From the IMG/VR virus record IMGVR_UViG_3300047320_000132, positions 67,101 to 131,100 of that record: a stretch of DNA of 64,000 bases; one strand, 5' to 3'. Below, piece after piece: positions 1 through 64,000 of the stretch (within the stretch, counting starts at the first letter, position 1; the number at the start of each line of letters is the position of its first letter). Source of the DNA: a virus (taxonomy: Duplodnaviria > Heunggongvirae > Uroviricota > Caudoviricetes). The translations under genes and the position numbers were made by a program. The notes under the pieces are model-generated. The model saw only the letters and a program-made list of their open reading frames with translations. It was not told where the DNA came from and made no database searches.

Positions 1-147
1 ACAGATGGACTGTTTGAACATCGTGTTGGAAATCACTGCAAGTACTGTGAATTCGCACCTTGGTGCAAGGCCAAGAAAGCTGACGGTAACCTGAAGGATC
101 TGGAAGCTGGCACCAAGAAGTTCTTTAAAATCGAAAAAGTGGTATAA
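1..147 (+). CDS. 3' end of an upstream gene (partial). C-terminus resembles PD-(D/E)XK / Cas4-like nucleases with a C-x2-C-x5-C Fe-S cysteine cluster.
   Basis: Frame 1 reads ...NHCKYCEFAPWCKAKK...KIEKVV and ends at TAA 145-147. The cysteine spacing is typical of Cas4/AddB-like C-terminal Fe-S modules. Truncated by the window edge. Confidence 0.3.
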   Translation, partial: TDGLFEHRVGNHCKYCEFAPWCKAKKADGNLKDLEAGTKKFFKIEKVV

Positions 148-251
148 GATCAACGGCTTACAGAGCTATGATCAAAGAAGCGGACTTAGGTTCGCTTTTT
201 TTATTTGGAAGTGTGGTATCCTAGTTGACTTGATTAAAGCGACGGTGAAAG

Positions 252-3227
252 ATGTTTGAAATAATTAAAAGTAGCGTTAACCTGCTTGAGCAAATAGCAA
301 ATGATACTCAACAGGCCATTGTGGAATGTGGTACGGATACATACAAATTTGAAGAAGATGAAGAAGTAGGTTGTTTCTTTTGTGGTCACAAGGGATGCCT
401 GAAGCTCTTCTATAAAGAAGACGAGCCAGAAAAAGCAGGCTACCATTGCTTCTCCTGTGAAGCTCATGGAGATGTGATCGGTTGGACGATTGAATTTGCA
501 AAGTCGAAGAATGAAGAGTTGAATGCTCGTGACGCATGTCTAAAACTTGCGAAAGAGCACGATATCAAACTCCCGTCTGGGTACAATCCGGTAGCGGAGA
601 TTTTCCAGTTGGCAGCAAACTATTACCAGACCTGTTTCTGGGAAGAGTGTAACAAGCCGTACATGGAGTTGGCTAAGCTTACCCCGTTGGAATATCAGAA
701 GACTGTTCGGGGCCATAGCGAAGAAGTCTTGAAGGGTGAGTGTGTAGGCTGGTCGGATGGTGGTGTTGTAGCGTATCTTGAAGCATTGGGTTTCGATGAA
801 GAAATCCTGGATGCGTCAGGATTGAGAAGTCAAAAGACTGGCCGAGATTTTCTCCCGTCCAGAGTGTTTATCTACCCTCACTATGTGAAAGGTAAGGTAT
901 CCCACTTTACATTTAAAGATCCTTTGAAGAAGCTTGCGTATCAGCTTCCTAACAAGTATTCGATGAATGGACATGAGTTCTGGGGTCAGGATACCGTCAA
1001 CAAGAGCGACACGGTTTATATCGTAGAAGGTGAAAACGATAGACTGAGTCTGCTTGATGTTGGTAAAACTGCAGTACTGGCGACCATCGGTCAAATCTCA
1101 GGCAGTCAAGCAGATTGGCTTCGTGAAAACCTGTCTGATAAACATATCGTCACATTCTTCGATAACGATAAAGCAGGCGGCAAGTATCGTGAGAAACTTG
1201 AGAAGATCCGTAAGTTCTTCAAGAGCCTGACTCAGGTTGTGCCTGGCGTTGAAGATGATGATATTGACAAGCTTATTCATGAAGGAGCAAACGTAGATGA
1301 AATTGTTGCGGCATGTAAAGCGGCAGACTCACAGAACGTTTCTATCGAGTCCGGGACTACGAAAGTACCATTCGATGTGGACGAAGCTCTTGAGAGAATG
1401 CGAACTGCAGACGGTGAAGCAGATTCAGGAAATCGAGGATCAGAGGTTTCTGGAAGAGATTCAGGTGATTCTGAACAAGATGTCGATATTGAAATCTTAC
1501 CGCCGGGAAAAGACCTCTCTCAAAATTCCGTCGTACAGAAGAAAGGTGCGTATTGGCGGGTAACGTTCAAGGATGGTGAACCTCAGTACAACAAGATCAG
1601 TGACTTTGTAATTGTCCTGAAGAACATCTACATTACAGAAGATGGAGATCGTCATCGTGAAGTTGTCATTATTCGAGAAGATGGGCAAAAGTCAAATCCA
1701 ATGCTCATCGATTCCGAAACGAAAGTTTCCCTTAAACCCTTTAGAACGCTCCTTGCACGAGCAGTGGATGCAGATTTCAAAGGGAACGAACGTGATATGT
1801 CAGGCGTATGGGACCTCGTTTACTCTCAGTCTGCGGAGACCCAAGTCCGTGTTACAAGAACTGTTGGTCGACATGAAGGCATGCGAGGCTGGATTTTTCG
1901 GAACAAGTTCATCTCCGACACAGGTGCCGTCATCGATCCTGATAAAGACGGAGTCTTTTGGTTGGCGGGAAAAACGGTTGGTATCAGACCAGAGTCCCTT
2001 AACGTTGCCTCGAATCAGCCTAGTACAAATGGGGACAACACCGGGAAAGTCGACATCCCTTTTATTGACCCAGATGTTTCAAGAGATGACGCAGATGAAC
2101 TGATGAAGGGTATTGTTGCTAATCTCAGTAAGAATCTGAATAGTCCAGGTCAAGCTTTGACGATTCTCGGGTGGATGTATGCGTGTATCTATTCAAATAC
2201 AATCTTCTCCTTGAACAAGAGTTTCCCATTCTTGTTTCTATGGGGGACCAAAGGTAAAGGTAAGACTTCGATTGCAAAGTGGGTTCAAGACTTTTATGAT
2301 ATGCGTGATTGTGGATACACCTCGGTTTCGCAGCTTCGATCAGCCGTCGGTTGGGGTCGTAAGGTCGAATACTATTCTTCGCTTCCAGTTTTCATTGACG
2401 AGATCCGAGCGGATAAAGAGACTGGTGAATATCTGAGTTTGTTCCGTAGTTATTTCGATCGGGCTCCGAGAACTATGGGTGTGAAAGACGGTTTCGGGGT
2501 TAAGACTCAAGAAGTCCGTTCGTGCTTTATCTTTGTTGGTGAAGACTTGTTTGATGATCCAGCAGCAAGAGAACGTTGTATCCCGGTTCGTATTCCGGTT
2601 AATAATCGAGAATTGACTGACTCGTATCGTTGGCTTGAAGACCATCGGCATCTGTTTAGCGGAATGACTTATCGCTGGATCCTGGAAGCAGCAGATGATG
2701 ATCGTGAAAAGCTTAAAGAGGAGATTCGTGAACTCGACAAAGAGCTTGTTCGAGAAGCAAAATGTTCTCAACGAGTCTCAAAGAACTGGGCAGCAATCGG
2801 AGTGTTCGCACAACGGCTTGCAGAGAAGTATCTTCCGGAGTTTGATTTCAAGAAGTATCTGTTCGAAGCATCGACTGAAGAAGCAAGCAATCAGAAGTCG
2901 GACACGACGGTCATGCAGTTTTTCGAACATGTAGAAGCAATGCAGGCAGGAGAGTTTCCGAAAATTACGCATCAACACATTATGGCGGATAGCAATCTTG
3001 TACATATCTGGTTTCCAGCCGTGTATAAAGCTGTGATTGATGATAGTCGTGGAAAGTTTCCATTCTCGAAAAATGCAGTTATCTCAGCGATCAGAGAAGA
3101 GCCTTACTTTGTCGCCGACGATAGAAAGGTGAAGATGGGATTGAACGGTGCTCGGAGAATCGTATTGACGTTGGATATGGATAAGGCTCCGGACGCAATT
3201 AAGAATATTGGGAATTACAATGATTAA
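252..3227 (+). CDS. DNA primase-helicase: zinc-binding primase, TOPRIM domain, C-terminal SF3/D5-like helicase
   Basis: 991 aa. Cys-rich zinc motif CFFCGHKGC...CFSCEAHG. TOPRIM motifs VYIVEGENDRLSL and FFDNDKAGGKYRE. Walker A LWGTKGKGKTS with downstream helicase motifs. Confidence 0.8.
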   Translation: MFEIIKSSVNLLEQIANDTQQAIVECGTDTYKFEEDEEVGCFFCGHKGCLKLFYKEDEPEKAGYHCFSCEAHGDVIGWTIEFAKSKNEELNARDACLKLAKEHDIKLPSGYNPVAEIFQLAANYYQTCFWEECNKPYMELAKLTPLEYQKTVRGHSEEVLKGECVGWSDGGVVAYLEALGFDEEILDASGLRSQKTGRDFLPSRVFIYPHYVKGKVSHFTFKDPLKKLAYQLPNKYSMNGHEFWGQDTVNKSDTVYIVEGENDRLSLLDVGKTAVLATIGQISGSQADWLRENLSDKHIVTFFDNDKAGGKYREKLEKIRKFFKSLTQVVPGVEDDDIDKLIHEGANVDEIVAACKAADSQNVSIESGTTKVPFDVDEALERMRTADGEADSGNRGSEVSGRDSGDSEQDVDIEILPPGKDLSQNSVVQKKGAYWRVTFKDGEPQYNKISDFVIVLKNIYITEDGDRHREVVIIREDGQKSNPMLIDSETKVSLKPFRTLLARAVDADFKGNERDMSGVWDLVYSQSAETQVRVTRTVGRHEGMRGWIFRNKFISDTGAVIDPDKDGVFWLAGKTVGIRPESLNVASNQPSTNGDNTGKVDIPFIDPDVSRDDADELMKGIVANLSKNLNSPGQALTILGWMYACIYSNTIFSLNKSFPFLFLWGTKGKGKTSIAKWVQDFYDMRDCGYTSVSQLRSAVGWGRKVEYYSSLPVFIDEIRADKETGEYLSLFRSYFDRAPRTMGVKDGFGVKTQEVRSCFIFVGEDLFDDPAARERCIPVRIPVNNRELTDSYRWLEDHRHLFSGMTYRWILEAADDDREKLKEEIRELDKELVREAKCSQRVSKNWAAIGVFAQRLAEKYLPEFDFKKYLFEASTEEASNQKSDTTVMQFFEHVEAMQAGEFPKITHQHIMADSNLVHIWFPAVYKAVIDDSRGKFPFSKNAVISAIREEPYFVADDRKVKMGLNGARRIVLTLDMDKAPDAIKNIGNYND

Positions 3228-3411
3228 TGAATCTCTGACTATCGCATTGTCTTTGTTGTTTATTGGAATGCCTGTTTTGATTTCAGTTGCGTACTTCAAA
3301 ATAGAAAAGAAGCCACATTCTAAAACGACAAGAAAGATGTGAAATAGTTGTTGACAGAAGGCTTTACTGATATTAAAGTAGAGTCTTCTAAACAACTTCT
3401 GTCAATCTAAA

Positions 3412-3660
3412 ATGATTAAGACACACAACGCGGAACGTCCGTTTCGCAAGCCGCATCGTAGTTTTTATGGTTCTGGTAAATTCAAGTGGGCAATCTACCC
3501 GGACTATTGGAAGGACACCTGGGGTCAAAAACCACTCCTGGGTTACGTTTGGGCGGATGATGAATTCTACGCCGTACGGGAAGCTTATTCGAAGAATCTG
3601 CTTACCATGAATTACACTTTTAGGCCGAAGGCTGTAAAGATTCACGCAGCTTCAGCCTAA
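3412..3660 (+). CDS. hypothetical protein
   Basis: 82-aa ORF in a compact + strand gene series after the primase gene. Confidence 0.35.
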   Translation: MIKTHNAERPFRKPHRSFYGSGKFKWAIYPDYWKDTWGQKPLLGYVWADDEFYAVREAYSKNLLTMNYTFRPKAVKIHAASA

Positions 3661-3686
3661 CCACTTTAGAATATATTGGAAACTAA

Positions 3687-3965
3687 ATGACAACCAAAGC
3701 ACATCTCATCAACTCGATCAGCGCCGATCTCGGTATTACCAAGAAGGCAGCAGCTGGTTTTATCAACTCCTTTGCCAAGTCGGTACAAGCCGACCTGACA
3801 GCAGCTGGCGAAGCTCTTATCCCGGGCGTCGGTAAGCTGAAGACTCGTGAGCGTTCTGCTCGCTCGGGCCGTAACCCTCGCACGGGTGAAGCTCTGCAAA
3901 TCTCGGCACGTAAGACTATCCGTCTCGCTTCGTCGAAGGGTCTCAAGGCGCTGGTTAACGCCTAA
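3687..3965 (+). CDS. HU/IHF-family histone-like DNA-binding protein
   Basis: 92 aa. MTTKAHLINSISADLGITKKAAAGFINSF...GKLKTRERSARSGRNPRTGEALQISARKTIRL is a full-length match to the bacterial HU fold, including the beta-arm RNPRTGE. An intrinsic terminator follows. Confidence 0.85.
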   Translation: MTTKAHLINSISADLGITKKAAAGFINSFAKSVQADLTAAGEALIPGVGKLKTRERSARSGRNPRTGEALQISARKTIRLASSKGLKALVNA

Positions 3966-3980
3966 AGAAAGTACCAGTTA

Positions 3981-3990
3981 TTGGTATAAG
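3981..3990 (+). promoter_or_regulatory. TTGGTATAAG extended -10 promoter motif
   Basis: One of about 18 near-identical occurrences of TTGGTATAAG (TG-n-TATAAG) in intergenic positions on the + strand. Confidence 0.45.
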
Positions 3991-4000
3991 AGTGATGTAA

Positions 4001-4032
4001 AGCCAGGCAATTTTGTCTGGCTTTTTTTATTG
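4001..4032 (+). terminator. intrinsic terminator after the HU-like gene
   Basis: AGCCAGGCAATTTTGTCTGGCT hairpin followed by TTTTTTTATT. Confidence 0.6.
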
Positions 4033-4405
4033 GTATTTACGTATGAAAGAAGTTAACGAAGTTGTACTTATTTATGCAGAACTCGAATCAAGTGAAAGCT
4101 TCGAGAATGTAGATGGAACGACAGGAGGTGGTTGTGGAGAACATAATCGTATCCTCCGAGGTGTAGCCGATAGTATTGCAGCAGCAACAGGTTTGATCTA
4201 CAAAGATTACCTGCAGACTTTGCTTGATGCTGGACTCGATCAGACAGAGTTTTCGCTGCTGTTCAAGGACTACGATACTACCGAGTATTTTGAAGTAACC
4301 CTTACTGGTACTAGCGAAGGCGAAGACGGATCCAAAAACTGGACCAATATCGTTCGTTGGTACGTAGAGCCCGCAATTCTTAACGAACTCATAGAAGAAG
4401 AGTAA
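4013..4405 (+). CDS. hypothetical acidic protein
   Basis: 130-aa ORF. The start may be the internal Met at 4043. The stop lies 3 nt before the next ATG. Confidence 0.4.
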   Translation: MSGFFYWYLRMKEVNEVVLIYAELESSESFENVDGTTGGGCGEHNRILRGVADSIAAATGLIYKDYLQTLLDAGLDQTEFSLLFKDYDTTEYFEVTLTGTSEGEDGSKNWTNIVRWYVEPAILNELIEEE

Positions 4406-4407
4406 CC

Positions 4408-5304
4408 ATGAAACTGAATCAGCCTTTTACCCGTCGCATCATTTCCCCTAACGAAGAACGTGTTGCATTCAATACACCGGAGCCGGTAAAGGCTGAGGTT
4501 TCTGAGGTTCCCCCTCTTACTCCGAAAGAAGACGATGTTCCTTCGTTAGTTTCGAATAAGCCTGAAGTGCCTAGACTTGAACGGGCTTCGTCGTCTAAGA
4601 AACAAGTTGAACTCAAGGTTCCGGGAGAGGAAGAAGTTGAAGCTTCAATAGCTATGACCGATGGCGAGGTGCTTTCGCCTGAACTTCGTCAAGCGGCAGA
4701 GCCGGAAGTTCCTGAGCTTCAGCCCAAGAAGTCTGTTGAAGATGTCCTTGCAATCCCTAAGCTTGTCGTTACTAAACGTGAGCCGGTAGCTGTAGATCCG
4801 ATTGACATTCCGAAACTCGATGCGTATAACACGATGGAGGTAGTTCATCTGTTGATCGGTCGTTCACCGGAAGACGAAGAGATCATTTTGCTTCAGTCGT
4901 TTCCTGAGCGCTTCGTTCGCACCAAGAAGACGGAGGAATTTCACGCTTCTCTGCTAGCCAGGGTAAGCAGTCACTACTCAAGTATGGTGGATGCCCGGAA
5001 GTATGATTTTGAGGAGCGTCAACATCACCATGTTCTTGCCCCTAAGCCTATTTCTGCTCTCCACGCTAATAAGGGCGTGGAATGGATGGCGTACGTGCTT
5101 GATGATGGTAAAGCTGCTGAAGCGGATATCATTGGCTATGCATTACAACATAGCGTAGCTGATACAGTAGCTATACGGGAAATCAATGAGGCAAAACTGT
5201 ATCAGAGGGATCCTTCTTACGTTTTCACCTGGGCATTGGTGAAAGTGAAGATCGGCCACGACTTCGGTTCCTACAAGTTGTCTGAACTGATGCCTTCGCT
5301 GTAA
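4408..5304 (+). CDS. hypothetical protein with Pro/Glu-rich N-terminal region
   Basis: 298 aa. Low-complexity PE-rich N-terminus and a globular C-terminus. Followed by a terminator hairpin at about 5305-5340. Confidence 0.5.
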   Translation: MKLNQPFTRRIISPNEERVAFNTPEPVKAEVSEVPPLTPKEDDVPSLVSNKPEVPRLERASSSKKQVELKVPGEEEVEASIAMTDGEVLSPELRQAAEPEVPELQPKKSVEDVLAIPKLVVTKREPVAVDPIDIPKLDAYNTMEVVHLLIGRSPEDEEIILLQSFPERFVRTKKTEEFHASLLARVSSHYSSMVDARKYDFEERQHHHVLAPKPISALHANKGVEWMAYVLDDGKAAEADIIGYALQHSVADTVAIREINEAKLYQRDPSYVFTWALVKVKIGHDFGSYKLSELMPSL

Positions 5305-5340
5305 CCTTGAAGGGGCCGAATCTGGTCCCTTATTTTTTAG
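5305..5340 (+). terminator. intrinsic terminator
   Basis: GGGGCCGAATCTGGTCCC hairpin followed by TTATTTTTT. Confidence 0.5.
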
Positions 5341-5540
5341 CCGCTTGGAGCCTCTCTTGAAGGCAGGACTAGGTTTGGTATCGACCAGGCAAGCCAGCCC
5401 GTCAGAGAGGCTGTATTGAAGTCTAAGAGGTATTCCAGTCCGAAGTTTGTGGTAGTTTTTCAGACAGAACTAGAGTCCTGAGAAAAACTGGACAGACGAT
5501 TAAAAAATTTCTTATTTAAAATCAAAGACTTAAACTAGAG

Positions 5541-5940
5541 TGTCCAATTTGTCCAATTTCACTTTGCGCTCTTGGACAGCCTCAAACGTATGCTGGCTAA
5601 GGCTTTCAGAGGATTTGTCCAATTGTCCAGTTTTTTTTCTCAACCATACCTCACTTCCTTTTTCACAATAAATTTACTAGAAAATAAAAACATAGGGTTT
5701 ACACCTAGAGTCTAAGAATCCGGGGGTCTTATATATATATAATATTTGAACTTTTTAAAAAATATATTTATATATAAGAGAGGTATTGTGGGTTTTGTAA
5801 AAAGATGTGTTACTCAATTAGAAAGTGAGGTATGGTTGAAAATTTTTTCTGGACAATTGGACAAATCCTCTGAAACCCAAGCTGGATAAGGCTTTGCGGC
5901 TGTCCAGTTTCATTTTATTTTTTGGACAAATTGGACACGA
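5541..5940. repeat. about 110-bp imperfect inverted repeat flanking an AT-rich core, built from TTGTCCAAT iterons
   Basis: The left arm (5541-5655) is the reverse complement of the right arm (5821-5940), sharing GGTTTCAGAGGATTTGTCCAATTGTCCAG and TTGTCCAATTTGTCCAA. A partial copy sits at 5941-6000. A further copy runs from 63874 to 64000 and is cut off by the window end. Confidence 0.7.
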
Positions 5941-6179
5941 AGCTCTGAAAGCCAAGCTGGGTAAGGCTTTGCGGGTTTTTGGGTTTGTCCAGTTTTTTTA
6001 AAGTCATCATTCAGGTCCTCTTTTGGTATAAGTAAAGTATGGAGAGAACTGTTGATTTCGCCTTCAGCAGAGTTCCCCTTACCTTGAATTGGGCTTACGA
6101 TTTCGTAGGGCCTTGACAAGTTGGTCTTTTACCGGAAGCTGATCCCCAATCTTCATCCGGTTTTTTTTGGTCAATTGAA

Positions 6180-7019
6180 ATGAACGACAACGTACAAACT
6201 ATCGAACAAATCCGTCACCTAGACTTCAAGGCGCTAGGTGACATGCATAAGAAATATGAGAAGAACTACTTCAGTGAAAAACTGATGCCTGGTCTTCCCA
6301 CGGTCATCCGTTTCGACGGCAACGCTTTTCACACGTTCACAAAGAACCTTAGCAAGCCTTACGACAAGGATCTGGCACAGACATTCCAATGCACGGTCGA
6401 CGATCTGATTCGAGATTTGAATCCTGATCTCGCATATCATCAAAGCGATGAGATCAGCCTCTTCTGGTTCAATCTCGATACTGAGAAACCTCTTGAGTTT
6501 GATGGTAGCGTTCAGAAGTGGTTGAGTGTGTATGCAGCAAAGTGTTCGGTTATTTTTAACTCGTACCTGCAGGGCTTTCTACCAAACAAGTTTGCTGAAC
6601 GCCCAGTCTTCGATGCTCGGGTATATCAGTATCCTCGTTGGGACCTGGCATACGATTATTTTATCTGGAGGCAGTGGGACGCCAGAAAGAATAGCGTAAG
6701 CATGGCTGCACACAGTGTCTTTTTTCATGGTGAACTTCACAAGAAGAACACTGCTGAGAAAATTGAAATGTTACGTGAGAAAGGCATCAACTTTGCAGAG
6801 TACCCAGAGTCGTTCCGTCAAGGCACGTTCACCCGTAAAGTTAAGAAGATCATGCTGATCGATGACGGAACCTGGAATCGTATCCCGGAGAAGCATCGCG
6901 GTAGCAGGGAAGTAGAACGTAGTGCGATCGTGAGGCTCACGAACATTCCGAAGCTTACGTCGTTGACGGTAAGCGATGGTAGTTTCAGGCTCTTCCACGA
7001 TCAAGCCAACGTTGCCTAA
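6180..7019 (+). CDS. Thg1-like protein (tRNA-His guanylyltransferase family 3'-5' nucleotidyltransferase)
   Basis: 279 aa. VIRFDGNAFHTFTK and AYHQSDEISLFW align to the Thg1/TLP catalytic motifs (VVRxDGRGFHKFTK, GQSDEISFVF). Confidence 0.65.
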   Translation: MNDNVQTIEQIRHLDFKALGDMHKKYEKNYFSEKLMPGLPTVIRFDGNAFHTFTKNLSKPYDKDLAQTFQCTVDDLIRDLNPDLAYHQSDEISLFWFNLDTEKPLEFDGSVQKWLSVYAAKCSVIFNSYLQGFLPNKFAERPVFDARVYQYPRWDLAYDYFIWRQWDARKNSVSMAAHSVFFHGELHKKNTAEKIEMLREKGINFAEYPESFRQGTFTRKVKKIMLIDDGTWNRIPEKHRGSREVERSAIVRLTNIPKLTSLTVSDGSFRLFHDQANVA

Positions 7020-7101
7020 ATTAGTAGCAACAATTGCGGTATAAGCGTACTGCCGGGCAAATAGCTTGGTGGTACAATATTGTTTTTAGTGAGGTAACAC
7101 A

Positions 7102-8361
7102 GTGGTAAAACTCGCCGACATGGCGCTAAACGACTTGTATGCAAAACCAAAGATTACAAGTACAGTAGAGGCAGTTATTCATGTTAAAGAGGATTTCAGT
7201 AAGATCAGCCCGACGTATTGTGAGAAGGTCTGTAAGCTGAAGTGCAAGCAATACGAATCTGTCTTTTTAGCCAAGAAAGAAGTAGACATTCTTATCATCC
7301 AGGATCATGCAGCACCGGACGGTAAGTGGGATAAGTTTGAAGGTCAGCAAGAAAAGCTGATGCAGGACATCATTTTCCATCTGTGTAAGGCAGCTGGGTT
7401 CGGGAACCTGACGTATCGTATGGTCGATCTGTTGAAGTGTTCTCCGACAGAAGCAGACTTTCCGAATGGGAAAGCTCCGACAGCAACAACGCTGATGAAG
7501 TGCAGACCCTATCTCTGGCAGGAGATTGAATCCTGTAAACCTAAGGTGATCATTAGTCTGGCAACTGCAGTGACTAAAGCGTTGGGTTACAAGAAACACA
7601 GTAATACAGGTAATCGTGGTGAGTACGTAGATAACGTCGTGATTACGATTCATCCAAGAGCACTGACGATGATTCGTCAAAACGCTTCAGGAGCCTTCTG
7701 GGGACAGGAATTGTATGGAGTGATCCTCCGTGACTTCAAGAAGGCAGCAGCGATGGTTAGAGGTGAGTTGAAGCCTCCGAAGTTGGAAGATGCTGTAAAG
7801 TTTTATCGTGAGAATAGAATTCGAGTAGCAGAGTCGATTGAAGATGTGAAGAAATACGTCGATACGGTCCAGAGTCTTCCTCCTAATTCGATCATAAGTT
7901 TTGATACGGAAACCACTTCGCTCGACGGTCTTTCTGAAGATGCTCGACTTTTAACTATCCAGTTCGGGTTTAGAGATCCCGTAGACAAAGAGGTAAAGGC
8001 AGTGGTTATTCCGTTATGGCACAGATGTAACACTGCTTATGATGCCGGTGAAGCCTGGGAACTTGTAAAACCGATTCTAGAAAGTGACCGCGCAAAATGT
8101 GGCCACAATTCGAAGTTCGATATTCTTTACATTTGGTTTACAACCGGGGTACGGGTTAAGAACGTAGCTTTTGACACCCTTCTCGTCCTTCATAGTCTTG
8201 ATAGTGGGGCGCAAGGAACCTTTGGTCTTAAAGCTGCAACGTGGGATATTGTGCCTTGGACAGGACTTGGTGGATACGAAAACAGTTTGCCCGCTCTAAC
8301 CAAGGCTAAGAATCTACCTAGCGAAGAAGAAGAGTCAGAAGAGGTTGAAAGTGAAGAATAG
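7102..8361 (+). CDS. DNA polymerase I-like (family A), N-terminal part: 3'-5' exonuclease domain
   Basis: 419 aa. Exo I motif FDTETTSLD. GTG start (ATG alternative at 7120). Acidic C-tail SEEEESEEVESEE, then a TAG stop. The polymerase domain is the separate gene at 8976. Confidence 0.8.
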   Translation: MVKLADMALNDLYAKPKITSTVEAVIHVKEDFSKISPTYCEKVCKLKCKQYESVFLAKKEVDILIIQDHAAPDGKWDKFEGQQEKLMQDIIFHLCKAAGFGNLTYRMVDLLKCSPTEADFPNGKAPTATTLMKCRPYLWQEIESCKPKVIISLATAVTKALGYKKHSNTGNRGEYVDNVVITIHPRALTMIRQNASGAFWGQELYGVILRDFKKAAAMVRGELKPPKLEDAVKFYRENRIRVAESIEDVKKYVDTVQSLPPNSIISFDTETTSLDGLSEDARLLTIQFGFRDPVDKEVKAVVIPLWHRCNTAYDAGEAWELVKPILESDRAKCGHNSKFDILYIWFTTGVRVKNVAFDTLLVLHSLDSGAQGTFGLKAATWDIVPWTGLGGYENSLPALTKAKNLPSEEEESEEVESEE

Positions 8362-8983
8362 ATACATCGACCTGACGGGGAAAGTCTTCGGAAGGCTAAC
8401 GGTAAAAGGTGTCGATACATCTAGGGTTTCGAAGCGTCCTTTTTGGATTTGTGAATGCAGTTGCGGAAATACTAAGTCGATTGCCGGGGCATCGCTAAGA
8501 GGTGGCGATAGCAATTCCTGCGGATGTTTTGCTAAAGAGTTGACTGTAGAGAGAAGTAAGACGCATGGCTTGAGTAAAAGTAAAACATACAAAACTTGGT
8601 CTGGCATGTGGCACAGATGTACTAACCCTAAAAGTACCCAGTACTCAGTATATGGTGGAAGAGGTATATCTGTAGACGACAGTTGGAAGAGTTTCGAAAC
8701 TTTCCTAGCCGATATGGGTGAAAGACCGGAAGGGATGACTATAGATCGGAAAGATGTAAATGGTAATTATTGTAAGGATAACTGCAGATGGGCCACCGAC
8801 AAAGATCAAAGTAATAATCGACGCTCTTCAAAAGTAATCACTTTTAGAGGCGAATCCCTTACCCAAGTACAGTGGGCGGAAAGACTTGGCATTTCAGTTA
8901 CTACTTTGTATACCCGCCTGTTGAATAACTGGCCGTTGGACAAAGCGTTATCTGCAGTTAATTACAGGAAGAAACATGGTTAA
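8345..8983 (+). CDS. HNH homing endonuclease inserted between the polymerase exo and pol genes
   Basis: 212 aa. Phage HNH-type pattern: FGRLTV, WICECSCGN, HRCTNPK, YGGRGI, RKDVNGNYCKDNCRWAT. Overlaps both neighbours by a few nt. Confidence 0.8.
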   Translation: MKVKNRYIDLTGKVFGRLTVKGVDTSRVSKRPFWICECSCGNTKSIAGASLRGGDSNSCGCFAKELTVERSKTHGLSKSKTYKTWSGMWHRCTNPKSTQYSVYGGRGISVDDSWKSFETFLADMGERPEGMTIDRKDVNGNYCKDNCRWATDKDQSNNRRSSKVITFRGESLTQVQWAERLGISVTTLYTRLLNNWPLDKALSAVNYRKKHG

Positions 8984-10679
8984 ACGTATCGCACAGAAAG
9001 CTAAAAAACCTATAGCAGAATTATTGGAAGACAAGATTGTAGAAAAAGCTGTAGAGGCTCCTGCTGAAAAGAAGAGCAGGAAAAAGAAAGAGCAGACAGT
9101 AGTTGAAATTCCTGAAGAGAAAAAAATCTACCGTACATATGAAGACTTCGATTTCTCCGATTTGAATACATATGCGGGTATTGACTGTATTGTCACTTCT
9201 GAGATTTTGACAGCGCTTTGGCCTGATCTTGTGAAACCACAAGAGTTACTAATGCCCAATAGATCAGGCCAACCTACGAAGATAAAAGCTCCGGGTATTA
9301 TCAAGTCTGTAGTTGAAACGGAAATGATGTGCCATGAGTTCATTATAAATCTTGAAATTAATGGCATGCTTTATGATATAGAGCGTAATAGGGCTATTTC
9401 AAAGCAGATGATTGAAGAGGTCGCTGAGTTTGATGAACGTATTTTTACTGCACTTGGTAAGAGAATAAATCTGGATTCAGGCGTTGAAGTTTCGAAACTT
9501 CTTTATGATGAACTTGGATTTGAATCACCTTTCAAAACCAAATCAGGAGATGATGCAACGGATGGGGCCGCACTTTTGACGTTGGCTGGATTAAATCCCC
9601 TGGCCAATATCTACGTAACTCCAGATCCTAAGCTTCAGTTCCTGGCGGATATGGCTAAGCGGAAGGATATTAATAGCGTCCATAATACGTTCATTAAGAC
9701 CTATGTAGAAGACTTCGTTAAGAGAGATGGGCGGATTCATCCTAGTTACAACTTGTTTGGAACAAGTAGTTTTAGGATCACATCGGATAATCCTAACTTA
9801 ACTCAGCTGCCACGCCCAAAGCACGGCTATAATGTGCGGGAGTGTTACACCATACCGAATGGATATGTCTTTATCGCCTTTGACTTCTCCTCCGCTGAGG
9901 TGAAGATTCTAGGGGCGATTTGCAAAGACAAGAATATGCTTAAGGCAATTGCCGAAGGGTTGGATTTCCACTCGTATTCGGCAAGTGCAATGATGGGCGT
10001 ACCTTACGACGAATTTATTCATATTCTTGAAGATGATTCACATCCGTTGAAGAAAGAATATAAACGGATGCGTCAAGTTGCAAAAGTTTTAACCTTCAGT
10101 TTGCTTTACGGCTCTTCTGTTAATGGTATTGCAATGCAGCTAGCTCTTACTAAAGAGAAAGCACAAGAGTTGATGGATATGTATTTCAAGGCGTATCCGG
10201 GTGTCAAGGACTACATTGAGGAGTCGCATCAGATGGCTCTGTTGAATCAGAAGGTTTGGACTCCGTTTGGTCAGTACAAGCATGAGTATGTTGCCCAACC
10301 TGCATTCAAGCGTACTGCAGCATATAATGCATCTCTGCGGAATGCCCAGAATGTTCGTATTCAGAGTGCAACGTCTACGCTTGGTCTGGTAACGTTTGCA
10401 CACCTGGATCAGGCTATTCAAAAGATTGATCCTCGTTGTAAGAGTATTTGTACCGTATATGATTCGGTAGAATTTGAAGTACCGATTGAACGTGCAGCAG
10501 AAGTGATCGAAACAGCGTTCTATTACATGAACGAATGGCCCGTAGAGCATTTCGATTGGCTGGACCTTCCGATTGGCGTGGAAGGTGAAATTGGTTTTAA
10601 CTGGGGTCAGGTAAAAGAAGTGAAGCCTGGCATTACGCAGCAAGGTGTGAATGATATGTTGATGAAGATGAGAGCGTAA
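8976..10679 (+). CDS. DNA polymerase I-like (family A), polymerase domain
   Basis: 567 aa. Motif A DFSSAEVKILG, motif B RQVAKVLTFSLLYGSS, motif C VYDSVEFEV. Confidence 0.85.
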   Translation: MVKRIAQKAKKPIAELLEDKIVEKAVEAPAEKKSRKKKEQTVVEIPEEKKIYRTYEDFDFSDLNTYAGIDCIVTSEILTALWPDLVKPQELLMPNRSGQPTKIKAPGIIKSVVETEMMCHEFIINLEINGMLYDIERNRAISKQMIEEVAEFDERIFTALGKRINLDSGVEVSKLLYDELGFESPFKTKSGDDATDGAALLTLAGLNPLANIYVTPDPKLQFLADMAKRKDINSVHNTFIKTYVEDFVKRDGRIHPSYNLFGTSSFRITSDNPNLTQLPRPKHGYNVRECYTIPNGYVFIAFDFSSAEVKILGAICKDKNMLKAIAEGLDFHSYSASAMMGVPYDEFIHILEDDSHPLKKEYKRMRQVAKVLTFSLLYGSSVNGIAMQLALTKEKAQELMDMYFKAYPGVKDYIEESHQMALLNQKVWTPFGQYKHEYVAQPAFKRTAAYNASLRNAQNVRIQSATSTLGLVTFAHLDQAIQKIDPRCKSICTVYDSVEFEVPIERAAEVIETAFYYMNEWPVEHFDWLDLPIGVEGEIGFNWGQVKEVKPGITQQGVNDMLMKMRA

Positions 10680-10680
10680 T

Positions 10681-11184
10681 ATGACTGAACAAGTAACTAT
10701 TTATACGGATGGGGCTTGTTCAGGTAATCCTGGACCTGGCGGGTGGGGTTGGATCAGAGTAGTTGAAGGTATTGCACCTGCTATTATGGATCCGTTAAAC
10801 CCTTCAAAGACTCTTAAGTTGTATTCAGAAACAGCACGTGGTAGTGGTGGAGAAGAAAATACTACTAATAATCGTATGGAGCTTATGGCAGTAATAAGCG
10901 GCCTATATAATCTAAATCATAAACCGGATTTAGACATCACAGTAGTAACTGATTCGAAATACGTTTTACAAGGCATTACTGAGTGGATCAAAGGTTGGAA
11001 AGCAAAAGGCTGGATTGGTTCAAATAAAAAGCCAGTTAAAAATAGAGACTTATGGGAACGACTTGACTCCACAGTTAATCAGTTTAGTAATTTGAAGTGG
11101 AAGTGGGTAAAGGGTCATTCAGGCAATACCTGGAACGAAGCGGTAGATCAGCTCGCAGTATCAGCAATCCCAGAAAAGGAATAA
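10681..11184 (+). CDS. rnhA: Ribonuclease HI
   Basis: 167 aa. IYTDGACSGNPGPGGWG...NRMEL...TDSKYV...GHSGN..NEAVDQLA covers the RNase H catalytic residues. Confidence 0.85.
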   Translation: MTEQVTIYTDGACSGNPGPGGWGWIRVVEGIAPAIMDPLNPSKTLKLYSETARGSGGEENTTNNRMELMAVISGLYNLNHKPDLDITVVTDSKYVLQGITEWIKGWKAKGWIGSNKKPVKNRDLWERLDSTVNQFSNLKWKWVKGHSGNTWNEAVDQLAVSAIPEKE

Positions 11185-11187
11185 GAA

Positions 11188-11931
11188 ATGATTGAGGTTG
11201 GCGTAACAATTACCGGTGCAGACGATGAAGTTAATCCCGAAATTCTCGATGAAATTGGTCGAGAATACTCTGATGTCCTATCTGTAGAATGGGGCATTCT
11301 GTTTTCAAAATCACGAGAAGGCCAACCGCGTTATCCGACTGCTCAATGGAGAGAGCAGTTTTATGGAGCAACGTATCACCGTGGTAATTTCTATTCGATT
11401 TCTGCACATCTGTGTGGTAAATCAGTAGACACATTTTTAGCTTCATACGATTACTTTGAAAATGAAGTAACAATGGGCTTTAATGCGATTCAGTTCAATA
11501 AGCTTACTGAAGAAAACAAGAGCCAGATTTTCACATTCGCTAAAGAGCGCGGTGAAAGCTGTGATGTAATTTTGCAGTACAACGCTAACACCGACGTACT
11601 TTTGAATGGGATGTTTGACGATGAAGTTCCTAACGATATCAAAATCTTGCTTGATGCTTCCGGTGGACGCGGTACTTCTTATATTGAAACTGGCGGTTGG
11701 CCAGACGCACCTGAACCGTTTGCGAGTAGGTTGGCGGTTGGCTACGCAGGCGGAATCAACCCGCAAAACGTAGAACAGACTTTGTTTGATCTGCTTCAGA
11801 TGCATCGTGACGAAACAGAAGGGTTCTTCTGGATTGACATGGAGTCTGGAATTAGAACGGAAGACAAGTTCGATATCGACAAAGTAATTGACGTGCTTGA
11901 AAAAGCCAGAAAAACTCTAGCGGAGAATTAA
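11188..11931 (+). CDS. TIM-barrel protein resembling phosphoribosylanthranilate isomerase (TrpF-like); function in the phage unknown
   Basis: 247 aa. LLDASGGRGTS, VGYAGGINPQNV and WIDMESGIRTEDKFD resemble the PRAI phosphate-binding motifs. Confidence 0.4.
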   Translation: MIEVGVTITGADDEVNPEILDEIGREYSDVLSVEWGILFSKSREGQPRYPTAQWREQFYGATYHRGNFYSISAHLCGKSVDTFLASYDYFENEVTMGFNAIQFNKLTEENKSQIFTFAKERGESCDVILQYNANTDVLLNGMFDDEVPNDIKILLDASGGRGTSYIETGGWPDAPEPFASRLAVGYAGGINPQNVEQTLFDLLQMHRDETEGFFWIDMESGIRTEDKFDIDKVIDVLEKARKTLAEN

Positions 11932-11932
11932 A

Positions 11933-12166
11933 GTGAATGAACCCTTATATTTCACAATAGCTTTTTTAATTTGGCTAGGATTGACTGCGGGAATTGTAAA
12001 GATTCACAAGTTGAAATGGCGTATGTTTGAAGATAGAGAAGCTCTGATTTTCCCAATCGCAATTGCATTGATAATTTCAGTAGCATGGGTGGTAGCTTTG
12101 CCTATTATCGCAGGTATCGCCGTTATGTACGGAATCGTATTGTTACTTTTAAAAGTTATCAAGTGA
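11933..12166 (+). CDS. small membrane protein
   Basis: 77 aa with two predicted TM helices. Confidence 0.35.
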   Translation: MNEPLYFTIAFLIWLGLTAGIVKIHKLKWRMFEDREALIFPIAIALIISVAWVVALPIIAGIAVMYGIVLLLLKVIK

Positions 12167-12173
12167 GGTAGTC

Positions 12174-13181
12174 ATGGGCGGTAATGCACTCAAACTTCAA
12201 ACAGTCAGATTAGAAAAAAAGTACTATGAACACGTAGCTGCTGGGACTTCTGATGTTTTGAAACAGGCTTTTCCCGATGCTAAGGTTGCAGTTATTCCTG
12301 CGTATGAAGAAAAGGAAAGCTTTGGAGATTTGGACATTCTGATTTCAGGCATCCCGATGGATAAGCTTCAGGAGTTTGTGGAGAAGGCTTTAGTTTCTCC
12401 TGAATATCATCAAAACGGTAACGTCCTGTCGTTCGGTTTAGAAATCACAGCTCTGTTGATGAAACGGGCTATTTTTCAAATCGACTTCATCACCGTGCCT
12501 GACGAAGATTTCGACTTCGCTTTGAAGTACTTTGCCTATAACGATTTAGGCAATCTTATCGGCCAGACTGCTCATGGCGTTGGACTTAAGTTCGGCCACG
12601 ATGGTCTGTGGTATAAATACATTGTAGATACTCAACTTGTCAAAGAAATTTGCATCACGAAAGACTTCGCTGTGGCCCTTCATCTTCTGGGCTACAGCAT
12701 GTTTGAGTACAACGCTGGTTTTCGAAATCTGGAAGACATTTTCGTTTTCACTTGTAAAAGCAAATTCTTCACTACGTGGAATTATCAACTAGAGAATCGA
12801 AACGCTGTTGGCCGTGTACGGGATAAGAAACGCAAGACGTACATGGATTTTCTGGAATGGATGAAAGACAAGGATCTTCCGTCCGAACGTATGCCGAGGG
12901 ATCATGGATTTCTTATCGCCGCAAAAGAACGTCCAGACGTCGCAATGGAATTTATCCACGCCACGTTTGACTACTTCAGAGTCGAAAGAGTCAAGAAGAA
13001 GTTCAACGGTGAATTCGTTGGGCTCTGGACGGGGTTACAAGGCAAAGAGCTTGGCGGATTTATGGCGGACTACCGAGGAAACGACCGTGAAGCGTTTCTG
13101 AAGAGAATTGAGTCTATGACTTCAGAACAAGTTGAAGTCCATGTTAAACACGTATTCGAAGAATGGAGAAAGCAGCTATGA
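12174..13181 (+). CDS. putative Pol-beta-superfamily nucleotidyltransferase
   Basis: 335 aa. ESFGDLDILISG fits the minimal NTase G[SG]...DxD motif. Sits between the RNase H gene and the Hen1/Pnkp genes. Confidence 0.4.
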   Translation: MGGNALKLQTVRLEKKYYEHVAAGTSDVLKQAFPDAKVAVIPAYEEKESFGDLDILISGIPMDKLQEFVEKALVSPEYHQNGNVLSFGLEITALLMKRAIFQIDFITVPDEDFDFALKYFAYNDLGNLIGQTAHGVGLKFGHDGLWYKYIVDTQLVKEICITKDFAVALHLLGYSMFEYNAGFRNLEDIFVFTCKSKFFTTWNYQLENRNAVGRVRDKKRKTYMDFLEWMKDKDLPSERMPRDHGFLIAAKERPDVAMEFIHATFDYFRVERVKKKFNGEFVGLWTGLQGKELGGFMADYRGNDREAFLKRIESMTSEQVEVHVKHVFEEWRKQL

Positions 13182-13369
13182 CAATCACTATTCACTTTCA
13201 ATGGTGGATGATACCTACGCTGATAACTGTACTCAGTTTCAGCTGGGCTTTATTCTGGCCATTCGAGGATGGTGCTGGGTTTCTTTCTGGACTTGCTAAT
13301 CTATTTGCATTCGTACCCGCTTCCGTTCTGTCCATGATTTCCTGGATTATCGCAGGAGTTTTGAAATGA
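13163..13369 (+). CDS. small membrane protein
   Basis: 68 aa, hydrophobic. Overlaps its neighbours by a few nt. Confidence 0.3.
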   Translation: MEKAAMTITIHFQWWMIPTLITVLSFSWALFWPFEDGAGFLSGLANLFAFVPASVLSMISWIIAGVLK

Positions 13370-13599
13370 CTTGCGATCACACAATCAGGTTACCGGATCG
13401 GTATGTAACTTGGGAAGATGATTGGACCGGGGAAGAGCACGGAGAGTGGGAATACAACCGCACAGAAAGTGCTCTTAATGACATTGATTTACACCGTATG
13501 AAATGTTCTCTATGCGGAAAGATTGAGTACTACTCAGGCGCAGCGCGTGACTACTATGAGAAGGGTATTCCTTCGCCTTACATAACGGGGTTTAAATGA
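13366..13599 (+). CDS. small Cys-containing protein
   Basis: 77 aa. CDH...CSLCGK, possibly a zinc ribbon. Confidence 0.35.
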   Translation: MTCDHTIRLPDRYVTWEDDWTGEEHGEWEYNRTESALNDIDLHRMKCSLCGKIEYYSGAARDYYEKGIPSPYITGFK

Positions 13600-13775
13600 C
13601 TGAAGCTCTTGAACATTGCCCTGAATGCGGCGAGGACAAAAAGTCCAAGATTGTAAACACGCCTATCTGGTTTGAATGCAAAACTTGTGGCTATGTGGAA
13701 GATTCATTCAAAGGACCTTCGGCAACGTTTACCCGTATGCGTGACCCAGCTGGTCCGCTTAATCAATATCTCTGA
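13596..13775 (+). CDS. small zinc-ribbon protein
   Basis: 59 aa, not in the ORF track. HCPECGED...ECKTCGY. ATGA overlap with the previous gene. Confidence 0.3.
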   Translation: MTEALEHCPECGEDKKSKIVNTPIWFECKTCGYVEDSFKGPSATFTRMRDPAGPLNQYL

Positions 13776-13778
13776 ATC

Positions 13779-13788
13779 TTGGTATAAG
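13779..13788 (+). promoter_or_regulatory. TTGGTATAAG promoter motif upstream of hen1
   Basis: TCTTGGTATAAGAAAAGTATTGTGG, 70 nt before the hen1 start. Confidence 0.45.
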
Positions 13789-13856
13789 AAAAGTATTGTG
13801 GTAGGAACGCTATCCTATCTTTATCTCTTTTAGCTCCTCAACCAGAAGGTGAAATA

Positions 13857-15158
13857 ATGGCCGTACTTACTATCGGGTCTTCGAACCCCAAGTTTTCCTG
13901 GATCATTTCCAAGAACCCTGCAACGATTCGTGAAAGCGCAGAGCCCTACAAGAAATCGATCCGTCAAGGTATGGCGTATGGATGGTTCGGAGCCGATAAT
14001 CAGAGCTTTCGACTTTGGTTTAAAGACAGTCCTCAGAACTGTTCTTTTGCGGAGGGCATTGGCCAAGAGTTTGAATATCTTGACCGTACCCGTTACGCAT
14101 CTCCCTACTTGCCGATTTCGCTGATTACGAACTGTCTTGCTACAGCGTTCAAAACTGTTCAGGAAGAAGACGTTACTGAGCCGTGGAGCGCATATCTGGA
14201 AACTACGGTCGAAATTCGCAGCGCCAGCATGTTGAATCATCTGAATCAACACTTCAATGGTTCCTTCGGGTTGGACAATGGGTACAGCTTCGTAGCCGAG
14301 CATATTGCAGGCTGTGCGTACAAGGTCACTATCTCGGGACCTACCGTTCACGAAATGCTCAATGCGGCAATGGTAATTTTCCTGATGTTCTGCGTTTCGA
14401 CAAAGAGCATCTATGTCAACCTCAAGGGCGATATCGTTGAGAAGTACATTGCTGCGATCAATCGTATCAATGCACCGTACTTCATTCGTTACCTCTTCAA
14501 ACGGAATGTATTTTCAAATCGTGACACATTTCTTAAGAACAAATCGCTGCTTGATACGGACACGATCAACCTCTGGCACGGTGACACCCTTGCTCAGCGT
14601 AAAGAAGCTATCTTCCCCCACCTGGGAGGAGGAGCGACACTCGTTGACATTGGGTGCGGTGAACTCAATTACACGCTCCCACTCAGTTCGAAATATGAAC
14701 AGGTCCTTGCGTTTGAAGCGGATGACGAACTCCGCGAGAACATGCTTGAAAAACTCAAGGGACGAGAAGTCGAAAACGTTATTCTCCGAGATGCTGCAAC
14801 TCCCGAATCGATTGATGAGTGTTCCTTGCTCTTTAGCGGAGCAGACGTGCTCATCACAGAAGTTCTGGAGCACATTCCTCTTAAAGATGCAAAACAGCTT
14901 GTTGATGCCGTTCTGAAGACTGACTTTAACAAGTTGGTTATCACGGTTCCGAACAAGGCTTTCAATGTGAATTATCTGATGACAGAAGATCAGTTCCGTC
15001 ACGATGATCACAAGTGGGAAATGAATGAACAGGACTTCTACGATTGGTTCTGGAAAATCTCTAAGTCCCATGCAGTTTCAACTATCGGCCAAGGTATCGG
15101 CGATGCGGTAAATGGCGTTCACACTTCGACGATGCTTGTCGTAACGAAAAACAAGTAA
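13857..15158 (+). CDS. hen1: Hen1-like RNA 3'-terminal 2'-O-methyltransferase (partner of Pnkp)
   Basis: 433 aa. The C-terminal SAM methyltransferase motif I LVDIGCGELNY matches bacterial Hen1. The gene sits immediately upstream of the Pnkp-like gene. Confidence 0.7.
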   Translation: MAVLTIGSSNPKFSWIISKNPATIRESAEPYKKSIRQGMAYGWFGADNQSFRLWFKDSPQNCSFAEGIGQEFEYLDRTRYASPYLPISLITNCLATAFKTVQEEDVTEPWSAYLETTVEIRSASMLNHLNQHFNGSFGLDNGYSFVAEHIAGCAYKVTISGPTVHEMLNAAMVIFLMFCVSTKSIYVNLKGDIVEKYIAAINRINAPYFIRYLFKRNVFSNRDTFLKNKSLLDTDTINLWHGDTLAQRKEAIFPHLGGGATLVDIGCGELNYTLPLSSKYEQVLAFEADDELRENMLEKLKGREVENVILRDAATPESIDECSLLFSGADVLITEVLEHIPLKDAKQLVDAVLKTDFNKLVITVPNKAFNVNYLMTEDQFRHDDHKWEMNEQDFYDWFWKISKSHAVSTIGQGIGDAVNGVHTSTMLVVTKNK

Positions 15159-15167
15159 GGATCAACA

Positions 15168-17591
15168 ATGAAAATTCAAACTAAACTCCACACAGTCTTC
15201 ATTTTGGTTGGCCCTTCGATGTGCGGTAAAACCACATTCTCGAAACAGTTCGAACTTGTGTTGAACTTTCAGTTGATGAAAGCAGGACTTGCTGCAGGTT
15301 CGAAGGTTGTAAACTTGAATTCTGATGCTGAACGAATGAACGTCTTGGATGATTTGAGTCTCCATCGTTACGCTCCGGTCATGATGGAAGCTTCGGAAGC
15401 AGCTTTCAACGTGATGATGGCGAAGTTTAAAGCGGCAATTGCGTTCCCGATCAACAGTGAATTCGTAATCGTTGATACTACTGGTATGAACGATACGTTC
15501 CGAAAGGAAATTCGTAAACTCGCTGAAGAAAACGAATATCGTACTGAATTGATTACGTTTGAATATCCGAACTATCAGTACTGGTCGGAATCGAATGAGG
15601 AAGAAAAACGGGTTGTAGAATCGAGCGCCAAGCGATTCAAACAAAGCGTCCTTCCAAATCTCGGTCGTAAAGATCATGATGATTGTATTCGTATCCGTGA
15701 ACGAGACGCCAAAAAGTGGACAGATCTGGAAGTTGAAATCGAAGATTTGGGCAAGTACGCAGCTACTCAGCTCTATCTCGGTCGAGACATGCAGGTGAAT
15801 ATCATCGGAGATGTACATGAACACACGGAAGCTGCTGAACAGCTTGTAGCTAAGGTCGGTGCAAATAGCATCAATGTTCTTGTCGGTGATTACATTGACA
15901 AGGGTAATGACACTGCCAAAGCAATTGCCTTCGCCAGGAAGTTTCACACCGACGGCGGCATTATTGTCCACGGTAATCACGAATCGTATGCTGTGAAGCG
16001 TATCAAGGGTGAAATCAAAAACCCTGATCTGGAGATGGAATCGAAGTATATGAGTTCGCTTGACGTTCTGTTGAAAGACGAAACGTTGGCAGCAGAGCTT
16101 GTGGACTTGTTCGATCGCTGTTCTGTTCCGTTCTTGAAGATTCACGGCAACCAAGTCCGTACAGTTTACGTAACCCATGCTCCGTGCGAGCAGAAGTATT
16201 TGGGTAAGATGAGTTCTGCAGCACTTAAGGCTCAGCGCAATCTGTACGGTGATCGAAAAGAAGACTACCGGAAGGCTTATGAGTTTATTTTCAAGGAAGC
16301 TGTTGGGAATTTTCCTTTGCATGTGTTTGGGCACGTTGCTCACAATGCAGCCAAATTGGAACATCGTAACAAGGTGTTTCTCGATACTGGGGCTGTTTAT
16401 GGCGGCAAGCTTACTGCTTTCTGTTACAAAGGAAATCGTTACTGGTTTGATTCGGTTCAGGCAGCTGAAAAGGTAACGGTTCACAAGGGTCTTCAGAACT
16501 TCTTGACGACTCCGATAGCACCTCCGCAGAAGCCGTTCAATATCTACGACTACAAACTGTCGCCGGAAGATATGAGATTTCTGAAGCGTACTATCGCAAA
16601 CCGAGTTCAGTACATTTCAGGAACTATGGCCCCTGCCCCGTCGACTAACACTGAAATCGAAAGTCTTGAAGCTGGACTTGAGTATTTCAAAAGTCGTGGA
16701 ACGAAGCGGGTCATGCTTCAACCGAAGTACATGGGTTCACGTTGTCAGGCGTATCTATATCGTGGTAAGCCGGAAGAGTGTTTCCTGGTTTCCCGCAATG
16801 GCTTCAAGATTCGCATGACAGAAGACCTTACTGTTATGATTCAGGAACTGCTTGCTAAGTACGAAGGAGAAAGTATCGACTTCTGGCAAGAAGAACTGAT
16901 TCTTGATGGTGAACTTCTGCCGTGGACGACCCTTGGTAAAAGTCTGGTTGACGAACAGTTCCGTGCGTATGAAGGTTTGGTACGTTACGAACTGGATGCA
17001 TTGGCTAACGATGAGGAATTTGCCAAGTTGGGATTCAAGACAAAGGTCGACGTCGAAGCTCGTCAGACTGACTTGAAAGTGTTCAGCGAAACACTAGACA
17101 TCTATGCTCAGGAAGGCCGTCCAGAATACAGTGCATTCTCTATTCTGAAGGTTGACGGTAAGGTGTTTGGTGACAAATTCCAGATTGCAGATTCCTTTGA
17201 CTTGGTTAACCAGGACGACATCGTAATCATCGACCTTGAAAACGATAAAGAGGCTTTGGAAAATGCAAAGACTTTCTTCAACTGTAAAACCGTTGATGAA
17301 AAGATGGAAGGCCTTGTAATCAAGCCTCTTGACGGTACGGCAGATGTTGCACCGTATATGAAGGTTCGGAATGAAAATTACCTGACTCTTGTGTATGGCT
17401 ATGATTACAAGAACCGTTATGAAGCCCTGTGTCGTCAAAAACGTGTCGGCGGTAAGCTGAAGGTTTCTATCAAGGAACACGATCTTGCACTGGCAATGCT
17501 GACAGCAGACAATGGCCCTGCTCTGACTGAACTGGTTGTGAAAATGATCTCGCAACTGAATGAAGAAAAGACGCTGGATCCGCGTTTGTAA
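15168..17591 (+). CDS. pnkp: Polynucleotide kinase-phosphatase with ligase-like adenylyltransferase domain (bacterial Pnkp-type RNA repair enzyme)
   Basis: 807 aa. P-loop kinase ILVGPSMCGKTT. Metallophosphatase motifs GDVHE, GDYIDKGND, VHGNHES. C-terminal nucleotidyltransferase/ligase-like domain around QPKYMGSRC. Domain order matches Pnkp of the Pnkp-Hen1 RNA repair system. Confidence 0.8.
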   Translation: MKIQTKLHTVFILVGPSMCGKTTFSKQFELVLNFQLMKAGLAAGSKVVNLNSDAERMNVLDDLSLHRYAPVMMEASEAAFNVMMAKFKAAIAFPINSEFVIVDTTGMNDTFRKEIRKLAEENEYRTELITFEYPNYQYWSESNEEEKRVVESSAKRFKQSVLPNLGRKDHDDCIRIRERDAKKWTDLEVEIEDLGKYAATQLYLGRDMQVNIIGDVHEHTEAAEQLVAKVGANSINVLVGDYIDKGNDTAKAIAFARKFHTDGGIIVHGNHESYAVKRIKGEIKNPDLEMESKYMSSLDVLLKDETLAAELVDLFDRCSVPFLKIHGNQVRTVYVTHAPCEQKYLGKMSSAALKAQRNLYGDRKEDYRKAYEFIFKEAVGNFPLHVFGHVAHNAAKLEHRNKVFLDTGAVYGGKLTAFCYKGNRYWFDSVQAAEKVTVHKGLQNFLTTPIAPPQKPFNIYDYKLSPEDMRFLKRTIANRVQYISGTMAPAPSTNTEIESLEAGLEYFKSRGTKRVMLQPKYMGSRCQAYLYRGKPEECFLVSRNGFKIRMTEDLTVMIQELLAKYEGESIDFWQEELILDGELLPWTTLGKSLVDEQFRAYEGLVRYELDALANDEEFAKLGFKTKVDVEARQTDLKVFSETLDIYAQEGRPEYSAFSILKVDGKVFGDKFQIADSFDLVNQDDIVIIDLENDKEALENAKTFFNCKTVDEKMEGLVIKPLDGTADVAPYMKVRNENYLTLVYGYDYKNRYEALCRQKRVGGKLKVSIKEHDLALAMLTADNGPALTELVVKMISQLNEEKTLDPRL

Positions 17592-17610
17592 TTAAAGAAA
17601 CAAGGCTTTA

Positions 17611-17620
17611 GTGGTATAAG
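17611..17620 (+). promoter_or_regulatory. GTGGTATAAG promoter motif after pnkp, heading a structured noncoding region
   Basis: GTGGTATAAGTGAATTGG. About 300 nt of noncoding sequence follows. Confidence 0.4.
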
Positions 17621-17933
17621 TGAATTGGAATAACGTATGCTTCATTTACGTCGTAAGTGAGAGGGTAGAGTAACTTTACCCATATACTCTCCCAGCTCCA
17701 AGTTCTGAAACAGAACTTTACGCTGGGTTCCGGGCCACGCCCAACGAGGTTATTCCGTAACCAGGCCGAGATGTTTTCGGCTAGCTTCGCAAGTATCTGT
17801 TCGTTTTAGATTGTTAAACCGAAAGCCAGGGAGCAACTCCCTGGTGTATAATTCGGGCTCTTGAAATAAAAGCTCGCCCGGAATACCCCTACGTGTTGCG
17901 AAGTGACCAACGTAACAAATCAAGGAGAAATTA

Positions 17934-18284
17934 GTGTCTGAACGTAATTTGGGAGAGATCCGTCAAACTGAACTGGATCTCATTGAACAACTCACTGCAG
18001 CTAACGCTGCTGGTGAAGCTATCGTTTATCCGGTAGCAATACGCACGAAGTATTGTGCATGTTCAAGTTATGGAGAGACTGACTGTCGGTTTCATTCCAG
18101 ACTTGAACCAGGTTGGGAAGTATGTCCGGAAATCACTGAGGCTTCGCAGATCGGAACCCTCAAGAATGGGCGTTGGCTGTACATCACAACCGGTGAACCT
18201 GTCAATCAGGATGATCCGACTGAAGCACAAGACAAGGCACTCGCAGATCGCCTGTCAAATGAGCTGATTAAGGCCGTACAGTAA
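17934..18284 (+). CDS. hypothetical protein
   Basis: 116 aa. GTG start with an RBS. Preceded by a 300-nt structured noncoding region. Confidence 0.4.
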   Translation: MSERNLGEIRQTELDLIEQLTAANAAGEAIVYPVAIRTKYCACSSYGETDCRFHSRLEPGWEVCPEITEASQIGTLKNGRWLYITTGEPVNQDDPTEAQDKALADRLSNELIKAVQ

Positions 18285-18285
18285 G

Positions 18286-18318
18286 AGAAGAGGGTGCCAA
18301 GCGCACCTTCTTTTTTTA
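18286..18318 (+). terminator. intrinsic terminator upstream of nrdA
   Basis: GGGTGCCAAGCGCACC hairpin followed by TTCTTTTTTT. Confidence 0.55.
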
Positions 18319-18476
18319 GTCGGATAAAGAAAGCATATATAGCAGCGACGCTTTCTGCTAACGTAAAAAATACCGACGATATCATTGCTAACAGTTTCCC
18401 AGAAACCGTTATACTAAGAATTCCCTCCAAGAATTCAGGGTCTGAAATTACGGCCCGCTCCAGCAATGATACAATA

Positions 18477-20774
18477 ATGAACCTAGATAACATCGAAATT
18501 GAAGTAAAGCATATGAAGTTTGTAACCAAGAATGATGGCAGTAAAGAAGCCCAGAACCTCGACAAGCTGCACAAGTTTGCAGAGTTTGCATGTGAAGGCG
18601 TAGAGGGCGTATCTCCCTCAGAGTTGGAAATGGAAATTTCTCAGCATCTATATGACGGAATTCCTACCAAAGAGATTAATGAACAATTTGTTTCAGCCTG
18701 TAAAAGCCTTATGTCAGCAGGTAAGTATCACTATGACAAGGTTGGCGGTAAAGCTCTTTCTTACATCGTACGGAAGGAAGCCTACGGAGAATTCAAGTCT
18801 CCGAAACTGTTTGACATCGTGAGCAGGAACGTAGCCATTGGACGCTATGATCCCGACATTCCTACAATGTATACGGCAGAAGAATGGGAACAGCTTGATG
18901 CAATGATTGACCACAGTCGGGATGAATTGTTCCGTTTGGCTGGTGCAGAGCAGATGCGTATCAAGTATCTGAGTAAGAATCGTGTAACGAAGCAGATTTA
19001 CGAAAGTTTTCAGATTCCGTTTATCCTTGTCCCTGTAGTTCTATTTCGCAACGAAAAGAACCGCATGGTAGAAATCAAGAAAGCGTATGATAATCTAAGT
19101 CTGTTTGATATCAGTCAGCCTAGTCCGATTATGTCAGGCGTTCGCACGATTCTGAAGCAGTTCTCGTCGTGTGTTCTGATTGACGTTGATGATACAATTG
19201 ATAGTATCGGTGCTTCGCATCACGCAATTCTGAAGTATGTTTCGAACAAGGCAGGACTTGGTGTAAACGTTGGCCGTAATCGTGGACTTGGCGCACCGAT
19301 TAAAGGCGGAGAAGCGATTCACACCGGTGTGATTGGATTTATCAAGGATCTAACTGCGGGTACGAAAAGCTGTTCGCAAGGTGGTATGCGAGATGGTGCA
19401 GTAACGTTCAACTTTCCGATCTGGCACTACGAAGCTCCGGAACTGATTTTGCTTAAAGACTCGACCCTTCCGGTAGAGCAGACGAATCGTCAAGCAGATT
19501 ACTGTGTTCAGTTCAACAGGTTTATTTATAAACGTGTTAAAGACAATAAGGATATCTCGCTGTTCAGTCCCTATGAAACACCTGGCCTCTATGAAGCTTT
19601 CTTCAGCGATCAGGCGAAGTTTGAATATCTGTATGAGAAGTATGAGGCTGACCTTAGTATCCGTCGTCGTACGATGTCAGCACAAAAGCTATTCAACGAC
19701 TTTGTTACACAACGTAGTAACACAGGTCGTATGTATTTCAGTAACGTAGACACGGTCAATGAACGTTCGTCGTTCAAGGTACCCATCTACATGACGAATT
19801 TGTGCGTAGAGATCACTCTGCCTACGACTCCGCTTGACGATATTAAAGCAGGATTCCCGTCAGAAATTAGTATCTGTACCCTTGGTGCTATTAACTGGGG
19901 CAAGATTAACAAGCCTTCGGATTTTGAAGAACCGTGCCGTATGGCCGTCCGAATTGCAGATGCAGTACTCGACTACCAGGACTATCCAGTAGAGGCAGCA
20001 AGACAGTCTACAATGGCTCGTAGACCTATCGGTATCGGTATCATCGGCTTCGCTCACTTCCTGGCCAAGAAAGGTCTGCCGTATGACCGTATCTCGCTTG
20101 GTCTTATCGACGAGTTTGCTGAAGCCTGGTCGTATTACCTGATCAAAGCTTCTGTTGATTTGGCAAAGGAAAAGGGTCCTTGCCCGTTGTGGAAAGAAAC
20201 GAAGTATTCGGATGGTTGGTTCCCGCATATGACTCGTGCAGCTGGGCTGGATAAAATCCTGCCGCACAAGACCAGAATGCCGTGGAACGAGCTTAGAGCA
20301 GACCTGTTGAAGTATGGTATTCGTAACAGCACGCTGATGGCAGGGATGCCTAGCGAAACGAGTTCGCAGCTGTCAAACGAAACCAATGGCTTTGAAAAAG
20401 CTATGGGTCCGGTGATTGTCAAGCCGTCGAAAGATGCAGCGCCTCCGATTGCAGTACCCGAAGTTGATGAATTGATGTATGCTTATGATTGGCTGTGGGA
20501 ATCTAAAAGTCCCCGTGGTTATCTGGAAGTGACAGCAGTATTTCAAAAGCACATGGACCAAGGTATGTCCATTAATTTCTCGTATAATCCGAAGTTCTTT
20601 AAAGATGAAAAGCTTGATACAGAAACTCTTGGTAAAGACATTATGTACGCTTACAGCCTGGGCCATAAAAACGGTTATTACCAGAATACTAAAAAACCAG
20701 GCGAATCGGACATTCTGGGCTTCGTAGAAGATACAAGCGCAGCAGGTTGTGAAGGTGGCGCTTGCCACATTTGA
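18477..20774 (+). CDS. nrdA: Ribonucleotide reductase class I large subunit
   Basis: ATP-cone KFVTKNDGSKEAQNLDKLHKF. Active-site TNLCVEITLP. C-terminal Cys pair CEGGAC. The track start at 18294 overlaps a terminator hairpin, so the start at 18477 (or 18513) is preferred. Confidence 0.85.
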   Translation: MNLDNIEIEVKHMKFVTKNDGSKEAQNLDKLHKFAEFACEGVEGVSPSELEMEISQHLYDGIPTKEINEQFVSACKSLMSAGKYHYDKVGGKALSYIVRKEAYGEFKSPKLFDIVSRNVAIGRYDPDIPTMYTAEEWEQLDAMIDHSRDELFRLAGAEQMRIKYLSKNRVTKQIYESFQIPFILVPVVLFRNEKNRMVEIKKAYDNLSLFDISQPSPIMSGVRTILKQFSSCVLIDVDDTIDSIGASHHAILKYVSNKAGLGVNVGRNRGLGAPIKGGEAIHTGVIGFIKDLTAGTKSCSQGGMRDGAVTFNFPIWHYEAPELILLKDSTLPVEQTNRQADYCVQFNRFIYKRVKDNKDISLFSPYETPGLYEAFFSDQAKFEYLYEKYEADLSIRRRTMSAQKLFNDFVTQRSNTGRMYFSNVDTVNERSSFKVPIYMTNLCVEITLPTTPLDDIKAGFPSEISICTLGAINWGKINKPSDFEEPCRMAVRIADAVLDYQDYPVEAARQSTMARRPIGIGIIGFAHFLAKKGLPYDRISLGLIDEFAEAWSYYLIKASVDLAKEKGPCPLWKETKYSDGWFPHMTRAAGLDKILPHKTRMPWNELRADLLKYGIRNSTLMAGMPSETSSQLSNETNGFEKAMGPVIVKPSKDAAPPIAVPEVDELMYAYDWLWESKSPRGYLEVTAVFQKHMDQGMSINFSYNPKFFKDEKLDTETLGKDIMYAYSLGHKNGYYQNTKKPGESDILGFVEDTSAAGCEGGACHI

Positions 20775-20782
20775 GGTGAAAG

Positions 20783-20998
20783 ATGTACAATCTAGTTCTG
20801 GTTAGACACTTCGATAAGGAGTGCAGCGACATGTACACGAAAGTGACTGTCGAAATGGATGGTGAAGTTCTTCATGAATTCGGAGACTATTACCACGACA
20901 AGGGATATGAGAAGGCGTCGGCGTATACGTTGGCGTTCTTTGATCTCTTCGGAACTGACGAAGTTAAAGTCACAGACGAAGACCGAGTAGAAGATTAA
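20783..20998 (+). CDS. hypothetical small protein between nrdA and nrdB
   Basis: 71 aa. Followed by a terminator at about 21000-21030. Confidence 0.35.
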   Translation: MYNLVLVRHFDKECSDMYTKVTVEMDGEVLHEFGDYYHDKGYEKASAYTLAFFDLFGTDEVKVTDEDRVED

Positions 20999-21030
20999 CG
21001 AGAGCCGGGGAAACCCGGCTTTTTTACCAC
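20998..21030 (+). terminator. intrinsic terminator between nrdA and nrdB
   Basis: AGCCGGGGAAACCCGGCT hairpin followed by TTTTT. Confidence 0.6.
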
Positions 21031-21043
21031 TAGAAGTTGAGCA

Positions 21044-22153
21044 ATGACCCAAGCAACACCGCTACATGTATTTAAGATTCGAGATAAATCTCCGCTCGAC
21101 ACGAAGCTGTTTCTCGATGAATCAGGAACGGTGGACATTTCCCGTTCCGATATTGTGAAGTATCCGATCTTTGAAAAACAGGCTCAGAAGATGGATGAGT
21201 CCAAATGGGAACGAACAGAAGTCATTCTGACCCGAGACAAGATCGATTTTTATGATGTTCTCAGCACTAACGATCAATTCATCTTTACGTCTAATCTTAA
21301 ACGTCAGATGATGCTGGACACGATTCAAAGTCTAGGCCTTGCAGAAGCTTTGCTACCTCTGGCTTCGGATCCGATGATTAAACGTTGTATCAACATCATC
21401 ACGTATTTCGAAGAAGTTCATAATATGACGTATGAACATATTCTTAAGAACGTGTATAATGATCCGACGGAAGTAACGGAAAGCATTAAGCATATGGATC
21501 TTATCGTAAAGGCTGGCGAAAGCATCAGTCGTTACTACGATGATCTCCTTATGGAAACTGCAAAGTATCGTCTTAATATGACGACGCTTCACCAGTTGAA
21601 GAAGAAGCTCTGGTTGGCACTGCAGTCGATCAATGCTTTGGAAGGCATTCGATTCTTTGTTTCATTTGCGTGTAGTTTCTCGTTTGGTCAAACTGGTCGT
21701 ATGATTGGTAACTCCAGTCTTATCAAGTTGATTGCAAACGATGAACTATTGCATGTAGCGTTTACTACGGCTTTGCTTAGAACGTTGCCAGAAGACGACG
21801 AAGAGTTCTTTGTAATTCGTAAAGAATGCCTGGAAGAGTCCATGCATATCTTTATGGAAGTAGTGTCTGAAGAGAAGACTTTTAACAAGTTCCTTTTCCA
21901 GGAAGGTTCACTGATCGGATTGAACCAACACATGTTGGACCTGGAAATCGATCACCTGGCCGATAAGCGTATGCGTGCTGTTCATATGCAGTATCCGAAT
22001 CCCGCGCCGAAGACCCGTCCGCTTCCGTGGATGAGCAAATGGCTGAACGAAGGTGAAATGCAACCTGCACCGCAAGAGACTGAAAAGACTTCTTACGTTA
22101 AAGGCATTGTTAACACGTTGAATGAGAATTCGTTCGACGATATCGAACTATAA
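21044..22153 (+). CDS. nrdB: Ribonucleotide reductase class I small subunit
   Basis: 369 aa. Ferritin-like di-iron motifs (ELLH...E..H) and FFVSFACSFSF, as in R2 proteins. Confidence 0.85.
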   Translation: MTQATPLHVFKIRDKSPLDTKLFLDESGTVDISRSDIVKYPIFEKQAQKMDESKWERTEVILTRDKIDFYDVLSTNDQFIFTSNLKRQMMLDTIQSLGLAEALLPLASDPMIKRCINIITYFEEVHNMTYEHILKNVYNDPTEVTESIKHMDLIVKAGESISRYYDDLLMETAKYRLNMTTLHQLKKKLWLALQSINALEGIRFFVSFACSFSFGQTGRMIGNSSLIKLIANDELLHVAFTTALLRTLPEDDEEFFVIRKECLEESMHIFMEVVSEEKTFNKFLFQEGSLIGLNQHMLDLEIDHLADKRMRAVHMQYPNPAPKTRPLPWMSKWLNEGEMQPAPQETEKTSYVKGIVNTLNENSFDDIEL

Positions 22154-22396
22154 ATGAAAACTCCGGAACAGATTGAAAATCCGGATCTAACAGAACTTAG
22201 AATCATGGCTCGGGAGTATATGAGCCTTGTTTCTGGGGAAACGGCTTTTACAAAAGCCACTGCAAAGGATCTGGAAAACGCGCAGGCAGCCCTTGTCTGT
22301 TATGCGATTGAAGCGTTGTACGGTAAAGGTATTATTGAGAAGATTGCTTCCGAGGCAATCAGAGTCATGAATGAGATTATGAAAGATGAAGGCTGA
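22154..22396 (+). CDS. hypothetical protein
   Basis: 80 aa. Starts 1 nt after the nrdB stop. Confidence 0.35.
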   Translation: MKTPEQIENPDLTELRIMAREYMSLVSGETAFTKATAKDLENAQAALVCYAIEALYGKGIIEKIASEAIRVMNEIMKDEG

Positions 22397-22673
22397 GAAT
22401 ACAAACGTTGAAGTAGAAGGTCCGATGCTGGTTCAACTGGCAGATCCCGATTGGACATTGGTTAAAGGTCTTGCGGCACAAGCAGCTGAGCTGACTGCTG
22501 AAGGTAAAATGACTCAGGCTAATGACATTTACCAGAGCTTGGCTATCGAAGCAATGCACACGCTGTATGGTCCTAACGCCATTGTTAATTTCATTCAGTA
22601 TGCAATGGAACAAGAAGCGAAGAAGCAGGTCAGTCGTATTCAGACTCTTGGCGAGTATCGCTTCAAGGCATAA
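22386..22673 (+). CDS. hypothetical protein
   Basis: 95 aa, overlapping the previous ORF. Confidence 0.35.
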   Translation: MKAENTNVEVEGPMLVQLADPDWTLVKGLAAQAAELTAEGKMTQANDIYQSLAIEAMHTLYGPNAIVNFIQYAMEQEAKKQVSRIQTLGEYRFKA

Positions 22674-22675
22674 GT

Positions 22676-23455
22676 TTGGCATACGTTTATAAATGGGTAC
22701 ATACGCCTACTTTACAATGGTACGTGGGAGTGCGATATGCAACGGGATGTCACGTAGATGACGGATACATTTGCAGTTCAGAAAGTGTAAAACCAAGAAT
22801 TCTTCGCAATCCGAGTGAATGGAAAAGAGAGATAGTAGACGTTGGCGACGCTACCGAAATGCAGACTTTAGAGTTAGAGATACTACAGCTTTCCTATAAC
22901 TCTAAAGACACTAGATGCTTAAATAGAAATGCGACAAACGCCCCTCCTAGGTATCAAGGTCAAGATCACCCCTCGTTCGGAAAAGAAGCTTCAGAAGAGA
23001 CTCGTGCAAAGCAGAGCAAAACTCGGAAACGTCTTTACGAAGATTTGGAATTCTACGAAAAAAACGCAGAGAGAGCTAGGCAGGAGGGGTTTAAGAGACG
23101 AGGTATACCTACCGGACCCCATCCTGTAGACGTACGTAATAAAATAAGCGATACTTTAAAAGCCAATCCTCAAGTTATAGCTGCTTGTAAAGCACGAGCA
23201 GAATTACAGAAAGGAAAACCGAATATTAAATTAGGCAGACCTGTAGTAGGGATCTCTATTTCGAAAGATGAATCTGCTAAATATTTCATATCTGCTGGTG
23301 AAGCGGGGCGAAATGGATTTACCCAAAGTCAAATAAATAACTGTTGTAGTGGCAAGAGAAAATCTCATAAAGGCTATACCTGGAGATACGCTACGAAAGA
23401 AGAGATACTTGAACAATTTAATGAACACGCAGAAATATTACTCAGTAGGAATTGA
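22676..23455 (+). CDS. GIY-YIG homing endonuclease
   Basis: 259 aa. N-terminal VYKWVHTPTLQWYVGV is the GIY..YIG motif. C-terminal NUMOD-like DNA-binding repeats. Confidence 0.75.
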   Translation: MAYVYKWVHTPTLQWYVGVRYATGCHVDDGYICSSESVKPRILRNPSEWKREIVDVGDATEMQTLELEILQLSYNSKDTRCLNRNATNAPPRYQGQDHPSFGKEASEETRAKQSKTRKRLYEDLEFYEKNAERARQEGFKRRGIPTGPHPVDVRNKISDTLKANPQVIAACKARAELQKGKPNIKLGRPVVGISISKDESAKYFISAGEAGRNGFTQSQINNCCSGKRKSHKGYTWRYATKEEILEQFNEHAEILLSRN

Positions 23456-23960
23456 CCCAGGTTTCAAATCGTTAGGATTAGCAATTCTCAGCAAAGAAAT
23501 CAATTCAGAAAAAATCATTCTCGTCCATTCATGTACCTTGAATCCTTTCGAACTTGGTGGTATAATTCCTGCGCTTAAAGAAGTCTGTAGAATTGTAGAA
23601 AGTAAAATTCCCGACCACGAACAGGCGATGATTTACACTGGGATGGAACGCTACGTTTCGTACCAGAATGTGAACACCGCTGAGGCTGAGAACATCCTTA
23701 TGATGATCGGGGCCTTGATGGTTGGATTGAACTACTACAATAGTGCTGGAACAAAGATGGTTCGTGCTATTGAGTGGAAAACAGGCCTTGTTAAAGCTTT
23801 GTTCAAGTGGAAGAAGTTTACGAATCCAAGTGACAAGCTAGACAAGAAATTCAGCGTGGCTGCTGCTAACTGCTTAACTGATAACGCAAAGCATGAAACT
23901 AATCACGAATCTGATGCGATTTGTATCGCAGCTCTTCCGTTCGTCCCAGGCTTCAAATAA
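23421..23960 (+). CDS. RuvC-like Holliday junction resolvase
   Basis: YYSVGIDPGFKSLGLAILS is the RuvC/YqgF family N-terminal catalytic Asp motif. Start moved to Met 25 of the track ORF to avoid overlapping the upstream endonuclease. Confidence 0.6.
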   Translation: MNTQKYYSVGIDPGFKSLGLAILSKEINSEKIILVHSCTLNPFELGGIIPALKEVCRIVESKIPDHEQAMIYTGMERYVSYQNVNTAEAENILMMIGALMVGLNYYNSAGTKMVRAIEWKTGLVKALFKWKKFTNPSDKLDKKFSVAAANCLTDNAKHETNHESDAICIAALPFVPGFK

Positions 23961-23982
23961 AGACACCGAAGCACTTTGGGCT

Positions 23983-24294
23983 ATGCAACAGATCATCGTT
24001 GATCATGAGATGGACCGATTCAATCGTCCTCTTGAGCAGATTATCAACGAGGGTAGTCTTGGTAAGATCGAGGAAGAGAAACCCAAAAAGACTCAGGCTG
24101 AACTGGATTACGAACTGATGACTACAAAGTTCAATCCGGGCAGGGATTTGATCGTAATGAGTCCAGAGAGACTCGCAGCCATTCTTGAGCTTGGACGCCC
24201 CTATCCCCTGATGGCTGGGGTAACGATCGAAATGTTGTTTAAACATATTCTGGTGTTTGACGGCGTTCGAAATATCGGAATCGTAAAAAGCTGA
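23983..24294 (+). CDS. hypothetical protein
   Basis: About 100 aa once the start is trimmed to the Met after the RuvC-like gene. Confidence 0.3.
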   Translation: MQQIIVDHEMDRFNRPLEQIINEGSLGKIEEEKPKKTQAELDYELMTTKFNPGRDLIVMSPERLAAILELGRPYPLMAGVTIEMLFKHILVFDGVRNIGIVKS

Positions 24295-24297
24295 TTC

Positions 24298-24307
24298 TTT
24301 GGTATAA
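24298..24307 (+). promoter_or_regulatory. TTGGTATAAG promoter motif upstream of tRNA-Leu(TAA)
   Basis: TTTGGTATAAGAGAAGTACGG. Confidence 0.45.
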
Positions 24308-24350
24308 GAGAAGTACGGAGAAAAATTTCTCCTTGCTCTTTAACCCATAC

Positions 24351-24435
24351 CCGACTGTGGCGTAATCGGTAGCCGCAACGGACTTAAAATCCGTCGCCTT
24401 TTGGCGTACCAGTTCGAGTCTGGTCAGTCGGACCA
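24351..24435 (+). tRNA. tRNA-Leu (anticodon TAA)
   Basis: Acceptor CCGACTG/CAGTCGG. Anticodon stem ACGGA/TCCGT with loop CTTAAAA. Long variable arm. T-arm CCAG-TTCGAGT-CTGG. CCA encoded. Starts about 45 nt after a TTGGTATAAG promoter. Confidence 0.7.
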
Positions 24436-24461
24436 TTTCCATTTCTTCTTTAGGTTGCAAA

Positions 24462-24869
24462 ATGGCACTTAGCAAACAAGACGTGTTTAACAAGGTTTCG
24501 TTGCATCTGTTGAAGCAGTATGAGAAAAGCGTTGCCCCTGACGGAGAAAATCCGCATACGGGTAAGCAGATGACGAAGTGCATGTATCGTGGTAATAACG
24601 GCCTTATGTGCGCAGTTGGCTGTTTGATCCCTGACGAGTTGTACGATCCGTCAATCGAAGAACAAACCTCAAGCAGTGTAATTGCATGTGACGCACGGCT
24701 ACAGGAATTGTTTGAAGAAAATGTAATCGACGATGAAGTGTTTTTCTTGGACAGTCTTCAAATGATCCACGATAATACCCCAGTAGATGAGTGGTATCAT
24801 GAGCTGATTTACTTTGCAAAACTGAGTCTCCTCAATACCGACGTACTTTTTAACAAGGATGCAGTATGA
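24462..24869 (+). CDS. hypothetical protein
   Basis: 135 aa. Confidence 0.4.
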   Translation: MALSKQDVFNKVSLHLLKQYEKSVAPDGENPHTGKQMTKCMYRGNNGLMCAVGCLIPDELYDPSIEEQTSSSVIACDARLQELFEENVIDDEVFFLDSLQMIHDNTPVDEWYHELIYFAKLSLLNTDVLFNKDAV

Positions 24870-25120
24870 AAATCGTAATTGCAGACGGTGCCTTTGACGG
24901 CATTTCTGAAGAAGAGAAAGAAGAGATCATTGCAGAGATTAAAGCTGCGATTGCTGATGGCTCTTTCTTTAGTGAAGCAGAACCTGTTGATCTGGACCAA
25001 CTTGCAGCAGAAGATCCGGAGGCTTATGAGAAGCTTCTGAATAACATTGATAACCAGAAGGTCGAAGGTGAAGGTCAGACTTTCGAGGTTGACACTTCGT
25101 TTGGCAAGACGGTGCATTGA
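24866..25120 (+). CDS. hypothetical acidic protein
   Basis: 84 aa. ATGA overlap with the previous gene. Confidence 0.4.
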   Translation: MKIVIADGAFDGISEEEKEEIIAEIKAAIADGSFFSEAEPVDLDQLAAEDPEAYEKLLNNIDNQKVEGEGQTFEVDTSFGKTVH

Positions 25121-25485
25121 TGTTCCTCTACAAACGAAGATCAAGTTACGCCAACGGGCAAAAATACGCTTGCTTCGATTGTAGGGTTTGTTTTGCCAGT
25201 ACTCATTTCTGTCCGCATTGCAGAAAAGCTACAGTCAATGTAGGGCAGAGATTTAAAGCTCCTAAAAGAACGAACGTCAAAGAGTGGGATATCCTCGCTC
25301 TTTGGCACTACCGTTCAGACAGGAAAATTAGTATTGGTGGACGCAAACCGGCTACTCTTAAAGAGGCTAGAGAACGGTATAGTGAAACGCTCAAAGACAG
25401 GTTCGATCACAAGATCACTAAAAATGGACTTACACATAACGGGAAGTACGCTTCGTATAGCCCACCCTATGTGACTTTCAAATGA
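25117..25485 (+). CDS. hypothetical Cys-rich protein
   Basis: 122 aa with a CFDCRVC...CPHC zinc-ribbon-like motif. Confidence 0.4.
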   Translation: MMFLYKRRSSYANGQKYACFDCRVCFASTHFCPHCRKATVNVGQRFKAPKRTNVKEWDILALWHYRSDRKISIGGRKPATLKEARERYSETLKDRFDHKITKNGLTHNGKYASYSPPYVTFK

Positions 25486-25497
25486 TTCGGGGTTAAA

Positions 25498-25758
25498 ATG
25501 TCAGATACCATGAAATACATTATTATTAATGAACACTCTGCTGTAGTATTTCCCGCGAGTATCTACCATAGCGATGCAGCTGATATGGTGGGCGGCGAAC
25601 TTGGAAGTAGACATGTTACTGGAGCAGGGTATCTCGGTGCTGACGAACACGGAAAACTCTATGTGTATGGCCGCTCTGAGGGCTTTAATCTAGACTCCCG
25701 GCCTGAAGATTTGGAAGTCATTATGGGAGCGTTGCATAGGCCTTGTAAGCCGATGTGA
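25498..25758 (+). CDS. hypothetical protein
   Basis: 86 aa. Confidence 0.35.
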   Translation: MSDTMKYIIINEHSAVVFPASIYHSDAADMVGGELGSRHVTGAGYLGADEHGKLYVYGRSEGFNLDSRPEDLEVIMGALHRPCKPM

Positions 25759-25774
25759 TAAAATTGTTGACACA

Positions 25775-25806
25775 TATAGTGTTTCCGTATTAAAATCATT
25801 TTTACC
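25775..25806 (+). promoter_or_regulatory. sigma70-type promoter (TTGACA-N17-TATTAA) in front of the tRNA cluster
   Basis: TTGACACATATAGTGTTTCCGTATTAAAAT lies directly upstream of the first tRNA. Confidence 0.45.
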
Positions 25807-25820
25807 TGTCGGTGCTTTGT

Positions 25821-25893
25821 TCCGGAATAGCTCAGTTGGTAGAGCAACGCACTGTTAATGCGTGGGTCCCTGGTTCAAGTCCAGGTTTCGGAG
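25821..25893 (+). tRNA. tRNA-Asn (GTT)
   Basis: Acceptor TCCGGAA/TTTCGGA. Anticodon stem ACGCA/TGCGT, loop CTGTTAA. T-loop TTCAAGT. Confidence 0.75.
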
Positions 25894-25926
25894 CATAGCA
25901 TCGATAGGTTTAAGGGAAATTCTGGA

Positions 25927-25999
25927 GGGGATGTAGCTCCAATTGGTAGAGCAACTGCTTTGCAAGCAGAGGGTTATCGGTTCAAATCCGATCTTCTCC
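25927..25999 (+). tRNA. tRNA-Ala (TGC)
   Basis: Anticodon loop TTTGCAA. A G3-U70 wobble is present, which is the Ala identity element. T-arm ATCGG-TTCAAAT-CCGAT. Confidence 0.7.
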
Positions 26000-26004
26000 A
26001 GAAT

Positions 26005-26098
26005 TTTCTTTATGGGCCTATGGCGAAATTGATAGACGCGCTGGATTTAGGTTCCAGTGTCTTCGGACGTGTCAGTTTGAATCTGACTAGGCCTACCA
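26005..26098 (+). tRNA. tRNA-Leu (TAG)
   Basis: Acceptor GGGCCTA/TAGGCCT. Anticodon loop TTTAGGT. Long variable arm. T-arm GTCAG-TTTGAAT-CTGAC. CCA encoded. Confidence 0.75.
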
Positions 26099-26106
26099 TT
26101 ATTTGT

Positions 26107-26182
26107 TGCGGTGTAGTTCAATTGGTAGAACACCGGATTTTGATTCCGCATGTTACAGGTTCGAGTCCTGTCGCCGTTACCA
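26107..26182 (+). tRNA. tRNA-Gln (TTG)
   Basis: D-arm GTTC/GAAC. Anticodon loop TTTTGAT. T-arm ACAGG-TTCGAGT-CCTGT. The 1-72 pair is U-U, so the first pair is weak as in other Gln tRNAs. CCA encoded. Confidence 0.65.
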
Positions 26183-26193
26183 GTGTATTTTAC

Positions 26194-26284
26194 GGAAGAT
26201 TGGCAGAGTCCGGCTTATTGCACTAGTCTTGAAAACTAGCAACCACTTGACGGTGGTTCATCCGTCCAAATCGGATATCTTCCT
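26194..26284 (+). tRNA. tRNA-Ser (TGA)
   Basis: Perfect 7-bp acceptor GGAAGAT/ATCTTCC. Anticodon stem CTAGT/ACTAG, loop CTTGAAA. Long variable arm. T-loop TCCAAAT, with C rather than U at position 55. Confidence 0.7.
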
Positions 26285-26294
26285 AAAGTACATT

Positions 26295-26369
26295 GTCACA
26301 TTCGACTATCGACTAGGTCAACACCCTTTCACGGTGTAGAGATGGGTTTGATTCCCATATGTGACTCCA
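26295..26369 (+). tRNA. tRNA-Glu (TTC), non-canonical D- and T-loops
   Basis: Acceptor GTCACAT/ATGTGAC. Anticodon stem ACACC/GGTGT, loop CTTTCAC. The D-loop has no GG and the T-loop is TTTGATT with no C56. The same paired deviation appears in the Asp and Pro tRNAs. Confidence 0.55.
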
Positions 26370-26373
26370 GAAT

Positions 26374-26460
26374 AGAAACTTGGGGGAGTGGATTAACCCA
26401 GCACCCTGCTAAGGTGCCAGCTCTTATTAGGGCTCATCCGTCCGAATCGGATAGTTTCTG
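26374..26460 (+). tRNA. tRNA-Ser (GCT)
   Basis: Perfect acceptor AGAAACT/AGTTTCT. Anticodon stem GCACC/GGTGC, loop CTGCTAA. Long variable arm. T-loop TCCGAAT. Confidence 0.7.
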
Positions 26461-26462
26461 AG

Positions 26463-27017
26463 TTAATCGATTTTTAATTTGAAGTGTTTGACGACCTCTA
26501 CACATAGTTGTTGAAATTCTTCTAATGACAAATCGCCTTTAGCAACGTTGGCTGCTTTGCAAGCAAAATTGCAGTTTTCTAAAGTCCCCGGTCCACCTTT
26601 AGATCTAGGGACAATATGATCTAGATGATATTCTGACGTTTTGTGTAGATCTATATCTCTTCCCGTAAGGTAACACTTACCAGTAAATTTGGAGAGAAGG
26701 TCTTCCCAATTAAAAGAATCCGGAGTAAGCCTGGTTACTTGTCTACCTTTAGAGTCTTTAGTTTGAAAATCTCTAATTTTATCGTGGACTGGTTTTTTAA
26801 CTTGACCGCTTGCAGCGATAAATCGTTCCTTCTTTTGAAGAAGAGGATTATTCTTACGGAGTTCTTTGGTGCGATCTCTTACTTTTTGTTTTTGCCCATC
26901 ACCCAAGTGATAGGATATGGTAGCCTTAGAGCAATTAAGCTGTTTTTTAATTTCTGAGTATGAAGCGCCCTGCTCTCTCAGTGATTTGATTTGTTGTTCA
27001 AGAGTTGTATTTAACAT
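26463..27017 (-). CDS. HNH homing endonuclease with N-terminal HTH, inside the tRNA cluster
   Basis: 184 aa. HLDHIVPRSKGG...NCNFACKAAN is an HNH motif. The N-terminal helix-turn-helix resembles sigma region 4. It is the only credible - strand gene in the window. Confidence 0.75.
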   Translation of the reverse strand: MLNTTLEQQIKSLREQGASYSEIKKQLNCSKATISYHLGDGQKQKVRDRTKELRKNNPLLQKKERFIAASGQVKKPVHDKIRDFQTKDSKGRQVTRLTPDSFNWEDLLSKFTGKCYLTGRDIDLHKTSEYHLDHIVPRSKGGPGTLENCNFACKAANVAKGDLSLEEFQQLCVEVVKHFKLKID

Positions 27018-27080
27018 AGTTCGAATCCTTAATATGAATTATAAAAGATTCGAACCTTAAATGCAAATAGTTATTAATAC

Positions 27081-27165
27081 CGGTGTGTGGGTGAGTGGTT
27101 AAAACCAGCAGACTGTAAATCTGCCGCCTCTGGCTTCGATAGTTCGAATCTATCCGCACCGACCA
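27081..27165 (+). tRNA. tRNA-Tyr (GTA)
   Basis: Acceptor CGGTGTG/CGCACCG. Anticodon stem GCAGA/TCTGC, loop CTGTAAA. Long variable arm, as in bacterial Tyr tRNAs. T-arm GATAG-TTCGAAT-CTATC. CCA encoded. Confidence 0.75.
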
Positions 27166-27179
27166 AACAGAGAAGAATT

Positions 27180-27362
27180 ATGTCTTCTAAAACAACGCAG
27201 TACAAGGACATGGTCCTGTCTACCAACACAGATCTTTTCAAAGCAGTTCAGGACGGTGAAACTGAAAAAGCTGCGCAGATGTACAAAGATCTGAACGACG
27301 CCTTCTATAAAGCTAACCCTGGGTGGAAGCCCTATCCTTCGAAGGTGAAACATGTCGCATAA
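27180..27362 (+). CDS. hypothetical small protein
   Basis: 61 aa from the internal Met. The upstream part of the track ORF overlaps tRNA-Tyr. Confidence 0.3.
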   Translation: MSSKTTQYKDMVLSTNTDLFKAVQDGETEKAAQMYKDLNDAFYKANPGWKPYPSKVKHVA

Positions 27363-27735
27363 ACAAGTTATCGTAATGCGCAAAGACCTTGGAATGCGCA
27401 AAGGGAAAATGATTGCTCAAGGTGCGCATGCAAGTCTTGCGGCGATTCTGAGTCAGATGCGAGAATACATCCACGACACTCTTGAGTTGCAGATGGATGA
27501 AAGAACCAAGCCTTGGCTCACAGGCAACTTCAAAAAAGTGTGTGTATATGTAAATTCCGAAGAGGAACTACTCGCACTCTATGCAAAGGCAAAAGCTTCT
27601 GGCATAATCACTGCATTGATTACAGACTCAGGTCTGACAGAATTTCACGGTGTCCCGACCAATACCTGCATCGCAGTTGGTCCGGATTTTGAAGATAAGA
27701 TAGATACGGTGACCGGTGGGTTGCCACTTCTATAG
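27352..27735 (+). CDS. pth2: Peptidyl-tRNA hydrolase, PTH2 family
   Basis: 127 aa. VIVMRKDLGMRKGKMIAQGAHAS...FKKVCVYVNSEEEL...ITDSGLTEFHGVPTNTCIAVGP matches the PTH2 signature along its whole length. Confidence 0.8.
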   Translation: MSHKQVIVMRKDLGMRKGKMIAQGAHASLAAILSQMREYIHDTLELQMDERTKPWLTGNFKKVCVYVNSEEELLALYAKAKASGIITALITDSGLTEFHGVPTNTCIAVGPDFEDKIDTVTGGLPLL

Positions 27736-27747
27736 AGGAAATGTATA

Positions 27748-28020
27748 ATGAGTTTTATCCAAACAGTTGAAGACGACGTTAAAGCAGTAGTCGCAAAGAT
27801 TGAAGGTCTGTTCCACAGCAAGACTGCTGAAGAGATCAAGACCGAGCTTGAAGCAGAGGTCAAGAAGATTCAAGACGCTGCTGAAGCAAAGATCGAAGCG
27901 CTTCGTGCAAAGATTCAGCCGAAGATTGACGCAAAGCTTGCCGAAATTAAAACGGATGTTGCAGCAGCAGTTTCGACAGCAGTTGCAGATGGCGTAAAGA
28001 GCGCAATCGAAAAGGCTTAA
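27748..28020 (+). CDS. hypothetical coiled-coil protein rich in Ala, Lys and Glu
   Basis: 90 aa of amphipathic helix repeats. Confidence 0.45.
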   Translation: MSFIQTVEDDVKAVVAKIEGLFHSKTAEEIKTELEAEVKKIQDAAEAKIEALRAKIQPKIDAKLAEIKTDVAAAVSTAVADGVKSAIEKA

Positions 28021-28029
28021 AGTTTCAAT

Positions 28030-28106
28030 GTCGGGATAGCCAAATTGGTTAAGGCCTTCGCCTGCAAAGCGAAAGATTGAGAGTTCGAGTCCCTCTCCCG
28101 ACTCCA
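28030..28106 (+). tRNA. tRNA-Cys (GCA)
   Basis: Acceptor GTCGGGA/TCCCGAC. Anticodon stem TTCGC/GCGAA, loop CTGCAAA. T-loop TTCGAGT. CCA encoded. Confidence 0.7.
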
Positions 28107-28155
28107 GTTATAACAGGTCCCGCTGCTACCTGATAAAGAAAGCAGCCCAAACACT

Positions 28156-28230
28156 GGCTCCATCGTATAGTGATTATTACACTCCCCTGTCCAGGGAGAT
28201 ATCGGAGTTTGATTCTCCGTGGGGTCGCCA
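28156..28230 (+). tRNA. tRNA-Asp (GTC), non-canonical D- and T-loops
   Basis: Anticodon stem CTCCC/GGGAG, loop CTGTCCA. T-arm CGGAG-TTTGATT-CTCCG. The D-loop lacks GG. CCA encoded. Confidence 0.6.
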
Positions 28231-28702
28231 ATACAGTAGAAGCACCATGTCTGAACTGAGTTTGAAGGATCACGTTAAAGGATCCGTAGTTTTGAAAAGT
28301 ATCACAAAGGTAATCTTTGGTATACTACTTCGTCTGGACTTGAGTTTCCGGTTCCGATTTCAGATACTGGTGATGCTGAGTTTCATATCTCTGATAAAGC
28401 GCTGTTATTCATGCGCTGGATTAGAAAGCACCTAGATGAAATTGCAAAAGCAAAGCAAGAGCAAGAAGTAAGCATTGGTTAAAAGAACCTCCTCCGTTAG
28501 GTTGCGCAGTGCCCCATATGGATCGCTCCCTCGTAAATGGGAAACGTCAGGCCCGAGTGACGTAAATTCTCGGCATCCCAATTCTAGACGCTGAGCGTTA
28601 AAGCTCACTGCCAGAAGTTAAACAGACATCCCGTGTGGGGATTAGATCTGCGGGGGTATGGCCGTTACGACCTGGACAATGTCGCTAAACTTTTGTCCAC
28701 AC

Positions 28703-28780
28703 GCCCGTATAGCTCAGTTGGTAGTAGCACTCGCCTTGTAAGCGAGAGGTCACTGGTTCGAATCCTAGTTACGGGCACCA
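28703..28780 (+). tRNA. tRNA-Thr (TGT)
   Basis: Perfect acceptor GCCCGTA/TACGGGC. Anticodon stem CTCGC/GCGAG, loop CTTGTAA. The T-arm register is ambiguous (one extra nt or one mismatch). Confidence 0.6.
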
Positions 28781-28787
28781 GTATTTC

Positions 28788-28863
28788 CCCCAGGTAGCTC
28801 AGTTGGTAGAGCGGCATGTTGAAGCCTTGCGCGTCGGAGGTTCGAGTCCTTCTCTGGGGACCA
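28788..28863 (+). tRNA. tRNA-Phe (GAA)
   Basis: 76 nt with standard numbering. Anticodon loop TTGAAGC. T-arm GGAGG-TTCGAGT-CCTTC. CCA encoded. Confidence 0.65.
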
Positions 28864-28873
28864 GTTTAACAAT

Positions 28874-28951
28874 CGCGGAGTAGAGCAGCCCGGTAGCTCA
28901 GCAGGCTCATAACCTGAAGGTCGGTGGGTTCAAATCCCCCCTCCGCAACCA
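28874..28951 (+). tRNA. initiator-like tRNA-fMet (CAT) with C1-A72 mismatch
   Basis: CGCGGAGTAGAGCAGCCCGGTAGCTC...GGCTCATAACC...TTCAAATCC...CTCCGCAACCA is very close to E. coli tRNA-fMet and includes the unpaired C1-A72 end that marks initiator tRNAs. Confidence 0.7.
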
Positions 28952-28956
28952 AACAA

Positions 28957-29032
28957 CGGAACTTAGCTCAGTTGGTAGAGCCTCGGATTTACATTCCGAA
29001 TGTCACAGGTTCGACCCCTGTAGTTCCGACCA
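28957..29032 (+). tRNA. tRNA-Val (TAC)
   Basis: Perfect acceptor CGGAACT/AGTTCCG. Canonical D-arm. Anticodon stem TCGGA/TCCGA, loop TTTACAT. CCA encoded. Confidence 0.75.
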
Positions 29033-29049
29033 TTAATAACGAGGTAGAC

Positions 29050-29256
29050 ATGGCAACCGATAGTAAAGAAATCGTTCGTGTATTCCGCAGTTACAAAAAA
29101 GAGAATGGTTGGCCGATGGCTCACGAAGCTGCTAACCTAATCGAGAAGTTAGAGAAAGAAGTAGCAGATTTGAAGATTGGTATTGAAGTTCTCTGCAAAC
29201 AACTAGGTGAAGCTAATCATAATCACCTTGCATATCTAGTCGATCAACTTAAATAG
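29050..29256 (+). CDS. hypothetical protein
   Basis: 69 aa from the Met after tRNA-Val. The longer track ORF overlaps three tRNAs. Ends with TAG. Confidence 0.4.
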   Translation: MATDSKEIVRVFRSYKKENGWPMAHEAANLIEKLEKEVADLKIGIEVLCKQLGEANHNHLAYLVDQLK

Positions 29257-29261
29257 ATTTA

Positions 29262-29339
29262 CCCTGCTTAGCTCATGTCTGGTAGAGCACTCGACCGATA
29301 ATCGAGAGGTGCCTGGATCGTCGCCAGGAGCAGGGACCA
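29262..29339 (+). tRNA. tRNA-Ile (GAT)
   Basis: Perfect acceptor CCCTGCT/AGCAGGG. Anticodon stem CTCGA/TCGAG, loop CCGATAA, with C at position 33. T-loop ATCGTCG is unusual. CCA encoded. Confidence 0.65.
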
Positions 29340-29475
29340 AACAAAGCAATATGAACCACCTAGAAGAAGAAGCAGCCTGGTGTAGAGCGCAGCTTAAAGA
29401 AATGGTTGGAGACAGGTTGTACAAGTGTAGTTGCTGGATTTTGCATACAGACGAATGTGAAAGAAGGAACAAAGA

Positions 29476-29718
29476 ATGTTTGATCGATCAGAACGCAGAC
29501 ACCACGTCGAAAGGTTAAAAGAAACACGCAAAGCATACGGTTGGCGTAAAGAACCGTTGACACCCAGGCAACTCGGTGCAGTAGTACAACATCCGCAGAT
29601 GTGTTCCTGCTCTGGGTGTGGAAATCCTCGTAGACACAAGTGGTTTAAGAGCGAGTGTTTAACTCTTCAGGAACGTTCACAATTAGAAGCTCTTAAAACT
29701 TACGAGTTTGAAGGGTAA
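29476..29718 (+). CDS. hypothetical basic Cys-containing protein
   Basis: 80 aa with a CSCSGC motif. Confidence 0.35.
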   Translation: MFDRSERRHHVERLKETRKAYGWRKEPLTPRQLGAVVQHPQMCSCSGCGNPRRHKWFKSECLTLQERSQLEALKTYEFEG

Positions 29719-29728
29719 TTTCAACAGT

Positions 29729-29806
29729 CCGAGTGTAGGCTAGCCAGATTAAGTCGTCTGCTTTGGGAGCAGAAAATCGCAGGTTTGAATCCTGCCACTC
29801 GGACCA
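29729..29806 (+). tRNA. tRNA-Pro (TGG), non-canonical D- and T-loops
   Basis: Acceptor CCGAGTG/CACTCGG. Anticodon stem TCTGC/GCAGA, loop TTTGGGA. T-arm GCAGG-TTTGAAT-CCTGC. The D-loop lacks GG. CCA encoded. Confidence 0.6.
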
Positions 29807-29817
29807 CTCTTTTCACT

Positions 29818-30033
29818 ATGACAACCCTATATCAAATCAAGCTTGTTGTGGATCGTGTTTATCCTGAATACAAAGCCAATAGTGGTTTCATCGATAGTCT
29901 TGACGTCGTAGAAATCGTAATGGCTGTAGAAGATCAACTCAACGTTCAATTCGACGATTACAAACTTGAGAAGTTTCAGGCCGATACTCCGCTGGCGGAT
30001 ATTCCTGAAATTCTTTACGGAGCATTGGTTTAA
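29818..30033 (+). CDS. acpP: Acyl carrier protein
   Basis: 72 aa. SGFIDSLDVVEIVMAVEDQLNVQFDD carries the DSL phosphopantetheine-attachment serine in the usual helix-II context. Start moved to the Met after tRNA-Pro. Confidence 0.6.
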   Translation: MTTLYQIKLVVDRVYPEYKANSGFIDSLDVVEIVMAVEDQLNVQFDDYKLEKFQADTPLADIPEILYGALV

Positions 30034-30090
30034 TGTTTAACGACGCATACTTTCACAATTGGCATAGTAGACCATATAGAGGAAACTACT

Positions 30091-30492
30091 ATGTCACGCA
30101 CTTATCGCCGTCAAAAGGGTTACGTTCCTAAATACGTTATCGATGCGACTGAGCCTCTCAAAGGCCCGGATGCAGAAGACGCTGAACGTCTGACCGATCC
30201 CAAGAACTTCTACCGTGGAAAAATCCCCGGTTGGTACAAGGGTTACGCAAAGGTTAACGGGCAGTGGTTCCGCTACGGAACTAACAAAGCTTTCGGTCAG
30301 CAAATGGCTTTCTGGTTCGGGGATCACGGCTACGCCTGGCGTCGTCTCTACGGAAAGGACACTTGCAAATTTGTCCGAGGGCACACCCAGGTCCAGTACC
30401 GTATGGATGCCAAGTTGGAACTCGACAAGTACCGCAAGAACCCTGATTACGAAGTACAAATTCCCCGCAAGAATCTCTTGCCGTGGGACTGA
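30091..30492 (+). CDS. hypothetical protein
   Basis: 133 aa rich in aromatic and basic residues. Confidence 0.45.
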   Translation: MSRTYRRQKGYVPKYVIDATEPLKGPDAEDAERLTDPKNFYRGKIPGWYKGYAKVNGQWFRYGTNKAFGQQMAFWFGDHGYAWRRLYGKDTCKFVRGHTQVQYRMDAKLELDKYRKNPDYEVQIPRKNLLPWD

Positions 30493-30494
30493 AC

Positions 30495-30525
30495 AACGCC
30501 CAGCTTAGGCTGGGCTTTTTATTTG
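30495..30525 (+). terminator. intrinsic terminator
   Basis: GCCCAGCTTAGGCTGGGC hairpin followed by TTTTTATTT. Confidence 0.6.
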
Positions 30526-30533
30526 GAGAAATC

Positions 30534-31148
30534 ATGAGCTGGAGCATCGCCCTGCTTGAGAATACTGTCGAAGTTTCTGCAAAGATTGCGGAAGAGTTAG
30601 TTAAGGCCCAAAGCTATAAGGGAGAATTCTGGAGCAACGGATTTGAAGTAACTTACAAGGGTAAGCTTTACTTCAACCCCGATCACTCCGAACACATGGA
30701 CTTTTTAACAGACGAAAAGTTACTGGAAGTACTGACGAAGAACAAGGTTGAAGGCAGGATCTGTTTCGCTTCGCTTGAAGGCGACAACAGAGGTGAATTT
30801 TGGGGCTATGAATTTGATGGCAAAGGCGCAGTGCATGCGCTTGTAGGCTCCCTTGTATTTCAGCGTAAAATTGTCGAGCCGGAAATCCAATTTCCAAAAG
30901 AATACGTCCTGGTTAAAACCTCACGAGTATACTACGGTGGTCCAGTCCGAGAACCACACCTACCGGTTACCTCTTTGGACGTGGCTATAGCCCTTGCACG
31001 GGGCTCGGTTAATCCAGTTGGGTACGATGTATATGAACTGGTTCCCCGAGGCACTGAAGCCCTGCATCCAGTTTGGAGATATGCCGATCGTGCTTCATAT
31101 AAACAGGCAGTAGATCAGATTGACCCCCTTCATGACGGAGTTGAGTAA
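30534..31148 (+). CDS. hypothetical protein
   Basis: About 204 aa. Start moved to the Met with the GGAGAA RBS, because the track start overlaps a terminator hairpin at 30495-30522. Confidence 0.5.
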   Translation: MSWSIALLENTVEVSAKIAEELVKAQSYKGEFWSNGFEVTYKGKLYFNPDHSEHMDFLTDEKLLEVLTKNKVEGRICFASLEGDNRGEFWGYEFDGKGAVHALVGSLVFQRKIVEPEIQFPKEYVLVKTSRVYYGGPVREPHLPVTSLDVAIALARGSVNPVGYDVYELVPRGTEALHPVWRYADRASYKQAVDQIDPLHDGVE

Positions 31149-31324
31149 TGGAAGTCAAAGTTCAACTTACAACAGAAGAAGTAAAACAGGCTATTAAGAA
31201 TTACGTGAATACACAAGGAATGAGCCTCTCTGTTAAAGAAATACAATTCGGGGACAGAGGTGAAGCTACTGTTACTTGTGAAAAGGCGAAGCACCCAACT
31301 GGTTTTGGAGCATACGATCGATGA
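31148..31324 (+). CDS. hypothetical small protein
   Basis: About 58 aa (MEVKVQLTTEEVKQAIKNYV...). ATGA overlap with the previous gene. Below the ORF-track length cut-off. Confidence 0.3.
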   Translation: MEVKVQLTTEEVKQAIKNYVNTQGMSLSVKEIQFGDRGEATVTCEKAKHPTGFGAYDR

Positions 31325-31424
31325 GCTGGCCTGAAGCTTTCGCAACAGTAGGATGCGCATTTGCGTTCGTAGCGTTTATCTGGATCTTGACACGCTAACT
31401 GTGTTTTATTAAACTAGCAGTATT

Positions 31425-31500
31425 GGGAATATAGCTCAGTTGGCAGAGCAGCGGATTCTAAATCTGAAGGTCTCGGGTTCGAGCCCCGATGTTCCTACCA
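31425..31500 (+). tRNA. tRNA with CUA anticodon (amber suppressor-type). Amino acid identity unresolved.
   Basis: A 76-nt canonical cloverleaf. Acceptor GGGAATA/TGTTCCT. D-arm GCTC-AGTTGGCA-GAGC. Anticodon stem GCGGA/TCTGA, loop TTCTAAA, so positions 34-36 are CTA. Short variable arm. T-arm TCGGG-TTCGAGC-CCCGA. A73. CCA encoded. Confidence 0.55.
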
Positions 31501-31614
31501 AACATTTAAAGGAATTACCATGAAGCTCGATAAGCTCTAGGTTACGAAGCCTCCGTAAGACAACCTTACCTAAAAGCACCGTAGTACCTACACTTTTACT
31601 TAAGGAAATTAATC

Positions 31615-31938
31615 ATGTCTTACATTTATTCAATCATTCGCAAAGATATTCCCCTCGCAGATCAGATCGTTCAGACTGCGCATTCCGCATTTCACGCTGG
31701 CCAAGCCGATCCGAAAAACGGTGCGGCATTAGATTGTGAAATCCCTTCGCTGGTCCTCTTGCAGGTGCCAAACGAAGAAGCCTTGCTTGAGCTTCACAAA
31801 AAACTTAAGGCTGCAGGCATCGTTCACAGCACGTTCCACGAGCCTGACGATGACATGGGTTGGACGTCGATCACGACCGTGTCTATTAATCAGGAAGATC
31901 GTAAGCTCTTTAGTAATTTGCCTTTGTGGAGACCCTAA
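31615..31938 (+). CDS. divergent PTH2-like peptidyl-tRNA hydrolase candidate
   Basis: 107 aa. The N-terminus IYSIIRKDIPLADQIVQTAHSAFHAG parallels the PTH2 motif (vvRxDLxMxxGKxaAQxxHA). The rest of the protein is divergent. Confidence 0.4.
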   Translation: MSYIYSIIRKDIPLADQIVQTAHSAFHAGQADPKNGAALDCEIPSLVLLQVPNEEALLELHKKLKAAGIVHSTFHEPDDDMGWTSITTVSINQEDRKLFSNLPLWRP

Positions 31939-32166
31939 ATGAACGATAGGATTCTTATCTTCTACAATAAGGCGCATAACACTGATACCTCAATACCGCC
32001 GTGGGTCTGCCAATCTAAAGGTCAGACATACAATGTTAATCATATTACAATCGGAAGTGGCATTGGCTTCTCGACCAAGGAGAGGCCCGACCACTCTAGT
32101 ACCAAGGCGTGTCTCGTTGTTAAAGGTACGTTGACGATCAAGGATGGTGAGGCGTTGATAAATTAA
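31939..32166 (+). CDS. hypothetical protein
   Basis: 75 aa. Confidence 0.3.
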   Translation: MNDRILIFYNKAHNTDTSIPPWVCQSKGQTYNVNHITIGSGIGFSTKERPDHSSTKACLVVKGTLTIKDGEALIN

Positions 32167-32212
32167 TCTTTACAACTTTTCTTTAGATGTATGTTTAGAG
32201 TAAAATAGAAAT

Positions 32213-32758
32213 ATGAACTCTGACATACTTCAACCCTTGATAGATATGGGATTGACAGCCAAAGAAATGAGTGAACATCTTGGCTGTTCAATTCATAAAG
32301 TAAAGTACTACATGAAAAAACTGGGTATTAAAACCCAGCTTGCCCAAAAGTACGATTCATACGTTTCGTATGAACAATTAAAAACTAAAATTTGCCGCTC
32401 TTGCAAATTAGAAAAATCTGTTTTTGAATTTAGAAAAGTTGTTATATCTGGTAAAGAAAAACCCGGCTCTTATTGCAAAGCGTGTGTAAAGCAACAAAAC
32501 TATGCAGCTAAAAATAGTATTAAAAAACAGGCCTTAGATTATAAAGGTAATAAATGCCAGTGTTGCGGATACGACAAATATGAAGGCGCTTTAGAATTTC
32601 ATCATTTAGATCCTAAAGAAAAAGACTTTCTTATTTCTAGATACGGACGAGACGCTACTTTAAATGACAAAGATTTATTTACAGAATTAGATAAATGTGC
32701 TTTACTGTGTTCCAATTGTCACCGTGAGGTTCATGCAGGACTCATTAAACTAGATTGA
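32213..32758 (+). CDS. HNH homing endonuclease with N-terminal HTH, paralog of the gene at 41978
   Basis: 181 aa. GNKCQCCGYDKYEGALEFHHLDPKEKDF...LLCSNCHREVH is near-identical in its C-terminal half to the 41978 protein. Confidence 0.75.
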   Translation: MNSDILQPLIDMGLTAKEMSEHLGCSIHKVKYYMKKLGIKTQLAQKYDSYVSYEQLKTKICRSCKLEKSVFEFRKVVISGKEKPGSYCKACVKQQNYAAKNSIKKQALDYKGNKCQCCGYDKYEGALEFHHLDPKEKDFLISRYGRDATLNDKDLFTELDKCALLCSNCHREVHAGLIKLD

Positions 32759-32760
32759 GT

Positions 32761-32770
32761 TTGGTATAAG
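32761..32770 (+). promoter_or_regulatory. TTGGTATAAG promoter motif upstream of the tRNA-like elements and the AAA+ gene
   Basis: TTGGTATAAGAGAATTGTG. Confidence 0.45.
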
Positions 32771-32798
32771 AGAATTGTGAAAGAACATTTCTTTTATA

Positions 32799-32868
32799 AA
32801 CAAAATAGCTCAATTGGTAGAGCGCACATACTCTTGTGAGGCTGGGGGCTCGTATCCCCCTTTTGTTA
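32799..32868 (+). ncRNA. tRNA-like element (pseudo-tRNA?) with canonical acceptor and D-arm but a defective anticodon arm
   Basis: Acceptor AACAAAA/TTTTGTT. D-arm TA-GCTC-AATTGGTA-GAGC. T-arm GGGGG-CTCGTAT-CCCCC. The anticodon region does not form a standard 5-bp, 7-nt stem-loop. Lies 28 nt downstream of a TTGGTATAAG promoter. Confidence 0.35.
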
Positions 32869-32884
32869 GCTTAGTAAACTTCTT

Positions 32885-32968
32885 GGGCGTGACACCGTGC
32901 GCTGGCAGGTAACGGCCTCATAAGCCGTCGGAGAAATCCCATCGTGGGTTGGAATCCCACCGCGCCCA
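32885..32968 (+). ncRNA. tRNA-like element with CAT anticodon loop, long variable arm and an over-extended terminal stem
   Basis: Acceptor GGGCGTG/CGCGCCC. Anticodon stem ACGGC/GCCGT, loop CTCATAA. 15-nt variable arm. T-arm GTGGG-TTGGAAT-CCCAC. The terminal helix extends to 13 bp (AACTTCTTGGGCG/CGCCCAAGAAGTT), which is not tRNA-like. Confidence 0.35.
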
Positions 32969-33052
32969 AGAAGTTTATTGAGAAGCTTTATAACCACCCC
33001 TCTGAAGTCTAGAGGGGTTTTTCTTTGCAGCACTTTTTGTAGCCTAATCGAT

Positions 33053-35116
33053 ATGGAAACGAAGGAAATCAACGTGAGTGACATTCAAGAACAAATCGCG
33101 GAATCGAATGCAGGCGCTGCTATTGGCGAAGTTGCCAAGGCTGATGTACCCGCTGTCGCTCCGGAAGTCGCTGCGGCGGCTGCACAAGCTGCAATGATCG
33201 CAGAAGTGGTCAAGGCTGCTCTCGAAAACGCCGGTCTTGGCAAGACGGATCCGATCGCAGAAATCGCGGCGATCTCGATCAGCAGCGACGAAATGCCTGT
33301 CGCTTCCCGTCCGATTGCAGAAGTGATTCCGGGCCGTACTGGACAGATCAAGGTTTATGTTCCGTATGACATTCGTGCGGACATGAACAACTATGGTCGT
33401 GTCATCGGCAGCCGTATGAACACGTCCACGAACGAGTTCAACTACATCAACAACCCGGCACAGTTCAACGTTGCTCGTGGCGCGGGTATGGTTGGCGGTC
33501 TGGAAATCTTCAAGAACCGTTCGAACATCGAATCGTACCTGAACAACCTGGACGACTACAACGACGATCAGGACTTCATCGAACGTGTTCGTTCGCAGAT
33601 GACCCGTATCCTCGAAGAAGTGAATGCGTTCTACGCAAACACTCTCGGCAATATCAGCAATCTGTCGGTCAACAACGAGTTCACGTATGACGAACTCGCC
33701 GTTCTCCTGGCTCAGCCTGGCATCAAGCTGGTTGTCGAAGACGACTTCGCCCTGGTTTGTGTTACGACTCACGCTGCAAGTCAGCAGATGAGCATGAGCG
33801 GCCCGTACATCGCTGCAGCTGGGCATATGTACGCACGTAACGGTCAGGAAATTCAGCAATTCACGCATCAGTACTACTTCGGTGGTTACGACGGCAAGAA
33901 GAGCCTGAAGGAACTGGGCATCACGCCGTTGGAATCGGATGCTGAACTCAAAGCCCGTCTCCTCGCTCGTGGCAAGCGCGGTGTCGAAGTTACGGCTTCG
34001 TCGTCGTACATGCAGTACAAGGGCGATCTGGTTCGTCGCGGCTACTGGAGCAACACGGCTTTCCGTTCGACGGGTCGTGTCATGATCGACTTCCAGGCAA
34101 TGCGTATCATGGATCCGAACTACCGCAAGTTCTTTGGCGGAACTCAGGATCGTGACTCGTACGGCTACACGGCCAAGGCTGAAACGGTGAAGCTGAGCGA
34201 TGACGTGTATCTGACGTTCTCGCCGTATGTTTATGGCTTCTCGTTCCTGTCGAAGGTCTGGGGTGAAATGCTGGTCGACAACATCACTCCGATTCAGTTC
34301 CGTACGGATGCTTACGGCAAGCTGGTGATGGACGAAGATCAGAAGGAAATGATCGTGTCGCTGGTGGAAACCCAGCTGGAAGGCAAGAAGGTCGACATCA
34401 TCGATGGCAAGGGTGGTGGCACGATTTTCCTGCTGGCCGGTGAACCGGGTACTGGCAAGACGCTTACTGCTGAAGTTACGGCAGAGCATCTGAAGCGTCC
34501 GCTGTACATGGTTGGCGTTGGCGAACTCGGGACGAGTGCCAGCGAGCTGGAAGACAATCTGCGTCAGGTTCTGGATATCGCCGCGACGTGGAATGCAGTG
34601 CTCCTGCTTGACGAATGCGACATCTTCATGGAAGCCCGTACGGATAGCAATATCCAACGGAATGCTATGGTCGGTGTTTTCCTGCGTCTGCTGGAATACT
34701 ATCAAGGCGTTCTGTTCCTGACGTCGAACCGTGCAAGCAACATCGACAAGGCGTTCTACTCCCGTATCAGCATGGCGATTAACTTCCCTGCGCTGACTAC
34801 TGGTGACCGTGTTCAAATTTGGGAGAACAACCTCAATATGAATTCGGTGCAACTCACCGCGACGGAAATTCTTTACCTTGCCGAAACCTACGAGATCAAT
34901 GGTCGTCAGATCAAGACGGCTACTCGCAACGCTTCGGCTCTGGCACTGAAAGGCAAGCGTCCGACGGACATCAAGGACTTCCAACTGATCCTCAACAAGG
35001 GTCTGGAATTCCAGAAGGCGGTGTTCGAACGTGGTGGCAAAAACGACATGACGTTGCTGGGCATGCACAAGGATGCTCACGTCGTTGCTGACGTCGAGTT
35101 CAAAGACGTTAAGTAA
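33053..35116 (+). CDS. Large AAA+ ATPase with an approximately 450-aa N-terminal domain of unknown function
   Basis: Walker A GEPGTGKTLTA. Walker B VLLLDECDIF. Sensor-1 LFLTSNRASNID. Arg finger region FYSRIS. Codons are visibly GC-rich compared with the flanking genes. Start moved to METKEIN. Confidence 0.75.
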   Translation: METKEINVSDIQEQIAESNAGAAIGEVAKADVPAVAPEVAAAAAQAAMIAEVVKAALENAGLGKTDPIAEIAAISISSDEMPVASRPIAEVIPGRTGQIKVYVPYDIRADMNNYGRVIGSRMNTSTNEFNYINNPAQFNVARGAGMVGGLEIFKNRSNIESYLNNLDDYNDDQDFIERVRSQMTRILEEVNAFYANTLGNISNLSVNNEFTYDELAVLLAQPGIKLVVEDDFALVCVTTHAASQQMSMSGPYIAAAGHMYARNGQEIQQFTHQYYFGGYDGKKSLKELGITPLESDAELKARLLARGKRGVEVTASSSYMQYKGDLVRRGYWSNTAFRSTGRVMIDFQAMRIMDPNYRKFFGGTQDRDSYGYTAKAETVKLSDDVYLTFSPYVYGFSFLSKVWGEMLVDNITPIQFRTDAYGKLVMDEDQKEMIVSLVETQLEGKKVDIIDGKGGGTIFLLAGEPGTGKTLTAEVTAEHLKRPLYMVGVGELGTSASELEDNLRQVLDIAATWNAVLLLDECDIFMEARTDSNIQRNAMVGVFLRLLEYYQGVLFLTSNRASNIDKAFYSRISMAINFPALTTGDRVQIWENNLNMNSVQLTATEILYLAETYEINGRQIKTATRNASALALKGKRPTDIKDFQLILNKGLEFQKAVFERGGKNDMTLLGMHKDAHVVADVEFKDVK

Positions 35117-35150
35117 TCTGTAACGAAGGCCGGGCTTAGTCCCGGCTTTC
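35117..35150 (+). terminator. terminator-like hairpin after the AAA+ gene
   Basis: GCCGGGCTTAGTCCCGGC followed by TTTCTCT, a weak T-run. Confidence 0.4.
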
Positions 35151-35165
35151 TCTCGGGAGAATACA

Positions 35166-35546
35166 ATGAGTAAAGTACTGAAAAAGTTGAAGGCTATTCG
35201 CCGTCTGGTCAAGAACATTCCGGGCAAGAACATCGACTTGGACAAGTTTGTTACGACGAATGGGGCTACATACACAGACTCTGTGATGTGCCCTGCGGCC
35301 TGGATCACAACCGACGTGTTCGTTGGTAAAGGCCTGTATCTCGTCGAAGACGAGCACGGACTGTGGAAAATTACCTATAGGTCCAAAGACAACTTCGAAG
35401 CCCTGGCTGAATTTCTGGGTGTTTCAGAAAACGAAGCTGGTGATCTGTTCGGCCCGGTTTTCCACAATGAAGCGTGGGGAGGGTATCTCTCTCACAAAAA
35501 GCTCTTCCTTCAACGTATCGATAACCTGATCGAGGCGTACAAATAA
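35166..35546 (+). CDS. hypothetical protein
   Basis: 126 aa. Starts after a terminator-like hairpin at 35117-35150. Confidence 0.45.
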   Translation: MSKVLKKLKAIRRLVKNIPGKNIDLDKFVTTNGATYTDSVMCPAAWITTDVFVGKGLYLVEDEHGLWKITYRSKDNFEALAEFLGVSENEAGDLFGPVFHNEAWGGYLSHKKLFLQRIDNLIEAYK

Positions 35547-36028
35547 TGGATCCGATTGAAAGACTAAAGCAACTGGAAGCTGAACTCGCTGCTGTGAAAC
35601 TGCAGATCGCCGCTGAAGCTCGGGCTCCTGGCTTTAAGAAGGCAGCGGCGGGGGATACGTATCATCGGATCTATCAAGACTTCGACGGTTCGTTCAAAAC
35701 CTCCGCAAACACTGGCGCTCCTGCGTTTTCGCGTCGTCCTCTGTTTGGTAACAAAACCCAGGCAATGGACTTTGCGAATGCAATCCAGACCATTCTGGAA
35801 ATGCGTATACAGCCTGGCATGATGGTTCCGGAACCTCATGAAACTTCGGTGGTTGTAATTCCGCAGCGCAATGGTACAATCAAGTACCAGTCCAGCAAAT
35901 GTACGGACGCAATTCCGTCGACTATCTACGCTCGTTTCAAGACAGTCGAAGCTGCAAAGGCAGCAGTCGCTGCAGTTGGCGAAACGCGTGTCATTGCAGC
36001 AGCAAAGACGCTGGCATTTTTCAAATAA
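35546..36028 (+). CDS. hypothetical protein (N-terminal coiled coil, Ala-rich)
   Basis: 160 aa. ATGG overlap with the previous gene. Confidence 0.45.
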   Translation: MDPIERLKQLEAELAAVKLQIAAEARAPGFKKAAAGDTYHRIYQDFDGSFKTSANTGAPAFSRRPLFGNKTQAMDFANAIQTILEMRIQPGMMVPEPHETSVVVIPQRNGTIKYQSSKCTDAIPSTIYARFKTVEAAKAAVAAVGETRVIAAAKTLAFFK

Positions 36029-36034
36029 CAAACC

Positions 36035-36235
36035 ATGAAGAAAATCGCAGCAGTTGCCTACGGGATTTTGGCAACGCTCTATCTGTTGTTCCTGCTGTTG
36101 CCCGTAACACAGCAGTTGGTTAATAATGGAGGCGACCTGATTTACTTCGTGCCGCTGCTGTGGTTGACCATCCCGCTAATCGCCTTTGGCGGTTGGTATT
36201 TCTTCCTCAAACCAAAGAAACAAAAAACACAATGA
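36035..36235 (+). CDS. small membrane protein
   Basis: 66 aa with two TM helices. ATGA overlap with the SPFH gene. Confidence 0.4.
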   Translation: MKKIAAVAYGILATLYLLFLLLPVTQQLVNNGGDLIYFVPLLWLTIPLIAFGGWYFFLKPKKQKTQ

Positions 36236-37077
36236 AGAAACTTCTTCTTATCGTCGTTGTATTCATGCTCGGTGCCTGTACCAAGGTTGGCGCAGGCTTC
36301 GTCGGTGTTCAGGTGGATAACTACGGCAGTGACCGTGGCGTCCAGAACAAGGTTCTCGGCCCGGGTTCGTACTTCACCGGCTGGAACACGACTGTGTACG
36401 AGTATCCGACGTTCACGGAAAACTACGTGTACAGCAAGGCTCCGGAAGAAGGTCATCCGGCCGACGAGTCGATCACGTTCCAGGCAAAGGGTGGCGTTGC
36501 CATCAATGCTGACTTCGGTGTTGCGTATCACATCGCTGCAGACAGTGCTCCGCTTGTGTTCCAGAAGTACCACAAGGATCTGAACGGTATTACCGACGGT
36601 CCTTTGCGTAACCTTATCCGTGACAGTCTTAACGAAATCGCGGGTAAGCTTACCTTCGAGCAGATCAGCAATGACATTCCGGCCTTCATGGTTGCTGTTA
36701 ACGCTGAACTCGCCAAGCGTGCAGCACCTAGCGGGTTGTCGGTTGAACTGCTCTCGAACGTAGGCGCATTCCGTTGGCCTCCTGCGATTCAGGATTCCAT
36801 CAATGCTCAGCAACAGGCAAAGATGGACGCTATCACGTCGCAGAACCAGCTGCAGAAAACCCAGGCAGATGCTGCAAAGCGTATTGCCAATTCGGATGCC
36901 GACCTGAAGATCGCTGCAAACGAAGCACAAGCTACGGCTATTCGTGGTCAGGCACTGGCCAAGAACCCGGAGATTCTGCAACAAATGTGGATCGAAAAGT
37001 GGAACGGTCAACTTCCGACGTATCAACTCGGCAGTGGCAGTTCGGCTCTTATCCAGCTTCCGAAAATGGGTAACTGA
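36232..37077 (+). CDS. SPFH/band-7 (prohibitin/HflKC-like) lipoprotein
   Basis: Lipoprotein signal MKKLLLIVVVFMLGAC. SPFH core around ITFQAKGGVAINADFGVAYHI. A C-terminal coiled-coil Q/A-rich region is typical of flotillin/HflK-like proteins. Confidence 0.7.
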   Translation: MKKLLLIVVVFMLGACTKVGAGFVGVQVDNYGSDRGVQNKVLGPGSYFTGWNTTVYEYPTFTENYVYSKAPEEGHPADESITFQAKGGVAINADFGVAYHIAADSAPLVFQKYHKDLNGITDGPLRNLIRDSLNEIAGKLTFEQISNDIPAFMVAVNAELAKRAAPSGLSVELLSNVGAFRWPPAIQDSINAQQQAKMDAITSQNQLQKTQADAAKRIANSDADLKIAANEAQATAIRGQALAKNPEILQQMWIEKWNGQLPTYQLGSGSSALIQLPKMGN

Positions 37078-37079
37078 TC

Positions 37080-37256
37080 ATGTTAGGCTTACTTGCTTTC
37101 GTAGCTGCAAAATGTGTTGAACGATACATTGGTCTCGATGATGCGGGCAGAGAAGACGTAAATGAAGGTCTTAAGGAACTCAAGGATATGGTCGTGGGTT
37201 CTGACGAAAGTAAGAAGCCTGATCCTGAACCGTGGCCGTTTCCTCGCAGTAAGTAG
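37080..37256 (+). CDS. hypothetical small membrane-anchored protein
   Basis: 58 aa, directly after the SPFH gene. Below the track cut-off. Confidence 0.3.
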   Translation: MLGLLAFVAAKCVERYIGLDDAGREDVNEGLKELKDMVVGSDESKKPDPEPWPFPRSK

Positions 37257-37590
37257 TTTCAAGTTTCTCTTAACGACTTGGTATAAGTACATTACGGAAC
37301 ACCTATAATTTAGTTGTTCCGTTCTTCTTCAGGTGAAACCGTGTTTCTTCCTAAAGTCATCCGTGACCTTTTCCGCATTGATACGAATCCAGTCGTTTCG
37401 ATCGATGAGGAACAAATTCCGAAAACCTGTGCAGAACATCGCAGCAGAGTGATTCTGGACAATCAGTCAGCAGCACCAGTACTGGTACACTACCGAAAGC
37501 AACGTCGAGTAGTGTCGCAGCAATTGTAGTACTTTGTTTTTCCCTTCCCAAACTCGCTGAAGTTTTCGCATATAAATGGAGAGTATTCAA

Positions 37591-37998
37591 ATGGCAGACA
37601 ATCGCCAAACCAAGACCAACACCCAAGGCAAGAAGCCTTTCAACAAGGCCGGTGCGAACAAAGCTGAGATCCAGACGTTCATCGATGGTCACAAGCGCAC
37701 CGAAGTTAACCCGAAGACCGGCGAAACGAAGATTTTCTGGAAGGAAATGCTCGTCACTCCGGAAACGCACAGCCGTCCCCGTGTCGGCAAGACTGCTCGT
37801 GACGCAGCTAACGGCGCGGCTCGCCGTAACTACGAGAACAAGCAAAGCCGTGCAAGCTGGATGAACGACAGCAAGCGTACGGCGGCAAACTTCCCGTACA
37901 ATTCGTGCAACGGCAAGCGTAACCGCACTGTCGTCACCGGCAAGGGCAACGAACGTATTACCCTGACGTACAAGATGGCTGGCGGTCGGGGTAAGTAA
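37591..37998 (+). CDS. hypothetical highly basic protein (nucleic-acid binding?)
   Basis: 135 aa, very rich in Lys, Arg and Asn. Confidence 0.45.
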   Translation: MADNRQTKTNTQGKKPFNKAGANKAEIQTFIDGHKRTEVNPKTGETKIFWKEMLVTPETHSRPRVGKTARDAANGAARRNYENKQSRASWMNDSKRTAANFPYNSCNGKRNRTVVTGKGNERITLTYKMAGGRGK

Positions 37999-38124
37999 CA
38001 TGAAACCCATGCACGGTATTGCTCTAATCCTGGCATTCGCCATCGGCGGTACCGTGCTTGGATGGAGTCTGGGCGAAGGCGCTTCGTGGCTCATCGTTAA
38101 ACAAATATCAAACCGGAGTTGTAA

Positions 38125-38331
38125 ATGAAGAAAGTTTGGATCATCCGTGGCACGAACGGCGAACACTCGCATGAAGTCAAAGAAGAACTGAAGAAGGTTC
38201 GTGATCAGTTGAACAAGGAAGCAGGCTTCGATCTGAACAAGGCAATCGCCGATAACGATGGAAACATCGGCAAAGCAACGGCACTGATGCCCTTCAAGAT
38301 CAGGAAGGGTCCGGATCATCCCCGTCTGTAA
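38125..38331 (+). CDS. hypothetical protein
   Basis: 68 aa. Confidence 0.4.
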   Translation: MKKVWIIRGTNGEHSHEVKEELKKVRDQLNKEAGFDLNKAIADNDGNIGKATALMPFKIRKGPDHPRL

Positions 38332-38402
38332 CAACTGAAGTAAACGTACTGGAACTGGCTTAGGCTGGTTCCAGTTCCTTAACTCTAAACCTTTCTTTTT
38401 GT

Positions 38403-38606
38403 ATGAGCATGAATCAATGTGATGGTTGCAGGGCAAAGATCCCCCTTAAGAAAACAGCCTTAGGAGGAGAACTTCACAAAGGTGACGACTACAACAGCAC
38501 ATTCGGTTGCGATGCGTATCGTTATACAGAAGCTTTTAACGAGGAGTTTCAAAATGGATTTGAGCGAAGCCTTGAAATTTGCAGAAGAATGCAAGAAGAA
38601 CGGTAA
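38403..38606 (+). CDS. hypothetical small Cys-rich protein
   Basis: 67 aa. CDGCRAK...FGCDAY. Confidence 0.3.
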   Translation: MSMNQCDGCRAKIPLKKTALGGELHKGDDYNSTFGCDAYRYTEAFNEEFQNGFERSLEICRRMQEER

Positions 38607-38674
38607 CATCAGCACGTCAGCTAAGGCAGCCATTGCTTTGGCTGATGAAGTTAAACGGCTAAGAGAAGAAGAGA

Positions 38675-39205
38675 ATGAAAGAAGAGCGTCAGACACCTTT
38701 GGTTTCGATTAACCCTAAAGACCTACGCATCGACTGTTATGGCGGTGCCGTAGGTGGTCAAAGAGTAGGAATGGCTAATGGTGTGAGAATCACGCACATC
38801 CCTAGCGGTATTGTGACCGAATGCATTACAGAACGCAGTCAACACAAGAACAGAAACGCGGCCTTGAAAGAACTCGAAGAGCTAGTCTATGTGTGGGAAG
38901 GTTCCAAAGTATCGGAGCCTCATCCTGACGATTTCGCAGTAGACAAGTTCGCAGCCATGATGAAAGCGAAGCTTGCAAAGTCTCGTGAGAAGGGTAGAAG
39001 CGGTTGGGATGATCCAGAACAATGCAGTACAAAACGATTAGCGAATCTTCTTGTCAGCCATGTCCCCAAAGGGGATCCCGTAGACATTGCAAATCTGGCA
39101 ATGATGCTGGCGCTAAGAGAAGCCGACCCGGCATTGCTAAAAGACGCCTTTGAAGGCGAAGCTATGGCCATGATGGAACGGGAAGGCTGGTCTTCTGGAG
39201 GCTAA
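38675..39205 (+). CDS. GGQ-motif peptidyl-tRNA hydrolase domain protein (class I release factor-like; ArfB/PrfH-like)
   Basis: 176 aa. [48 protein letters not shown] is the RF-1 catalytic domain signature (GGQ plus the ERSQ..N block). The C-terminal half is unrelated. Confidence 0.65.
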
Positions 39206-39219
39206 TTTAAACCTTCATT

Positions 39220-39229
39220 TTTGGTATAA
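39220..39229 (+). promoter_or_regulatory. TTGGTATAAG promoter motif upstream of the tandem paralog array
   Basis: TTTTGGTATAAGAGAGTTGTATAAG. Confidence 0.45.
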
Positions 39230-39384
39230 GAGAGTTGTATAAGAAGTAGCCTTTAATTCTGCATCTCTCTTTTTTGGTTGGTCAAAATGCGTCGCCGTAA
39301 TACCCTTAAATTCGCAGGCTACGTCATGTGTGTCGTAGTTGGATTCACCTGCGTTCTACTAACAGCAAAACTCGGAGTAACGAA

Positions 39385-39801
39385 ATGAACAACGAAATCA
39401 AACAGGAATGGATCTCTGCTCTGCGTAGCGGCGAATACAAACAAGCCAAACATGTCTTGAACGGTGACGGCGGCATGTGTTGTCTTGGCGTTCTCTGTGA
39501 TCTTTACATGAAGAAAACTGGAGAAGGTGAATGGGTGCCGAGAACCGCTAAGGAGGAAGATAGCAGGGTTTTGCAAAAGTATACTTCCATTGGTACATTT
39601 GAAGGGTCAGAAGTTGTACCTCCTGCTAGTGTTATGAAATGGGCCGATCTCGACAAGGAAAATCCCAATACTGGAATTTACCAGGGATTTACAAAGTCCT
39701 TTGAAGATACCCCTGGCTACTTGGGGTATTCTTTGGCCGAACTCAACGACGGTGGGCTTACCTTCAACCAGATTGCTGACGTTATTCAATTCACGCTATG
39801 A
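39385..39801 (+). CDS. tandem paralog 1 of a five-gene family of short acidic proteins
   Basis: Conserved N-terminus MNNEIKQEWISALRSGEYKQ...GMCCLGVLCDLY and conserved C-terminus LNDGGLTFNQIADVIQ, with a variable middle. Preceded by a 33-aa membrane mini-ORF with an ATGA overlap. Confidence 0.6.
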   Translation: MNNEIKQEWISALRSGEYKQAKHVLNGDGGMCCLGVLCDLYMKKTGEGEWVPRTAKEEDSRVLQKYTSIGTFEGSEVVPPASVMKWADLDKENPNTGIYQGFTKSFEDTPGYLGYSLAELNDGGLTFNQIADVIQFTL

Positions 39802-40151
39802 ACCAAGAAATCAAAGCAAAGTGGGTAGCTGCGCTTCGCAGCGGTGAGTACAAACAGAGCGTCGGCTACTTGAAAAGAGACGATGGGTTCTGTTGCCTCG
39901 GAGTCCTTTCCGATGTTCACGCAAAGGAAGGAGGTCCGCAATGGGAACATGCTGGCTCTGGGATTCAAGAGGTTGAACGCTGTGGGGGGTATCCCCCTCA
40001 AGTAACTCTTAATTGGGCTGAATTCGCAGAAACTTCTCTCGTTCCTGGTTTGCTTACCAGAGAAGGGGATGGGGAAGGCTTGGTAAGCCTGAACGACTCC
40101 GGTGAATTCACCTTTTCTCAAATCGCTGACGTTATCGAGTACTTCTTCTAA
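39798..40151 (+). CDS. tandem paralog 2
   Basis: MNQEIKAKWVAALRSGEYKQ...GFCCLGVLSDVH...LNDSGEFTFSQIADVIEYFF. ATGA overlap. Confidence 0.6.
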   Translation: MNQEIKAKWVAALRSGEYKQSVGYLKRDDGFCCLGVLSDVHAKEGGPQWEHAGSGIQEVERCGGYPPQVTLNWAEFAETSLVPGLLTREGDGEGLVSLNDSGEFTFSQIADVIEYFF

Positions 40152-40501
40152 TGAACCAAGAAATCAAAGCCAAGTGGGTAGCTGCGCTTCGCAGCGGAGA
40201 ATATGTCCAAGGTCAACGATACCTGAATGGTCCCGATGGATTTTGTTGTCTGGGTGTTTTATGTGATCTATACGGTAAAGAAACTGGAGAAAAATGGTTC
40301 GATGAAGGAGGTGACGGAAAACGCATGCTGGACGGCTGGACTGTTCCTCCGCTACAAGTCCAGAAGTGGGCGGATCTTGGTAGTGATCTCGGATACACCG
40401 GCGTAGAAACTCCGGCTACTGACTCTGTTTCGCTTGTCGATCTAAATGACTCTGGTCTGCCTTTCTCTCAAATCGCTGACATCATCCAATACGCACTGTG
40501 A
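40151..40501 (+). CDS. tandem paralog 3
   Basis: MNQEIKAKWVAALRSGEYVQ...GFCCLGVLCDLY...LNDSGLPFSQIADIIQYAL. ATGA overlap. Confidence 0.6.
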   Translation: MNQEIKAKWVAALRSGEYVQGQRYLNGPDGFCCLGVLCDLYGKETGEKWFDEGGDGKRMLDGWTVPPLQVQKWADLGSDLGYTGVETPATDSVSLVDLNDSGLPFSQIADIIQYAL

Positions 40502-40854
40502 ACAACGAAGTTAAAGCCAAATGGGTAGCCGCTCTTCGGAGCGGTGAATACAAACAGGGAACAACTAGACTCAAGACTGTTTGGGATGAAGAAAATCCGA
40601 AGTTTTGCTGTCTTGGAGTTCTCTGTGATTTGCATGACAAGGAACTCAACTGCGAACAATCGTTTGAAAGCATCGCAGGAGAATTACCTGATCATGTAAA
40701 AAAGTGGGCGGGTTTGGAAGAAAACAACCCGTACATGCGTCAACCAGCTTCGCTTGCTTATCCGAAAGAATGGAGAACTCATATTTCTGTTCTTAACGAC
40801 ATCAAGCAATTTTCTTTCAACCAACTAGCTGATCTCATCGAAGCACAACTATGA
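40498..40854 (+). CDS. tandem paralog 4
   Basis: MNNEVKAKWVAALRSGEYKQ...KFCCLGVLCDLH...LNDIKQFSFNQLADLIEAQL. ATGA overlap. Confidence 0.6.
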   Translation: MNNEVKAKWVAALRSGEYKQGTTRLKTVWDEENPKFCCLGVLCDLHDKELNCEQSFESIAGELPDHVKKWAGLEENNPYMRQPASLAYPKEWRTHISVLNDIKQFSFNQLADLIEAQL

Positions 40855-41219
40855 AAAAGCGTATCAAGAACAAATGGATCAAGGCACTGCGCGGCGGTGA
40901 TTACAAACAGACTACGGGTGCGTTGCGTGACGACGAAGGTTTCTGTTGCCTCGGCGTTCTATGCAACATCCATGCTCAGGAACATCCTGAAGTTGCGGCG
41001 AAAGAACCCTGGCCAGACGAATATATGGGCGCTAGTGGCTTGCTTCCCCTGGCGGTAGCTGAATGGGCTGGACTCAATCCTTCTGTTTTGGACTCGGCTG
41101 ATGTACCGACCGATGTCAAAGTCACGTATCGTGGGAAAGAAACTAAGCTTTCTACGTTGAACGACACTGACCAACTCAGCTTCAAGAAGATCGCCCGAGT
41201 CATTGACCGCTGTTTGTAA
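40851..41219 (+). CDS. tandem paralog 5 (most divergent)
   Basis: MKKRIKNKWIKALRGGDYKQ...GFCCLGVLCNIH...LNDTDQLSFKKIARVIDRCL. Confidence 0.55.
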   Translation: MKKRIKNKWIKALRGGDYKQTTGALRDDEGFCCLGVLCNIHAQEHPEVAAKEPWPDEYMGASGLLPLAVAEWAGLNPSVLDSADVPTDVKVTYRGKETKLSTLNDTDQLSFKKIARVIDRCL

Positions 41220-41247
41220 GCCTGTAATTCAATTACGTACGTACGAC

Positions 41248-41257
41248 TTGGTATAAG
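41248..41257 (+). promoter_or_regulatory. TTGGTATAAG promoter motif upstream of the His/Ala-rich secreted protein gene
   Basis: CTTGGTATAAGTTAATTAGG. Confidence 0.45.
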
Positions 41258-41331
41258 TTAATTAGGAAGCACTATAGTTTATTATGGTTTTTCCTTTTTT
41301 CCCTTTTCAAATTTAACAAGAAGAAGTAAGA

Positions 41332-41610
41332 ATGAAAAACTTGATGCTCGCTGCTGCTGCAATGGTTATCGCAACGTCCGCTATGGCTTATGGCGTTTCC
41401 GGTGGCCACGCTTCTGCTGGTCATGTTTCCGTTTCGGCTCACTCGGCACCTTCGGTTCACACCGCAGTTGTTGAAGCCCACACTGCTCCGGTTGCTCACG
41501 AGGCACCCGTCGCAAAGGCTCCCATAGCCAAGACCCCGGTTATCGTGCCGGTCGGTCATGTTTCCGCAGCAAAGCCTGTAAGCGGCGCTTCTGCCGTGAA
41601 GGGTAAGTAA
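41332..41610 (+). CDS. secreted His/Ala/Val-rich repetitive small protein
   Basis: 92 aa. Signal peptide MKNLMLAAAAMVIATSAMA, then low-complexity repeats (HASAGHVSVSAHSAPSVHTAVVEAHTAPVAHEAPVAKAP). Confidence 0.5.
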   Translation: MKNLMLAAAAMVIATSAMAYGVSGGHASAGHVSVSAHSAPSVHTAVVEAHTAPVAHEAPVAKAPIAKTPVIVPVGHVSAAKPVSGASAVKGK

Positions 41611-41977
41611 CACCTCAACCGTCTGCGTTGAGTTCACACTTTGCGAGAAGGTGTGTTTTACAGTAGCCTACTCTGATACGAAGGCATCCTCTGATCCTGC
41701 ACGTCGTGCCGGGATTTAGGATATCGCGTCGGAACGTTACCCGACTAGGTGTTTGGACCACCGAAAATAAAACGCAGAACCCCCGTAGTCCAGTACGGGT
41801 TTCCTATTGAAGGGCTACTGTGGACCTTCCATTCTGGATAACGGAATGAAATGTGAGTACTTGATCGAAAGGTCGAGAGACAGGTGAATTAACACTAGCG
41901 AAGCATTTAGAGGAACTCAACGCTTGAAATGTCTAACTCAGTAAGCTAAAATAATTAAAAAGCTTAATGAGTTAATA

Positions 41978-42502
41978 ATGACAAAACAAGAACTTGAACA
42001 GATGACTAAAGAAGGATGGTCAACTAGAAAAATCGCGGCCCATTTTGGAGTTAGCCAATCTAGTATCAGATACCATCTTTATAAACACGATCTTAAAACA
42101 TCGACTTTTTCATATTTAAAAGTTGAAGGGAAACCTGATTGGAGAAGATGCTCTACTTGCAAACTTGAATTTCCTATTACGGAATTTCAAAAAATAAAAA
42201 ATACAGAACGATATAGAACTTCGTGTAAAAGTTGTATTTCAAATCACTTAAAGGAAATAAGAGTAAATACTAAAAGTTCGGCAGTTGAATATAAAGGCGG
42301 TAAATGCCAACTGTGTGGATACAATAAATCTCATGCTGCCTTAGAGTTTCACCACAGAGATCCTAAAGAGAAAGATTTTGGAATTGCCAAACAATGGTAT
42401 AGAAAATTAGATGATATTTTGAAGAGAGAATTAGATAAATGTGATTTGCTTTGTTCAAATTGTCATCGAGAAGTGCATGAGCAGTTAAACACAACCAAGT
42501 AG
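41978..42502 (+). CDS. HNH homing endonuclease with N-terminal HTH, paralog of the gene at 32213
   Basis: 174 aa. GGKCQLCGYNKSHAALEFHHRDPKEKDF...LLCSNCHREVH. Confidence 0.75.
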   Translation: MTKQELEQMTKEGWSTRKIAAHFGVSQSSIRYHLYKHDLKTSTFSYLKVEGKPDWRRCSTCKLEFPITEFQKIKNTERYRTSCKSCISNHLKEIRVNTKSSAVEYKGGKCQLCGYNKSHAALEFHHRDPKEKDFGIAKQWYRKLDDILKRELDKCDLLCSNCHREVHEQLNTTK

Positions 42503-42524
42503 TCAAAAAAAGGAAACCAGCAAC

Positions 42525-42938
42525 ATGAGCAACGCTATCATTCGTTTGGCGGATTCGCAATTCAGCAAGGAAGTCGAAGACTTCGGCGGTCTGAGCATCG
42601 ACCTGAAAGACGCTCTCGAAGAGCTGCAAACGAAGCAGAAGAAGGAAGCTGCACAATCGGCTGCACAGGAAGTGATGAAGCTTCTGAACGGCGCAAGCAC
42701 CAGCATCGAAAACCACGTGCATGCCATTCAGTCGGCGCGTCGTCTCGAAGCTTCGTCGAAGGTGAAGATCCACGAAATCAACAAAGCCAAAGCTTACGGC
42801 CTGGCTACGAACAACTTCGTGCCGCTGGGCATTCTGACTGGTGCAATCTTCGCCCATCACGTCGAGAACAAGGAATTGCTGAAGATCGACGAGTCCAAGC
42901 TGCCGGAAGGCTGGGACAAGAAGCCGGAATCGAAGTAA
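42525..42938 (+). CDS. hypothetical protein
   Basis: 137 aa. GC-rich codons. Good RBS GGAAACCAGCAACATG. Confidence 0.5.
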   Translation: MSNAIIRLADSQFSKEVEDFGGLSIDLKDALEELQTKQKKEAAQSAAQEVMKLLNGASTSIENHVHAIQSARRLEASSKVKIHEINKAKAYGLATNNFVPLGILTGAIFAHHVENKELLKIDESKLPEGWDKKPESK

Positions 42939-43297
42939 GCCGCTAGGTAGAACCCTGCGCAACTCAGGGTCGGGGAGCTTCGGCTCCTCGCTACGCTTAT
43001 GGTACTCTTGGGAACGACGCCCATCTCATACTACTATTATCCCGAAAGGGCCTAGTTTGAGATTCTAACTTATTAGGCATTCACTGCCGAGACGAAAGAC
43101 TCTTCTGCACACTACTTTAGCGGAAGAGGGATAGCTCTAAAGTGTGGAACTCAACCTGAGACCGCTAGACGGCAATGTTTGAGGAGGGATCCTAATTGTA
43201 AGGGCTAGACCCAAGAGGGTCCCTCACCTGTTTTACCGTTGTTCACTTTTCCCTTTTCGAAGAATCAAAACCAACCTGTTTCAAGGATAAAAGCAAC

Positions 43298-43975
43298 ATG
43301 ATGAACCTGTTCAATTCGCAATCGAAGTTCCTGAATCGCCTGTTCCGCAAGGTCGACGGTCTCGTGTGGGATGTCACGACCGGTAAGCTCGGCATTCAAG
43401 GAAACGACGGCGTGATTACGCTCGAAGTCGCTGAAGGCGAAGGCAACCGCCCCGCAACGTTCTCGATCTCCGTCAATCCGTTCGACGGTTTCGGTCTGCC
43501 GATCCCGGCATTCGCTTCGAACACTCCGCACGAACAAATCGAAATCGGCGATCTGATCGTCGGTTCGAGCAAGGTCCTGGGCTGGGTTATCGAAAAGAAA
43601 CCGGCTTCGCTGGTTCTGCTCGGCCAGGACGGCATGCAGAAGCAATACAACCCGCCGAAAGTCGCAGTCATCGGCCAAGACGGTTGCCTGGTCGTGAAGA
43701 GCCTGACGGGTCTGCTCGGCGGCTCGGGTGCTCAGAGCCTGCAAAGCTCGCTGCTGCCGCTGCTGATGATGGGCGAAGGCACGAACCTCGATCTGGACAA
43801 GCTGCTCCCAATCATGCTGTTCACGCAACAGGGTCAAGGCGCTGCTGGCGGTAACGCGCTGGCACAGATGCTGCCCATGATGATGATGATGGGTGCTCTG
43901 AACGGCAACAATGCTCAAGCGGTTCCGGGCCTGCAAGCGAAGTCGTCGGTTCCCCCGCTGCAAGTTCGTCGTTAA
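43298..43975 (+). CDS. hypothetical protein with Gly/Met/Leu-rich C-terminal region
   Basis: 225 aa. GC-rich. The - strand ORF 43265-43963 is the antisense artefact. Confidence 0.5.
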   Translation: MMNLFNSQSKFLNRLFRKVDGLVWDVTTGKLGIQGNDGVITLEVAEGEGNRPATFSISVNPFDGFGLPIPAFASNTPHEQIEIGDLIVGSSKVLGWVIEKKPASLVLLGQDGMQKQYNPPKVAVIGQDGCLVVKSLTGLLGGSGAQSLQSSLLPLLMMGEGTNLDLDKLLPIMLFTQQGQGAAGGNALAQMLPMMMMMGALNGNNAQAVPGLQAKSSVPPLQVRR

Positions 43976-44068
43976 GCAGTAAATAAACGGCTGGGCTCCT
44001 ATAAGGGGCCTAGTCTGTTTTGGAAAGACTTGAAGGTCTTTCTAAAGCAATGTATAATCGTTATCTTT

Positions 44069-44148
44069 GGGATCGTAGCTCAGCCTGGTTCAAGAGCATT
44101 CGACTTTTAATCGAATGGTCGTTGGTTCAAATCCAACCGGTCCTACCA
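44069..44148 (+). tRNA. tRNA-Lys (TTT)
   Basis: Anticodon stem TTCGA/TCGAA, loop CTTTTAA. T-arm GTTGG-TTCAAAT-CCAAC. CCA encoded. A TGTATAAT -10 lies upstream. Confidence 0.7.
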
Positions 44149-44150
44149 AC

Positions 44151-44229
44151 AGGTCAGTAGTGACAATTGGCTTAACACGCAGGACTCCAAATCCTTGAGA
44201 TTGCGGTTCGAATCCGTACTGACTTGCCA
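44151..44229 (+). tRNA. tRNA-Trp (CCA)
   Basis: Acceptor AGGTCAG/CTGACTT. Anticodon loop CTCCAAA. T-arm TGCGG-TTCGAAT-CCGTA. CCA encoded. Starts 2 nt after tRNA-Lys. Confidence 0.6.
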
Positions 44230-44249
44230 TATTAATAACAGGAGTAATC

Positions 44250-44462
44250 ATGGACGAACACGTTCTGCCAGTAGTGAAACATGAGTTTCCGCTGCAAGTC
44301 GTAATCGGTAGCGAAGTGGTGACTTTCAATTCGCCGGAAGAAATCCCTGCCGGTGCGCAGTTCAAGATTTACGTGAAACCCGAACCTGAGGTTGTGAAGG
44401 CAGTGCCGAAGATCATCAATACCGGCAAAGCTCGCACCTGGAACAACAACGCAGTGGATTAA
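44250..44462 (+). CDS. hypothetical protein
   Basis: 70 aa. Confidence 0.4.
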   Translation: MDEHVLPVVKHEFPLQVVIGSEVVTFNSPEEIPAGAQFKIYVKPEPEVVKAVPKIINTGKARTWNNNAVD

Positions 44463-44474
44463 GGAGTAGTTGAG

Positions 44475-44873
44475 ATGATGCACGGAAATGGACAACGTTC
44501 GGTTACGGTCGATCGCCTGAAGCTGATCGAAAAACTGAAGTCCAACCTTGAAATTCACATCAAGGACTACGAAGAAGCAAAGATCGGTTACAAGATCAAA
44601 CTGAAGCAGGATCTTGAAGATGCTCTGGAATTCTTCGACGAAAGGCCGTACGAACAGCTTCCCAAGCTCATCGTCCAGAACAATCCTCCGCGTAGCTACG
44701 AGAAGGAATACCTCGATGCTATCACGCTGCTCGAATGGCAAGTCGGCGATACGGTGGAACTGGACCAGACGACGTTCAAGCAATTCGTTCAGAACGAGTG
44801 GGCGTGGAGCGGCGGGTTCGAAGCGATGAACACGACCTATAAGAGCTTCGCAGCAAGCGCCGCTCGTCGTTAA
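44475..44873 (+). CDS. hypothetical protein
   Basis: 132 aa. Confidence 0.45.
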   Translation: MMHGNGQRSVTVDRLKLIEKLKSNLEIHIKDYEEAKIGYKIKLKQDLEDALEFFDERPYEQLPKLIVQNNPPRSYEKEYLDAITLLEWQVGDTVELDQTTFKQFVQNEWAWSGGFEAMNTTYKSFAASAARR

Positions 44874-44985
44874 CAAGTTTCAGTGCGGGTTTGGTATAGA
44901 TGAATGTGCAGCGGTTTTCCAAACCGACGAGACGAGTTTGATACTCGTAGCCCGCTCAAAGTATCTAAGGTAGAAAGTTCTTAGA

Positions 44986-45059
44986 GCCACTGTAGGATAA
45001 TGGATTAATCTCCGGAGCTTCTACCTCCGTTTATGCGAGTTCGACCCTCGCCGGTGGCT
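44986..45059 (+). tRNA. tRNA-Arg (TCT)
   Basis: Acceptor GCCACTG/CGGTGGC. D-arm GGAT-AATGGATTA-ATCT. Anticodon stem CGGAG/CTCCG, loop CTTCTAC. T-arm GCGAG-TTCGACC-CTCGC. No CCA encoded. Confidence 0.6.
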
Positions 45060-45356
45060 CTAAGTTCTTTCCCAGGAGTAACATTTTGGAAACCAATCAT
45101 GAAACTCAGAGCAATCTTCCTGTTTGTAGTAACGATGATGACGATGGCCTCGTGCGCAACACAGCCGAGCCCCGCGTATTACGCAAAGGATTCTTTCTTG
45201 CATGGCGTCTCAGCGACAACGAATTAGACCTCCCCGACGAGAAGGTTTGAACGAGGTTCTTGTCTCCAAAGCTAAGGGCGGCGGAGAGCATAAGAACCGT
45301 AAAGACAAACGAACGTATAAGCGTAAGCTTGACAAAGAGTCAAAGGAAGAGTTGGA

Positions 45357-45602
45357 ATGATCAAGCAAGTTAAAGACCTGAAATTCGCCGACATCGGCAT
45401 TGCTGGAAAGGAAGAAACTCCTATTCAAAAGGCTAACCGTCTGGGCGTTCCCCTGATCCCTAAGAAAGAACGTGTTCCGTTTCAGGAACCCAATCCGATT
45501 ATCGCTGTGTGCGGACAATGCGGACACGAAGTTCGCAGTATGGAATACAAATCATGCCCTAAGGGCGAATGCCCCTTCGGTAGCTCGGTTACGTTGAACT
45601 GA
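45357..45602 (+). CDS. hypothetical zinc-ribbon protein
   Basis: 81 aa. CGQCGHEVRSMEYKSCPKGECP. Preceded by a 52-aa basic mini-ORF (45203-45360) with an ATGA overlap. Confidence 0.4.
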   Translation: MIKQVKDLKFADIGIAGKEETPIQKANRLGVPLIPKKERVPFQEPNPIIAVCGQCGHEVRSMEYKSCPKGECPFGSSVTLN

Positions 45603-45638
45603 TTTTGGTGGCGTTGTAGCTGTTCGTGGTTCCCTCCT

Positions 45639-45672
45639 TTTGGTGCTCGATTTCTGAGCACCTTTTTTTTGA
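45639..45672 (+). terminator. intrinsic terminator
   Basis: GGTGCTCGATTTCTGAGCACC hairpin followed by TTTTTTTT. Confidence 0.6.
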
Positions 45673-45775
45673 TTGTCCAAGATGTTATTTGGTATAAGAA
45701 TAATGGAAATAAGTTGGAAACTATACTTATAACAGAGGCGACTCTCACTCCTACTTACAAGTCAAAGAGGTAACC

Positions 45776-46000
45776 ATGAGCTGCAAACTGAAGAAAGAGA
45801 CATCGATCGACGCAAAGAACAACGCTGTTAGACTGTCACGTTCACTAAGAAACAGTAAGCCTAAAGACGGGACTGAAAAGAGTCAGTTCAAAGCGTATTA
45901 TTGTGAAGAGTGCGATGCCTGGCATGTAACGAGTAGTCCAGTAGCACAATCCAAACCCCGGCACAAGCATACCAGTGCCTTAATACCAGCCATAACATAA
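45776..46000 (+). CDS. hypothetical zinc-finger protein
   Basis: 74 aa. YYCEECDAWH. Confidence 0.4.
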   Translation: MSCKLKKETSIDAKNNAVRLSRSLRNSKPKDGTEKSQFKAYYCEECDAWHVTSSPVAQSKPRHKHTSALIPAIT

Positions 46001-47397
46001 TGACCAAGATAATCCTTCATACCTGCGATAATGCGGAAGACAACGCAATGCTCCAGGCGTTGTACTCCCGCAGCGCAGAGAGTGTCACGACCCACCTTGA
46101 GAAAATCAAGGAGACTGGGTCGGGGAAGTTTATGTCCCAATACTACCTGGGCTATGGCCACGCGTCCATTGGGGACTGCGGCGGCGATACCCTTTACTTT
46201 GAGGGGATCTCGATGCTGGCCGCAAAGGCAATCGAGGACAACCCTCTTTTCGTCGGACAGGAGTGCAGCTCTCGATACATCGATTTCAGTACCGCCGATT
46301 TCTATAATAACGGACGTACGTTAGCAGAACTCAAAGCCATTGAGGATCTGTATGCTCGTTACCGAGCATTCTATACGTCTTCAATGGAGCCTTTGAAGAT
46401 TGCCCTGCGTGAACGATTCCCCATCCAGGAAGGAGACAAAGAGGCCGTTTACGAGAAAGCTATTGCTGCTCGTGCTTTTGATATTCTCCGTGGCTTTCTG
46501 CCTACAGGTGCTACTACCAATGTGGCTTGGACATTCCGATTTAGCAACGCTGGTGAGCACCTCACCTGGATGATGCACCATCCGCTGAAAGAAGTAAAAG
46601 AGCTTGCGGTGGAAGCGTATCGGATGTTGTGGACTAAGTACCCCAACTCGTTCAGGTTCGATCACGCTGGGTTTATCGACAGCATTAACGTCGACGGTGC
46701 TTTGCCGGAAATCGAAGGGGCCGAGAAGTATGCCTTCGAAAGCGAAATGGACAACTTCTATACACAGATCTGGGTTCCTGAAAAAGGTCGTAAGCTTTGT
46801 CGTACCGAGGATCTTCTGATCGAAGTGGAACTGGATGACGAAACTCCCAGTCTGGCCAAGTTGTCGAGCGGTTTCGTGAATCGGACGAAACGTAGCAAGC
46901 TGCATAAGCATTCCCTGTTCAGTAAACAGGACGTCTACGTTTCGGCGACTCTGGACTTCGGATCGTTCCGGGATATTCAACGTCATCGTAATGGCTATTG
47001 TAGCATGCCTATGGTGACGGATGAATTCGGCGTGCATCCCTGGTACTACGACAACCTCACGGAAGATCTACGTAAGGAAGCGTATATCCTTCTGAATGCG
47101 ATCGAAGCAACTTACGCTCTGCTTGTCCCAGATGGTACTGACGTTAATGCCCGGGCTCAAGCTCAGTACATTCTTCCGATGGGTAACGTGGTACCGGTCG
47201 TGTTGAAGTATGACATCAGGCAGTCTGTATACGTGGCTGAGTTGCGTTCCAGCAAAACGGTACATGCTACGCTTCGCCCGGTTGCCCAAGAAATGGCGAG
47301 AGTGCTGGGAGACTTCGGTATCCCTATGTACTACGACAGGGATGAAGATAACTGGACTGTACGTCGCGGTGAGCAAGATATCATCAAGAAGAGTTAA
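46000..47397 (+). CDS. thyX: ThyX-like protein (FAD-dependent thymidylate synthase family) with an apparent internal domain duplication
   Basis: 465 aa. The C-terminal half carries FRDIQRHRNGYCS, the ThyX RHR motif. The N-terminal half has a ThyX-like EGIS...SSRYI block but no RHR. Confidence 0.5.
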   Translation: MTKIILHTCDNAEDNAMLQALYSRSAESVTTHLEKIKETGSGKFMSQYYLGYGHASIGDCGGDTLYFEGISMLAAKAIEDNPLFVGQECSSRYIDFSTADFYNNGRTLAELKAIEDLYARYRAFYTSSMEPLKIALRERFPIQEGDKEAVYEKAIAARAFDILRGFLPTGATTNVAWTFRFSNAGEHLTWMMHHPLKEVKELAVEAYRMLWTKYPNSFRFDHAGFIDSINVDGALPEIEGAEKYAFESEMDNFYTQIWVPEKGRKLCRTEDLLIEVELDDETPSLAKLSSGFVNRTKRSKLHKHSLFSKQDVYVSATLDFGSFRDIQRHRNGYCSMPMVTDEFGVHPWYYDNLTEDLRKEAYILLNAIEATYALLVPDGTDVNARAQAQYILPMGNVVPVVLKYDIRQSVYVAELRSSKTVHATLRPVAQEMARVLGDFGIPMYYDRDEDNWTVRRGEQDIIKKS

Positions 47398-47478
47398 ACA
47401 AATTTAGGTATTATGGTATAAGCAAAGTGTCGGGGAAATTACTTCCTTGGCACTTTCTTTTTAGTCTAGGAGACTTAA

Positions 47479-47958
47479 ATGTATCAAGCAGATAACGGTC
47501 GTTACACCCTCATCCAGATCGAAGCTTTGGCATTGGTCCTGGAACGTACAGAAGATGGCAAGCTGGTTCACCTCGGCGCTCCCGCCCATCTCTCGCTCGA
47601 AGAGAGTCTCAATGATATCCGTGCTGGTATCAATGAAACGCTTGTCGACGTTAAGAGAACCAAGGAGATGGTCCTCAAACAGTGGAACCGTTTCCAGGCA
47701 ACCAAACCGTTCATGGAAGCTCGTGAACTGGAACTTAACGAAGTGATGTGGAAAGGCTTCGAACTGCAAAAGTACGAATCCAAAAAGACCAGCGCAATTG
47801 CCGCTCTGGAACAGGCACTGTACGAACTTACGGACATCATGCTTGAAAACGACGTAACGTTGAAGAGTCTCGAGGATTCTACAGGGACTGCTGAAGTCAA
47901 ACACGTAAGTCTGGATGACGTCAAAAATCTGTTTGACGGATTCGGAAAGAAAGAGTAA
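47479..47958 (+). CDS. hypothetical protein
   Basis: 159 aa, helical and acidic. Confidence 0.45.
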   Translation: MYQADNGRYTLIQIEALALVLERTEDGKLVHLGAPAHLSLEESLNDIRAGINETLVDVKRTKEMVLKQWNRFQATKPFMEARELELNEVMWKGFELQKYESKKTSAIAALEQALYELTDIMLENDVTLKSLEDSTGTAEVKHVSLDDVKNLFDGFGKKE

Positions 47959-48015
47959 CATAGGTTTGTGCGGTAACAGAGAGTTGCCGCTTTTCTTTAA
48001 CTTCGAGAGGCTCGA

Positions 48016-49164
48016 ATGTCAATTATATCCCTTAAGCACGAAATCGTGCAGCAGTATGAAATCGTTTCTACGGAACGCAAACCCAAAGAGTTTGATCTTG
48101 CAGTAGTAATGGGTCGTTTTGAACCCTATCACGTTGGTCACCAGATTCTCGTCAACAAAGCACTTCTGATCGCAGATCGTGTTCTTGTATTGATCGGGTC
48201 TGCAAACGCCCCCCGCACTATCAAGAATCCCTTCACGTACGATGAACGTGCGACGATGATCGCTATGTCTCTTACGCAAGAAGAGATGGGTACCTTGCAC
48301 GACAGCAGATTCTTGACGGAAGCTCTTGTAGACAACATGTACTCTGACGATGACTGGGCAAAACAAGTCCAGGAAAAAATCTCCTACTGGACTCCGAAAT
48401 ATGATGCTTCAACTCCAGTTGAAAAACGTAAACCAATAAAGATCGCAATCGTCGGCAATAAAAAAGACGAGAGTTCGTATTATCTCGATCTATTTCCGCA
48501 ATACGACTACGTCCCGGTAGATGAAGTAAAACTTGGATTTGACGCTACGTCTATTCGTGAAATCATCTTCGAAAAGCCGGGGTTCATCGATCTGCTGAAA
48601 AGCCTAGTTCCTTCGTACACTTTCGACTTTCTGAAAGACTTTATCAAGTCTCCGGAATACTACCGTCTGTCTCGTGAATACCAGATGGTTAAGAAGTATA
48701 AGGAAGCCTGGTCAGTGGCCCCGTATGCACCTACGTTTGTTACCGTGGATGCAGTGGTGAAGAAAGCTGGACACGTTCTTTTAGTCAAGCGGAAGGCGGC
48801 TCCTGGAGAAGGACTCTGGGCATTGCCGGGTGGATTTGTAGAACAGAATGAGAGGCTCAGAGATGCGGCACTTCGTGAACTCAAAGAAGAAACAAGCATT
48901 GATCTGCCTTCTGGTCTTCTGCTTGGTAGTATGGGCGAAGGCGTTGTTTTTGACCATCCTAATCGCAGCTTGCGTGGGCGCACTTTTACCCATGCTTTCC
49001 TCTTTGATCTTGACCGGGCGGATAAGAAAGCTGGAATCCCCAAGACCAAAGCAGGAGACGACGCAGCAGATGCCAAGTTCTTCACGTACGACGAAACCCT
49101 GAAGATGGCAGATAAGGTCTACGAAGATCATCTTCCCATTATTCGCAAGCTGGTCGGTATCTGA
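48016..49164 (+). CDS. nadM: Bifunctional NMN adenylyltransferase / Nudix hydrolase (NadM-Nudix type)
   Basis: The N-terminal cytidylyltransferase motif MGRFEPYHVGHQ is an HxGH box. The C-terminal Nudix box is GGFVEQNERLRDAALRELKEETSI. Confidence 0.75.
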   Translation: MSIISLKHEIVQQYEIVSTERKPKEFDLAVVMGRFEPYHVGHQILVNKALLIADRVLVLIGSANAPRTIKNPFTYDERATMIAMSLTQEEMGTLHDSRFLTEALVDNMYSDDDWAKQVQEKISYWTPKYDASTPVEKRKPIKIAIVGNKKDESSYYLDLFPQYDYVPVDEVKLGFDATSIREIIFEKPGFIDLLKSLVPSYTFDFLKDFIKSPEYYRLSREYQMVKKYKEAWSVAPYAPTFVTVDAVVKKAGHVLLVKRKAAPGEGLWALPGGFVEQNERLRDAALRELKEETSIDLPSGLLLGSMGEGVVFDHPNRSLRGRTFTHAFLFDLDRADKKAGIPKTKAGDDAADAKFFTYDETLKMADKVYEDHLPIIRKLVGI

Positions 49165-49868
49165 TGAGCAACACCATTTCCGAAGAAGATTTGACCATAA
49201 AGAATCTAACCGCTAAGTACTACGTTTATTCTTTAAGGGCTGAAAATGAACACATGCCGTTTTATATCGGTATAACTGCTGTTAATCGTAGACGTTTTAA
49301 CGAACATATGTGCAGAGCTAATAAGGGAGACAGTAAACTTGTCTATACCAAAATTAGAAAATGTATAAATGAAAACGTTAGAATAATTCACGAAGTATTA
49401 TTAACTTCAGAGTCTCAGAGCGTAGCCCTTGAAATGGAAAAGTTTTTAATTCAGTCGTATGGTAGGCAGGATATTAAAACAGGTATCCTTAAAAATCATA
49501 CGGCTGGGGGAGACGGTGTACATGAGTATCGTCATACTGAAAAAGCCCGTGAGAAAATGAAACTGGCTAAGCTTGGCAATAAGTTAAACGTTGGGCGTAA
49601 ACGACCTGATGTTGTTGAAAAATGGAGTAAGCCTATTTCTATGTTTAATCACAAAGGCGAATTGGTTAACACATTTAATTCTGCAAGAGAAGCTTGGAAA
49701 GAGACGGGTATTCATTTTGGCGGTATTTCAGCCGTATTAAGTGGTAAGAATAAACGAGTCAAACAAAAACCAACAGGTGATTATTTTGTATTCAGATTTC
49801 GAGAAGAATCTTGTACAAGTATTGAGCCTTTTAAAAATCAAAAATCTGGTCGTAGCCCTAAGCAATAG
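49164..49868 (+). CDS. GIY-YIG homing endonuclease between nadM and nadV
   Basis: 234 aa. KYYVYSL...PFYIGIT is the GIY-YIG motif. C-terminal NUMOD-like repeats. Ends with TAG. Confidence 0.75.
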   Translation: MSNTISEEDLTIKNLTAKYYVYSLRAENEHMPFYIGITAVNRRRFNEHMCRANKGDSKLVYTKIRKCINENVRIIHEVLLTSESQSVALEMEKFLIQSYGRQDIKTGILKNHTAGGDGVHEYRHTEKAREKMKLAKLGNKLNVGRKRPDVVEKWSKPISMFNHKGELVNTFNSAREAWKETGIHFGGISAVLSGKNKRVKQKPTGDYFVFRFREESCTSIEPFKNQKSGRSPKQ

Positions 49869-49900
49869 ATGCTTAGTATTTTATTTAGTGAGGAACTAAA

Positions 49901-51298
49901 ATGTCAAACTTCAAAATTAATCCGTTACTTAACGTCGATAGTTATAAAAATTCTCATTTCTTGCAATACCCACAAGGCACTTCTGCCCTGTACTCATACG
50001 TGGAAGCACGCAAGGACAACAGCGGGTTTGGGATCAAGAACTCAACGTTCTTCGGTCTCCAGGGTTTCATCAAAGACCACTTGCTCAACGCAATCACGGC
50101 TGAGCATGTCGAGTACGCAATGAAGGTCAATTCTATTCACGGTGAGCCCTTCGCTAAGAAGGAATTTGATCGCCTGGTGAAAGTGCATGGAGGTCATGCT
50201 CCGATGGTGATCCGTGCAGTCCCGGAAGGTCTGCAAGTTCCGATGTCGAATGTGCTGGTCGATGTAATGTCTACTGACGAAGAAATGCCTTGGATCGGTT
50301 CGTTCTTCGAAACCCAGATCCTTCGTGCAGCGTGGTTTGGTACTACGGTAGCTTCCATTTCGAGGCACTGTAAAGAGATCATCTTCAAGTACCTTGTCGA
50401 TACGTGCGATAGGCCGCTCGACGAAATGCCCTTCAAGCTTCATGACTTCGGTGCCCGTGGCGCAAGCTCTACGGAGACTTCTGCAATTGCTGGCGCAGCG
50501 CATCTGATCAATTTTATGGGTACAGACACCATGCTTGGCATGGAGTATGCACATCAATTCTACGGAGCTGACTACAATGGCCTGGGTTATTCTATTCCCG
50601 CTGCTGAGCATTCCACTATTACTAGTTGGGGGCGTACGCACGAAGCTGACGCTTATAGAAATATGTGCGAAAAATTCGGCCAAGGCCTATTCGCTGTTGT
50701 CAGTGATAGCTACGATATCTTTAACGCTGTTAAAAATATCTGGGGCGGAGAGCTTCGTGACTTTGTCCTGGCCCAACCTGGTACTCTTGTGGTTCGTCCA
50801 GATTCTGGTGAACCTGTATCTGTCGTTTCTACGGTGGTCGGGCTACTGGCCGATGCGTTCGGTTACAGTGTTAACTCGAAAGGCTTTAAGGTCCTGAACA
50901 AGGTCCGTGTCATTCAAGGTGATGGTGTAAACCCTGAAAGCATCGAGAAAATTCTTGCTGCTCTTAAGTTGGCTGGATTCAGCGCCGAGAACGTTGCATT
51001 CGGCATGGGCGGGGCGTTGCATCAGAAGTTGGATCGTGATACGCTTTCGTTTGCAATGAAGGCTTCGTCTGTCTGTGTTGATGGCAAGTGGCTTGACGTA
51101 TACAAGAATCCTATTGCTGGCGGTAAAACCAGCAAGCGCGGACATCTTGCACTAGTCGAAGATAATGACGGAGTGTTGACCACGATTCGTCGTGAAAATG
51201 CTATGGGTCGTGTAGATCTGTTGGAACCTGTATATGCGAATGGTGTTTTGATTCGTGACCAGTCTTTTAGCGATATTCGTCGCAACGCAGCAATCTAA
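49901..51298 (+). CDS. nadV: Nicotinamide phosphoribosyltransferase
   Basis: 465 aa. The N-terminal NPLLNVDSYKNSHF matches the conserved NadV/Nampt start. Length and overall pattern fit Nampt. Confidence 0.8.
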   Translation: MSNFKINPLLNVDSYKNSHFLQYPQGTSALYSYVEARKDNSGFGIKNSTFFGLQGFIKDHLLNAITAEHVEYAMKVNSIHGEPFAKKEFDRLVKVHGGHAPMVIRAVPEGLQVPMSNVLVDVMSTDEEMPWIGSFFETQILRAAWFGTTVASISRHCKEIIFKYLVDTCDRPLDEMPFKLHDFGARGASSTETSAIAGAAHLINFMGTDTMLGMEYAHQFYGADYNGLGYSIPAAEHSTITSWGRTHEADAYRNMCEKFGQGLFAVVSDSYDIFNAVKNIWGGELRDFVLAQPGTLVVRPDSGEPVSVVSTVVGLLADAFGYSVNSKGFKVLNKVRVIQGDGVNPESIEKILAALKLAGFSAENVAFGMGGALHQKLDRDTLSFAMKASSVCVDGKWLDVYKNPIAGGKTSKRGHLALVEDNDGVLTTIRRENAMGRVDLLEPVYANGVLIRDQSFSDIRRNAAI

Positions 51299-51346
51299 CC
51301 TCAAAGGGGAAACACTATGAAGTAATTCTATTTATGGAGGTTTCTC

Positions 51347-51541
51347 ATGAGTTTCGATAACAAGTTTTATCCGAACCGCAAAGACAATCGTCGACCTTAC
51401 CCAGATTGGGTAGGTTCAAAAGGGTTTGACAGATCCTGCCGCAATCACGGCGGTTGTAATTACTGCGTTTCGAATAGACGAATCCACTGGTTACGTGAAT
51501 TAGCCAAAGCAGACGACAAACTCAAAGAGTTTGGAATCTAG
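51347..51541 (+). CDS. hypothetical protein
   Basis: 64 aa. Ends with TAG. Confidence 0.35.
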   Translation: MSFDNKFYPNRKDNRRPYPDWVGSKGFDRSCRNHGGCNYCVSNRRIHWLRELAKADDKLKEFGI

Positions 51542-51819
51542 TGTACACGGGGCTACGGCCCCGTTTCTTATTGGAGAAAAAGATGACTACTGCTTGTGAT
51601 GGTACGTTTCCGCGCTTGGAGAACTGGGAAGTTTATCCGTATTTTCCAGGCTCACAATCTGAAGTGTTAGTTGCAGAGGGTGACATCTACAACGACAAGC
51701 GTTGGCCGGATGGTACGCATATTTACACGTCCGCTGTGAAGAACCTGGCTGATGACGAAACCTCGCTTCAGACTCGTAATACCCTTTACCAACTTGGCAA
51801 GAAACTGGAGACGGCATAA
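51541..51819 (+). CDS. hypothetical protein
   Basis: 92 aa (alternative start at 51583). Confidence 0.35.
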   Translation: MYTGLRPRFLLEKKMTTACDGTFPRLENWEVYPYFPGSQSEVLVAEGDIYNDKRWPDGTHIYTSAVKNLADDETSLQTRNTLYQLGKKLETA

Positions 51820-52313
51820 TGAATCACGCTATGTGGGAACTATATTGGTTGACCCGCTTCATCAATATCCATGATGGTGCTGGTACCGTTTGGGGTGTCC
51901 TTATGGGTGCTTTAGGTATAGGTACTTTCCTCTCTATCGTCACTTGTATTGACGTGAGGGATGGTGAGAAAAGTGCGCATGTTTATAAATGGCTTAAACG
52001 TACGTACCTAACCTTCGGCATTCCTTGGTTGATTGCAAGTTTGCTTTACACCTTCACCCCAACCAAGGAAGAAGCTGCGTTTATCGTAGCCGGTGGAGCG
52101 GTGGTAGCCGCAGCACAGAGCGATGCCGGTCAACGGATTGCTTCAAAGTCTGTAGCCGTGCTTGAGGGTAGTCTCGACACCATTCTCGGTAAGGAAGCTG
52201 TAGCCAAGGCTCAGTTGGATGTTGAGAAACGCGTTGTGGATGCTGTGAAAAACCAGATGGGGATTAAAGGTGAAAGTCAAGGATCTGAAAAAGATGCTGG
52301 AAACGGTAAGTGA
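51819..52313 (+). CDS. hypothetical membrane protein
   Basis: 164 aa with two or three TM helices. Confidence 0.45.
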   Translation: MNHAMWELYWLTRFINIHDGAGTVWGVLMGALGIGTFLSIVTCIDVRDGEKSAHVYKWLKRTYLTFGIPWLIASLLYTFTPTKEEAAFIVAGGAVVAAAQSDAGQRIASKSVAVLEGSLDTILGKEAVAKAQLDVEKRVVDAVKNQMGIKGESQGSEKDAGNGK

Positions 52314-52451
52314 TGACGCCGAAATCGTGATAGGTGGCAGTGACCATCAGTACCTGATTGCAGAGATGGAGATTAGAAAAGCGGAAAAGACCAACTATGG
52401 TCTATTCGAACCTGATGCGCTTTGTACGAATACGGTGGACGTTTTTCTAGT

Positions 52452-52492
52452 GTGGTAATTAGAAGCCGGGTTTTACGACTCGGCTTTTTTTA
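52452..52492 (+). terminator. intrinsic terminator, same family as the one at 63836
   Basis: AGCCGGGTTTTACGACTCGGCT hairpin followed by TTTTTTTA. Confidence 0.55.
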
Positions 52493-52508
52493 CTTTTCTG
52501 AAGTATTT

Positions 52509-52518
52509 TTGGTATAAG
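52509..52518 (+). promoter_or_regulatory. TTGGTATAAG promoter motif
   Basis: TTTTTGGTATAAGAGTTTTGG, directly after a terminator. Confidence 0.45.
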
Positions 52519-52576
52519 AGTTTTGGAGTAGAGTAGTTTACTTTTTCTATACTAACGTCAAGGACTTATAAGAATC

Positions 52577-52939
52577 ATGTTGACCATCGCTTTGTGGGTA
52601 ATTCTCTGGGTAGCAGTTGGCGTTGTAATCGCCGCTTTGTTTTCTATCTCGAAGGAAAAGGACCGGGTCTTCGTGTGGAAAGACGAAGTAGCAACTGAAC
52701 TTTACGAACAGTTCAACGTTGATTATCGTATTGCATTTCAGATAGTCGACGGTACATTCTCCACATGGAGTTTGATGTACAAAACTGGTATGGCGGGTAT
52801 TCCGAGGGCCGTTGCTTTGCGTCTCTTCTGGCGTAAGGCAGACGAATCGGGTTGGATGCCGCATCATTTCAACAAACGGATTATGCCTGACGAACTGTAT
52901 CATCATCATTCGTGGGGCGGCATTATCGTCGAGGCTTGA
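52577..52939 (+). CDS. hypothetical membrane protein
   Basis: 120 aa. N-terminal TM helix. Preceded by a terminator and a TTGGTATAAG promoter. Confidence 0.45.
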   Translation: MLTIALWVILWVAVGVVIAALFSISKEKDRVFVWKDEVATELYEQFNVDYRIAFQIVDGTFSTWSLMYKTGMAGIPRAVALRLFWRKADESGWMPHHFNKRIMPDELYHHHSWGGIIVEA

Positions 52940-53140
52940 ATGTCTGAAGTAAATTGGGACAAAATCAATGTTGCAATAGATTTGAAAGTACGCCCAAAAA
53001 TTTCACCCTTACCGTGTCCTCTCTGTAAGTCAGATCAAGTGCAAGTCTGCATGGACACTAACAACCCTATTAAAGACTTTGTCAAATGCAGGCACTGTCA
53101 CTGTCAAGCCCCTTTCAAAGCTTGGCAGGATAGGAAGTAA
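52940..53140 (+). CDS. hypothetical zinc-ribbon protein
   Basis: 66 aa. CPLC...CRHCHC. Confidence 0.4.
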   Translation: MSEVNWDKINVAIDLKVRPKISPLPCPLCKSDQVQVCMDTNNPIKDFVKCRHCHCQAPFKAWQDRK

Positions 53141-53172
53141 AAAGAGAGAAGCTTCGGCTTCTCTTTTAGTTT
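53141..53172 (+). terminator. intrinsic terminator
   Basis: GAGAGAAGCTTCGGCTTCTCTC hairpin followed by TTTTAG. Confidence 0.55.
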
Positions 53173-53181
53173 GGAGAAAAT

Positions 53182-53445
53182 TTGAATAGCGATATGATCA
53201 ATGGCTTGCTGGAATTCGCAGGCTCTTTCTTTATCCTCGGGCACTGCAAGGCGATGTATAATGCCAAGGACTCTCGTGCAGTAAGCCTTCTTGCTACACT
53301 GTTTTTCTTTACCTGGGGACTCTGGAACGTTTACTTCTTTCCAAGTCATGGATTGTACTGGAGCTTCCGAGGTGGACTTTTTATGGCCGCTGCCAACATT
53401 CTGTGGGCCTGGCTGATTATTTACTATAGATGGATTAAGAAATGA
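53182..53445 (+). CDS. hypothetical membrane protein
   Basis: 87 aa. Confidence 0.4.
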   Translation: MNSDMINGLLEFAGSFFILGHCKAMYNAKDSRAVSLLATLFFFTWGLWNVYFFPSHGLYWSFRGGLFMAAANILWAWLIIYYRWIKK

Positions 53446-53627
53446 AACAAAAACTAAAAGCCTTCTTCAGCAATCGCTTTATCTTCCTGGCAACGATGCT
53501 TATTTTTGCGATGCTTGTCGGCTACGACCTTTCGACACATAACTGGACCTGGTTTATTATCGATTGTATTTTCCTTACATCCGATGCTTTCATTTTCGCT
53601 GACCACACCAAAAACTGGAATTCGTAA
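53442..53627 (+). CDS. hypothetical membrane protein
   Basis: 61 aa. Confidence 0.35.
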   Translation: MKQKLKAFFSNRFIFLATMLIFAMLVGYDLSTHNWTWFIIDCIFLTSDAFIFADHTKNWNS

Positions 53628-54250
53628 TGGCTGACGCTCTCATTGAAAAATTTGACCTACTCATCGACATGGATGGGGTTGTAGCAAAGTGGTATCCGGG
53701 TCTTCTGACATTATATCAGGCGCAGTATCCAGATCGTCCATATGTCAAACCTGAAGATGTGACCAAGTTCTACGTCGAAGAACTGTATCCGGAAGAACAC
53801 CGTGATGACGTTGTGGCAATTGCCCGTCAGAAAGGTTTCTACACGTTCCTGCCGGTGATGGAGGGGGCGAAAGAAGCCCTGAAAGACATTGAGGAAAACT
53901 GCCTGGACTTCATCAATCCTTTCTTCTGTACTTCGCCAGAAGTCGAGTACGAAGACTTGATGTGCCATTCAGAAAAGGTCCAGTGGACCAATCTTCACTT
54001 CGGACCTTTCTGGGTCAAGAACACGATCATCACGAAGGACAAGACGATGGTTATCGGCGACCTTCTGATCGATGATAAACCGGCGATCAAAGGTTCACGT
54101 AAACCGGTATGGGATCACCTGCATTACGCACAGCCCTATAACAAGGGTGGGCAATTAAAGAAGCAAAACCCGGAATTGGGTTTTACGTGGAATGAATGGC
54201 CTAAACTGCGTGAGGCTATCCGCGTAGTTGTTTATGGAGAACAGGAATGA
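53627..54250 (+). CDS. HAD-superfamily 5'(3')-deoxyribonucleotidase-like protein
   Basis: 207 aa. The N-terminal LLIDMDGVVAKW is a DxDG(V/T) HAD motif I in the context typical of NT5C-type nucleotidases. Confidence 0.5.
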   Translation: MADALIEKFDLLIDMDGVVAKWYPGLLTLYQAQYPDRPYVKPEDVTKFYVEELYPEEHRDDVVAIARQKGFYTFLPVMEGAKEALKDIEENCLDFINPFFCTSPEVEYEDLMCHSEKVQWTNLHFGPFWVKNTIITKDKTMVIGDLLIDDKPAIKGSRKPVWDHLHYAQPYNKGGQLKKQNPELGFTWNEWPKLREAIRVVVYGEQE

Positions 54251-54410
54251 GTTTCGCTAACCGCCTATTTGTAGTATTGGCTGTGATTAACATAATCCTG
54301 TTTGTTATTGCAGTTCACAGCGAATATACCGGACTTGCGATTGCAGAAGCTTTTACGAGTCTTCTTTGCACCCTTGGCGCTGTATCGAAGTTCAAGTAAC
54401 GAAAGCTGTT

Positions 54411-54420
54411 TTGGTATAAG
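54411..54420 (+). promoter_or_regulatory. TTGGTATAAG promoter motif
   Basis: TTTTGGTATAAGAGTATTGG. Confidence 0.45.
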
Positions 54421-54465
54421 AGTATTGGTAGTAACAATACTTTTATGCCTACACAAGGAGAGACC

Positions 54466-55227
54466 ATGAATGACACTGATTTGAAACGCAAGAAGTTCGC
54501 TGGGATCATTAAGATCGCAATCGGAGCTATAGCGATTGCATTCCTCGCACCTGCTATCATGCTTTTAGTCAAAGGACTAATTGGCATCGCTATTGCTGGA
54601 CTCGTGAGTCTGGCGATTGTTAACGGTGCGCCCGTCATTTCGATGAAACTTGCGAACTGGAAGGTCAAAGAGATCGTCCAGGAAGCCAAGACGAACCCCA
54701 TCGAGACGATGGTCAATGTTGCAAATGACCGGGCTGACCGATTGAAGGAAGCCCTTCAGCGAATCGGCGATCTCTCTGCGAGTGTCAAAAACTTCGCAGA
54801 CAAGGTCGTTGGCTTCAAGAAGCAATGGCCCAACGATGCAGCAATGTTCGACCAGGCCGTTACCAACGCTCAAAAAGTGTTGGCCAAGTGGACCAGTGAC
54901 TACAAAGTCGCCAAGGGGGCGTTGGAAGCTTATCTGTTGGAAATCGAGAAGTGTCGTGCTGTGAATGAGATGGCCGTGGAAATGGCAGCTCTTAACAAGA
55001 TGGCGCAGATGGACTCCGACAAGTTGATGGAAGAGTTGAAGTCGAAGACTGCCATCGATGAAGTAAGCCGTCGCATGAATAGTGCAATGGCTCAACTGGA
55101 AACGTCACTGCTGGAAGAAGTCAACTTCTCGGTTACGCCGGGAACGGCAATTTCCAATAACCCTACTCCGGTCGCAAACTTCGATACTGTCGACGCACAT
55201 AGTCCGGTCGTCGCAAAGGTAGGTTGA
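54466..55227 (+). CDS. membrane-anchored coiled-coil protein
   Basis: N-terminal pair of TM helices, then a long helical region. Confidence 0.45.
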   Translation: MNDTDLKRKKFAGIIKIAIGAIAIAFLAPAIMLLVKGLIGIAIAGLVSLAIVNGAPVISMKLANWKVKEIVQEAKTNPIETMVNVANDRADRLKEALQRIGDLSASVKNFADKVVGFKKQWPNDAAMFDQAVTNAQKVLAKWTSDYKVAKGALEAYLLEIEKCRAVNEMAVEMAALNKMAQMDSDKLMEELKSKTAIDEVSRRMNSAMAQLETSLLEEVNFSVTPGTAISNNPTPVANFDTVDAHSPVVAKVG

Positions 55228-55228
55228 C

Positions 55229-55423
55229 ATGCCTAAAGTAGTTGGCCAAGACACTTCCGTAGCTAAGCGCGTTACGTGCTCTCACTGCGGAGCCATCAAC
55301 GAGTATCTACCCGACGAAGTCCGGGAGCTGTATCGTGGAAAAGATATGAGTGGCTGTAGTGAAGGCTACGATGGGTTCAACTGCGGTCAGTGCGGTAAAG
55401 AAATCCATACCTGGAGTTTTTAA
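55229..55423 (+). CDS. zinc-ribbon protein
   Basis: 64 aa. CSHCGA...CGQCGK. Confidence 0.4.
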   Translation: MPKVVGQDTSVAKRVTCSHCGAINEYLPDEVRELYRGKDMSGCSEGYDGFNCGQCGKEIHTWSF

Positions 55424-55550
55424 TGTACACGAAACAACCTGACGGCACTGGTACTTGGGATATTCTGGATCCTGACGGTGATTACCTCGTTACGATTCAG
55501 GATGAAACCTCAGCGGATATTCTACTGTCTCATCTCAACCGAGGGTAAAC

Positions 55551-55736
55551 GTGCCTGTTATCGATGTTTACTGTAGTCATTGTGGTCAAAGATTGGAACA
55601 TCAGTCAGGGCGTATCTGGCATGGTGAACACGATATTGCTCCGCAGTACTGCTGGATTGATCCGATGCACGGCTCTCGGCTTCACGAGCCTGTAATTAAA
55701 CTTGAACTTTCTTCGGAGTACACTAACTGTGTATAG
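55551..55736 (+). CDS. zinc-ribbon protein
   Basis: 61 aa. CSHCGQ. Confidence 0.35.
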   Translation: MPVIDVYCSHCGQRLEHQSGRIWHGEHDIAPQYCWIDPMHGSRLHEPVIKLELSSEYTNCV

Positions 55737-56030
55737 ACTGATTGCCAGCCTCTTGGTGGTCCTGGTGTGCGTGAGTGGCTACTTCGCCTTTGACCACACC
55801 ACGTCGACCGCTTCTGTGGGCTCTGATGACTCCACAGGCGTATCCCAGCCCTCGGCTCCGGCTGCGGCCCCGTCCTCGGACGATAACAATCTCAAAGACC
55901 TGAAGGTGAACTAAGTGGACATTACAAATCTGCTGCTTGACGCAGCGGCAATTCTGCTTGCCGTAGTTTGTGTGTTCGGCTACACCGAAGTTTTCTGCAT
56001 CCTCTTTCTTTCCAATACCCAGGAGAAGTC

Positions 56031-56960
56031 ATGATTTGGTCCCGCGTTCCCCGTATCCCTTTGATCATTCTCACAACGTTGCTCACATTTCTCGTGTGTC
56101 ACGCTGCTCACGCTCAATCTCTCGCCGTAGCAACTGGCGGGCCTGCAGGTACGTATCACGCGATGTTCAGGGAGTTGAATGCGCGTTGCGGTGTCGATAC
56201 CGGAAGCGGTATTGACATCAAGGAAGTACCGTCGTCGGGGTCGAACGAAAACGTCGACAAGATGGTGGCCAATCAGGTCAATGGCGCATTCGTTCAGACC
56301 GACGTGCTGATCCTGCGTAGCAAGACCGAAGATCTCAGCAAGGTCAAGACTCTGTTCTCGCTTCACTCGGAACAGGTTCACCTGATCGCTCGGGCTGAAG
56401 GTGTGAAAGAAGGTGGGGTTATGGGCTTCGGTGCCAAGACCATTCACTTCAACACGATTTCGGACCTGAATGGTCGTAGCGTCGGCGCTGCCGGTGGTTC
56501 GGTTCTTACTGCGAAGGTGATCAAGGCTCAAAGCGGGGTGAATTACAATGTTGCCGAATTTCCCACGAACAAAGCTGCACTCGATGCTCTTCAAGCAGGA
56601 CAGGTCGACGGTGTTGTCATTGTCGGCGGAGAGCCGATGGCTGAAGTTGCAGCGTTGCCTGCCACGTACAGGCTCCTGCCTATTCAACCTGCAATCCAGG
56701 ACAAGCTGAAGGCGGTATATCAACCTGCGCGTCTGTCGTATCGTAACCTGAACGCAGCGGGTGTGCCGACGGTTTCGATCCGGTCGTTGTTCGTGACTCG
56801 TGAATACAAGTCTGCACGCTTCGTGTCGGCTTTGACTTCGCTGCGTGCATGCTTCAACAAGAACATCGACGACTTGCAAGAAACCACAAATACGAGTCCC
56901 GCCTGGCAATCGGTTGACGCCAAGGATCAGGGTAAGTGGGCGTGGTATGACCTGAAATGA
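56031..56960 (+). CDS. periplasmic solute-binding protein, TAXI-family-like
   Basis: Signal peptide MIWSRVPRIPLIILTTLLTFLVCHAAHA. LAVATGGPAGTYHAMFRELN resembles the TAXI TGGTGGTYY motif. GC-rich. No permease gene is adjacent. Confidence 0.45.
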   Translation: MIWSRVPRIPLIILTTLLTFLVCHAAHAQSLAVATGGPAGTYHAMFRELNARCGVDTGSGIDIKEVPSSGSNENVDKMVANQVNGAFVQTDVLILRSKTEDLSKVKTLFSLHSEQVHLIARAEGVKEGGVMGFGAKTIHFNTISDLNGRSVGAAGGSVLTAKVIKAQSGVNYNVAEFPTNKAALDALQAGQVDGVVIVGGEPMAEVAALPATYRLLPIQPAIQDKLKAVYQPARLSYRNLNAAGVPTVSIRSLFVTREYKSARFVSALTSLRACFNKNIDDLQETTNTSPAWQSVDAKDQGKWAWYDLK

Positions 56961-57145
56961 ACTGGCTAACAGTTCTTTCCCATCTGTACGTTTTAGGATT
57001 CGGATTTCTCTTCGGAGCGTACCTGATGGATATTTTGAGTCATGCGCAAGGCGAAGCAAAAGATCTGCTTAAGGTATTTGTGGTTTGCCTGTTCTGGCCG
57101 ATTATTCTTCCGGGCTGGATATTCCTTGCATTACTGATGGGTTGA
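56957..57145 (+). CDS. small membrane protein
   Basis: 62 aa with two TM helices. Confidence 0.35.
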   Translation: MNWLTVLSHLYVLGFGFLFGAYLMDILSHAQGEAKDLLKVFVVCLFWPIILPGWIFLALLMG

Positions 57146-57190
57146 TTCAAAGGGCGCTTTTATAGGCCCTTTTTCTTTAGGCGAGATAAA

Positions 57191-57451
57191 ATGAACTTCT
57201 GGGTCATATACGCATCGATAGGTTTTGTATTTCTTATGTTCGGACTTGCGTTTATAAGTTACGAAGAGGACGGACACGTAGACGAAGGCGATATTGGGAT
57301 AGCCGCATTTTTCTCAGCAGTTTGGCCACTCGTGTTGACATACGGGATTTTTAGTTTTGTGTTACATATTCCGATTTGGATAGGCGGGCATTTAAAGGAA
57401 CGTAGGAATGAACAAGTTAGAGAGAAACAACGTCAACGAAGCGATAGCTAA
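57191..57451 (+). CDS. small membrane protein
   Basis: 86 aa with two TM helices. Confidence 0.35.
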   Translation: MNFWVIYASIGFVFLMFGLAFISYEEDGHVDEGDIGIAAFFSAVWPLVLTYGIFSFVLHIPIWIGGHLKERRNEQVREKQRQRSDS

Positions 57452-57576
57452 GACCTTGGCTCAAGTCCGTTCTGATTTTGAAAGTCTGGGCGGTATCAGC
57501 AAACGTTTGAAAAAAGAACAGCATAAGGCTAGAATGAAGGCCTTCGAGCAAAACGCATTTAATAAAGGAAAGAAAA

Positions 57577-57870
57577 ATGTCTGACGCAACATACGAAAAG
57601 ATTGAACCGACGTTGAACCTGGAAGAATTCAAGAATTCGACTTCTGACTACTGGGAATATTTCATTTATAGGCCTGATGTCGACCCGGCTAAGCTGGCGA
57701 TGGGCATCCATCCGGTCGGCGTACCCTTCCATTCAATAGAATTCGGAGGCAGTGTTTTTTACGTAATCGAAGGAAAACTCTGGGAAAAAGGTCACGTCGG
57801 GGTTGACGATAAAGGCGTCTTCGTCGAATTTCATAAACAGAAAGGCGAGTTCAAAGGGTACGGGATTTGA
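57577..57870 (+). CDS. hypothetical protein
   Basis: 97 aa. Confidence 0.4.
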   Translation: MSDATYEKIEPTLNLEEFKNSTSDYWEYFIYRPDVDPAKLAMGIHPVGVPFHSIEFGGSVFYVIEGKLWEKGHVGVDDKGVFVEFHKQKGEFKGYGI

Positions 57871-57871
57871 A

Positions 57872-58099
57872 ATGGGTTTTCTATATTACCTCATAGGTAC
57901 TGTGATTTCGTACTTTATTCTAGTTATGCTTCTAGGATGGTTTCTGGGTGGTGAACTAGACCTTAGTGATCCAGACGATGTTGTTGCTTCACTTGGATTT
58001 CCAGCAATAGCTGCGGTATTTTGGCCTATTACGCTCCCTCTTTCGCTAGCAGCAGTTGTAGCTTACAAAATCCTCCAGATTTTTGAAAAGAAGAAATGA
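57872..58099 (+). CDS. small membrane protein
   Basis: 75 aa from the internal ATG. Two TM helices. Confidence 0.4.
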   Translation: MGFLYYLIGTVISYFILVMLLGWFLGGELDLSDPDDVVASLGFPAIAAVFWPITLPLSLAAVVAYKILQIFEKKK

Positions 58100-58100
58100 A

Positions 58101-58553
58101 ATGACTACCTTGTATAAACATCTGCAAGAAGTACGCATCGAAGCAATGAAGGCTAAAGACACCTTCACTTCGACCAAGCTTGGCACCATTCTCGGTGAAG
58201 CGAAGCAGCTCGCTACGAAGAAAGAGAATCGAGATCCGACCGATGATGAAGTTCTGTCGGTGATCAAGAAAGGTCTTGAAGGGCTTGCAGAAATGCTTAA
58301 GCTGGAGACAGACGATTTCAAGAAAGCCAATCTCGTGCTTGAGCGTGACATGCTGCAGAAGTTCATGCCGACGCAGTTGTCTGAGTTGGAAATCAAGACG
58401 CTCATTGAAAACATGGCGTTTGACAAGCTCGGTACAATTATGGCCGTATTCAAACTTAACTTTGCAGGTAAGTACGATGGTAAAACGTTGAAGAGACTTG
58501 CGGACGAGTATCTTGCTAAATACGACCGAGTTGACTGCGATGTAGGGAGTTAA
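58101..58553 (+). CDS. GatB/YqeY-domain protein
   Basis: LSELEIKTLIENMAFDKLGTIMAVFKLNFAGKYDGKTLKRLADEYL follows the C-terminal YqeY pattern (LSeeEl..lv.eaia..g...mg.vMg.l......aDgk.v...v...L). Confidence 0.5.
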   Translation: MTTLYKHLQEVRIEAMKAKDTFTSTKLGTILGEAKQLATKKENRDPTDDEVLSVIKKGLEGLAEMLKLETDDFKKANLVLERDMLQKFMPTQLSELEIKTLIENMAFDKLGTIMAVFKLNFAGKYDGKTLKRLADEYLAKYDRVDCDVGS

Positions 58554-58554
58554 C

Positions 58555-58779
58555 ATGACTGGCCTTGAATACATTATGAATCTCAATGAGGTTTGTCAGT
58601 TTCGTAGCACTGAGCGTAAACCAGGGCCATGTTCAAATAGTGAACTCAGACGACTGCTTGACCAAGGCGCATTACGTGTCAATGGTCAAGTGGTGAAGTC
58701 TAGGGACGCTATTCCTTTTCCCGTGGCAAGCGCGGTGATGTTCCCTAAAGCAGTAAATGGAAGGATAACGTTGTTATGA
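58555..58779 (+). CDS. small S4-like RNA-binding domain protein (Hsp15/YbcJ-like)
   Basis: 74 aa. SELRRLLDQGALRVNGQVVKSRDAIPFPV resembles the S4 domain core. Confidence 0.35.
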   Translation: MTGLEYIMNLNEVCQFRSTERKPGPCSNSELRRLLDQGALRVNGQVVKSRDAIPFPVASAVMFPKAVNGRITLL

Positions 58780-59033
58780 GAATCAAAAGTGCTGCTACCT
58801 CAAAGCATTACGAGCCGGGCACGTTTACTTATGATCCGTTCTATCGGAGATTTTTCTATAGCCCAGATCTTAAGGCTTATGATGATGTTACTAAAAGCGG
58901 ATGGAAATTCTGGAAGAGAAGACGTGCTATCGAATGGACCATACATGAACGTGAACTGTTTCGCAAGGAACATGGAGTTTGGGTACCTTACAATGTAACC
59001 GGTTCGCTATTTGGTTTGTTCTTCGGTTATTGA
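58776..59033 (+). CDS. hypothetical protein
   Basis: 85 aa. Confidence 0.35.
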   Translation: MRIKSAATSKHYEPGTFTYDPFYRRFFYSPDLKAYDDVTKSGWKFWKRRRAIEWTIHERELFRKEHGVWVPYNVTGSLFGLFFGY

Positions 59034-59140
59034 TTTCAATTTTTACGTAGTTTGTGGTATAAGCAAATTGTGAGGGAAGTCATAGCCGCGTTGACTTCTC
59101 TCATTCTACTATTAGCGGCTTTTGTTTAGGTTCTACAAAG

Positions 59141-59404
59141 ATGTCTACTATTTCTCTTCAATCAGCAGCTCGTACTTTCGTTCGCAACGCAACCACTCTC
59201 CGTCAAGAAAGCAACATCAGTTTTGCTGACATGGCCGCAGCAACCAAGCTGTCGGTGTCGACGCTCAAGCGTATCGAACAATATGCTCGTCTCGGCGCTC
59301 TCGCTGGTAACTACCGTCCGAACATTGCTACAATCGTGAAGATTGCTAATGTGGCAAATGTCACGCCAGATGATCTTCTGCAACGTGAACTCGAAGTTGA
59401 GTAA
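59141..59404 (+). CDS. XRE-family helix-turn-helix transcriptional regulator
   Basis: 87 aa. NISFADMAAATKLSVSTLKRIEQ is a Cro/C1-type HTH. Confidence 0.5.
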   Translation: MSTISLQSAARTFVRNATTLRQESNISFADMAAATKLSVSTLKRIEQYARLGALAGNYRPNIATIVKIANVANVTPDDLLQRELEVE

Positions 59405-59486
59405 ATAATCGCTGTGTAGTATACTTGGGGCATAGCCTCTGAACGCTGTGTCCCTTCTGTTAAATCTCGGAACAACAGAGGCGATC

Positions 59487-59651
59487 ATGATGAATGAAGT
59501 TATTAGCGTTGCAGAGTACGAAGAAGGTTTTGCCTTGATCGAAGATTCTCAAGGCAAGTACATGGTTACAAAGGACAGCCCTGAGATCACTGAAATACAG
59601 TTTCCTCGGTGTTACCTCACAGATCGTGATCGTCAAGCCCTTCTGACGTAA
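59487..59651 (+). CDS. hypothetical small protein
   Basis: About 54 aa from the internal Met. Confidence 0.3.
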   Translation: MMNEVISVAEYEEGFALIEDSQGKYMVTKDSPEITEIQFPRCYLTDRDRQALLT

Positions 59652-60296
59652 CACAAGAACAAGTTGCATGCGGAAGTAAGGTCCGTTCTCCTGCCCGGAA
59701 TGAGCAACCTGGGTTACCTTGCAGAATTGCTTCCATGACTTAGTATTTTGTAACGACAACGTTACTAGAAGTTTGTAACAGGCTTCAAAGTTGTCTTCCG
59801 CCCAGCTTGCAGCTGGAGCGGAGACCCGAGATGTCTTCGCCGAGAAGAAGAACATCTTGTCCTTGGCCGCCGGCGCCGAAGGTTCCGGAGACGGGTATAG
59901 TAATACACATGAGTTAGTCGTGGTATAATCGTAGTAGAAGTAAAGCAGGGCTCTCGTAGCTCTGCTAAAGCAGAAGTTTGAAGTATCAAACTGTCATTGT
60001 GGAAGGCCATCTATTGGTTGAAAGCAACGGGACAGAGAGTATCTGTAACAGTGCTCTACGCTTCTCGCTACACAACGCGAAAAGCAAAATCTCTACCCAG
60101 CTGGTTGCTGGGTAAAGGCAAATTCTGGGACGTCGTCGAAGCAGGTCTTCTACCCTGGTAAAGGTACCTTTATCAGGCTGGAGCACGAGGCTTCGTAGCA
60201 GAATGAGTTCAAACTAAAAGAGCCGACGAATTTGGGTTACCGCCAAAATTGACTCCAAGTTCATAAACTTGCTCTTTCAATAAATTTCGTTTTAGT

Positions 60297-60306
60297 GGTA
60301 TAATGT
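60297..60306 (+). promoter_or_regulatory. GTGGTATAAT promoter motif inside the noncoding repeat region
   Basis: A consensus extended -10 with no ORF downstream for about 780 nt. Confidence 0.4.
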
Positions 60307-60420
60307 TTATGTAGAGCCGCATTTAACTAGGTTATCTATTGCTCAGAAACCTCCTAGTTATATTCTTTGTTCTACTTCCGCTTTAATCCTGAAGCAGTCG
60401 TCAATGACTGTTTTGGTATT

Positions 60421-61050
60421 AAAGTTCATGGGCCGTAGAAATGGATTATCTAATCCCAAATCGCAAGTCACAGGTTCGAGTCCTGTAACCCGCTGCAGTT
60501 GCGGGTTTAATTCAGTTGGCAGAATGGCGATTCCTGATTCTATTTCGATCTCTTGCCTATCTCAGTTTCACGAGCCGAATGTTCAAGGTTATCTACTAAG
60601 CCAAAGTTAGAATAAAGCGTATTACGCAGTTTCCGGAAACGGGATAGTACCTAGGTCTAACACCGTTGTACTCTGCTTGAGCTAAAGCTATCGCGGGTGA
60701 ATCCTGCATCTCCTTGACAATCCTTGCTCGTATCAAGTTTCACGACGAACCGAAAGCGTAGGGTTATCTACAAACTTCAATTGGTGAAAACTGTTAGGTC
60801 GAAAGACCATCTCCCTTGCACCACTTGTTCGTCTTCCGTTTATGCTGAACCGCTAGTATTGTGTTATCTCCATTATCAGGACGTATTTCAGGTTCGAATC
60901 CTGACGGCACAATTAAGAGCATTCTGTGTTCTTGGTTGTGCTGTAGTTAAACTGGTATAACGCGTAAAACGCGCAGTACACTCTTTGTTCAGCTTCAAGT
61001 TTGTGAGCCGTTCAGATTTGGATTATCCTTTTAAGATTTCCTCCAGATCA
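60421..61050 (+). repeat. five copies of an approximately 40-nt element AGTTTCAYGRGCCG...GGTTATCTAC carrying DnaA-box-like TTATCYACA cores. Two copies are followed by tRNA T-arm mimics.
   Basis: Copies begin near 60421, 60556, 60731, 60827 and 60981. GGTTCGAGTCC and GGTTCGAATCC stem-loops follow copies 1 and 4. Confidence 0.5.
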
Positions 61051-61079
61051 ATTTCATTTGCTCACTTCAGTTTTATACA

Positions 61080-61526
61080 TTGCTAGTATTTAGCATGTCA
61101 ACTAATTCAAATTCTAAAAAATCACAACAGTTAGGTATGCCGTTTGGTACCGCCACAAATAAGCTCAGAAAAAAAGTAATGTTTTCTCTATTAGTCAGAC
61201 ACCGAGAAAATATATGTTTTAAATGCTCAAAAGATATTGAAACAGAAAATGAACTTAGCATTGAGCATAAAAAAGATTGGTTAGATGTAGGTTCTGAATT
61301 ATTCTGGGATATAGACAACATTGCATTTTCACATCTCAAATGTAATAAACCTAGAAAAGAATTCTACGAGAGTACTCGAAAAAATATAGTAGATGGTAAA
61401 CAAGAATGTTTCTCGTGTAAAACGTTTAAACCAATTTCTGAATTTTGGAAAAACAGAACCCGACATAGTGGGATAGACAGTCAATGTAAAGATTGTGTAA
61501 AAAGATACAGACGCAGTAAAAAATGA
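61080..61526 (+). CDS. HNH homing endonuclease
   Basis: 148 aa. SIEHKKDW...NIAFSHLKCN is an HNH motif. Cys pairs CFKC and CFSC...CKDC. Confidence 0.7.
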   Translation: MLVFSMSTNSNSKKSQQLGMPFGTATNKLRKKVMFSLLVRHRENICFKCSKDIETENELSIEHKKDWLDVGSELFWDIDNIAFSHLKCNKPRKEFYESTRKNIVDGKQECFSCKTFKPISEFWKNRTRHSGIDSQCKDCVKRYRRSKK

Positions 61527-61544
61527 CCTTTCGTATGTAACCAA

Positions 61545-61925
61545 GTAGTATGTTGGTAGTCAGGGAGCAACTTCCTGGTTAAATCTGCCACCGGTCCGTT
61601 CCGCTACGTTCGTTACGTGCTTCGCACTACACGACCTACGCTGCACTACCCGGAGGCGATGAGGAGATCTGCCCCAGAACGGGCAATGAGGTTAGGTCAT
61701 AACCCCGCAACACCAAGACTTACGTATTTTGTTTCAATGAAACGATGATAGAGTAACTCTGTCAGATATCGGTTCAGCTTCGCTGACTGGGATGTGCTCC
61801 AGGAGCACGAGCTGGGGGTACCCGTCGTACCCCGGGGAAGAGCTGCAGCATGGTTCTTCTTAACACCACATGAGGTAAGTCCAAAGGTCTGTTAGCTTCG
61901 GCTTTCAGACCTTCTTTTTTTAGTC
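61545..61925 (+). ncRNA. candidate structured noncoding RNA (Y RNA / YrlA-like?) immediately upstream of the Ro60 homolog
   Basis: About 380 nt with no ORF. GC-rich with many local helices, for example CAGGGAGCAACTTCCTGG and CCCCGGGG palindromes. Ends in an intrinsic terminator GGTCTGTTAGCTTCGGCTTTCAGACC plus a T-run at about 61885-61921, directly before the RBS of the Rsr gene. Confidence 0.4.
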
Positions 61926-61956
61926 AGTTAAACTTTGTTCCTCAAGGAGCCTTAAC

Positions 61957-63579
61957 ATGTCTTTCAATTCCCTCTCTAACAATACCAACACCCGCACTCA
62001 AGCAAAGACTACGGTTCAGACCAAACCGGCTGGTAATGCTTCTGTCGCTCAAGTAAAGAACAACGCTGGCGGCTTTGTGTTTGAGGTAACGCCTCTGCAG
62101 AAGCTCGATCGTTTCCTGATCATCGGTACGAGCGGTGGTACGTTCTATCAGTCCGAGAAAGATATCACCAAGGCCAAGGTCGACGATATCGTCAAGTTGA
62201 TCCAAACGAATGGTAAGGTTGTGGTCGACCGTATCGTTGAGATCAGCCAGGCTGGTCGTGCCAAGAACAATGACTACGCGTTGCTTGCTATGGCGTTGGT
62301 CTTCACTCACGGTGACGTGGCTACGAAACTGTATGCCAAGGACAAAGTGAACCTCGTGGCTCGTACTGGCACACACTTTCTGCACTTCGTGAACTTCGCT
62401 TCCGGCCTTCGCGGATGGGGCCGTAGTCTTAAGAACGTTGCTCAAAAATGGTACTCGGATAAAACGGTAACAAATCTTGCGTATCAAGTCGTTAAGTACA
62501 AACAAAGAGACGGATGGTCGCACCGCGATGTTCTTAGACTCAGCCACGTAAAGCCTGGCGAAGACGTGGTTCGTCAAAACCTTTACAAGTACATCGTGAA
62601 GGGTCCGGAAGCGCTTGCTATAGGTGACCAGGTTCCTGAGCTTCTGATTGCAGTAGAAGAGGCTAAGACCTGCAACAAGAACAAGCTTGTACAGCTTATC
62701 GGCGAACACAGGCTTACGCATGAAATGGTCCCGAACGAAATGAAGTCGCATCCTGAAGTCTGGGAAGCACTCGTTCCGCATATGGGCCTGAATGCATTGG
62801 TTCGTAACCTGAACAAGCTGACGGCTGTTGGACTGATCAAGCCTTTCTCGGAAACGAGTAAGCTGGTCACGACCAAGCTTCTGGATGTGGAACAGCTTCG
62901 TAAGGAACGTCTGCATCCGATGTCGATTATCGTTGCTAAGAAGATCTACTCTCAAGGCAAGGGCGATAAGGGTTCGCTGGTTTGGACCCCGGACAATACC
63001 GTCAAGGATACGCTTGAAGCGGCGTTCTACCTTTCGTTCGACGCGGTGGAACCGTCTGGTAAGAATATTGTTCTGGCGCTTGACGTGTCAGGTTCAATGG
63101 GTTCGGCTATTCCGGGTGTTCCGCAGTTGACGTGTTGTGAAGGTGCTGCACTGATGGCTATGGTTTCGGCTCGTACGGAACCTTGGACTGAAGTGTTGGG
63201 CTTCGCTAAGACGTTCAAGCCGCTGAACATCACGAAGCACGATACGCTTGAATCGGCTACCACCAAGGCGCATGACTGGAACTTCGGTTCTACGAACTGT
63301 GCTTTGCCTGCTGAACATGCGCTTGCACACCGTTGGAACGTAGATGCGTTCTGTATCTATACGGACAACGAGACGTATGCTGGTAAACAGCACCCGTTTC
63401 AAGCAATGCAGAAGTATCGTCAGGGCATGAACAAGCCTGATGCAAAGCTGATCGTAGTCGGTATGGCAGTCAATGACTTCAGCATCGCAGATCCCAAGGA
63501 TCCGAACATGCTTGATGTTGTGGGCTTCGATACGCAGACGCCGCGTTTCATGTCTGAATTTATAGCTGGACGTATCTAA
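61957..63579 (+). CDS. rsr: Ro60/TROVE-domain protein (Rsr ortholog) with C-terminal vWA domain
   Basis: 540 aa. LQKLDRFLIIGTSGGTFYQSEKDI...IVKLIQTNGKVVVDRIVEISQAGRAKNNDYALLAMALVF aligns to the human Ro60 N-terminus (LHRFLCFGSEGGTYY...IRLIEDGRG...VIQEIKSFSQEGR...EPMLFALA). The C-terminal vWA MIDAS is VLALDVSGSMGS. Confidence 0.8.
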   Translation: MSFNSLSNNTNTRTQAKTTVQTKPAGNASVAQVKNNAGGFVFEVTPLQKLDRFLIIGTSGGTFYQSEKDITKAKVDDIVKLIQTNGKVVVDRIVEISQAGRAKNNDYALLAMALVFTHGDVATKLYAKDKVNLVARTGTHFLHFVNFASGLRGWGRSLKNVAQKWYSDKTVTNLAYQVVKYKQRDGWSHRDVLRLSHVKPGEDVVRQNLYKYIVKGPEALAIGDQVPELLIAVEEAKTCNKNKLVQLIGEHRLTHEMVPNEMKSHPEVWEALVPHMGLNALVRNLNKLTAVGLIKPFSETSKLVTTKLLDVEQLRKERLHPMSIIVAKKIYSQGKGDKGSLVWTPDNTVKDTLEAAFYLSFDAVEPSGKNIVLALDVSGSMGSAIPGVPQLTCCEGAALMAMVSARTEPWTEVLGFAKTFKPLNITKHDTLESATTKAHDWNFGSTNCALPAEHALAHRWNVDAFCIYTDNETYAGKQHPFQAMQKYRQGMNKPDAKLIVVGMAVNDFSIADPKDPNMLDVVGFDTQTPRFMSEFIAGRI

Positions 63580-63591
63580 CAAGGAGTCAAC

Positions 63592-63831
63592 GTGAGAGAA
63601 GAAGATTACGAATCGCTCAAGAAATTGAGCAGAGAAGAGTTTCAAGAGTATCTGAAGGCTCTTACGGTGACTCAGCAGTTAGAGCTGCTTGAGCTTGGCA
63701 TGAAAGACCTTGAGAAGTCTGTCGAGGCAGCATCTGAAAGTTTGCAAAAGAACTTCTCAAAGCAACTTGAACTTCAAGACTCTTCCCGGAAGGAAATGGA
63801 AGCGTTGCTCGTGAAGGTTATGGTTCGTTAA
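63592..63831 (+). CDS. hypothetical coiled-coil protein
   Basis: 79 aa. GTG start. Followed by a terminator. Confidence 0.35.
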   Translation: MREEDYESLKKLSREEFQEYLKALTVTQQLELLELGMKDLEKSVEAASESLQKNFSKQLELQDSSRKEMEALLVKVMVR

Positions 63832-63835
63832 ACAA

Positions 63836-63870
63836 AAAGGCCGGGGTTTCGACTCGGCTTTTTTTAGCCT
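63836..63870 (+). terminator. intrinsic terminator, same family as the one at 52452
   Basis: GGCCGGGGTTTCGACTCGGCT hairpin followed by TTTTTTTAG. Confidence 0.55.
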
Positions 63871-64000
63871 TGAAAAAAACTGGACAAATGAGGAATCACT
63901 GAAAGCCTTACTGGTATTGGGTTGCTGGTTACGTGTCCAATTTGTCCAATTTCACTTTGCACTATTGGACAGCCGCAAAGCCTTATCTGGCTTGAGTTCT

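Follow-up and report, generated by a model that had tools for sequence, protein, structure and literature searches.

The locus and its features

The window analysed here, a 64,000-nucleotide stretch of a Caudoviricetes genome (IMG/VR record IMGVR_UViG_3300047320_000132, positions 67,101 to 131,100), contains a suppressor tRNA gene with a CUA anticodon, a short leader open reading frame (ORF) interrupted by an in-frame TAG, a predicted hairpin, and a gene for a 107-aa protein of predicted Pth2 fold, to which we refer as the gated gene (Table 1). A megablast search of the region against INPHARED returned no close relative, and relatives were found through their proteins instead.

Table 1. Features of the locus and their positions in the window
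Feature	Position	Strand	Remarks
Promoter, sigma-70 type, 5' of the tRNA (putative)	31387..31415	+	TTGACA-N17-TAAACT; 10/12 consensus positions
Suppressor tRNA	31425..31500	+	ARAGORN and Rfam; encoded CCA, discriminator A73
Anticodon CUA	31458-31460	+
Leader Shine-Dalgarno (SD) AAAGGA	31508..31513	+	By sequence
Leader ORF, M-K-L-D-K-L-(TAG)-V-T-K-P-P-TAA	31520..31558	+	Conserved in 13/13 clade loci
Gating stop TAG of leader	31538-31540	+	Codon 7
Pro-Pro codons of leader	31550-31555	+
Terminal TAA of leader	31556-31558	+
Predicted hairpin hiding the start of the gated gene	31555..31623	+	Single-sequence folds, covariance model, compensatory pairs
Outer helix	31555-31562 with 31616-31623	+	GUAAGACA with UGUCUUAC, which contains the UG of the AUG
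Anti-SD with SD	31564-31568 with 31601-31605	+	CCUUA with UAAGG
Apical helix	31571-31576 with 31593-31598	+
Gated gene, 107-aa protein	31615..31938	+	Predicted Pth2 fold; divergent family distinct from canonical Pth2
75-aa ORF, possible operon partner	31939..32166	+	Directly abuts the stop of the gated gene; conserved
Canonical Pth2, separate, not gated	27352-27735		113.6 bits

The suppressor tRNA and its promoter

The preliminary description had recognized an amber-suppressor tRNA at this site, and the gene proves to be real: ARAGORN calls a 76-nt tRNA with the anticodon CTA at tRNA positions 34-36, and the Rfam tRNA model RF00005 matches it with 60.3 bits, above its gathering score of 29. 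Its sequence has U33, A37 and G18G19, the T-loop reads GTTCGAGCC, the variable loop is 5 nt long and the CCA is encoded; the 7-nt anticodon loop (TTCTAAA) has a purine at position 37. Another anticodon register had been named as a possible refutation, and none was called by either program. As for the other possible refutation, a pseudogene, orthologs carrying a CUA or UCA anticodon are present in 12 related loci and show compensatory changes in their acceptor stems (GGGAACA/TGTTCTC, GAAAACG/CGTTTTC, CGAAGCA/TGCTTCG, CCCGAAT/ATTCGGG), which argues against decay. Two weak points of the window tRNA, namely a G1-U72 wobble and a G27-A43 mismatch, may affect its efficiency. The ARAGORN labels 'tRNA-Pyl' and 'tRNA-SeC' stem from the anticodon alone, and both identities were rejected, as the molecule folds into a canonical class I cloverleaf of 76 nt, whose D-loop measures 8 nt and whose variable loop measures 5 nt, and has neither the short D-loop and 3-nt variable loop of known Pyl tRNAs nor the long variable arm and extended acceptor stem of known Sec tRNAs. 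The discriminator base is A73 in every CUA member and G73 in four of the seven UCA members. A scan with the tRNA scaffold, using a pattern that allowed YYA anticodons only, returned 89 Trp(CCA), 14 CUA and 4 UCA tRNAs. The CCA anticodon is one step from both CUA and UCA, which is suggestive of tRNA-Trp ancestry; nevertheless, a tRNA-Trp identity or ancestry of the suppressor is not claimed, since the tRNA-Trp encoded in the window itself shows no particular similarity to it. Identification by BLAST was dropped, because the similarity was generic over Ile, Met and Asn tRNAs. Upstream, TTGACA and TTAAACTA of the putative promoter are unchanged in all five aligned relatives, and no terminator-like site was found between the promoter and the downstream gene.

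The leader and its match to the suppressor anticodon

The leader, ATG AAG CTC GAT AAG CTC TAG GTT ACG AAG CCT CCG TAA, is a 12-codon frame with its own SD that lies 56 nt 5' of the start of the regulated gene. Frame, TAG and SD are as first reported; the ribosome-binding site, which had been placed sixteen nt after the tRNA, actually lies 7 nt past its CCA, and the ATG 19 nt past it. AAGGA or AAGGAG precedes the leader ATG in most relatives, and the leaders of L015 and L017 have no obvious SD. The spacing is the same in 13/13 loci: a gating stop is followed by five sense codons that end in Pro-Pro, and then by a non-cognate terminal stop. The CCUCC of the Pro-Pro codons could also be kept for RNA pairing, for instance with the leader's own SD as in some folds, rather than for peptide stalling. 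The distance from leader to Pth2-fold gene is 56-65 nt in the 13 related phage loci, whether or not the tRNA is adjacent; the tRNA lies no more than 20 nt from the leader in four leader-type loci, and 181-468 nt away in L003, L004 and L017, where the leader is still 60-65 nt 5' of the gene. Since this spacing is kept where the tRNA is distant, the leader belongs to the downstream gene and not to the tRNA. A purine after a stop codon favours suppression, and the base 3' of the gating stop is a purine in 27/27 tabulated cases, a tabulation that covers cases other than the five Chloroflexota genomes described below.

In all 13 leader-type loci, the internal stop of the leader is the cognate of the local suppressor anticodon, while the terminal stop never is. 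A CUA tRNA occurs with TAG in six of them (the window, L003/L005/L016, L004, L017, L018 and L135) and a UCA tRNA with TGA in seven (L002, L013/L014, L015, L134, L136, L137 and L140). The suspicion that the TAG of the mini-ORF is no coincidence is thereby borne out; it is tied to the CUA tRNA, and becomes TGA where the tRNA is UCA. The tRNA bodies fall into two lineages, one with acceptor stems of the GGGAA type and one with stems of the CCCGA type, and each holds CUA and UCA members. The nearest relatives of the window's CUA tRNA and of its Pth2-fold protein are UCA loci; therefore, anticodon and stop have apparently switched together at least twice independently. The comparison of aligned loci thus shows a codon/anticodon covariation that holds through independent switches. 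The same pairing of tRNA and stop recurs in ~30 other phages and bacteria, although shared descent among these loci means that the 30-odd matches do not count as so many independent events.

A predicted hairpin over the downstream start

Between the leader and the gated gene, covariation supports a predicted hairpin that would pair the SD and the AUG of the gene. The leader's terminal stop sits inside the 5' arm of this hairpin, and the gating stop lies 14 nt before its base. The architecture recurs in single-sequence folds of the loci, with the minimum-free-energy folds of L137 and L140 keeping the SD helix only. A covariance model (R1) finds one match per locus in 11/13 loci, missing L137 and L140, and its sole match in the window is the site in Table 1. 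Paired cells make up 95.5% of the covariance-model-based alignment against 34-56% in slid controls, figures that lean towards the structure because the alignment is fitted to the model, and many of the pairs never vary. Compensatory change is present in six pairs (12 cells), and none of 500 shuffles reaches the score. Whole blocks compensate so as to track each gene's own start (GUAAGACA/UGUCUUAC, GACAUG/CAUGUC, CAUGA/UCAUG and GUAAACGUA/UACGUUUAC), and the anti-SD follows the SD between loci, as CCUUA/UAAGG or CUCUUU/AAAGAG. When run on plain MAFFT alignments of the stretch from leader to gene, RNAalifold yielded no consensus structure, as the hairpin arms are out of register in these alignments; it was replaced by the covariance model and explicit counting of pairs. 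The five-codon extension of the leader does not matter as a protein product; translating it would bring the ribosome into the hairpin that hides the SD and the AUG.

The predicted Pth2-fold protein encoded downstream

The 107-aa protein scores just below the cut-off of Pfam PTH2 (PF01981; 22.4 bits against 23) and below the threshold of NCBIfam arch_pth2 (TIGR00283; 17.2 against 82). Its AF2 model (pLDDT 87.7, pTM 0.79) is predicted to have the Pth2 alpha/beta fold: a Foldseek search of the PDB gave 15 significant matches (E <= 0.001), all of the Pth2 family, most of them with a TM-score of 0.70-0.77 and a probability of 1.0. The fold is thus apparently held in common with Pth2 proteins of the archaeal/eukaryotic type, which include human PTRH2/Bit1 (3erj, 2zv3, 1wn2, 1q7s, 1xty). 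Compared with these, two motifs are recognisable in the gated protein, R-x-D-[IL]...Q-x-x-H-[AS] at the N-terminus and an acidic one ahead of strand 4, but its sequence identity is only 15-22%. A profile alignment reveals a deletion of the GKGK loop (iRkDiplA--Dqivq against IRNDLGMGKGKMVAQ), and the invariant D16, Q17, Q20, H23, E76, P77 and D78 form a candidate site particular to the gated family. Given the sub-threshold PTH2 score and the missing GKGK-loop residues of canonical Pth2, the name 'hydrolase' appears unproven for this protein. There are 47 homologs, and a Pth2-fold homolog lies near 10/18 suppressor-tRNA loci as against 1/89 Trp-tRNA loci (Fisher p = 1.3e-8). An ORF of 76-81 aa stands immediately 3' of the gated gene in L003, L004, L134-L137 and L140, as the 75-aa ORF does in the window; the latter has no Pfam or PHROG match.

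In-frame stops as possible direct gates in distant phages and Chloroflexota

The wiring appears to be simpler in Chloroflexota and in more distantly related phages, as the cognate stop is found in frame at codon 3-5 of the Pth2-fold gene itself. Such a direct gate consists of TAG with a CUA tRNA in L020/L047, L025, L100, L102, L138 and L139, and of TGA with a UCA tRNA in L028; it is also present, with a matching stop, in five Chloroflexota MAGs and in the cultured phages GAP32, fHe-Yen9-04, RsoM2USA, ME3 and XacN1, all of which have documented CUA tRNAs (for RsoM2USA, PMC8504454; for XacN1, PMC5852040). Suppressors of cultured phages were taken from record annotations and papers, and a 441-kb contig (L012) was left out of the tally, since its TAG is mid-gene and it may be recoded. 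Wherever a suppressor tRNA is present in the locus or genome of a distant homolog examined, the homolog has a matching in-frame stop, and the stop still matches where the tRNA is 3 kb from the gated gene (GAP32, fHe-Yen9-04) or far from it in the terminal repeats (XacN1). Two homologs serve as negative controls and have no early stop: that of RaK2, for which no suppressor tRNA is reported (PMC3622015), and that of L053, where a Trp tRNA is the only one seen. The genome of Atu_ph07 gave no match to the gated protein family. A BLAST search over cultured phages with the suppressor tRNAs of ME3 and GAP32 returned near-identical copies and CBB only. No mutual relation was detectable among the conserved middle ORF of the Chloroflexota cassette, the N-terminal domain fused to the XacN1 protein, and the neighbouring ORFs of the window. 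Most cultured-phage records examined either lack an annotation of the gated gene or give it a truncated one; the gene is truncated, skipped or started past the gate in the records of GAP32, XbC2, Arash, fHe-Yen9-04, RsoM2USA and XacN1, because the gate sits at codon 3-7, where it misleads gene callers.

Genetic code and search for other read-through targets

The window genome uses the standard code and is not recoded. In a crude gene model with code 11, the 83 genes of the plus strand end in TAA (47), TGA (31) and TAG (5), which agrees with the preliminary description in that TAG is still used as a stop. One such gene, at 7102-8361, encodes UDG and 3'-5' exonuclease domains; another, at 49164-49868, had been called a GIY-YIG gene, and its TAG stop stands, while PHROG identifies it as a homing endonuclease, and its GIY-YIG match is only weak. 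In the window and its relatives, a fraction of 0.72-0.91 of each locus lies in stop-to-stop ORFs of 100 codons or more, and treating TAG or TGA as sense brings no increase in mean ORF length; ORF coverage and length therefore led us to reject genome-wide recoding (code 15 or 4) for the window and for the in-frame-gate loci. No release-factor or aaRS 'code-change module' was seen among the scanned window proteins. By crude gene calls, the TAG share of stops is 5.5% in CUA-type and 14% in UCA-type genomes, and the TGA share 30% and 19%, respectively, a depletion of the cognate stop with p ~0.03. The 64 kb contain a single pair of same-frame ORFs split by TAG, the canonical Pth2 gene and 27748-28020. 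Its TAG, at 27733, does not covary with the anticodon and serves as a further negative control; the pair was rejected as a read-through target, since the corresponding stop is TAG in the UCA-type L002 and TAA in the CUA-type L003 and L004, and no other convincing target was found in the 64-kb window. For XacN1, the authors found no extended homology past any of 18 amber stops (PMC5852040). The preliminary description had offered programmed read-through of selected genes or a timing device; a selected site in a non-recoded genome is what these data favour, and a timing device for many genes finds no other target in the window.

A proposed translational switch and its alternatives

Taken together, we consider it likely that the tRNA, the leader ORF and the downstream gene constitute one translational switch, in which read-through gates the Pth2-fold protein. 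The CUA suppressor tRNA would be transcribed from its own strong promoter, probably together with the leader and the gene, and ribosomes would initiate on the leader ORF. Where a release factor reads the UAG at codon 7, the ribosome would leave ~14 nt before the hairpin, which, when closed, would keep the SD and AUG of the Pth2-fold gene paired and the gene off. If the UAG is instead decoded by the charged suppressor tRNA, five further codons would be translated up to Pro-Pro-UAA, and the ribosome, at the terminal stop within the 5' arm, would cover the outer helix together with most of the anti-SD strand. The dwell there is probably prolonged, because Pro-Pro-stop terminates slowly, and the SD and AUG would be freed so that the Pth2-fold protein is made. 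We infer that read-through occurs, that the ribosome stalls at Pro-Pro-stop, and that regulation runs in this direction; opening of the hairpin by the leader ribosome is suggested by the geometry. As the hairpin would be opened only after suppression, the output of Pth2-fold protein would report the activity of the suppressor tRNA. Our leading guess is that the protein acts on tRNA-linked substrates and so has to be kept at a level that follows suppressor or phage-tRNA activity, possibly as a negative feedback on the suppressor, or as a gate that delays the protein until the phage tRNAs are functional.

Other explanations have to be weighed against this switch. The tRNA could be a general suppressor that reads through or recodes many phage or host genes, e.g. 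as a late-gene timer, with the leader being minor or incidental. We regard this as unlikely, although suppressor tRNAs of recoded phages do serve many-gene read-through (bioRxiv 10.1101/2021.08.26.457843), the somewhat depleted cognate stop suggests that the tRNA is felt genome-wide, and the TAG-ended canonical Pth2 gene is in frame with the next gene. Against it, the window and its relatives are in the standard code with no gain in ORF length, the lone same-frame TAG pair does not covary with the anticodon, UCA-type relatives still end ~19% of their genes in TGA, and the amber stops of XacN1 reveal no extensions; in addition, it leaves unexplained why one gene family should have a matching stop at codon 3-7 in every lineage. 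An early in-frame stop can also be a sensor in its own right, as in prfB. With this in-frame UGA as precedent, the leader stop might measure RF1/RF2 or ribosome traffic, the tRNA being a permissive background; read-through is a competition between tRNA and release factor, so the device would respond to both. However, the gate swaps freely between UAG (RF1) and UGA (RF2) among close relatives, always following the tRNA, which is not what one would expect if it were tuned to a single release factor, and RaK2, with no suppressor reported, has lost or never had the gate, which makes a sensor of translation status alone rather improbable.

Very short ORFs promote peptidyl-tRNA drop-off, the toxicity of which is relieved by Pth, as is known from bar minigenes. 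The 6-codon ORF might accordingly act like a lambda bar minigene, with the Pth2-like enzyme recycling the tRNAs and the stop merely shortening the ORF, and the Pth2 fold of the adjoining gene's product would suit such a role. Yet this accounts neither for a stop that matches the suppressor anticodon nor for five further codons and a second stop inside an SD/AUG-sequestering hairpin, and the direct architecture does without any separate minigene, so that we give this explanation little credence. Finally, a chance ORF, or mere co-inheritance of tRNA and leader with the matching due to ancestry, is strongly disfavoured and seems to us the least probable of all. Short ORFs with internal stops do often arise by chance, the loci share a phylogenetic origin, and tRNA and leader are close neighbours in four leader-type loci. 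But the match is kept with tRNA and leader one to two genes apart (L003, L004, L017), with the tRNA 3 kb off, or with the tRNA in terminal repeats; the anticodon has switched at least twice independently, and the stop has changed accordingly each time; two architectures and hosts from two domains share the gate; and conservation extends to the frame, the five-codon spacing and the hairpin.

A wider form of the switch hypothesis can be proposed more tentatively, as a possibility that we consider less probable than the switch itself. The suppressor tRNAs of standard-code phages and of some Chloroflexota may not be general decoders, but one half of a portable module of tRNA and gate codon, which would control a dedicated Pth2-fold enzyme acting on tRNA-linked substrates. 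The enzyme could deacylate or release the suppressor itself, as a homeostat analogous to RF2 autoregulation, or could attack host aminoacyl- or peptidyl-tRNAs once the phage tRNA set is functional. If this is true, anticodon and gate codon would switch together between UAG and UGA without loss of function, making the module a natural orthogonal tRNA/codon switch.

Significance and comparison with known systems

For orphan suppressor tRNAs, the publications examined have given no target or have suggested many genes (PMC5852040, PMC8504454, PMC6102473), and a literature search, which was not exhaustive, found no description of a suppressor tRNA coupled to a peptidyl-tRNA hydrolase or to phage in-frame stops. 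These tRNAs would now gain a first specific and conserved target that can be tested, one that was missed earlier on account of the misleading gate, and culturable systems for direct tests are at hand in Cronobacter/GAP32, Acinetobacter/ME3, Salmonella/Arash, Ralstonia/RsoM2USA and Xanthomonas/XacN1. Phage tRNA arrays would be linked to a second, uncharacterised Pth2-fold family, and the presence of the cassette in Chloroflexota chromosomes indicates that the phenomenon is not limited to phages. The proposed device is a leader-peptide switch that takes a tRNA of the same element as its input, and its codon co-evolves with the anticodon; confirmation would make it a naturally occurring orthogonal tRNA/codon gate of expression, of interest to synthetic biology.

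Leader-peptide attenuation of the ermC/ermB, cat and cmlA type resembles the window in its short upstream ORF, in the SD/AUG-sequestering hairpin that overlaps the leader, and in the proposed opening by a held ribosome. It differs in that the inducer in the window would be a trans-acting suppressor tRNA from the same element, not an antibiotic or an amino acid, that the decision would lie between termination and read-through at an internal stop rather than in a drug-dependent arrest, and that the leader codon covaries with a tRNA anticodon. A C-terminal proline beside the stop is a stalling feature common to TnaC and the window leader. The direct architecture resembles the autoregulation of prfB (RF2), in which an early in-frame stop senses the balance of termination and decoding and sets the output of a translation-related protein. 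The prfB signature (+1 frameshift at the stop, internal SD and slippery CUU) is not seen here, as both the leader extension and the direct-architecture genes would continue in the 0 frame by means of a dedicated tRNA, and the sensor in the window is a separate ORF coupled through RNA structure. In recoded phages (code 15 or code 4; Lak, crAss-like, Jade and Agate), a phage CUA or UCA tRNA likewise lets translation pass blocking stops, but in many genes, often late or lysis genes, and at many in-frame stops, whereas the system described here has a single 5' gate in one gene family. There is also a likeness to the standard-code jumbo phages with orphan suppressors (XacN1, RsoM2USA, Atu_ph07, GAP32, fHe-Yen9-04 and ME3), which have the same kind of tRNA in tRNA-rich genomes and which, except for Atu_ph07, carry the gated Pth2-fold gene as the window does.

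Genomic Setting and the Suppressor tRNA

The window lies within a large phage genome rich in tRNAs; all its credible genes lie on the + strand, and one of its proteins, P0001, has an identical copy on a 131-kb contig. Among its products are a DNA polymerase of family A, a ribonucleotide reductase, Hen1 and Pnkp for RNA repair, enzymes of NAD salvage, and Ro60. With a crude codon-usage model, 83 + strand genes were called, of which 47 stop at TAA, 31 at TGA and five at TAG. The standard code is in use, and the preliminary description was right that TAG is still a stop and the genome not wholesale recoded. No close DNA relative of the region was found in INPHARED, and relatives were recovered at the protein level: searches in IMG/VR, in JGI metagenomes and in a protein-cluster collection yielded 12 further distinct clade loci.

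Among the 22 tRNAs called by ARAGORN in the window, the 76-nt tRNA with CTA at positions 34–36 scores 60.3 bits against the Rfam tRNA model (threshold 29), mid-range among the window's other tRNAs, and the earlier description of this stretch was thereby borne out. U33, A37 and G18G19 are present, as are a standard T-loop, a variable loop of 5 nt, A73 as the discriminator base and an encoded CCA; G1-U72 is a wobble pair and G27-A43 a mismatch. The ARAGORN label "tRNA-Pyl" was rejected, since it derives from the anticodon alone and the architecture is that of an ordinary class I cloverleaf; the system belongs to neither the Pyl nor the Sec systems. In relatives, a conserved TTGACA-N17-TAAACT promoter precedes the suppressor-type tRNA, which occupies the syntenic place in all 12 further clade loci, with the anticodon CUA in some and UCA in others. 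Acceptor stems vary among these loci by compensatory changes; therefore, the tRNAs are under selection as tRNAs, which argues against the pseudogene doubt raised earlier.

Features of the window (all on the + strand where a gene is concerned)
Feature	Positions	Remarks
Hen1	13857-15158	N-terminal domain match; adjoins Pnkp
Pnkp	15168-17591	Kinase, phosphatase and ligase domains
Canonical Pth2	27352-27735	PF01981, 113.6 bits; inside tRNA cluster
Coiled-coil-like protein	27748-28020	90 aa
tRNA-CUA	31425-31500	76 nt
Anticodon CTA	31458-31460	
Leader Shine-Dalgarno (SD)	31508-31513	AAAGGA
Leader mini-ORF	31520-31558	ATG AAG CTC GAT AAG CTC TAG GTT ACG AAG CCT CCG TAA
Gating TAG	31538-31540	
CCUCC of Pro-Pro codons	31550-31554	
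Terminal TAA	31556-31558	
Outer helix, 5' strand	31555-31562	GUAAGACA
Anti-SD	31564-31568	CCUUA
SD of gated gene	31601-31605	UAAGG
Gated gene	31615-31938	107 aa, Pth2 fold (predicted)
Outer helix, 3' strand	31616-31623	UGUCUUAC
Homing-endonuclease-like gene	32213-32758	Weak HNH matches
tRNA-like element	32799-32868	Rfam 49.5 bits; no ARAGORN call
Rfam-only tRNA	44885-44956	37.9 bits; no ARAGORN call; between tRNA-Trp and tRNA-Arg
Homing-endonuclease-like gene	49164-49868	PHROG homing endonuclease; weak GIY-YIG match; atypically low codon-usage scores
Low coding potential	59651-61957	~2.3 kb preceding Ro60
YrlA (Y RNA-like) match	60462-60530	28 bits; sub-threshold (gathering score 69)
YrlA (Y RNA-like) match	60886-60961	23 bits; sub-threshold (gathering score 69)
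Ro60/TROVE protein	61957-63579	TROVE and Ro60 vWA domains

The window is unusually rich in RNA and translation maintenance, with 24 tRNAs, two Pth2-fold proteins, Ro60 and the bacterial-type RNA repair pair Hen1/Pnkp, presumably mending cleaved tRNAs. The Ro60 gene and the YrlA-like stretch before it may form a phage Ro60/Y-RNA module. The tRNA-like element at 32799-32868, which in relatives of the phage is called 'tRNA-???' with a 2-nt anticodon by ARAGORN (L003 9748-9820, L015, L016, L017), has an acceptor stem entirely of A/U and an anticodon loop of 6 nt. Its T-arm GGGGGCTCGTATCCCCC runs into TTTT and scores also as an intrinsic terminator, and the element is conserved directly upstream of a long-arm tRNA-Met. 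The homing-endonuclease-like genes sit among tRNA and metabolic genes.

Covariation of Anticodon and Putative Gating Stop

The mini-ORF with an in-frame TAG behind an AAAGGA ribosome-binding site is present as previously described, and such a mini-ORF occurs in every clade locus, 56–65 nt upstream of one conserved gene (MSYIYSIIRKDIPLADQIVQTAHSAFHAG...). In three relatives (L003, L004, L017) it stays beside this gene though one or two ORFs part it from the tRNA; the tRNA-to-leader distance varies because homing-endonuclease-like ORFs are present or absent. In 13 of 13 such leader-type loci the internal stop, or gate, is the codon read by the local tRNA, and it is followed by exactly five sense codons ending in Pro-Pro and by a terminal stop which is never cognate.

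Putative gates in leader-type loci, distant phages and cultured phages
Locus	Form	Suppressor	Sequence
Window	leader	CUA	MKLDKL-TAG-VTKPP-TAA
L003	leader	CUA	MKLNKL-TAG-VTKPP-TAA
L004	leader	CUA	MKPNKL-TAG-VTKPP-TAA
L017	leader	CUA	MTL-TAG-ISKPP-TAA
L018	leader	CUA	MKLNKL-TAG-VTKPP-TAA
L135	leader	CUA	MKPYQ-TAG-VEKPP-TAA
L002	leader	UCA	MKKQKLYEL-TGA-VIEPP-TAA
L013/L014	leader	UCA	MKFKHDKMYER-TGA-VIVPP-TAG
L015	leader	UCA	MNYKSEKLFER-TGA-VIVPP-TAG
L134	leader	UCA	MNFKHDKMYEL-TGA-VIVPP-TAG
L136	leader	UCA	MNYKSEKMYER-TGA-VLVPP-TAG
L137	leader	UCA	MNHKSEKMYER-TGA-VIVPP-TAA
L140	leader	UCA	MNYKSEKMYER-TGA-VLVPP-TAG
L020/L047	direct	CUA	MHKL-TAG-ISKPQKTYLYTISRRDL
L025	direct	CUA	MNS-TAG-TFNQEKLRVVTRRDL
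L100	direct	CUA	MKK-TAG-IENVQNPKLVIITRKDI
L102	direct	CUA	MK-TAG-ISSTEKLRVVTRRDL
L028	direct	UCA	MK-TGA-VNNQNQYVYIITRNDL
GAP32 (JN882285, ~290.1 kb)	direct	CUA	MAQ-TAG-NEKTWIYVFVR
fHe-Yen9-04 (LT960551, ~289.1 kb)	direct	CUA	MSH-TAG-IDKTWIYVFVR
RsoM2USA (MG752970, ~69.2 kb)	direct	CUA	ML-TAG-ISDKTYSYCFIR
ME3 (KU935715)	direct	CUA	MT-TAG-IHENKKHTYVFVR
XbC2 (OP292654)	direct		MAH-TAG-NEK...
Arash (OQ632216)	direct		ML-TAG-NKH...
XacN1 (AP018399, ORF364)	direct	CUA	ATG AAG TAG ACC ATT AAA GCG ATG, behind an SD and in frame before ORF364

With its anticodon masked, the window tRNA is nearest to the UCA tRNAs of L002 and L013 (82% identity), and the window gated protein is nearest to those of L013 (84%) and L134 (82%); the CUA tRNA of L135, which has a CCCGA-type acceptor stem, is nearest to the UCA tRNAs of L015 and L137. 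Since both acceptor-stem lineages include CUA and UCA members, anticodon and stop have switched together independently at least twice, and probably three times. Judged from these sequences, the matches between anticodon and stop do not all go back to one event, and the earlier suspicion that the pairing of tRNA and TAG-containing ORF is no coincidence is upheld.

A Predicted Hairpin between Leader and Gene

Single-sequence folds of most leader-type loci (eight and L135) share one architecture, the minimum-free-energy folds of L137 and L140 retaining the SD helix only. In the window, the 5' strand of the outer helix starts at the third base of the second Pro codon, runs through the terminal TAA and takes in four bases more; it pairs with the UG of the AUG and the gene's next two codons. 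The anti-SD pairs with the gene's SD, and the stem is capped by an apical helix. On MAFFT alignments RNAalifold failed, with the arms out of register, and a covariance model was therefore built instead, from four sequences. For 11 of the 13 loci it gave exactly one strong + strand match each, and its only match in the 64-kb window is the hairpin site. In the resulting alignment, whose figures lean towards structure because it is fitted to the model, standard pairs fill 95.5% of cells, versus 34–56% with partners slid by 1–3 columns, six pairs (12 cells) are altered on both sides, and in 500 shuffles neither the pairing score nor the covariation score that was observed was ever reached; an 8-sequence version was also made. 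In independent single-sequence folds, the bases 3' of the terminal stop vary together with their own gene's first codons (GACA/AUGUCUUAC, GACAUG/CAUGUC, CAUGA/UCAUG; in L135, AACGUA with AUGUACGUUUAC), and the anti-SD tracks the SD (CCUUA/UAAGG versus CUCUUU/AAAGAG). Such block compensation, albeit in predicted folds, is hard to dismiss.

The bacterial ribosome covers about 12–15 nt downstream of the first base of the P-site codon. When the gating TAG occupies the A site, the codon in the P site begins at 31535 and coverage extends to about 31547-31550, short of the hairpin base at 31555. When it is the terminal TAA that occupies the A site, the P site lies at 31553-31555 and coverage reaches about 31565-31568, so that the entire outer 5' arm and the greater part of the anti-SD fall under the ribosome. 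This geometry agrees with the invariant five-codon spacing. Pro-Pro followed by a stop is a slow-termination context, as in the TnaC Pro-stop and in SsrA tagging at C-terminal prolines; alternatively, the CCU CCG conservation could reflect an RNA-level constraint. In several single-sequence folds the CCUCC of the Pro-Pro codons is the pairing partner of the leader's own SD (AAGGA/AAGGAG), and the invariant CCU CC(G/A) may also serve the leader itself as an anti-SD, as an alternative or addition to Pro-Pro stalling.

The Putatively Gated Protein and Canonical Pth2

The gated protein has a Pfam PTH2 match of 22.4 bits, below the cut-off of 23; its NCBIfam matches are far below cut-offs, and in PHROGs it falls in unknown-function families. 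An AlphaFold2 model based on 39 homologs (pLDDT 87.7, pTM 0.79) gave 15 significant PDB matches (E ≤ 0.001), all of them Pth2-family entries, including AF2095, MJ0051, PH1539, human Bit1/PTRH2, TA0108, S. solfataricus Pth2 and Atu0240, most with TM 0.70–0.77 and 14–22% sequence identity. Profile alignment to solved Pth2 sequences places a deletion at the GKGK loop, and the family has invariant residues of its own (D16, Q17, Q20, H23, E76, P77, D78, W105); therefore, it constitutes a distinct family with a predicted Pth2 fold.

A canonical Pth2 is also encoded in the window, as it is in GAP32 (GAP32_382) and RaK2 (PMC3622015). Its stop is a TAG, and the coiled-coil-like protein follows in frame after four sense codons. 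An identical TAG is found in the UCA-type L002, and TAA in the CUA-type L003 and L004, both of which lack the second gene. This TAG, which fails to follow the anticodon, is thus probably to be rejected as a cognate read-through target and provides an internal negative control.

No other convincing read-through target was found in the 64-kb window. Among genes of the window, L002–L004, L015–L017 and L134–L140, TAG ends 10 of 182 (5.5%) and TGA 54 of 182 (30%) at CUA-type loci, and 11 of 78 (14%) and 15 of 78 (19%), respectively, at UCA-type loci (chi-square p ~0.03, on crude gene calls and small, partly redundant samples). These counts suggest that the cognate stop is somewhat depleted, usage shifting with suppressor type. 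Both TAG and TGA are still used, and suppression would therefore have to be partial or temporally restricted.

Putative Direct Gates in Distant Phages, Chloroflexota and Cultured Phages

A scan of IMG/VR for the suppressor tRNA scaffold with any YYA anticodon gave 107 loci (89 CCA, 14 CTA, 4 TCA), and a homolog of the gated protein lay within the fetched DNA at 10 of the 18 suppressor loci versus 1 of the 89 Trp loci (Fisher p = 1.3e-8). In distant loci (28–37% protein identity), the cognate stop is in frame inside the gene itself. The gate matches wherever tRNA and gene were both seen, with no non-matching gate found, and no direct-gate locus examined gave any sign of recoding. No early stop was found in the gene at L053, where a Trp tRNA is the only one seen. 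The prophage-like L139 is an intermediate form: it has an in-frame TAG at codon 3 and also, within the read-through region, a strong predicted hairpin (z = -5.8) masking an internal SD. In a 441-kb jumbo-phage contig (IMGVR_UViG_3300029922_000001; L012, 3001-3291) the gene has a mid-gene TAG (..EHDLL*VAQRLE..), no early gate and no tRNA within 3 kb; its sequence suggests a genuinely TAG-recoded genome.

A single scan of a species-representative genome collection gave five loci, all in Chloroflexota MAGs, each with a tRNA-CUA ~600 nt upstream and TAG at codon 5 (e.g., MPEL-TAG-LPAWYAYVLVRADIPLADQ). Between tRNA and gene lies a ~150-aa ORF without a family match (55–58% identity among L138, L145 and L148), and the chromosomal neighbours are unrelated from one locus to the next. 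This compact cassette of tRNA-CUA, ~150-aa ORF and TAG-gated Pth2-fold gene occurs at L138 and L145–L149, in MAGs of Anaerolineae, Thermoflexales and Chloroflexia, and has the look of a bacterial amber suppressor that is carried on the chromosome together with a gated partner of its own.

Cultured phages with a direct gate use the standard code, and a CUA suppressor was confirmed in five of them: GAP32 (annotated Sup-tRNA; CUA by ARAGORN), fHe-Yen9-04 (annotated tRNA-Sup-CTA), ME3, RsoM2USA (PMC8504454) and XacN1, whose authors explicitly reported no findable target for its suppressors (PMC5852040). The GAP32 suppressor has a homolog in phage CBB, where it bears the annotation "tRNA-Pyl". Because the true start precedes an in-frame TAG at codon 3–4, the gated gene is unannotated in the fHe-Yen9-04 and RsoM2USA records, clearly truncated in those of GAP32, XbC2 and Arash, and started 3' of the gate in those of ME3 and XacN1; the 77-residue profile phrog_34073 is probably derived from such truncated calls. 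The RaK2 homolog has no early stop, and the RaK2 genome paper lists no suppressor tRNA (PMC3622015); the putative enzyme therefore has a suppressor-independent role.

Mechanism and Comparison with Known Systems

A read-through-gated translational switch is the best-supported reading of tRNA, leader and gene. Termination at the gate would leave the hairpin closed and the gene off, and suppression would turn the gene on by bringing the ribosome as far as the hairpin or, where the gate is direct, by letting it continue into the rest of the gene. The preliminary description had proposed either read-through of selected genes, which stands in the form of one conserved gated gene, or a timing device; the latter, like general recoding, is less well supported, since the genome uses the standard code and a single conserved target would be left unexplained. 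A sensor of release factors is likewise the weaker account of a gate that moves between RF1-read and RF2-read stops, always with the tRNA. Independent co-switches, two architectures and large tRNA-to-gene distances all tell against coincidence or hitch-hiking, and a bar-like minigene would explain neither the cognate matching nor the post-gate design; both are less well supported than the switch.

As to the purpose of the switch, it may be a homeostat, in which the putative enzyme would act on the suppressor or the suppressor's products, by analogy with RF2 autoregulation, or a delay gate, which would hold back a hydrolase directed at tRNAs until the tRNAs of the phage itself can function. In the literature searched, suppressor tRNAs are given no target or many possible targets, and none is tied to this Pth2-fold gene; orphan phage suppressor tRNAs gain in it a concrete candidate target, testable in culture.

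Leader-peptide or read-through control is a kind of control already known. Many interrupted genes are the defining trait of recoded-phage systems, a trait which was tested in the present case and not found. The gate device works like erm/cat-type leader-peptide attenuation, and its direct form can be likened to the early in-frame stop of prfB; unlike in these systems, the gate's signal is a tRNA from the same element, and codon and anticodon co-evolve.

Follow-up and report, generated by a model that had tools for sequence, protein, structure and literature searches.

Taking its three parts jointly, we think it likely that positions 32761-33026 of the window (the whole 64,000-nucleotide stretch of viral DNA analysed here) form a self-contained phage tRNA transcription unit, in which a promoter is followed by two tRNA-shaped elements and a terminator. 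Element 1 would be a non-decoding tRNA-like RNA, and element 2 a probable tRNA-Ile2 whose precursor would be closed by a long helix. The features concerned are as follows.

32213-32758, + strand: HNH homing-endonuclease gene (weak Pfam HNH match), between an upstream conserved gene and the promoter
32761-32779, + strand: putative phage promoter of the extended -10 type, with TG at 32762-32763, TATAAG at 32765-32770 and then a conserved AATTGTG
32799-32868, + strand: element 1, a tRNA-like RNA predicted to be non-decoding (Rfam tRNA, 49.5 bits; no ARAGORN call)
32844-32868, + strand: T-arm hairpin of element 1, a weak terminator look-alike (terminator scan; five G-C pairs, then the U-rich 3' acceptor strand)
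32870-32884, + strand: 5' leader strand of the proposed precursor helix, pairing contiguously with 32968-32982
32885-32968, + strand: element 2, an 84-nt tRNA(CAU) with a long variable arm (ARAGORN and Rfam tRNA calls)
32968-32982, + strand: 3' trailer strand of the same helix, beginning at the discriminator A73
32996-33026, + strand: intrinsic terminator closing the unit (terminator scan; 9-bp stem, then a U tract)
33053-35116, + strand: AAA+ ATPase gene (Pfam AAA, 1.3e-17), 3' of the terminator
61957-63579: rsr (Ro60/Rsr; TROVE plus vWA), ~29 kb from the two elements

Every feature that an earlier, sequence-only reading of this DNA had described is present at the position it gave, including two tRNA-like elements 3' of a genuine phage promoter motif. 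The sequence TTGGTATAAG occupies 32761-32770, 28 nt 5' of 32799, which is the spacing previously reported. The full motif, TGGTATAAG-N2-AATTGTG, occurs in 12 copies in the window, on the + strand only, against 0.67 expected, and is kept 5' of element 1 in the syntenic loci L001, L002, and L009 (syntenic loci were fetched with the AAA+ ATPase gene as anchor). By its sequence, the site at 32761 would be an active promoter. The stretch that separates the promoter from element 1 could form a 5' hairpin (AGAATTGT...ACATTTCT), which is not kept in L002 or L009; its sequence more plausibly belongs to the promoter motif. At the other end of the unit, the terminator hairpin (32996-33018) with its U tract has a predicted energy of -14.6 kcal/mol, and a hairpin with a T-run is found at the equivalent place in L001, L002, and L003, the stem sequence differing in L002/L003. 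Because this terminator separates element 2 from the ATPase start at 33053, the elements are not simply a leader of the ATPase gene; the sequence-only reading had correctly placed them between promoter and ATPase, but had overlooked the terminator.

The HNH ORF is 45% identical to the HNH ORF at the equivalent place in L003; the insertion is absent from L001, L002, L008, and L009, where the promoter lies directly 3' of the upstream gene. Megablast of positions 31000-35000 against cultured phages returned no match. The exact pattern GGCCTCATAAGCCGTCGGAG matched only L007, by chance within coding DNA. The nearest cultured relatives by ATPase are Rhizobium phages (39-43% identity). The one of these that was inspected, Rhizobium phage B1VFA, has no annotated tRNA near its ATPase gene. 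The unit sits within a phage tRNA island, and the phage carries a near-complete tRNA set. It also encodes tRNA-integrity genes (Pnkp/Hen1, a Thg1-like enzyme, PTH2, and Rsr), a content that fits a phage contending over tRNA integrity.

Element 1 has a 7-bp acceptor stem (AACAAAA/TTTTGTT, 32799-32805 and 32861-32867), a D arm at 32808-32823 (GCTC-AATTGGTA-GAGC), a T arm at 32844-32860 (GGGGG-CTCGTAT-CCCCC), and A73 at 32868 without CCA. The place of the anticodon arm is taken by a mini-hairpin at 32825-32838 (CACA-TACTCT-TGTG), which at a 4-bp stem and a 6-nt loop is 3 nt below normal length and is not the 5-bp stem with a triplet-presenting 7-nt loop that a tRNA requires. This bears out the previous description of an acceptor, D arm, and T arm with a broken anticodon arm; an element of this form cannot decode. 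Its homologues (L001; L002/L004/L008; L009) are either uncalled by ARAGORN or reported as 'tRNA-???' with a 2-nt anticodon, and their loops range from 4 to 8 nt with unrelated sequences, a variation on which we rejected a frameshifting tRNA with a 6-nt loop. No match to element 1 was found among cultured phages by blastn. A pattern built on its D and T arms matched only the same lineage plus one normal tRNA-Thr (L036).

Pairwise identity of element 1 over four lineages (four distinct sequences only) is 77-90%, against typically 51-84% for orthologous true tRNAs of the same genomes, save one 100% pair. The stems of the D arm, T arm, and mini-hairpin are invariant, and the single C-G pair of the acceptor shifts with compensation. 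Because its conservation at least equals that of true tRNAs, we regard element 1 as probably functional though non-decoding. Phage-phage recombination could inflate this apparent conservation, since recombination among these phages is evident from a tRNA-Thr that is 100% identical between the window and L001. A competing account, that element 1 is a mere decaying tRNA pseudogene with no function of its own, is unlikely, but it carries appreciable weight: no intact anticodon arm is left, the A-U-rich acceptor stem is weak, the T loop of the window copy is degenerate (C54/U58), and the element is mostly deleted in L003 and therefore dispensable. Decay is harder to reconcile with the level of conservation, with the compensatory changes in the acceptor, and with the retention of element 1 directly behind the promoter in four lineages whose ATPases are only 61-73% identical.

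A functional element 1 would have kept the tRNA shape (acceptor, D arm, T arm) with its anticodon arm shrunk to a mini-hairpin, and its conservation would imply action through the acceptor and elbow. Candidate roles are a processing module, a termination module, or a protein-binding tRNA mimic. The T-arm hairpin has a predicted energy of -8.9 to -10 kcal/mol in three genomes, and all four homologues retain a U-rich 3' strand in the acceptor; a terminator function for this hairpin is speculative. We take mascRNA and the phage T4 stable RNAs C and D to be comparable non-decoding tRNA-like RNAs. Like them, element 1 combines acceptor and elbow with no usable anticodon arm, and we count its location within a tRNA cluster as a further likeness, but there is no sequence relationship. 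A literature search of limited coverage found no published description of element 1.

Element 2 was called as tRNA-Met(CAT) by ARAGORN and scored 37.1 bits with the Rfam tRNA model (RF00005; gathering score 29). It has a 7-bp acceptor, D and T arms (the latter at 32944-32960), and a 7-nt anticodon loop, CTCATAA, with U33, a purine at 37, and CAT at 32919-32921; A73 is at 32968, and no CCA is encoded. The variable region (32929-32943, CGGAGAAATCCCATC) is 15 nt long and forms the arm GGA-GAAA-TCC (3 bp, GAAA loop), which agrees with the length, loop, and variable arm given earlier for this element. A variable stem-loop of more than 10 nt is the mark of class II tRNAs, but the anticodon is not one of Leu, Ser, or Tyr, and the molecule would be a class-II-like body to which an extra 3-bp arm with a GAAA cap has been added.

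We compared ten distinct members of this family: those of the window, L008, five viral contigs, Paraburkholderia, an Atopobiaceae MAG, and a Planctomycetota MAG. Matches of the genome-contig pattern in coding DNA (chance) or in 3' half-tRNA att repeats were set aside. In this family 18 of 23 stem pairs are changed on both sides and 99.6% of cells are paired, values reached in none of 500 shuffles. The sequence of the variable arm formed part of the search pattern, and its invariance among the homologues is not evidence. Judged by this covariation, element 2 is a genuine tRNA(CAU) with its cloverleaf under selection. A decayed tRNA, as A8 and G56 might suggest, was rejected because both have matching partner changes (U14 and C19); read from the alignment, one tertiary pair appears to be swapped (C19/G56 in the window, G19/C56 elsewhere). 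Compared in pairs with the Leu, Ser, and Tyr tRNAs of this phage, element 2 is 43-53% identical, which is uninformative. Our literature search, whose coverage was limited, found no published description of a long-arm tRNA(CAU).

Element 2 is probably a phage tRNA-Ile2 reading AUA. As read from the sequence, it has the CAU anticodon and A73 that tRNA-Ile2 requires; host TilS would convert C34 to lysidine, and AUA would be read thereafter. A standard 73-77-nt tRNA(CAU) occupies exactly the slot of element 2 in the sister phages L001, L002, L003, and L009, and the one in L001 aligns along its entire length, at ~85% identity, with E. coli genes that are annotated as tRNA-Ile. L002 and L008, which are one lineage, differ by a swapped tRNA cassette, standard in one and long-arm in the other. 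The Paraburkholderia homologue lies ~125 nt 3' of rpoD, with the upstream flank syntenic in 23 of 23 species, and E. coli ileX is found in the same rpoD neighbourhood; the slot in the four sister phages and this rpoD-linked copy together give the synteny expected of tRNA-Ile2. The acceptor determinants of TilS are C4:G69 and C5:G68, plus G3:C70 for Burkholderia TilS (PMC12514573). All three are present in the Paraburkholderia, L028, and L029 copies; window element 2 has G3:C70 and C4:G69, but G5:C68.

Judging by sequence alone, we consider it unlikely that element 2 is an elongator tRNA-Met and not a tRNA-Ile2, while noting that CAU with A73 fits Met identity too, that pair 5:68 is G:C in both the window and L008, and that the window has no other elongator Met (its other CAU tRNA, at 28874, carries the C1xA72 initiator signature). 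Codon usage leans the same way, with ATG at 26 per 1000 codons and ATA at only 2.3 per 1000 in phage core genes, although ATA reaches 24 per 1000 in three homing-endonuclease genes. Against a Met assignment, the sister phages likewise lack an elongator Met and have an Ile2-type tRNA in the equivalent slot, and the Paraburkholderia homologue combines rpoD linkage with the TilS determinants. Compared with bacterial tRNA-Ile2 of the ileX type, element 2 shares the CUCAUAA loop with CAU, A73, G3:C70, and C4:G69, as well as the Ile2-type slot and the ileX-like position of its Paraburkholderia homologue. It differs in a variable arm of 15 nt instead of 5, in the missing CCA, in a 3-bp D stem with A8/U14 instead of U8/A14, and, in the window copy, in C19/G56 and the G:C pair at 5:68.

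The sequences flanking element 2 extend its 7-bp acceptor by 15 contiguous pairs, two of them G.U, into a terminal helix of 22 bp. The extended helix was noticed before, but as one of 13 bp. Element 2 folds with this helix at a minimum free energy of -49.1 kcal/mol (z = -5.5; 0 of 200 shuffles fold as well). Over four lineages, 12 of the 22 pairs are changed on both sides and 95.5% of cells are paired (0 of 500 shuffles reach these values). Comparable leader-trailer duplexes flank the Asn, Ala, Ser(TGA), and Arg tRNAs of the window, and duplexes at or below -9 kcal/mol are associated with the absence of an encoded CCA (7 of 17 CCA-less and 3 of 101 CCA-encoding tRNAs; n = 118, Fisher P = 3.5e-5). 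The slot of element 2 itself follows this association: CCA is encoded and the helix is absent in L001 and L009, and the converse holds in the window, L002, L003, and L008.

Continuous, at least ~20 bp long, drawn from flanking sequence, and covarying, the helix has the features of a leader-trailer processing helix, and the earlier suggestion of 'processing signals' was a fair guess for it. We infer that it belongs to the precursor and not to the mature RNA. It would shield the ends or offer a double-stranded substrate to an RNase III-like nuclease, and RNase P cleavage, 3' trimming, and CCA addition would come after that step. In rRNA operons, RNase III acts on helices formed by leader and trailer (PMC10250234). 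The helix here resembles them in being at least 20 bp long, formed from the flanks of a stable RNA, covarying, and presumably confined to the precursor, but here such helices enclose individual tRNAs and run straight on from the acceptor stem. Within its limited coverage, the literature search found no published description of such helices on phage tRNAs. It is very unlikely that the inverted repeats work instead as DNA, providing a mobile tRNA cassette with arms for recombination, and not as an RNA helix. Such arms would suit the comparison of L002 with L008, which differ by the swapped tRNA plus helix arms in otherwise near-identical flanks, but not the association with CCA absence, the contiguity with the acceptor stem, or the G.U pairs, which are tolerated only on the transcribed strand, one being invariant in all four sequences.

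Among tRNA-Leu calls in viral contigs, GGAGAAAUCC is the most frequent variable arm (66 of 103), and a class-II body charged by LeuRS or SerRS could put Leu or Ser at AUG/AUA in the manner of an allo-tRNA. A73 is compatible with Leu, E. coli LeuRS ignores the anticodon (PMC9976931), and allo-tRNAs with mismatched anticodons are known (PMC5389517). We nevertheless give mis-decoding by element 2 a very small probability. Identity for the E. coli type of LeuRS requires A73, A14 (in a U8:A14 pair), A15-U48, and correct placement of G18G19 (PMC9976931); element 2 has A73, but its family carries A8/U14 and G15/C48, and A14 and A15-U48 are missing. Furthermore, the discriminators of sister tRNAs with the same arm follow the anticodon (Asn G73, Cys U73, Trp G73), and in Paraburkholderia the homologue is a core gene that occupies an ileX-like position and carries the TilS determinants. 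Element 2 shares with the class II tRNAs (Leu, Ser, Tyr) a variable arm with a stem and a GNRA-type loop, and a 3-bp D stem; it differs from them in having the anticodon of a class-I isoacceptor and a core without the LeuRS determinants. With the irregular and allo-tRNAs of Mukai et al. (PMC5389517) it has in common a non-standard cloverleaf in a phage cluster, a class-II-like body, and an unexpected anticodon, but those have 8/4 or 9/3 acceptor/T stems and Ser identity, in contrast to its 7/5 stems and a discriminator that fits the anticodon.

The sequence-only reading had likened the long closing helix to that of Y RNAs and YrlA RNAs, with Rsr or PNPase as possible ligands. The likeness does not hold. 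The Rfam YrlA consensus (RF02553) has a circularly permuted order, running from the T arm through a closed acceptor-like hairpin to the D arm, and the helix that closes it is built on the equivalent of the anticodon stem, not on the acceptor; both elements here are in normal tRNA order. Covariance models of YrlA, Y_RNA, and tmRNA gave no match in 32600-33150 even at E <= 10, so that of the models proposed for checking the locus, tRNA matches both elements, and YrlA and tmRNA match neither; ARAGORN likewise found no tmRNA, which would combine a tRNA-Ala-like domain with a tag reading frame, anywhere in the window, nor did Rfam. The sole YrlA-like matches in the window are weak (28.1 and 23.3 bits) and lie at 60462-60530 and 60886-60961, just 5' of rsr and 27.5-28 kb from the elements, which at ~29 kb are not within the few kb of rsr expected of a YrlA. 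The tRNA finders call element 2 a tRNA with a long variable arm, and its homologues in other phages and Paraburkholderia close with an ordinary 7-bp acceptor, followed by A73 and an encoded CCA. This is in essence the outcome that the sequence-only reading had itself named as speaking against the Y RNA proposal. YrlA and the elements do share tRNA-like D and T arms, a long closing helix, and a phage-encoded Ro60/Rsr, but the permutation, the loop-closed acceptor, the lack of an anticodon loop, the helix on the anticodon-stem side, and the position beside rsr are found in YrlA only and in neither element. A Y RNA/YrlA-like nature of element 2, or of both elements, with binding to Ro60 (Rsr) or PNPase, is thus extremely unlikely: the window does encode Ro60/Rsr and other RNA-repair genes, a long helix does close element 2, and the D arm of element 1 does match the YrlA consensus, but that D arm equals the generic tRNA consensus, element 2 has a canonical anticodon loop, its CCA-ending homologues have no helix, and helices of the same type surround ordinary Asn, Ala, Ser, and Arg tRNAs.

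According to textbooks, the only bacterial tRNAs with long variable arms (class II) are those for Leu, Ser, Tyr, and Sec. In viral contigs, class-I isoacceptors of class-II shape are common (Asn, Cys, Lys, Gln, Glu, Thr, Trp, and CAU), many of them bearing the arm seen on element 2, and the class-II-shaped CAU tRNA described here, under clear structural selection, goes beyond the textbook set, being a probable tRNA-Ile2 stand-in in the phage and a core, rpoD-linked gene in Paraburkholderia. Standard annotation tools mislabel long-arm genes of this kind as tRNA-Met, and overlook element 1. That the helix tends to accompany a missing CCA points to an alternative maturation route for phage tRNAs. 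A further question is the purpose of the arm, which may lie in evasion of tRNA-targeting defences, in modification, or in stability. We offer, as a tentative and rather improbable pair of linked ideas, that the variable arm is a phage adaptation against tRNA-targeting and that element 1 is a new non-decoding tRNA mimic. If so, the arm would reshape phage tRNAs past recognition by host tRNA-targeting nucleases or toxins, and element 1, working via acceptor and elbow, would for instance lure acceptor-directed toxins as a decoy or be a self-terminating RNA of tRNA shape. If the armed tRNAs are charged according to their anticodons, phage tRNA architecture would be more plastic than has been assumed.

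A phage tRNA mini-operon occupies the locus. Three of its features, all centred on tRNA, are unusual: a tRNA(CAU) of class-II shape, a leader-trailer helix without an encoded CCA, and a conserved anticodon-less tRNA-like RNA. Everything that the sequence-only reading described was found in the sequence, and its two tRNA-like elements behind a promoter are borne out. The locus is laid out as follows:

32167-32760: HNH homing-endonuclease gene (L003, about 5300-5752), inserted behind a conserved gene (ending ...DGEALIN*) and ahead of the promoter
32761-32770: TTGGTATAAG, promoter
32799-32868 (+): element 1, tRNA-like RNA with a reduced anticodon arm
32885-32968 (+): element 2, tRNA(CAU) with a long variable arm
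32870-32884 paired with 32968-32982: helix prolonging the element 2 acceptor stem
32996-33018: intrinsic terminator
33053-35116 (+): AAA+ ATPase gene

Syntenic relatives were fetched with the AAA+ ATPase as query; ATPase identity was 73% for L001 and 63% for L002, L003, and L004 (all IMG/VR relatives), and L008 and L009 are syntenic relatives from metagenomes. The promoter is one of 12 same-strand copies of an TGGTATAAG-N2-AATTGTG motif in the window (0.67 expected; copies at 6024, 12609, 13780, 17612, 24300, 32762, 37279, 39222, 41249, 47414, 54412, and 59055), and the copies checked against called genes and tRNAs (e.g., 6024, 13780, 24300, 47414, and 54412) lie just outside these. The motif, kept 5′ of element 1 in L001, L002, and L009, is probably the phage's main promoter class, of the extended -10 type. 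A terminator scan returned the intrinsic terminator that the sequence-only reading had overlooked; a hairpin and T-run are retained at the same position in relatives, with a different stem sequence in L002 and L003. This terminator separates them from the ATPase gene, so elements 1 and 2 make up a promoter-to-terminator unit of their own rather than the ATPase leader. The stretch from the terminator to the ATPase start (33027-33055, GCAGCACTTTTTGTAGCC...AATCGATATG), which L001 and L003 share and L002 and L009 share in part, has no obvious Shine-Dalgarno sequence; it might serve as a translation signal or represent a second class of promoter.

Element 2 was called tRNA-Met(CAT) by ARAGORN and scored 37.1 bits against the Rfam tRNA model. 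Homologues were searched with a pattern of anticodon loop plus variable arm, so that invariance of the arm is not informative; 86-88-nt tRNA(CAU) genes were recovered in five unrelated viral contigs, with further matches in ~23 Paraburkholderia species, a Burkholderia, an Atopobiaceae MAG, and a Planctomycetota MAG, and Cupriavidus megaplasmids (pHG1 is L084) bear 84-93% identical copies. Across ten distinct element 2 sequences, 99.6% of cells are paired and 18 of 23 pairs have changes on both sides; no shuffled or slid control came near the observed covariation. Element 2 is thus a real tRNA of an unusual class. As read from the alignment, the window copy departs from the usual U8:A14 of tRNAs by having A8 with U14, and from the family's G19:C56 by having C19 with G56; both oddities look compensated.

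We moderately favor tRNA-Ile2 as the identity of element 2, the main alternative being elongator tRNA-Met; the preference comes from the slot, the rpoD/ileX linkage and TilS determinants of the Paraburkholderia copy, and the improbability of a leucine identity. A standard 73-77-nt tRNA(CAU) occupies the element 2 slot, directly 5′ of the terminator and ATPase gene, in L001, L002, L003, and L009, and that of L001 is ~85% identical end to end to E. coli genes annotated as tRNA-Ile by PGAP. L002 and L008 belong to one lineage with near-identical flanks; a standard tRNA is present in one and a long-arm tRNA in the other, and this swap indicates that the two types are interchangeable cassettes. The second CAU tRNA of the window, at 28874, has a C1xA72 mismatch and, by comparison with the E. 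coli sequence, is presumably an initiator. The long-arm tRNA of Paraburkholderia is encoded ~125 nt downstream of rpoD, with the upstream flank syntenic in 23/23 species and the downstream flank variable; this rpoD neighbourhood is also where E. coli has ileX. TilS determinants reported for E. coli and B. cenocepacia (PMC12514573) are all present in the Paraburkholderia copy (G3:C70, C4:G69, and C5:G68); the window copy shares G3:C70 and C4:G69, with G5:C68 in place of C5:G68. LeuRS-type leucine identity is tied to A14 and A15-U48 (PMC9976931), and their absence from the long-arm tRNA(CAU) family makes leucine unlikely. The ATA codon is used at 2.3 per 1000 in core genes and 24 per 1000 in three homing-endonuclease genes. 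At the Paraburkholderia long-arm tRNA (loci L038-L081), 3′ half-tRNA direct repeats that begin at the anticodon loop, together with an adjacent tyrosine recombinase, point to an integration hotspot.

Class-I tRNAs with the Leu-type long arm GGAGAAAUCC are widespread in viral contigs. This arm is the commonest tRNA-Leu arm there (66/103 calls) and is also found, in viral contigs L090-L209, on tRNAs that are well formed and whose anticodons are those for Asn, Cys, Lys, Gln, Thr, Trp, Glu, and Ile(GAU); wherever a copy was inspected by eye, the discriminator agrees with the anticodon amino acid (Asn G73, Cys U73, Lys A73, Trp G73, and Thr A73). Among cultured phages, Pseudomonas phage vB_PF_Y1-MI offers a case in its 88-nt tRNA-Asn (L089, 592-679). 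No prior description of class-I tRNAs with a long arm was found in the literature searched, whose coverage was limited. Relatives also have oversized tRNAs with an extra 3-6-bp arm, including Lys (86 nt), Glu (87), Gln (89), Cys (89-90), and a Met(CAU) with GCC-GUAA-GGC whose slot is occupied in the window by the initiator-type tRNA:

L002: 1716-1796
L016: 1949-2034 and 5794-5975
L018: 2419-2508
L019: 1171-1259

Element 1 scored 49.5 bits against the Rfam tRNA model with no ARAGORN call, its anticodon arm being a 4-bp stem with a 6-nt loop. Among its four distinct homologues (window, L001, L002, and L009, the L002 sequence being identical in L004 and L008), the D arm, T arm, and CACA/TGTG mini-stem are near-invariant, the loops are TACTCT, TCCA, ACTC, or CCTAAACC, and the acceptor consists of six A-U pairs and one C-G pair whose position shifts with compensation. 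Pairwise identity is 77-90%, compared with mostly 51-84% for orthologous true tRNAs of the same genomes. This conservation, with the compensatory acceptor changes, argues against a freely decaying pseudogene and in favor of the acceptor and elbow serving a role other than decoding. The T-arm hairpin, G-C only (-9 to -10 kcal/mol) and followed by the U-rich 3′ acceptor strand, may speculatively be likened to a weak intrinsic terminator, which would stop the transcript near position 73; in L009, read by eye, this hairpin and U tract are the sole terminator-like feature on the way from element 1 to a second promoter. L003 has lost the 5′ part of element 1, so element 1 is dispensable. The HNH insertion is present only in the window and L003 (proteins 45% identical), the genomes with an altered or truncated element 1.

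The long closing helix exists as the sequence-only reading had it, with 22 contiguous bp instead of 13 (fold z = -5.5). Leader-trailer duplexes of 11-16 bp (-11.7 to -19.6 kcal/mol), continuous or nearly so with the acceptor stem, also occur in the window at:

25821-25894: tRNA-Asn
25927-26000: tRNA-Ala, the duplex taking in the encoded CCA
26194-26284: tRNA-Ser(TGA)
44986-45060: tRNA-Arg

None was found at the window's other 15 CCA-encoding tRNAs. Among 118 tRNAs (window plus 12 related loci), a strong duplex accompanies 7/17 CCA-less vs. 3/101 CCA-encoding tRNAs (P = 3.5e-5), and the element 2 slot has CCA and no helix in L001 and L009, and a helix and no CCA in the window, L002, L003, and L008. 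The long helix is probably a feature of the precursor, and ordinary tRNAs share it. Double changes at 12 pairs of the 22-bp helix, and a G.U pair that all four sequences keep, favor selection on the RNA over selection on a DNA palindrome. The helix would undergo dsRNA cleavage or protect the ends, with RNase P, 3′ trimming, and CCA addition presumably following.

The likening of the elements to Y RNA or YrlA, as Rsr ligands, is rejected on arm order, absent model matches, and the presence of YrlA-like matches beside rsr instead. In the Rfam YrlA consensus, a T arm is followed by a closed acceptor-like hairpin and a D arm, all enclosed by an anticodon-stem equivalent that leads to the Ro-binding helix, whereas elements 1 and 2 have the usual tRNA order; Rfam YrlA, Y_RNA, and tmRNA models had no match at their locus even at E <= 10. 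Many element 2 homologues have a normal 7-bp acceptor, A73, and an encoded CCA, without the helix; a normal 7-bp acceptor is what the sequence-only reading had itself listed as counting against its proposal. Sub-threshold YrlA matches (gathering score 69) lie at 60462-60530 (28.1 bits), which folds in the permuted YrlA topology, and 60886-60961 (23.3 bits), both ~1-1.5 kb upstream of the Ro60/Rsr gene (rsr, 61957-63579), and are more likely than elements 1 and 2 to be Rsr partners.

The window seems to come from a large lytic phage; a search of cultured phages found no close relative. It encodes DNA replication and nucleotide-metabolism genes and a tRNA island at 24.3-45.1 kb (22 ARAGORN calls and two Rfam-only calls). 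At 44885-44956, an Rfam tRNA match of 37.9 bits missed by ARAGORN reads by eye as a tRNA-Gly(TCC); its D loop (no clear GG) and T loop (TTTGATA) are both non-canonical, and it lacks a CCA. A suppressor-type tRNA at 31425-31500 has anticodon CTA (amber), and the L001 slot (4988-5063) has TCA (opal); in 16 confident genes, a single codon is TAG, which gives no sign of wholesale recoding. The tRNA-Thr at 28703-28780 is 100% identical to L001 1060-1137, vs. 58-81% for other orthologous tRNAs, which is evidence of recent recombination between the two phages. Besides Ro60/Rsr, the RNA-repair and tRNA-maintenance genes, a striking complement, are:

6180-7019: Thg1-like 3′-5′ nucleotidyltransferase
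13857-15158 and 15168-17591: Hen1 with Pnkp (kinase, phosphatase, ligase)
31615-31938: PTH2-like peptidyl-tRNA hydrolase

This gene set would suit a phage acting against host defences that target tRNA.
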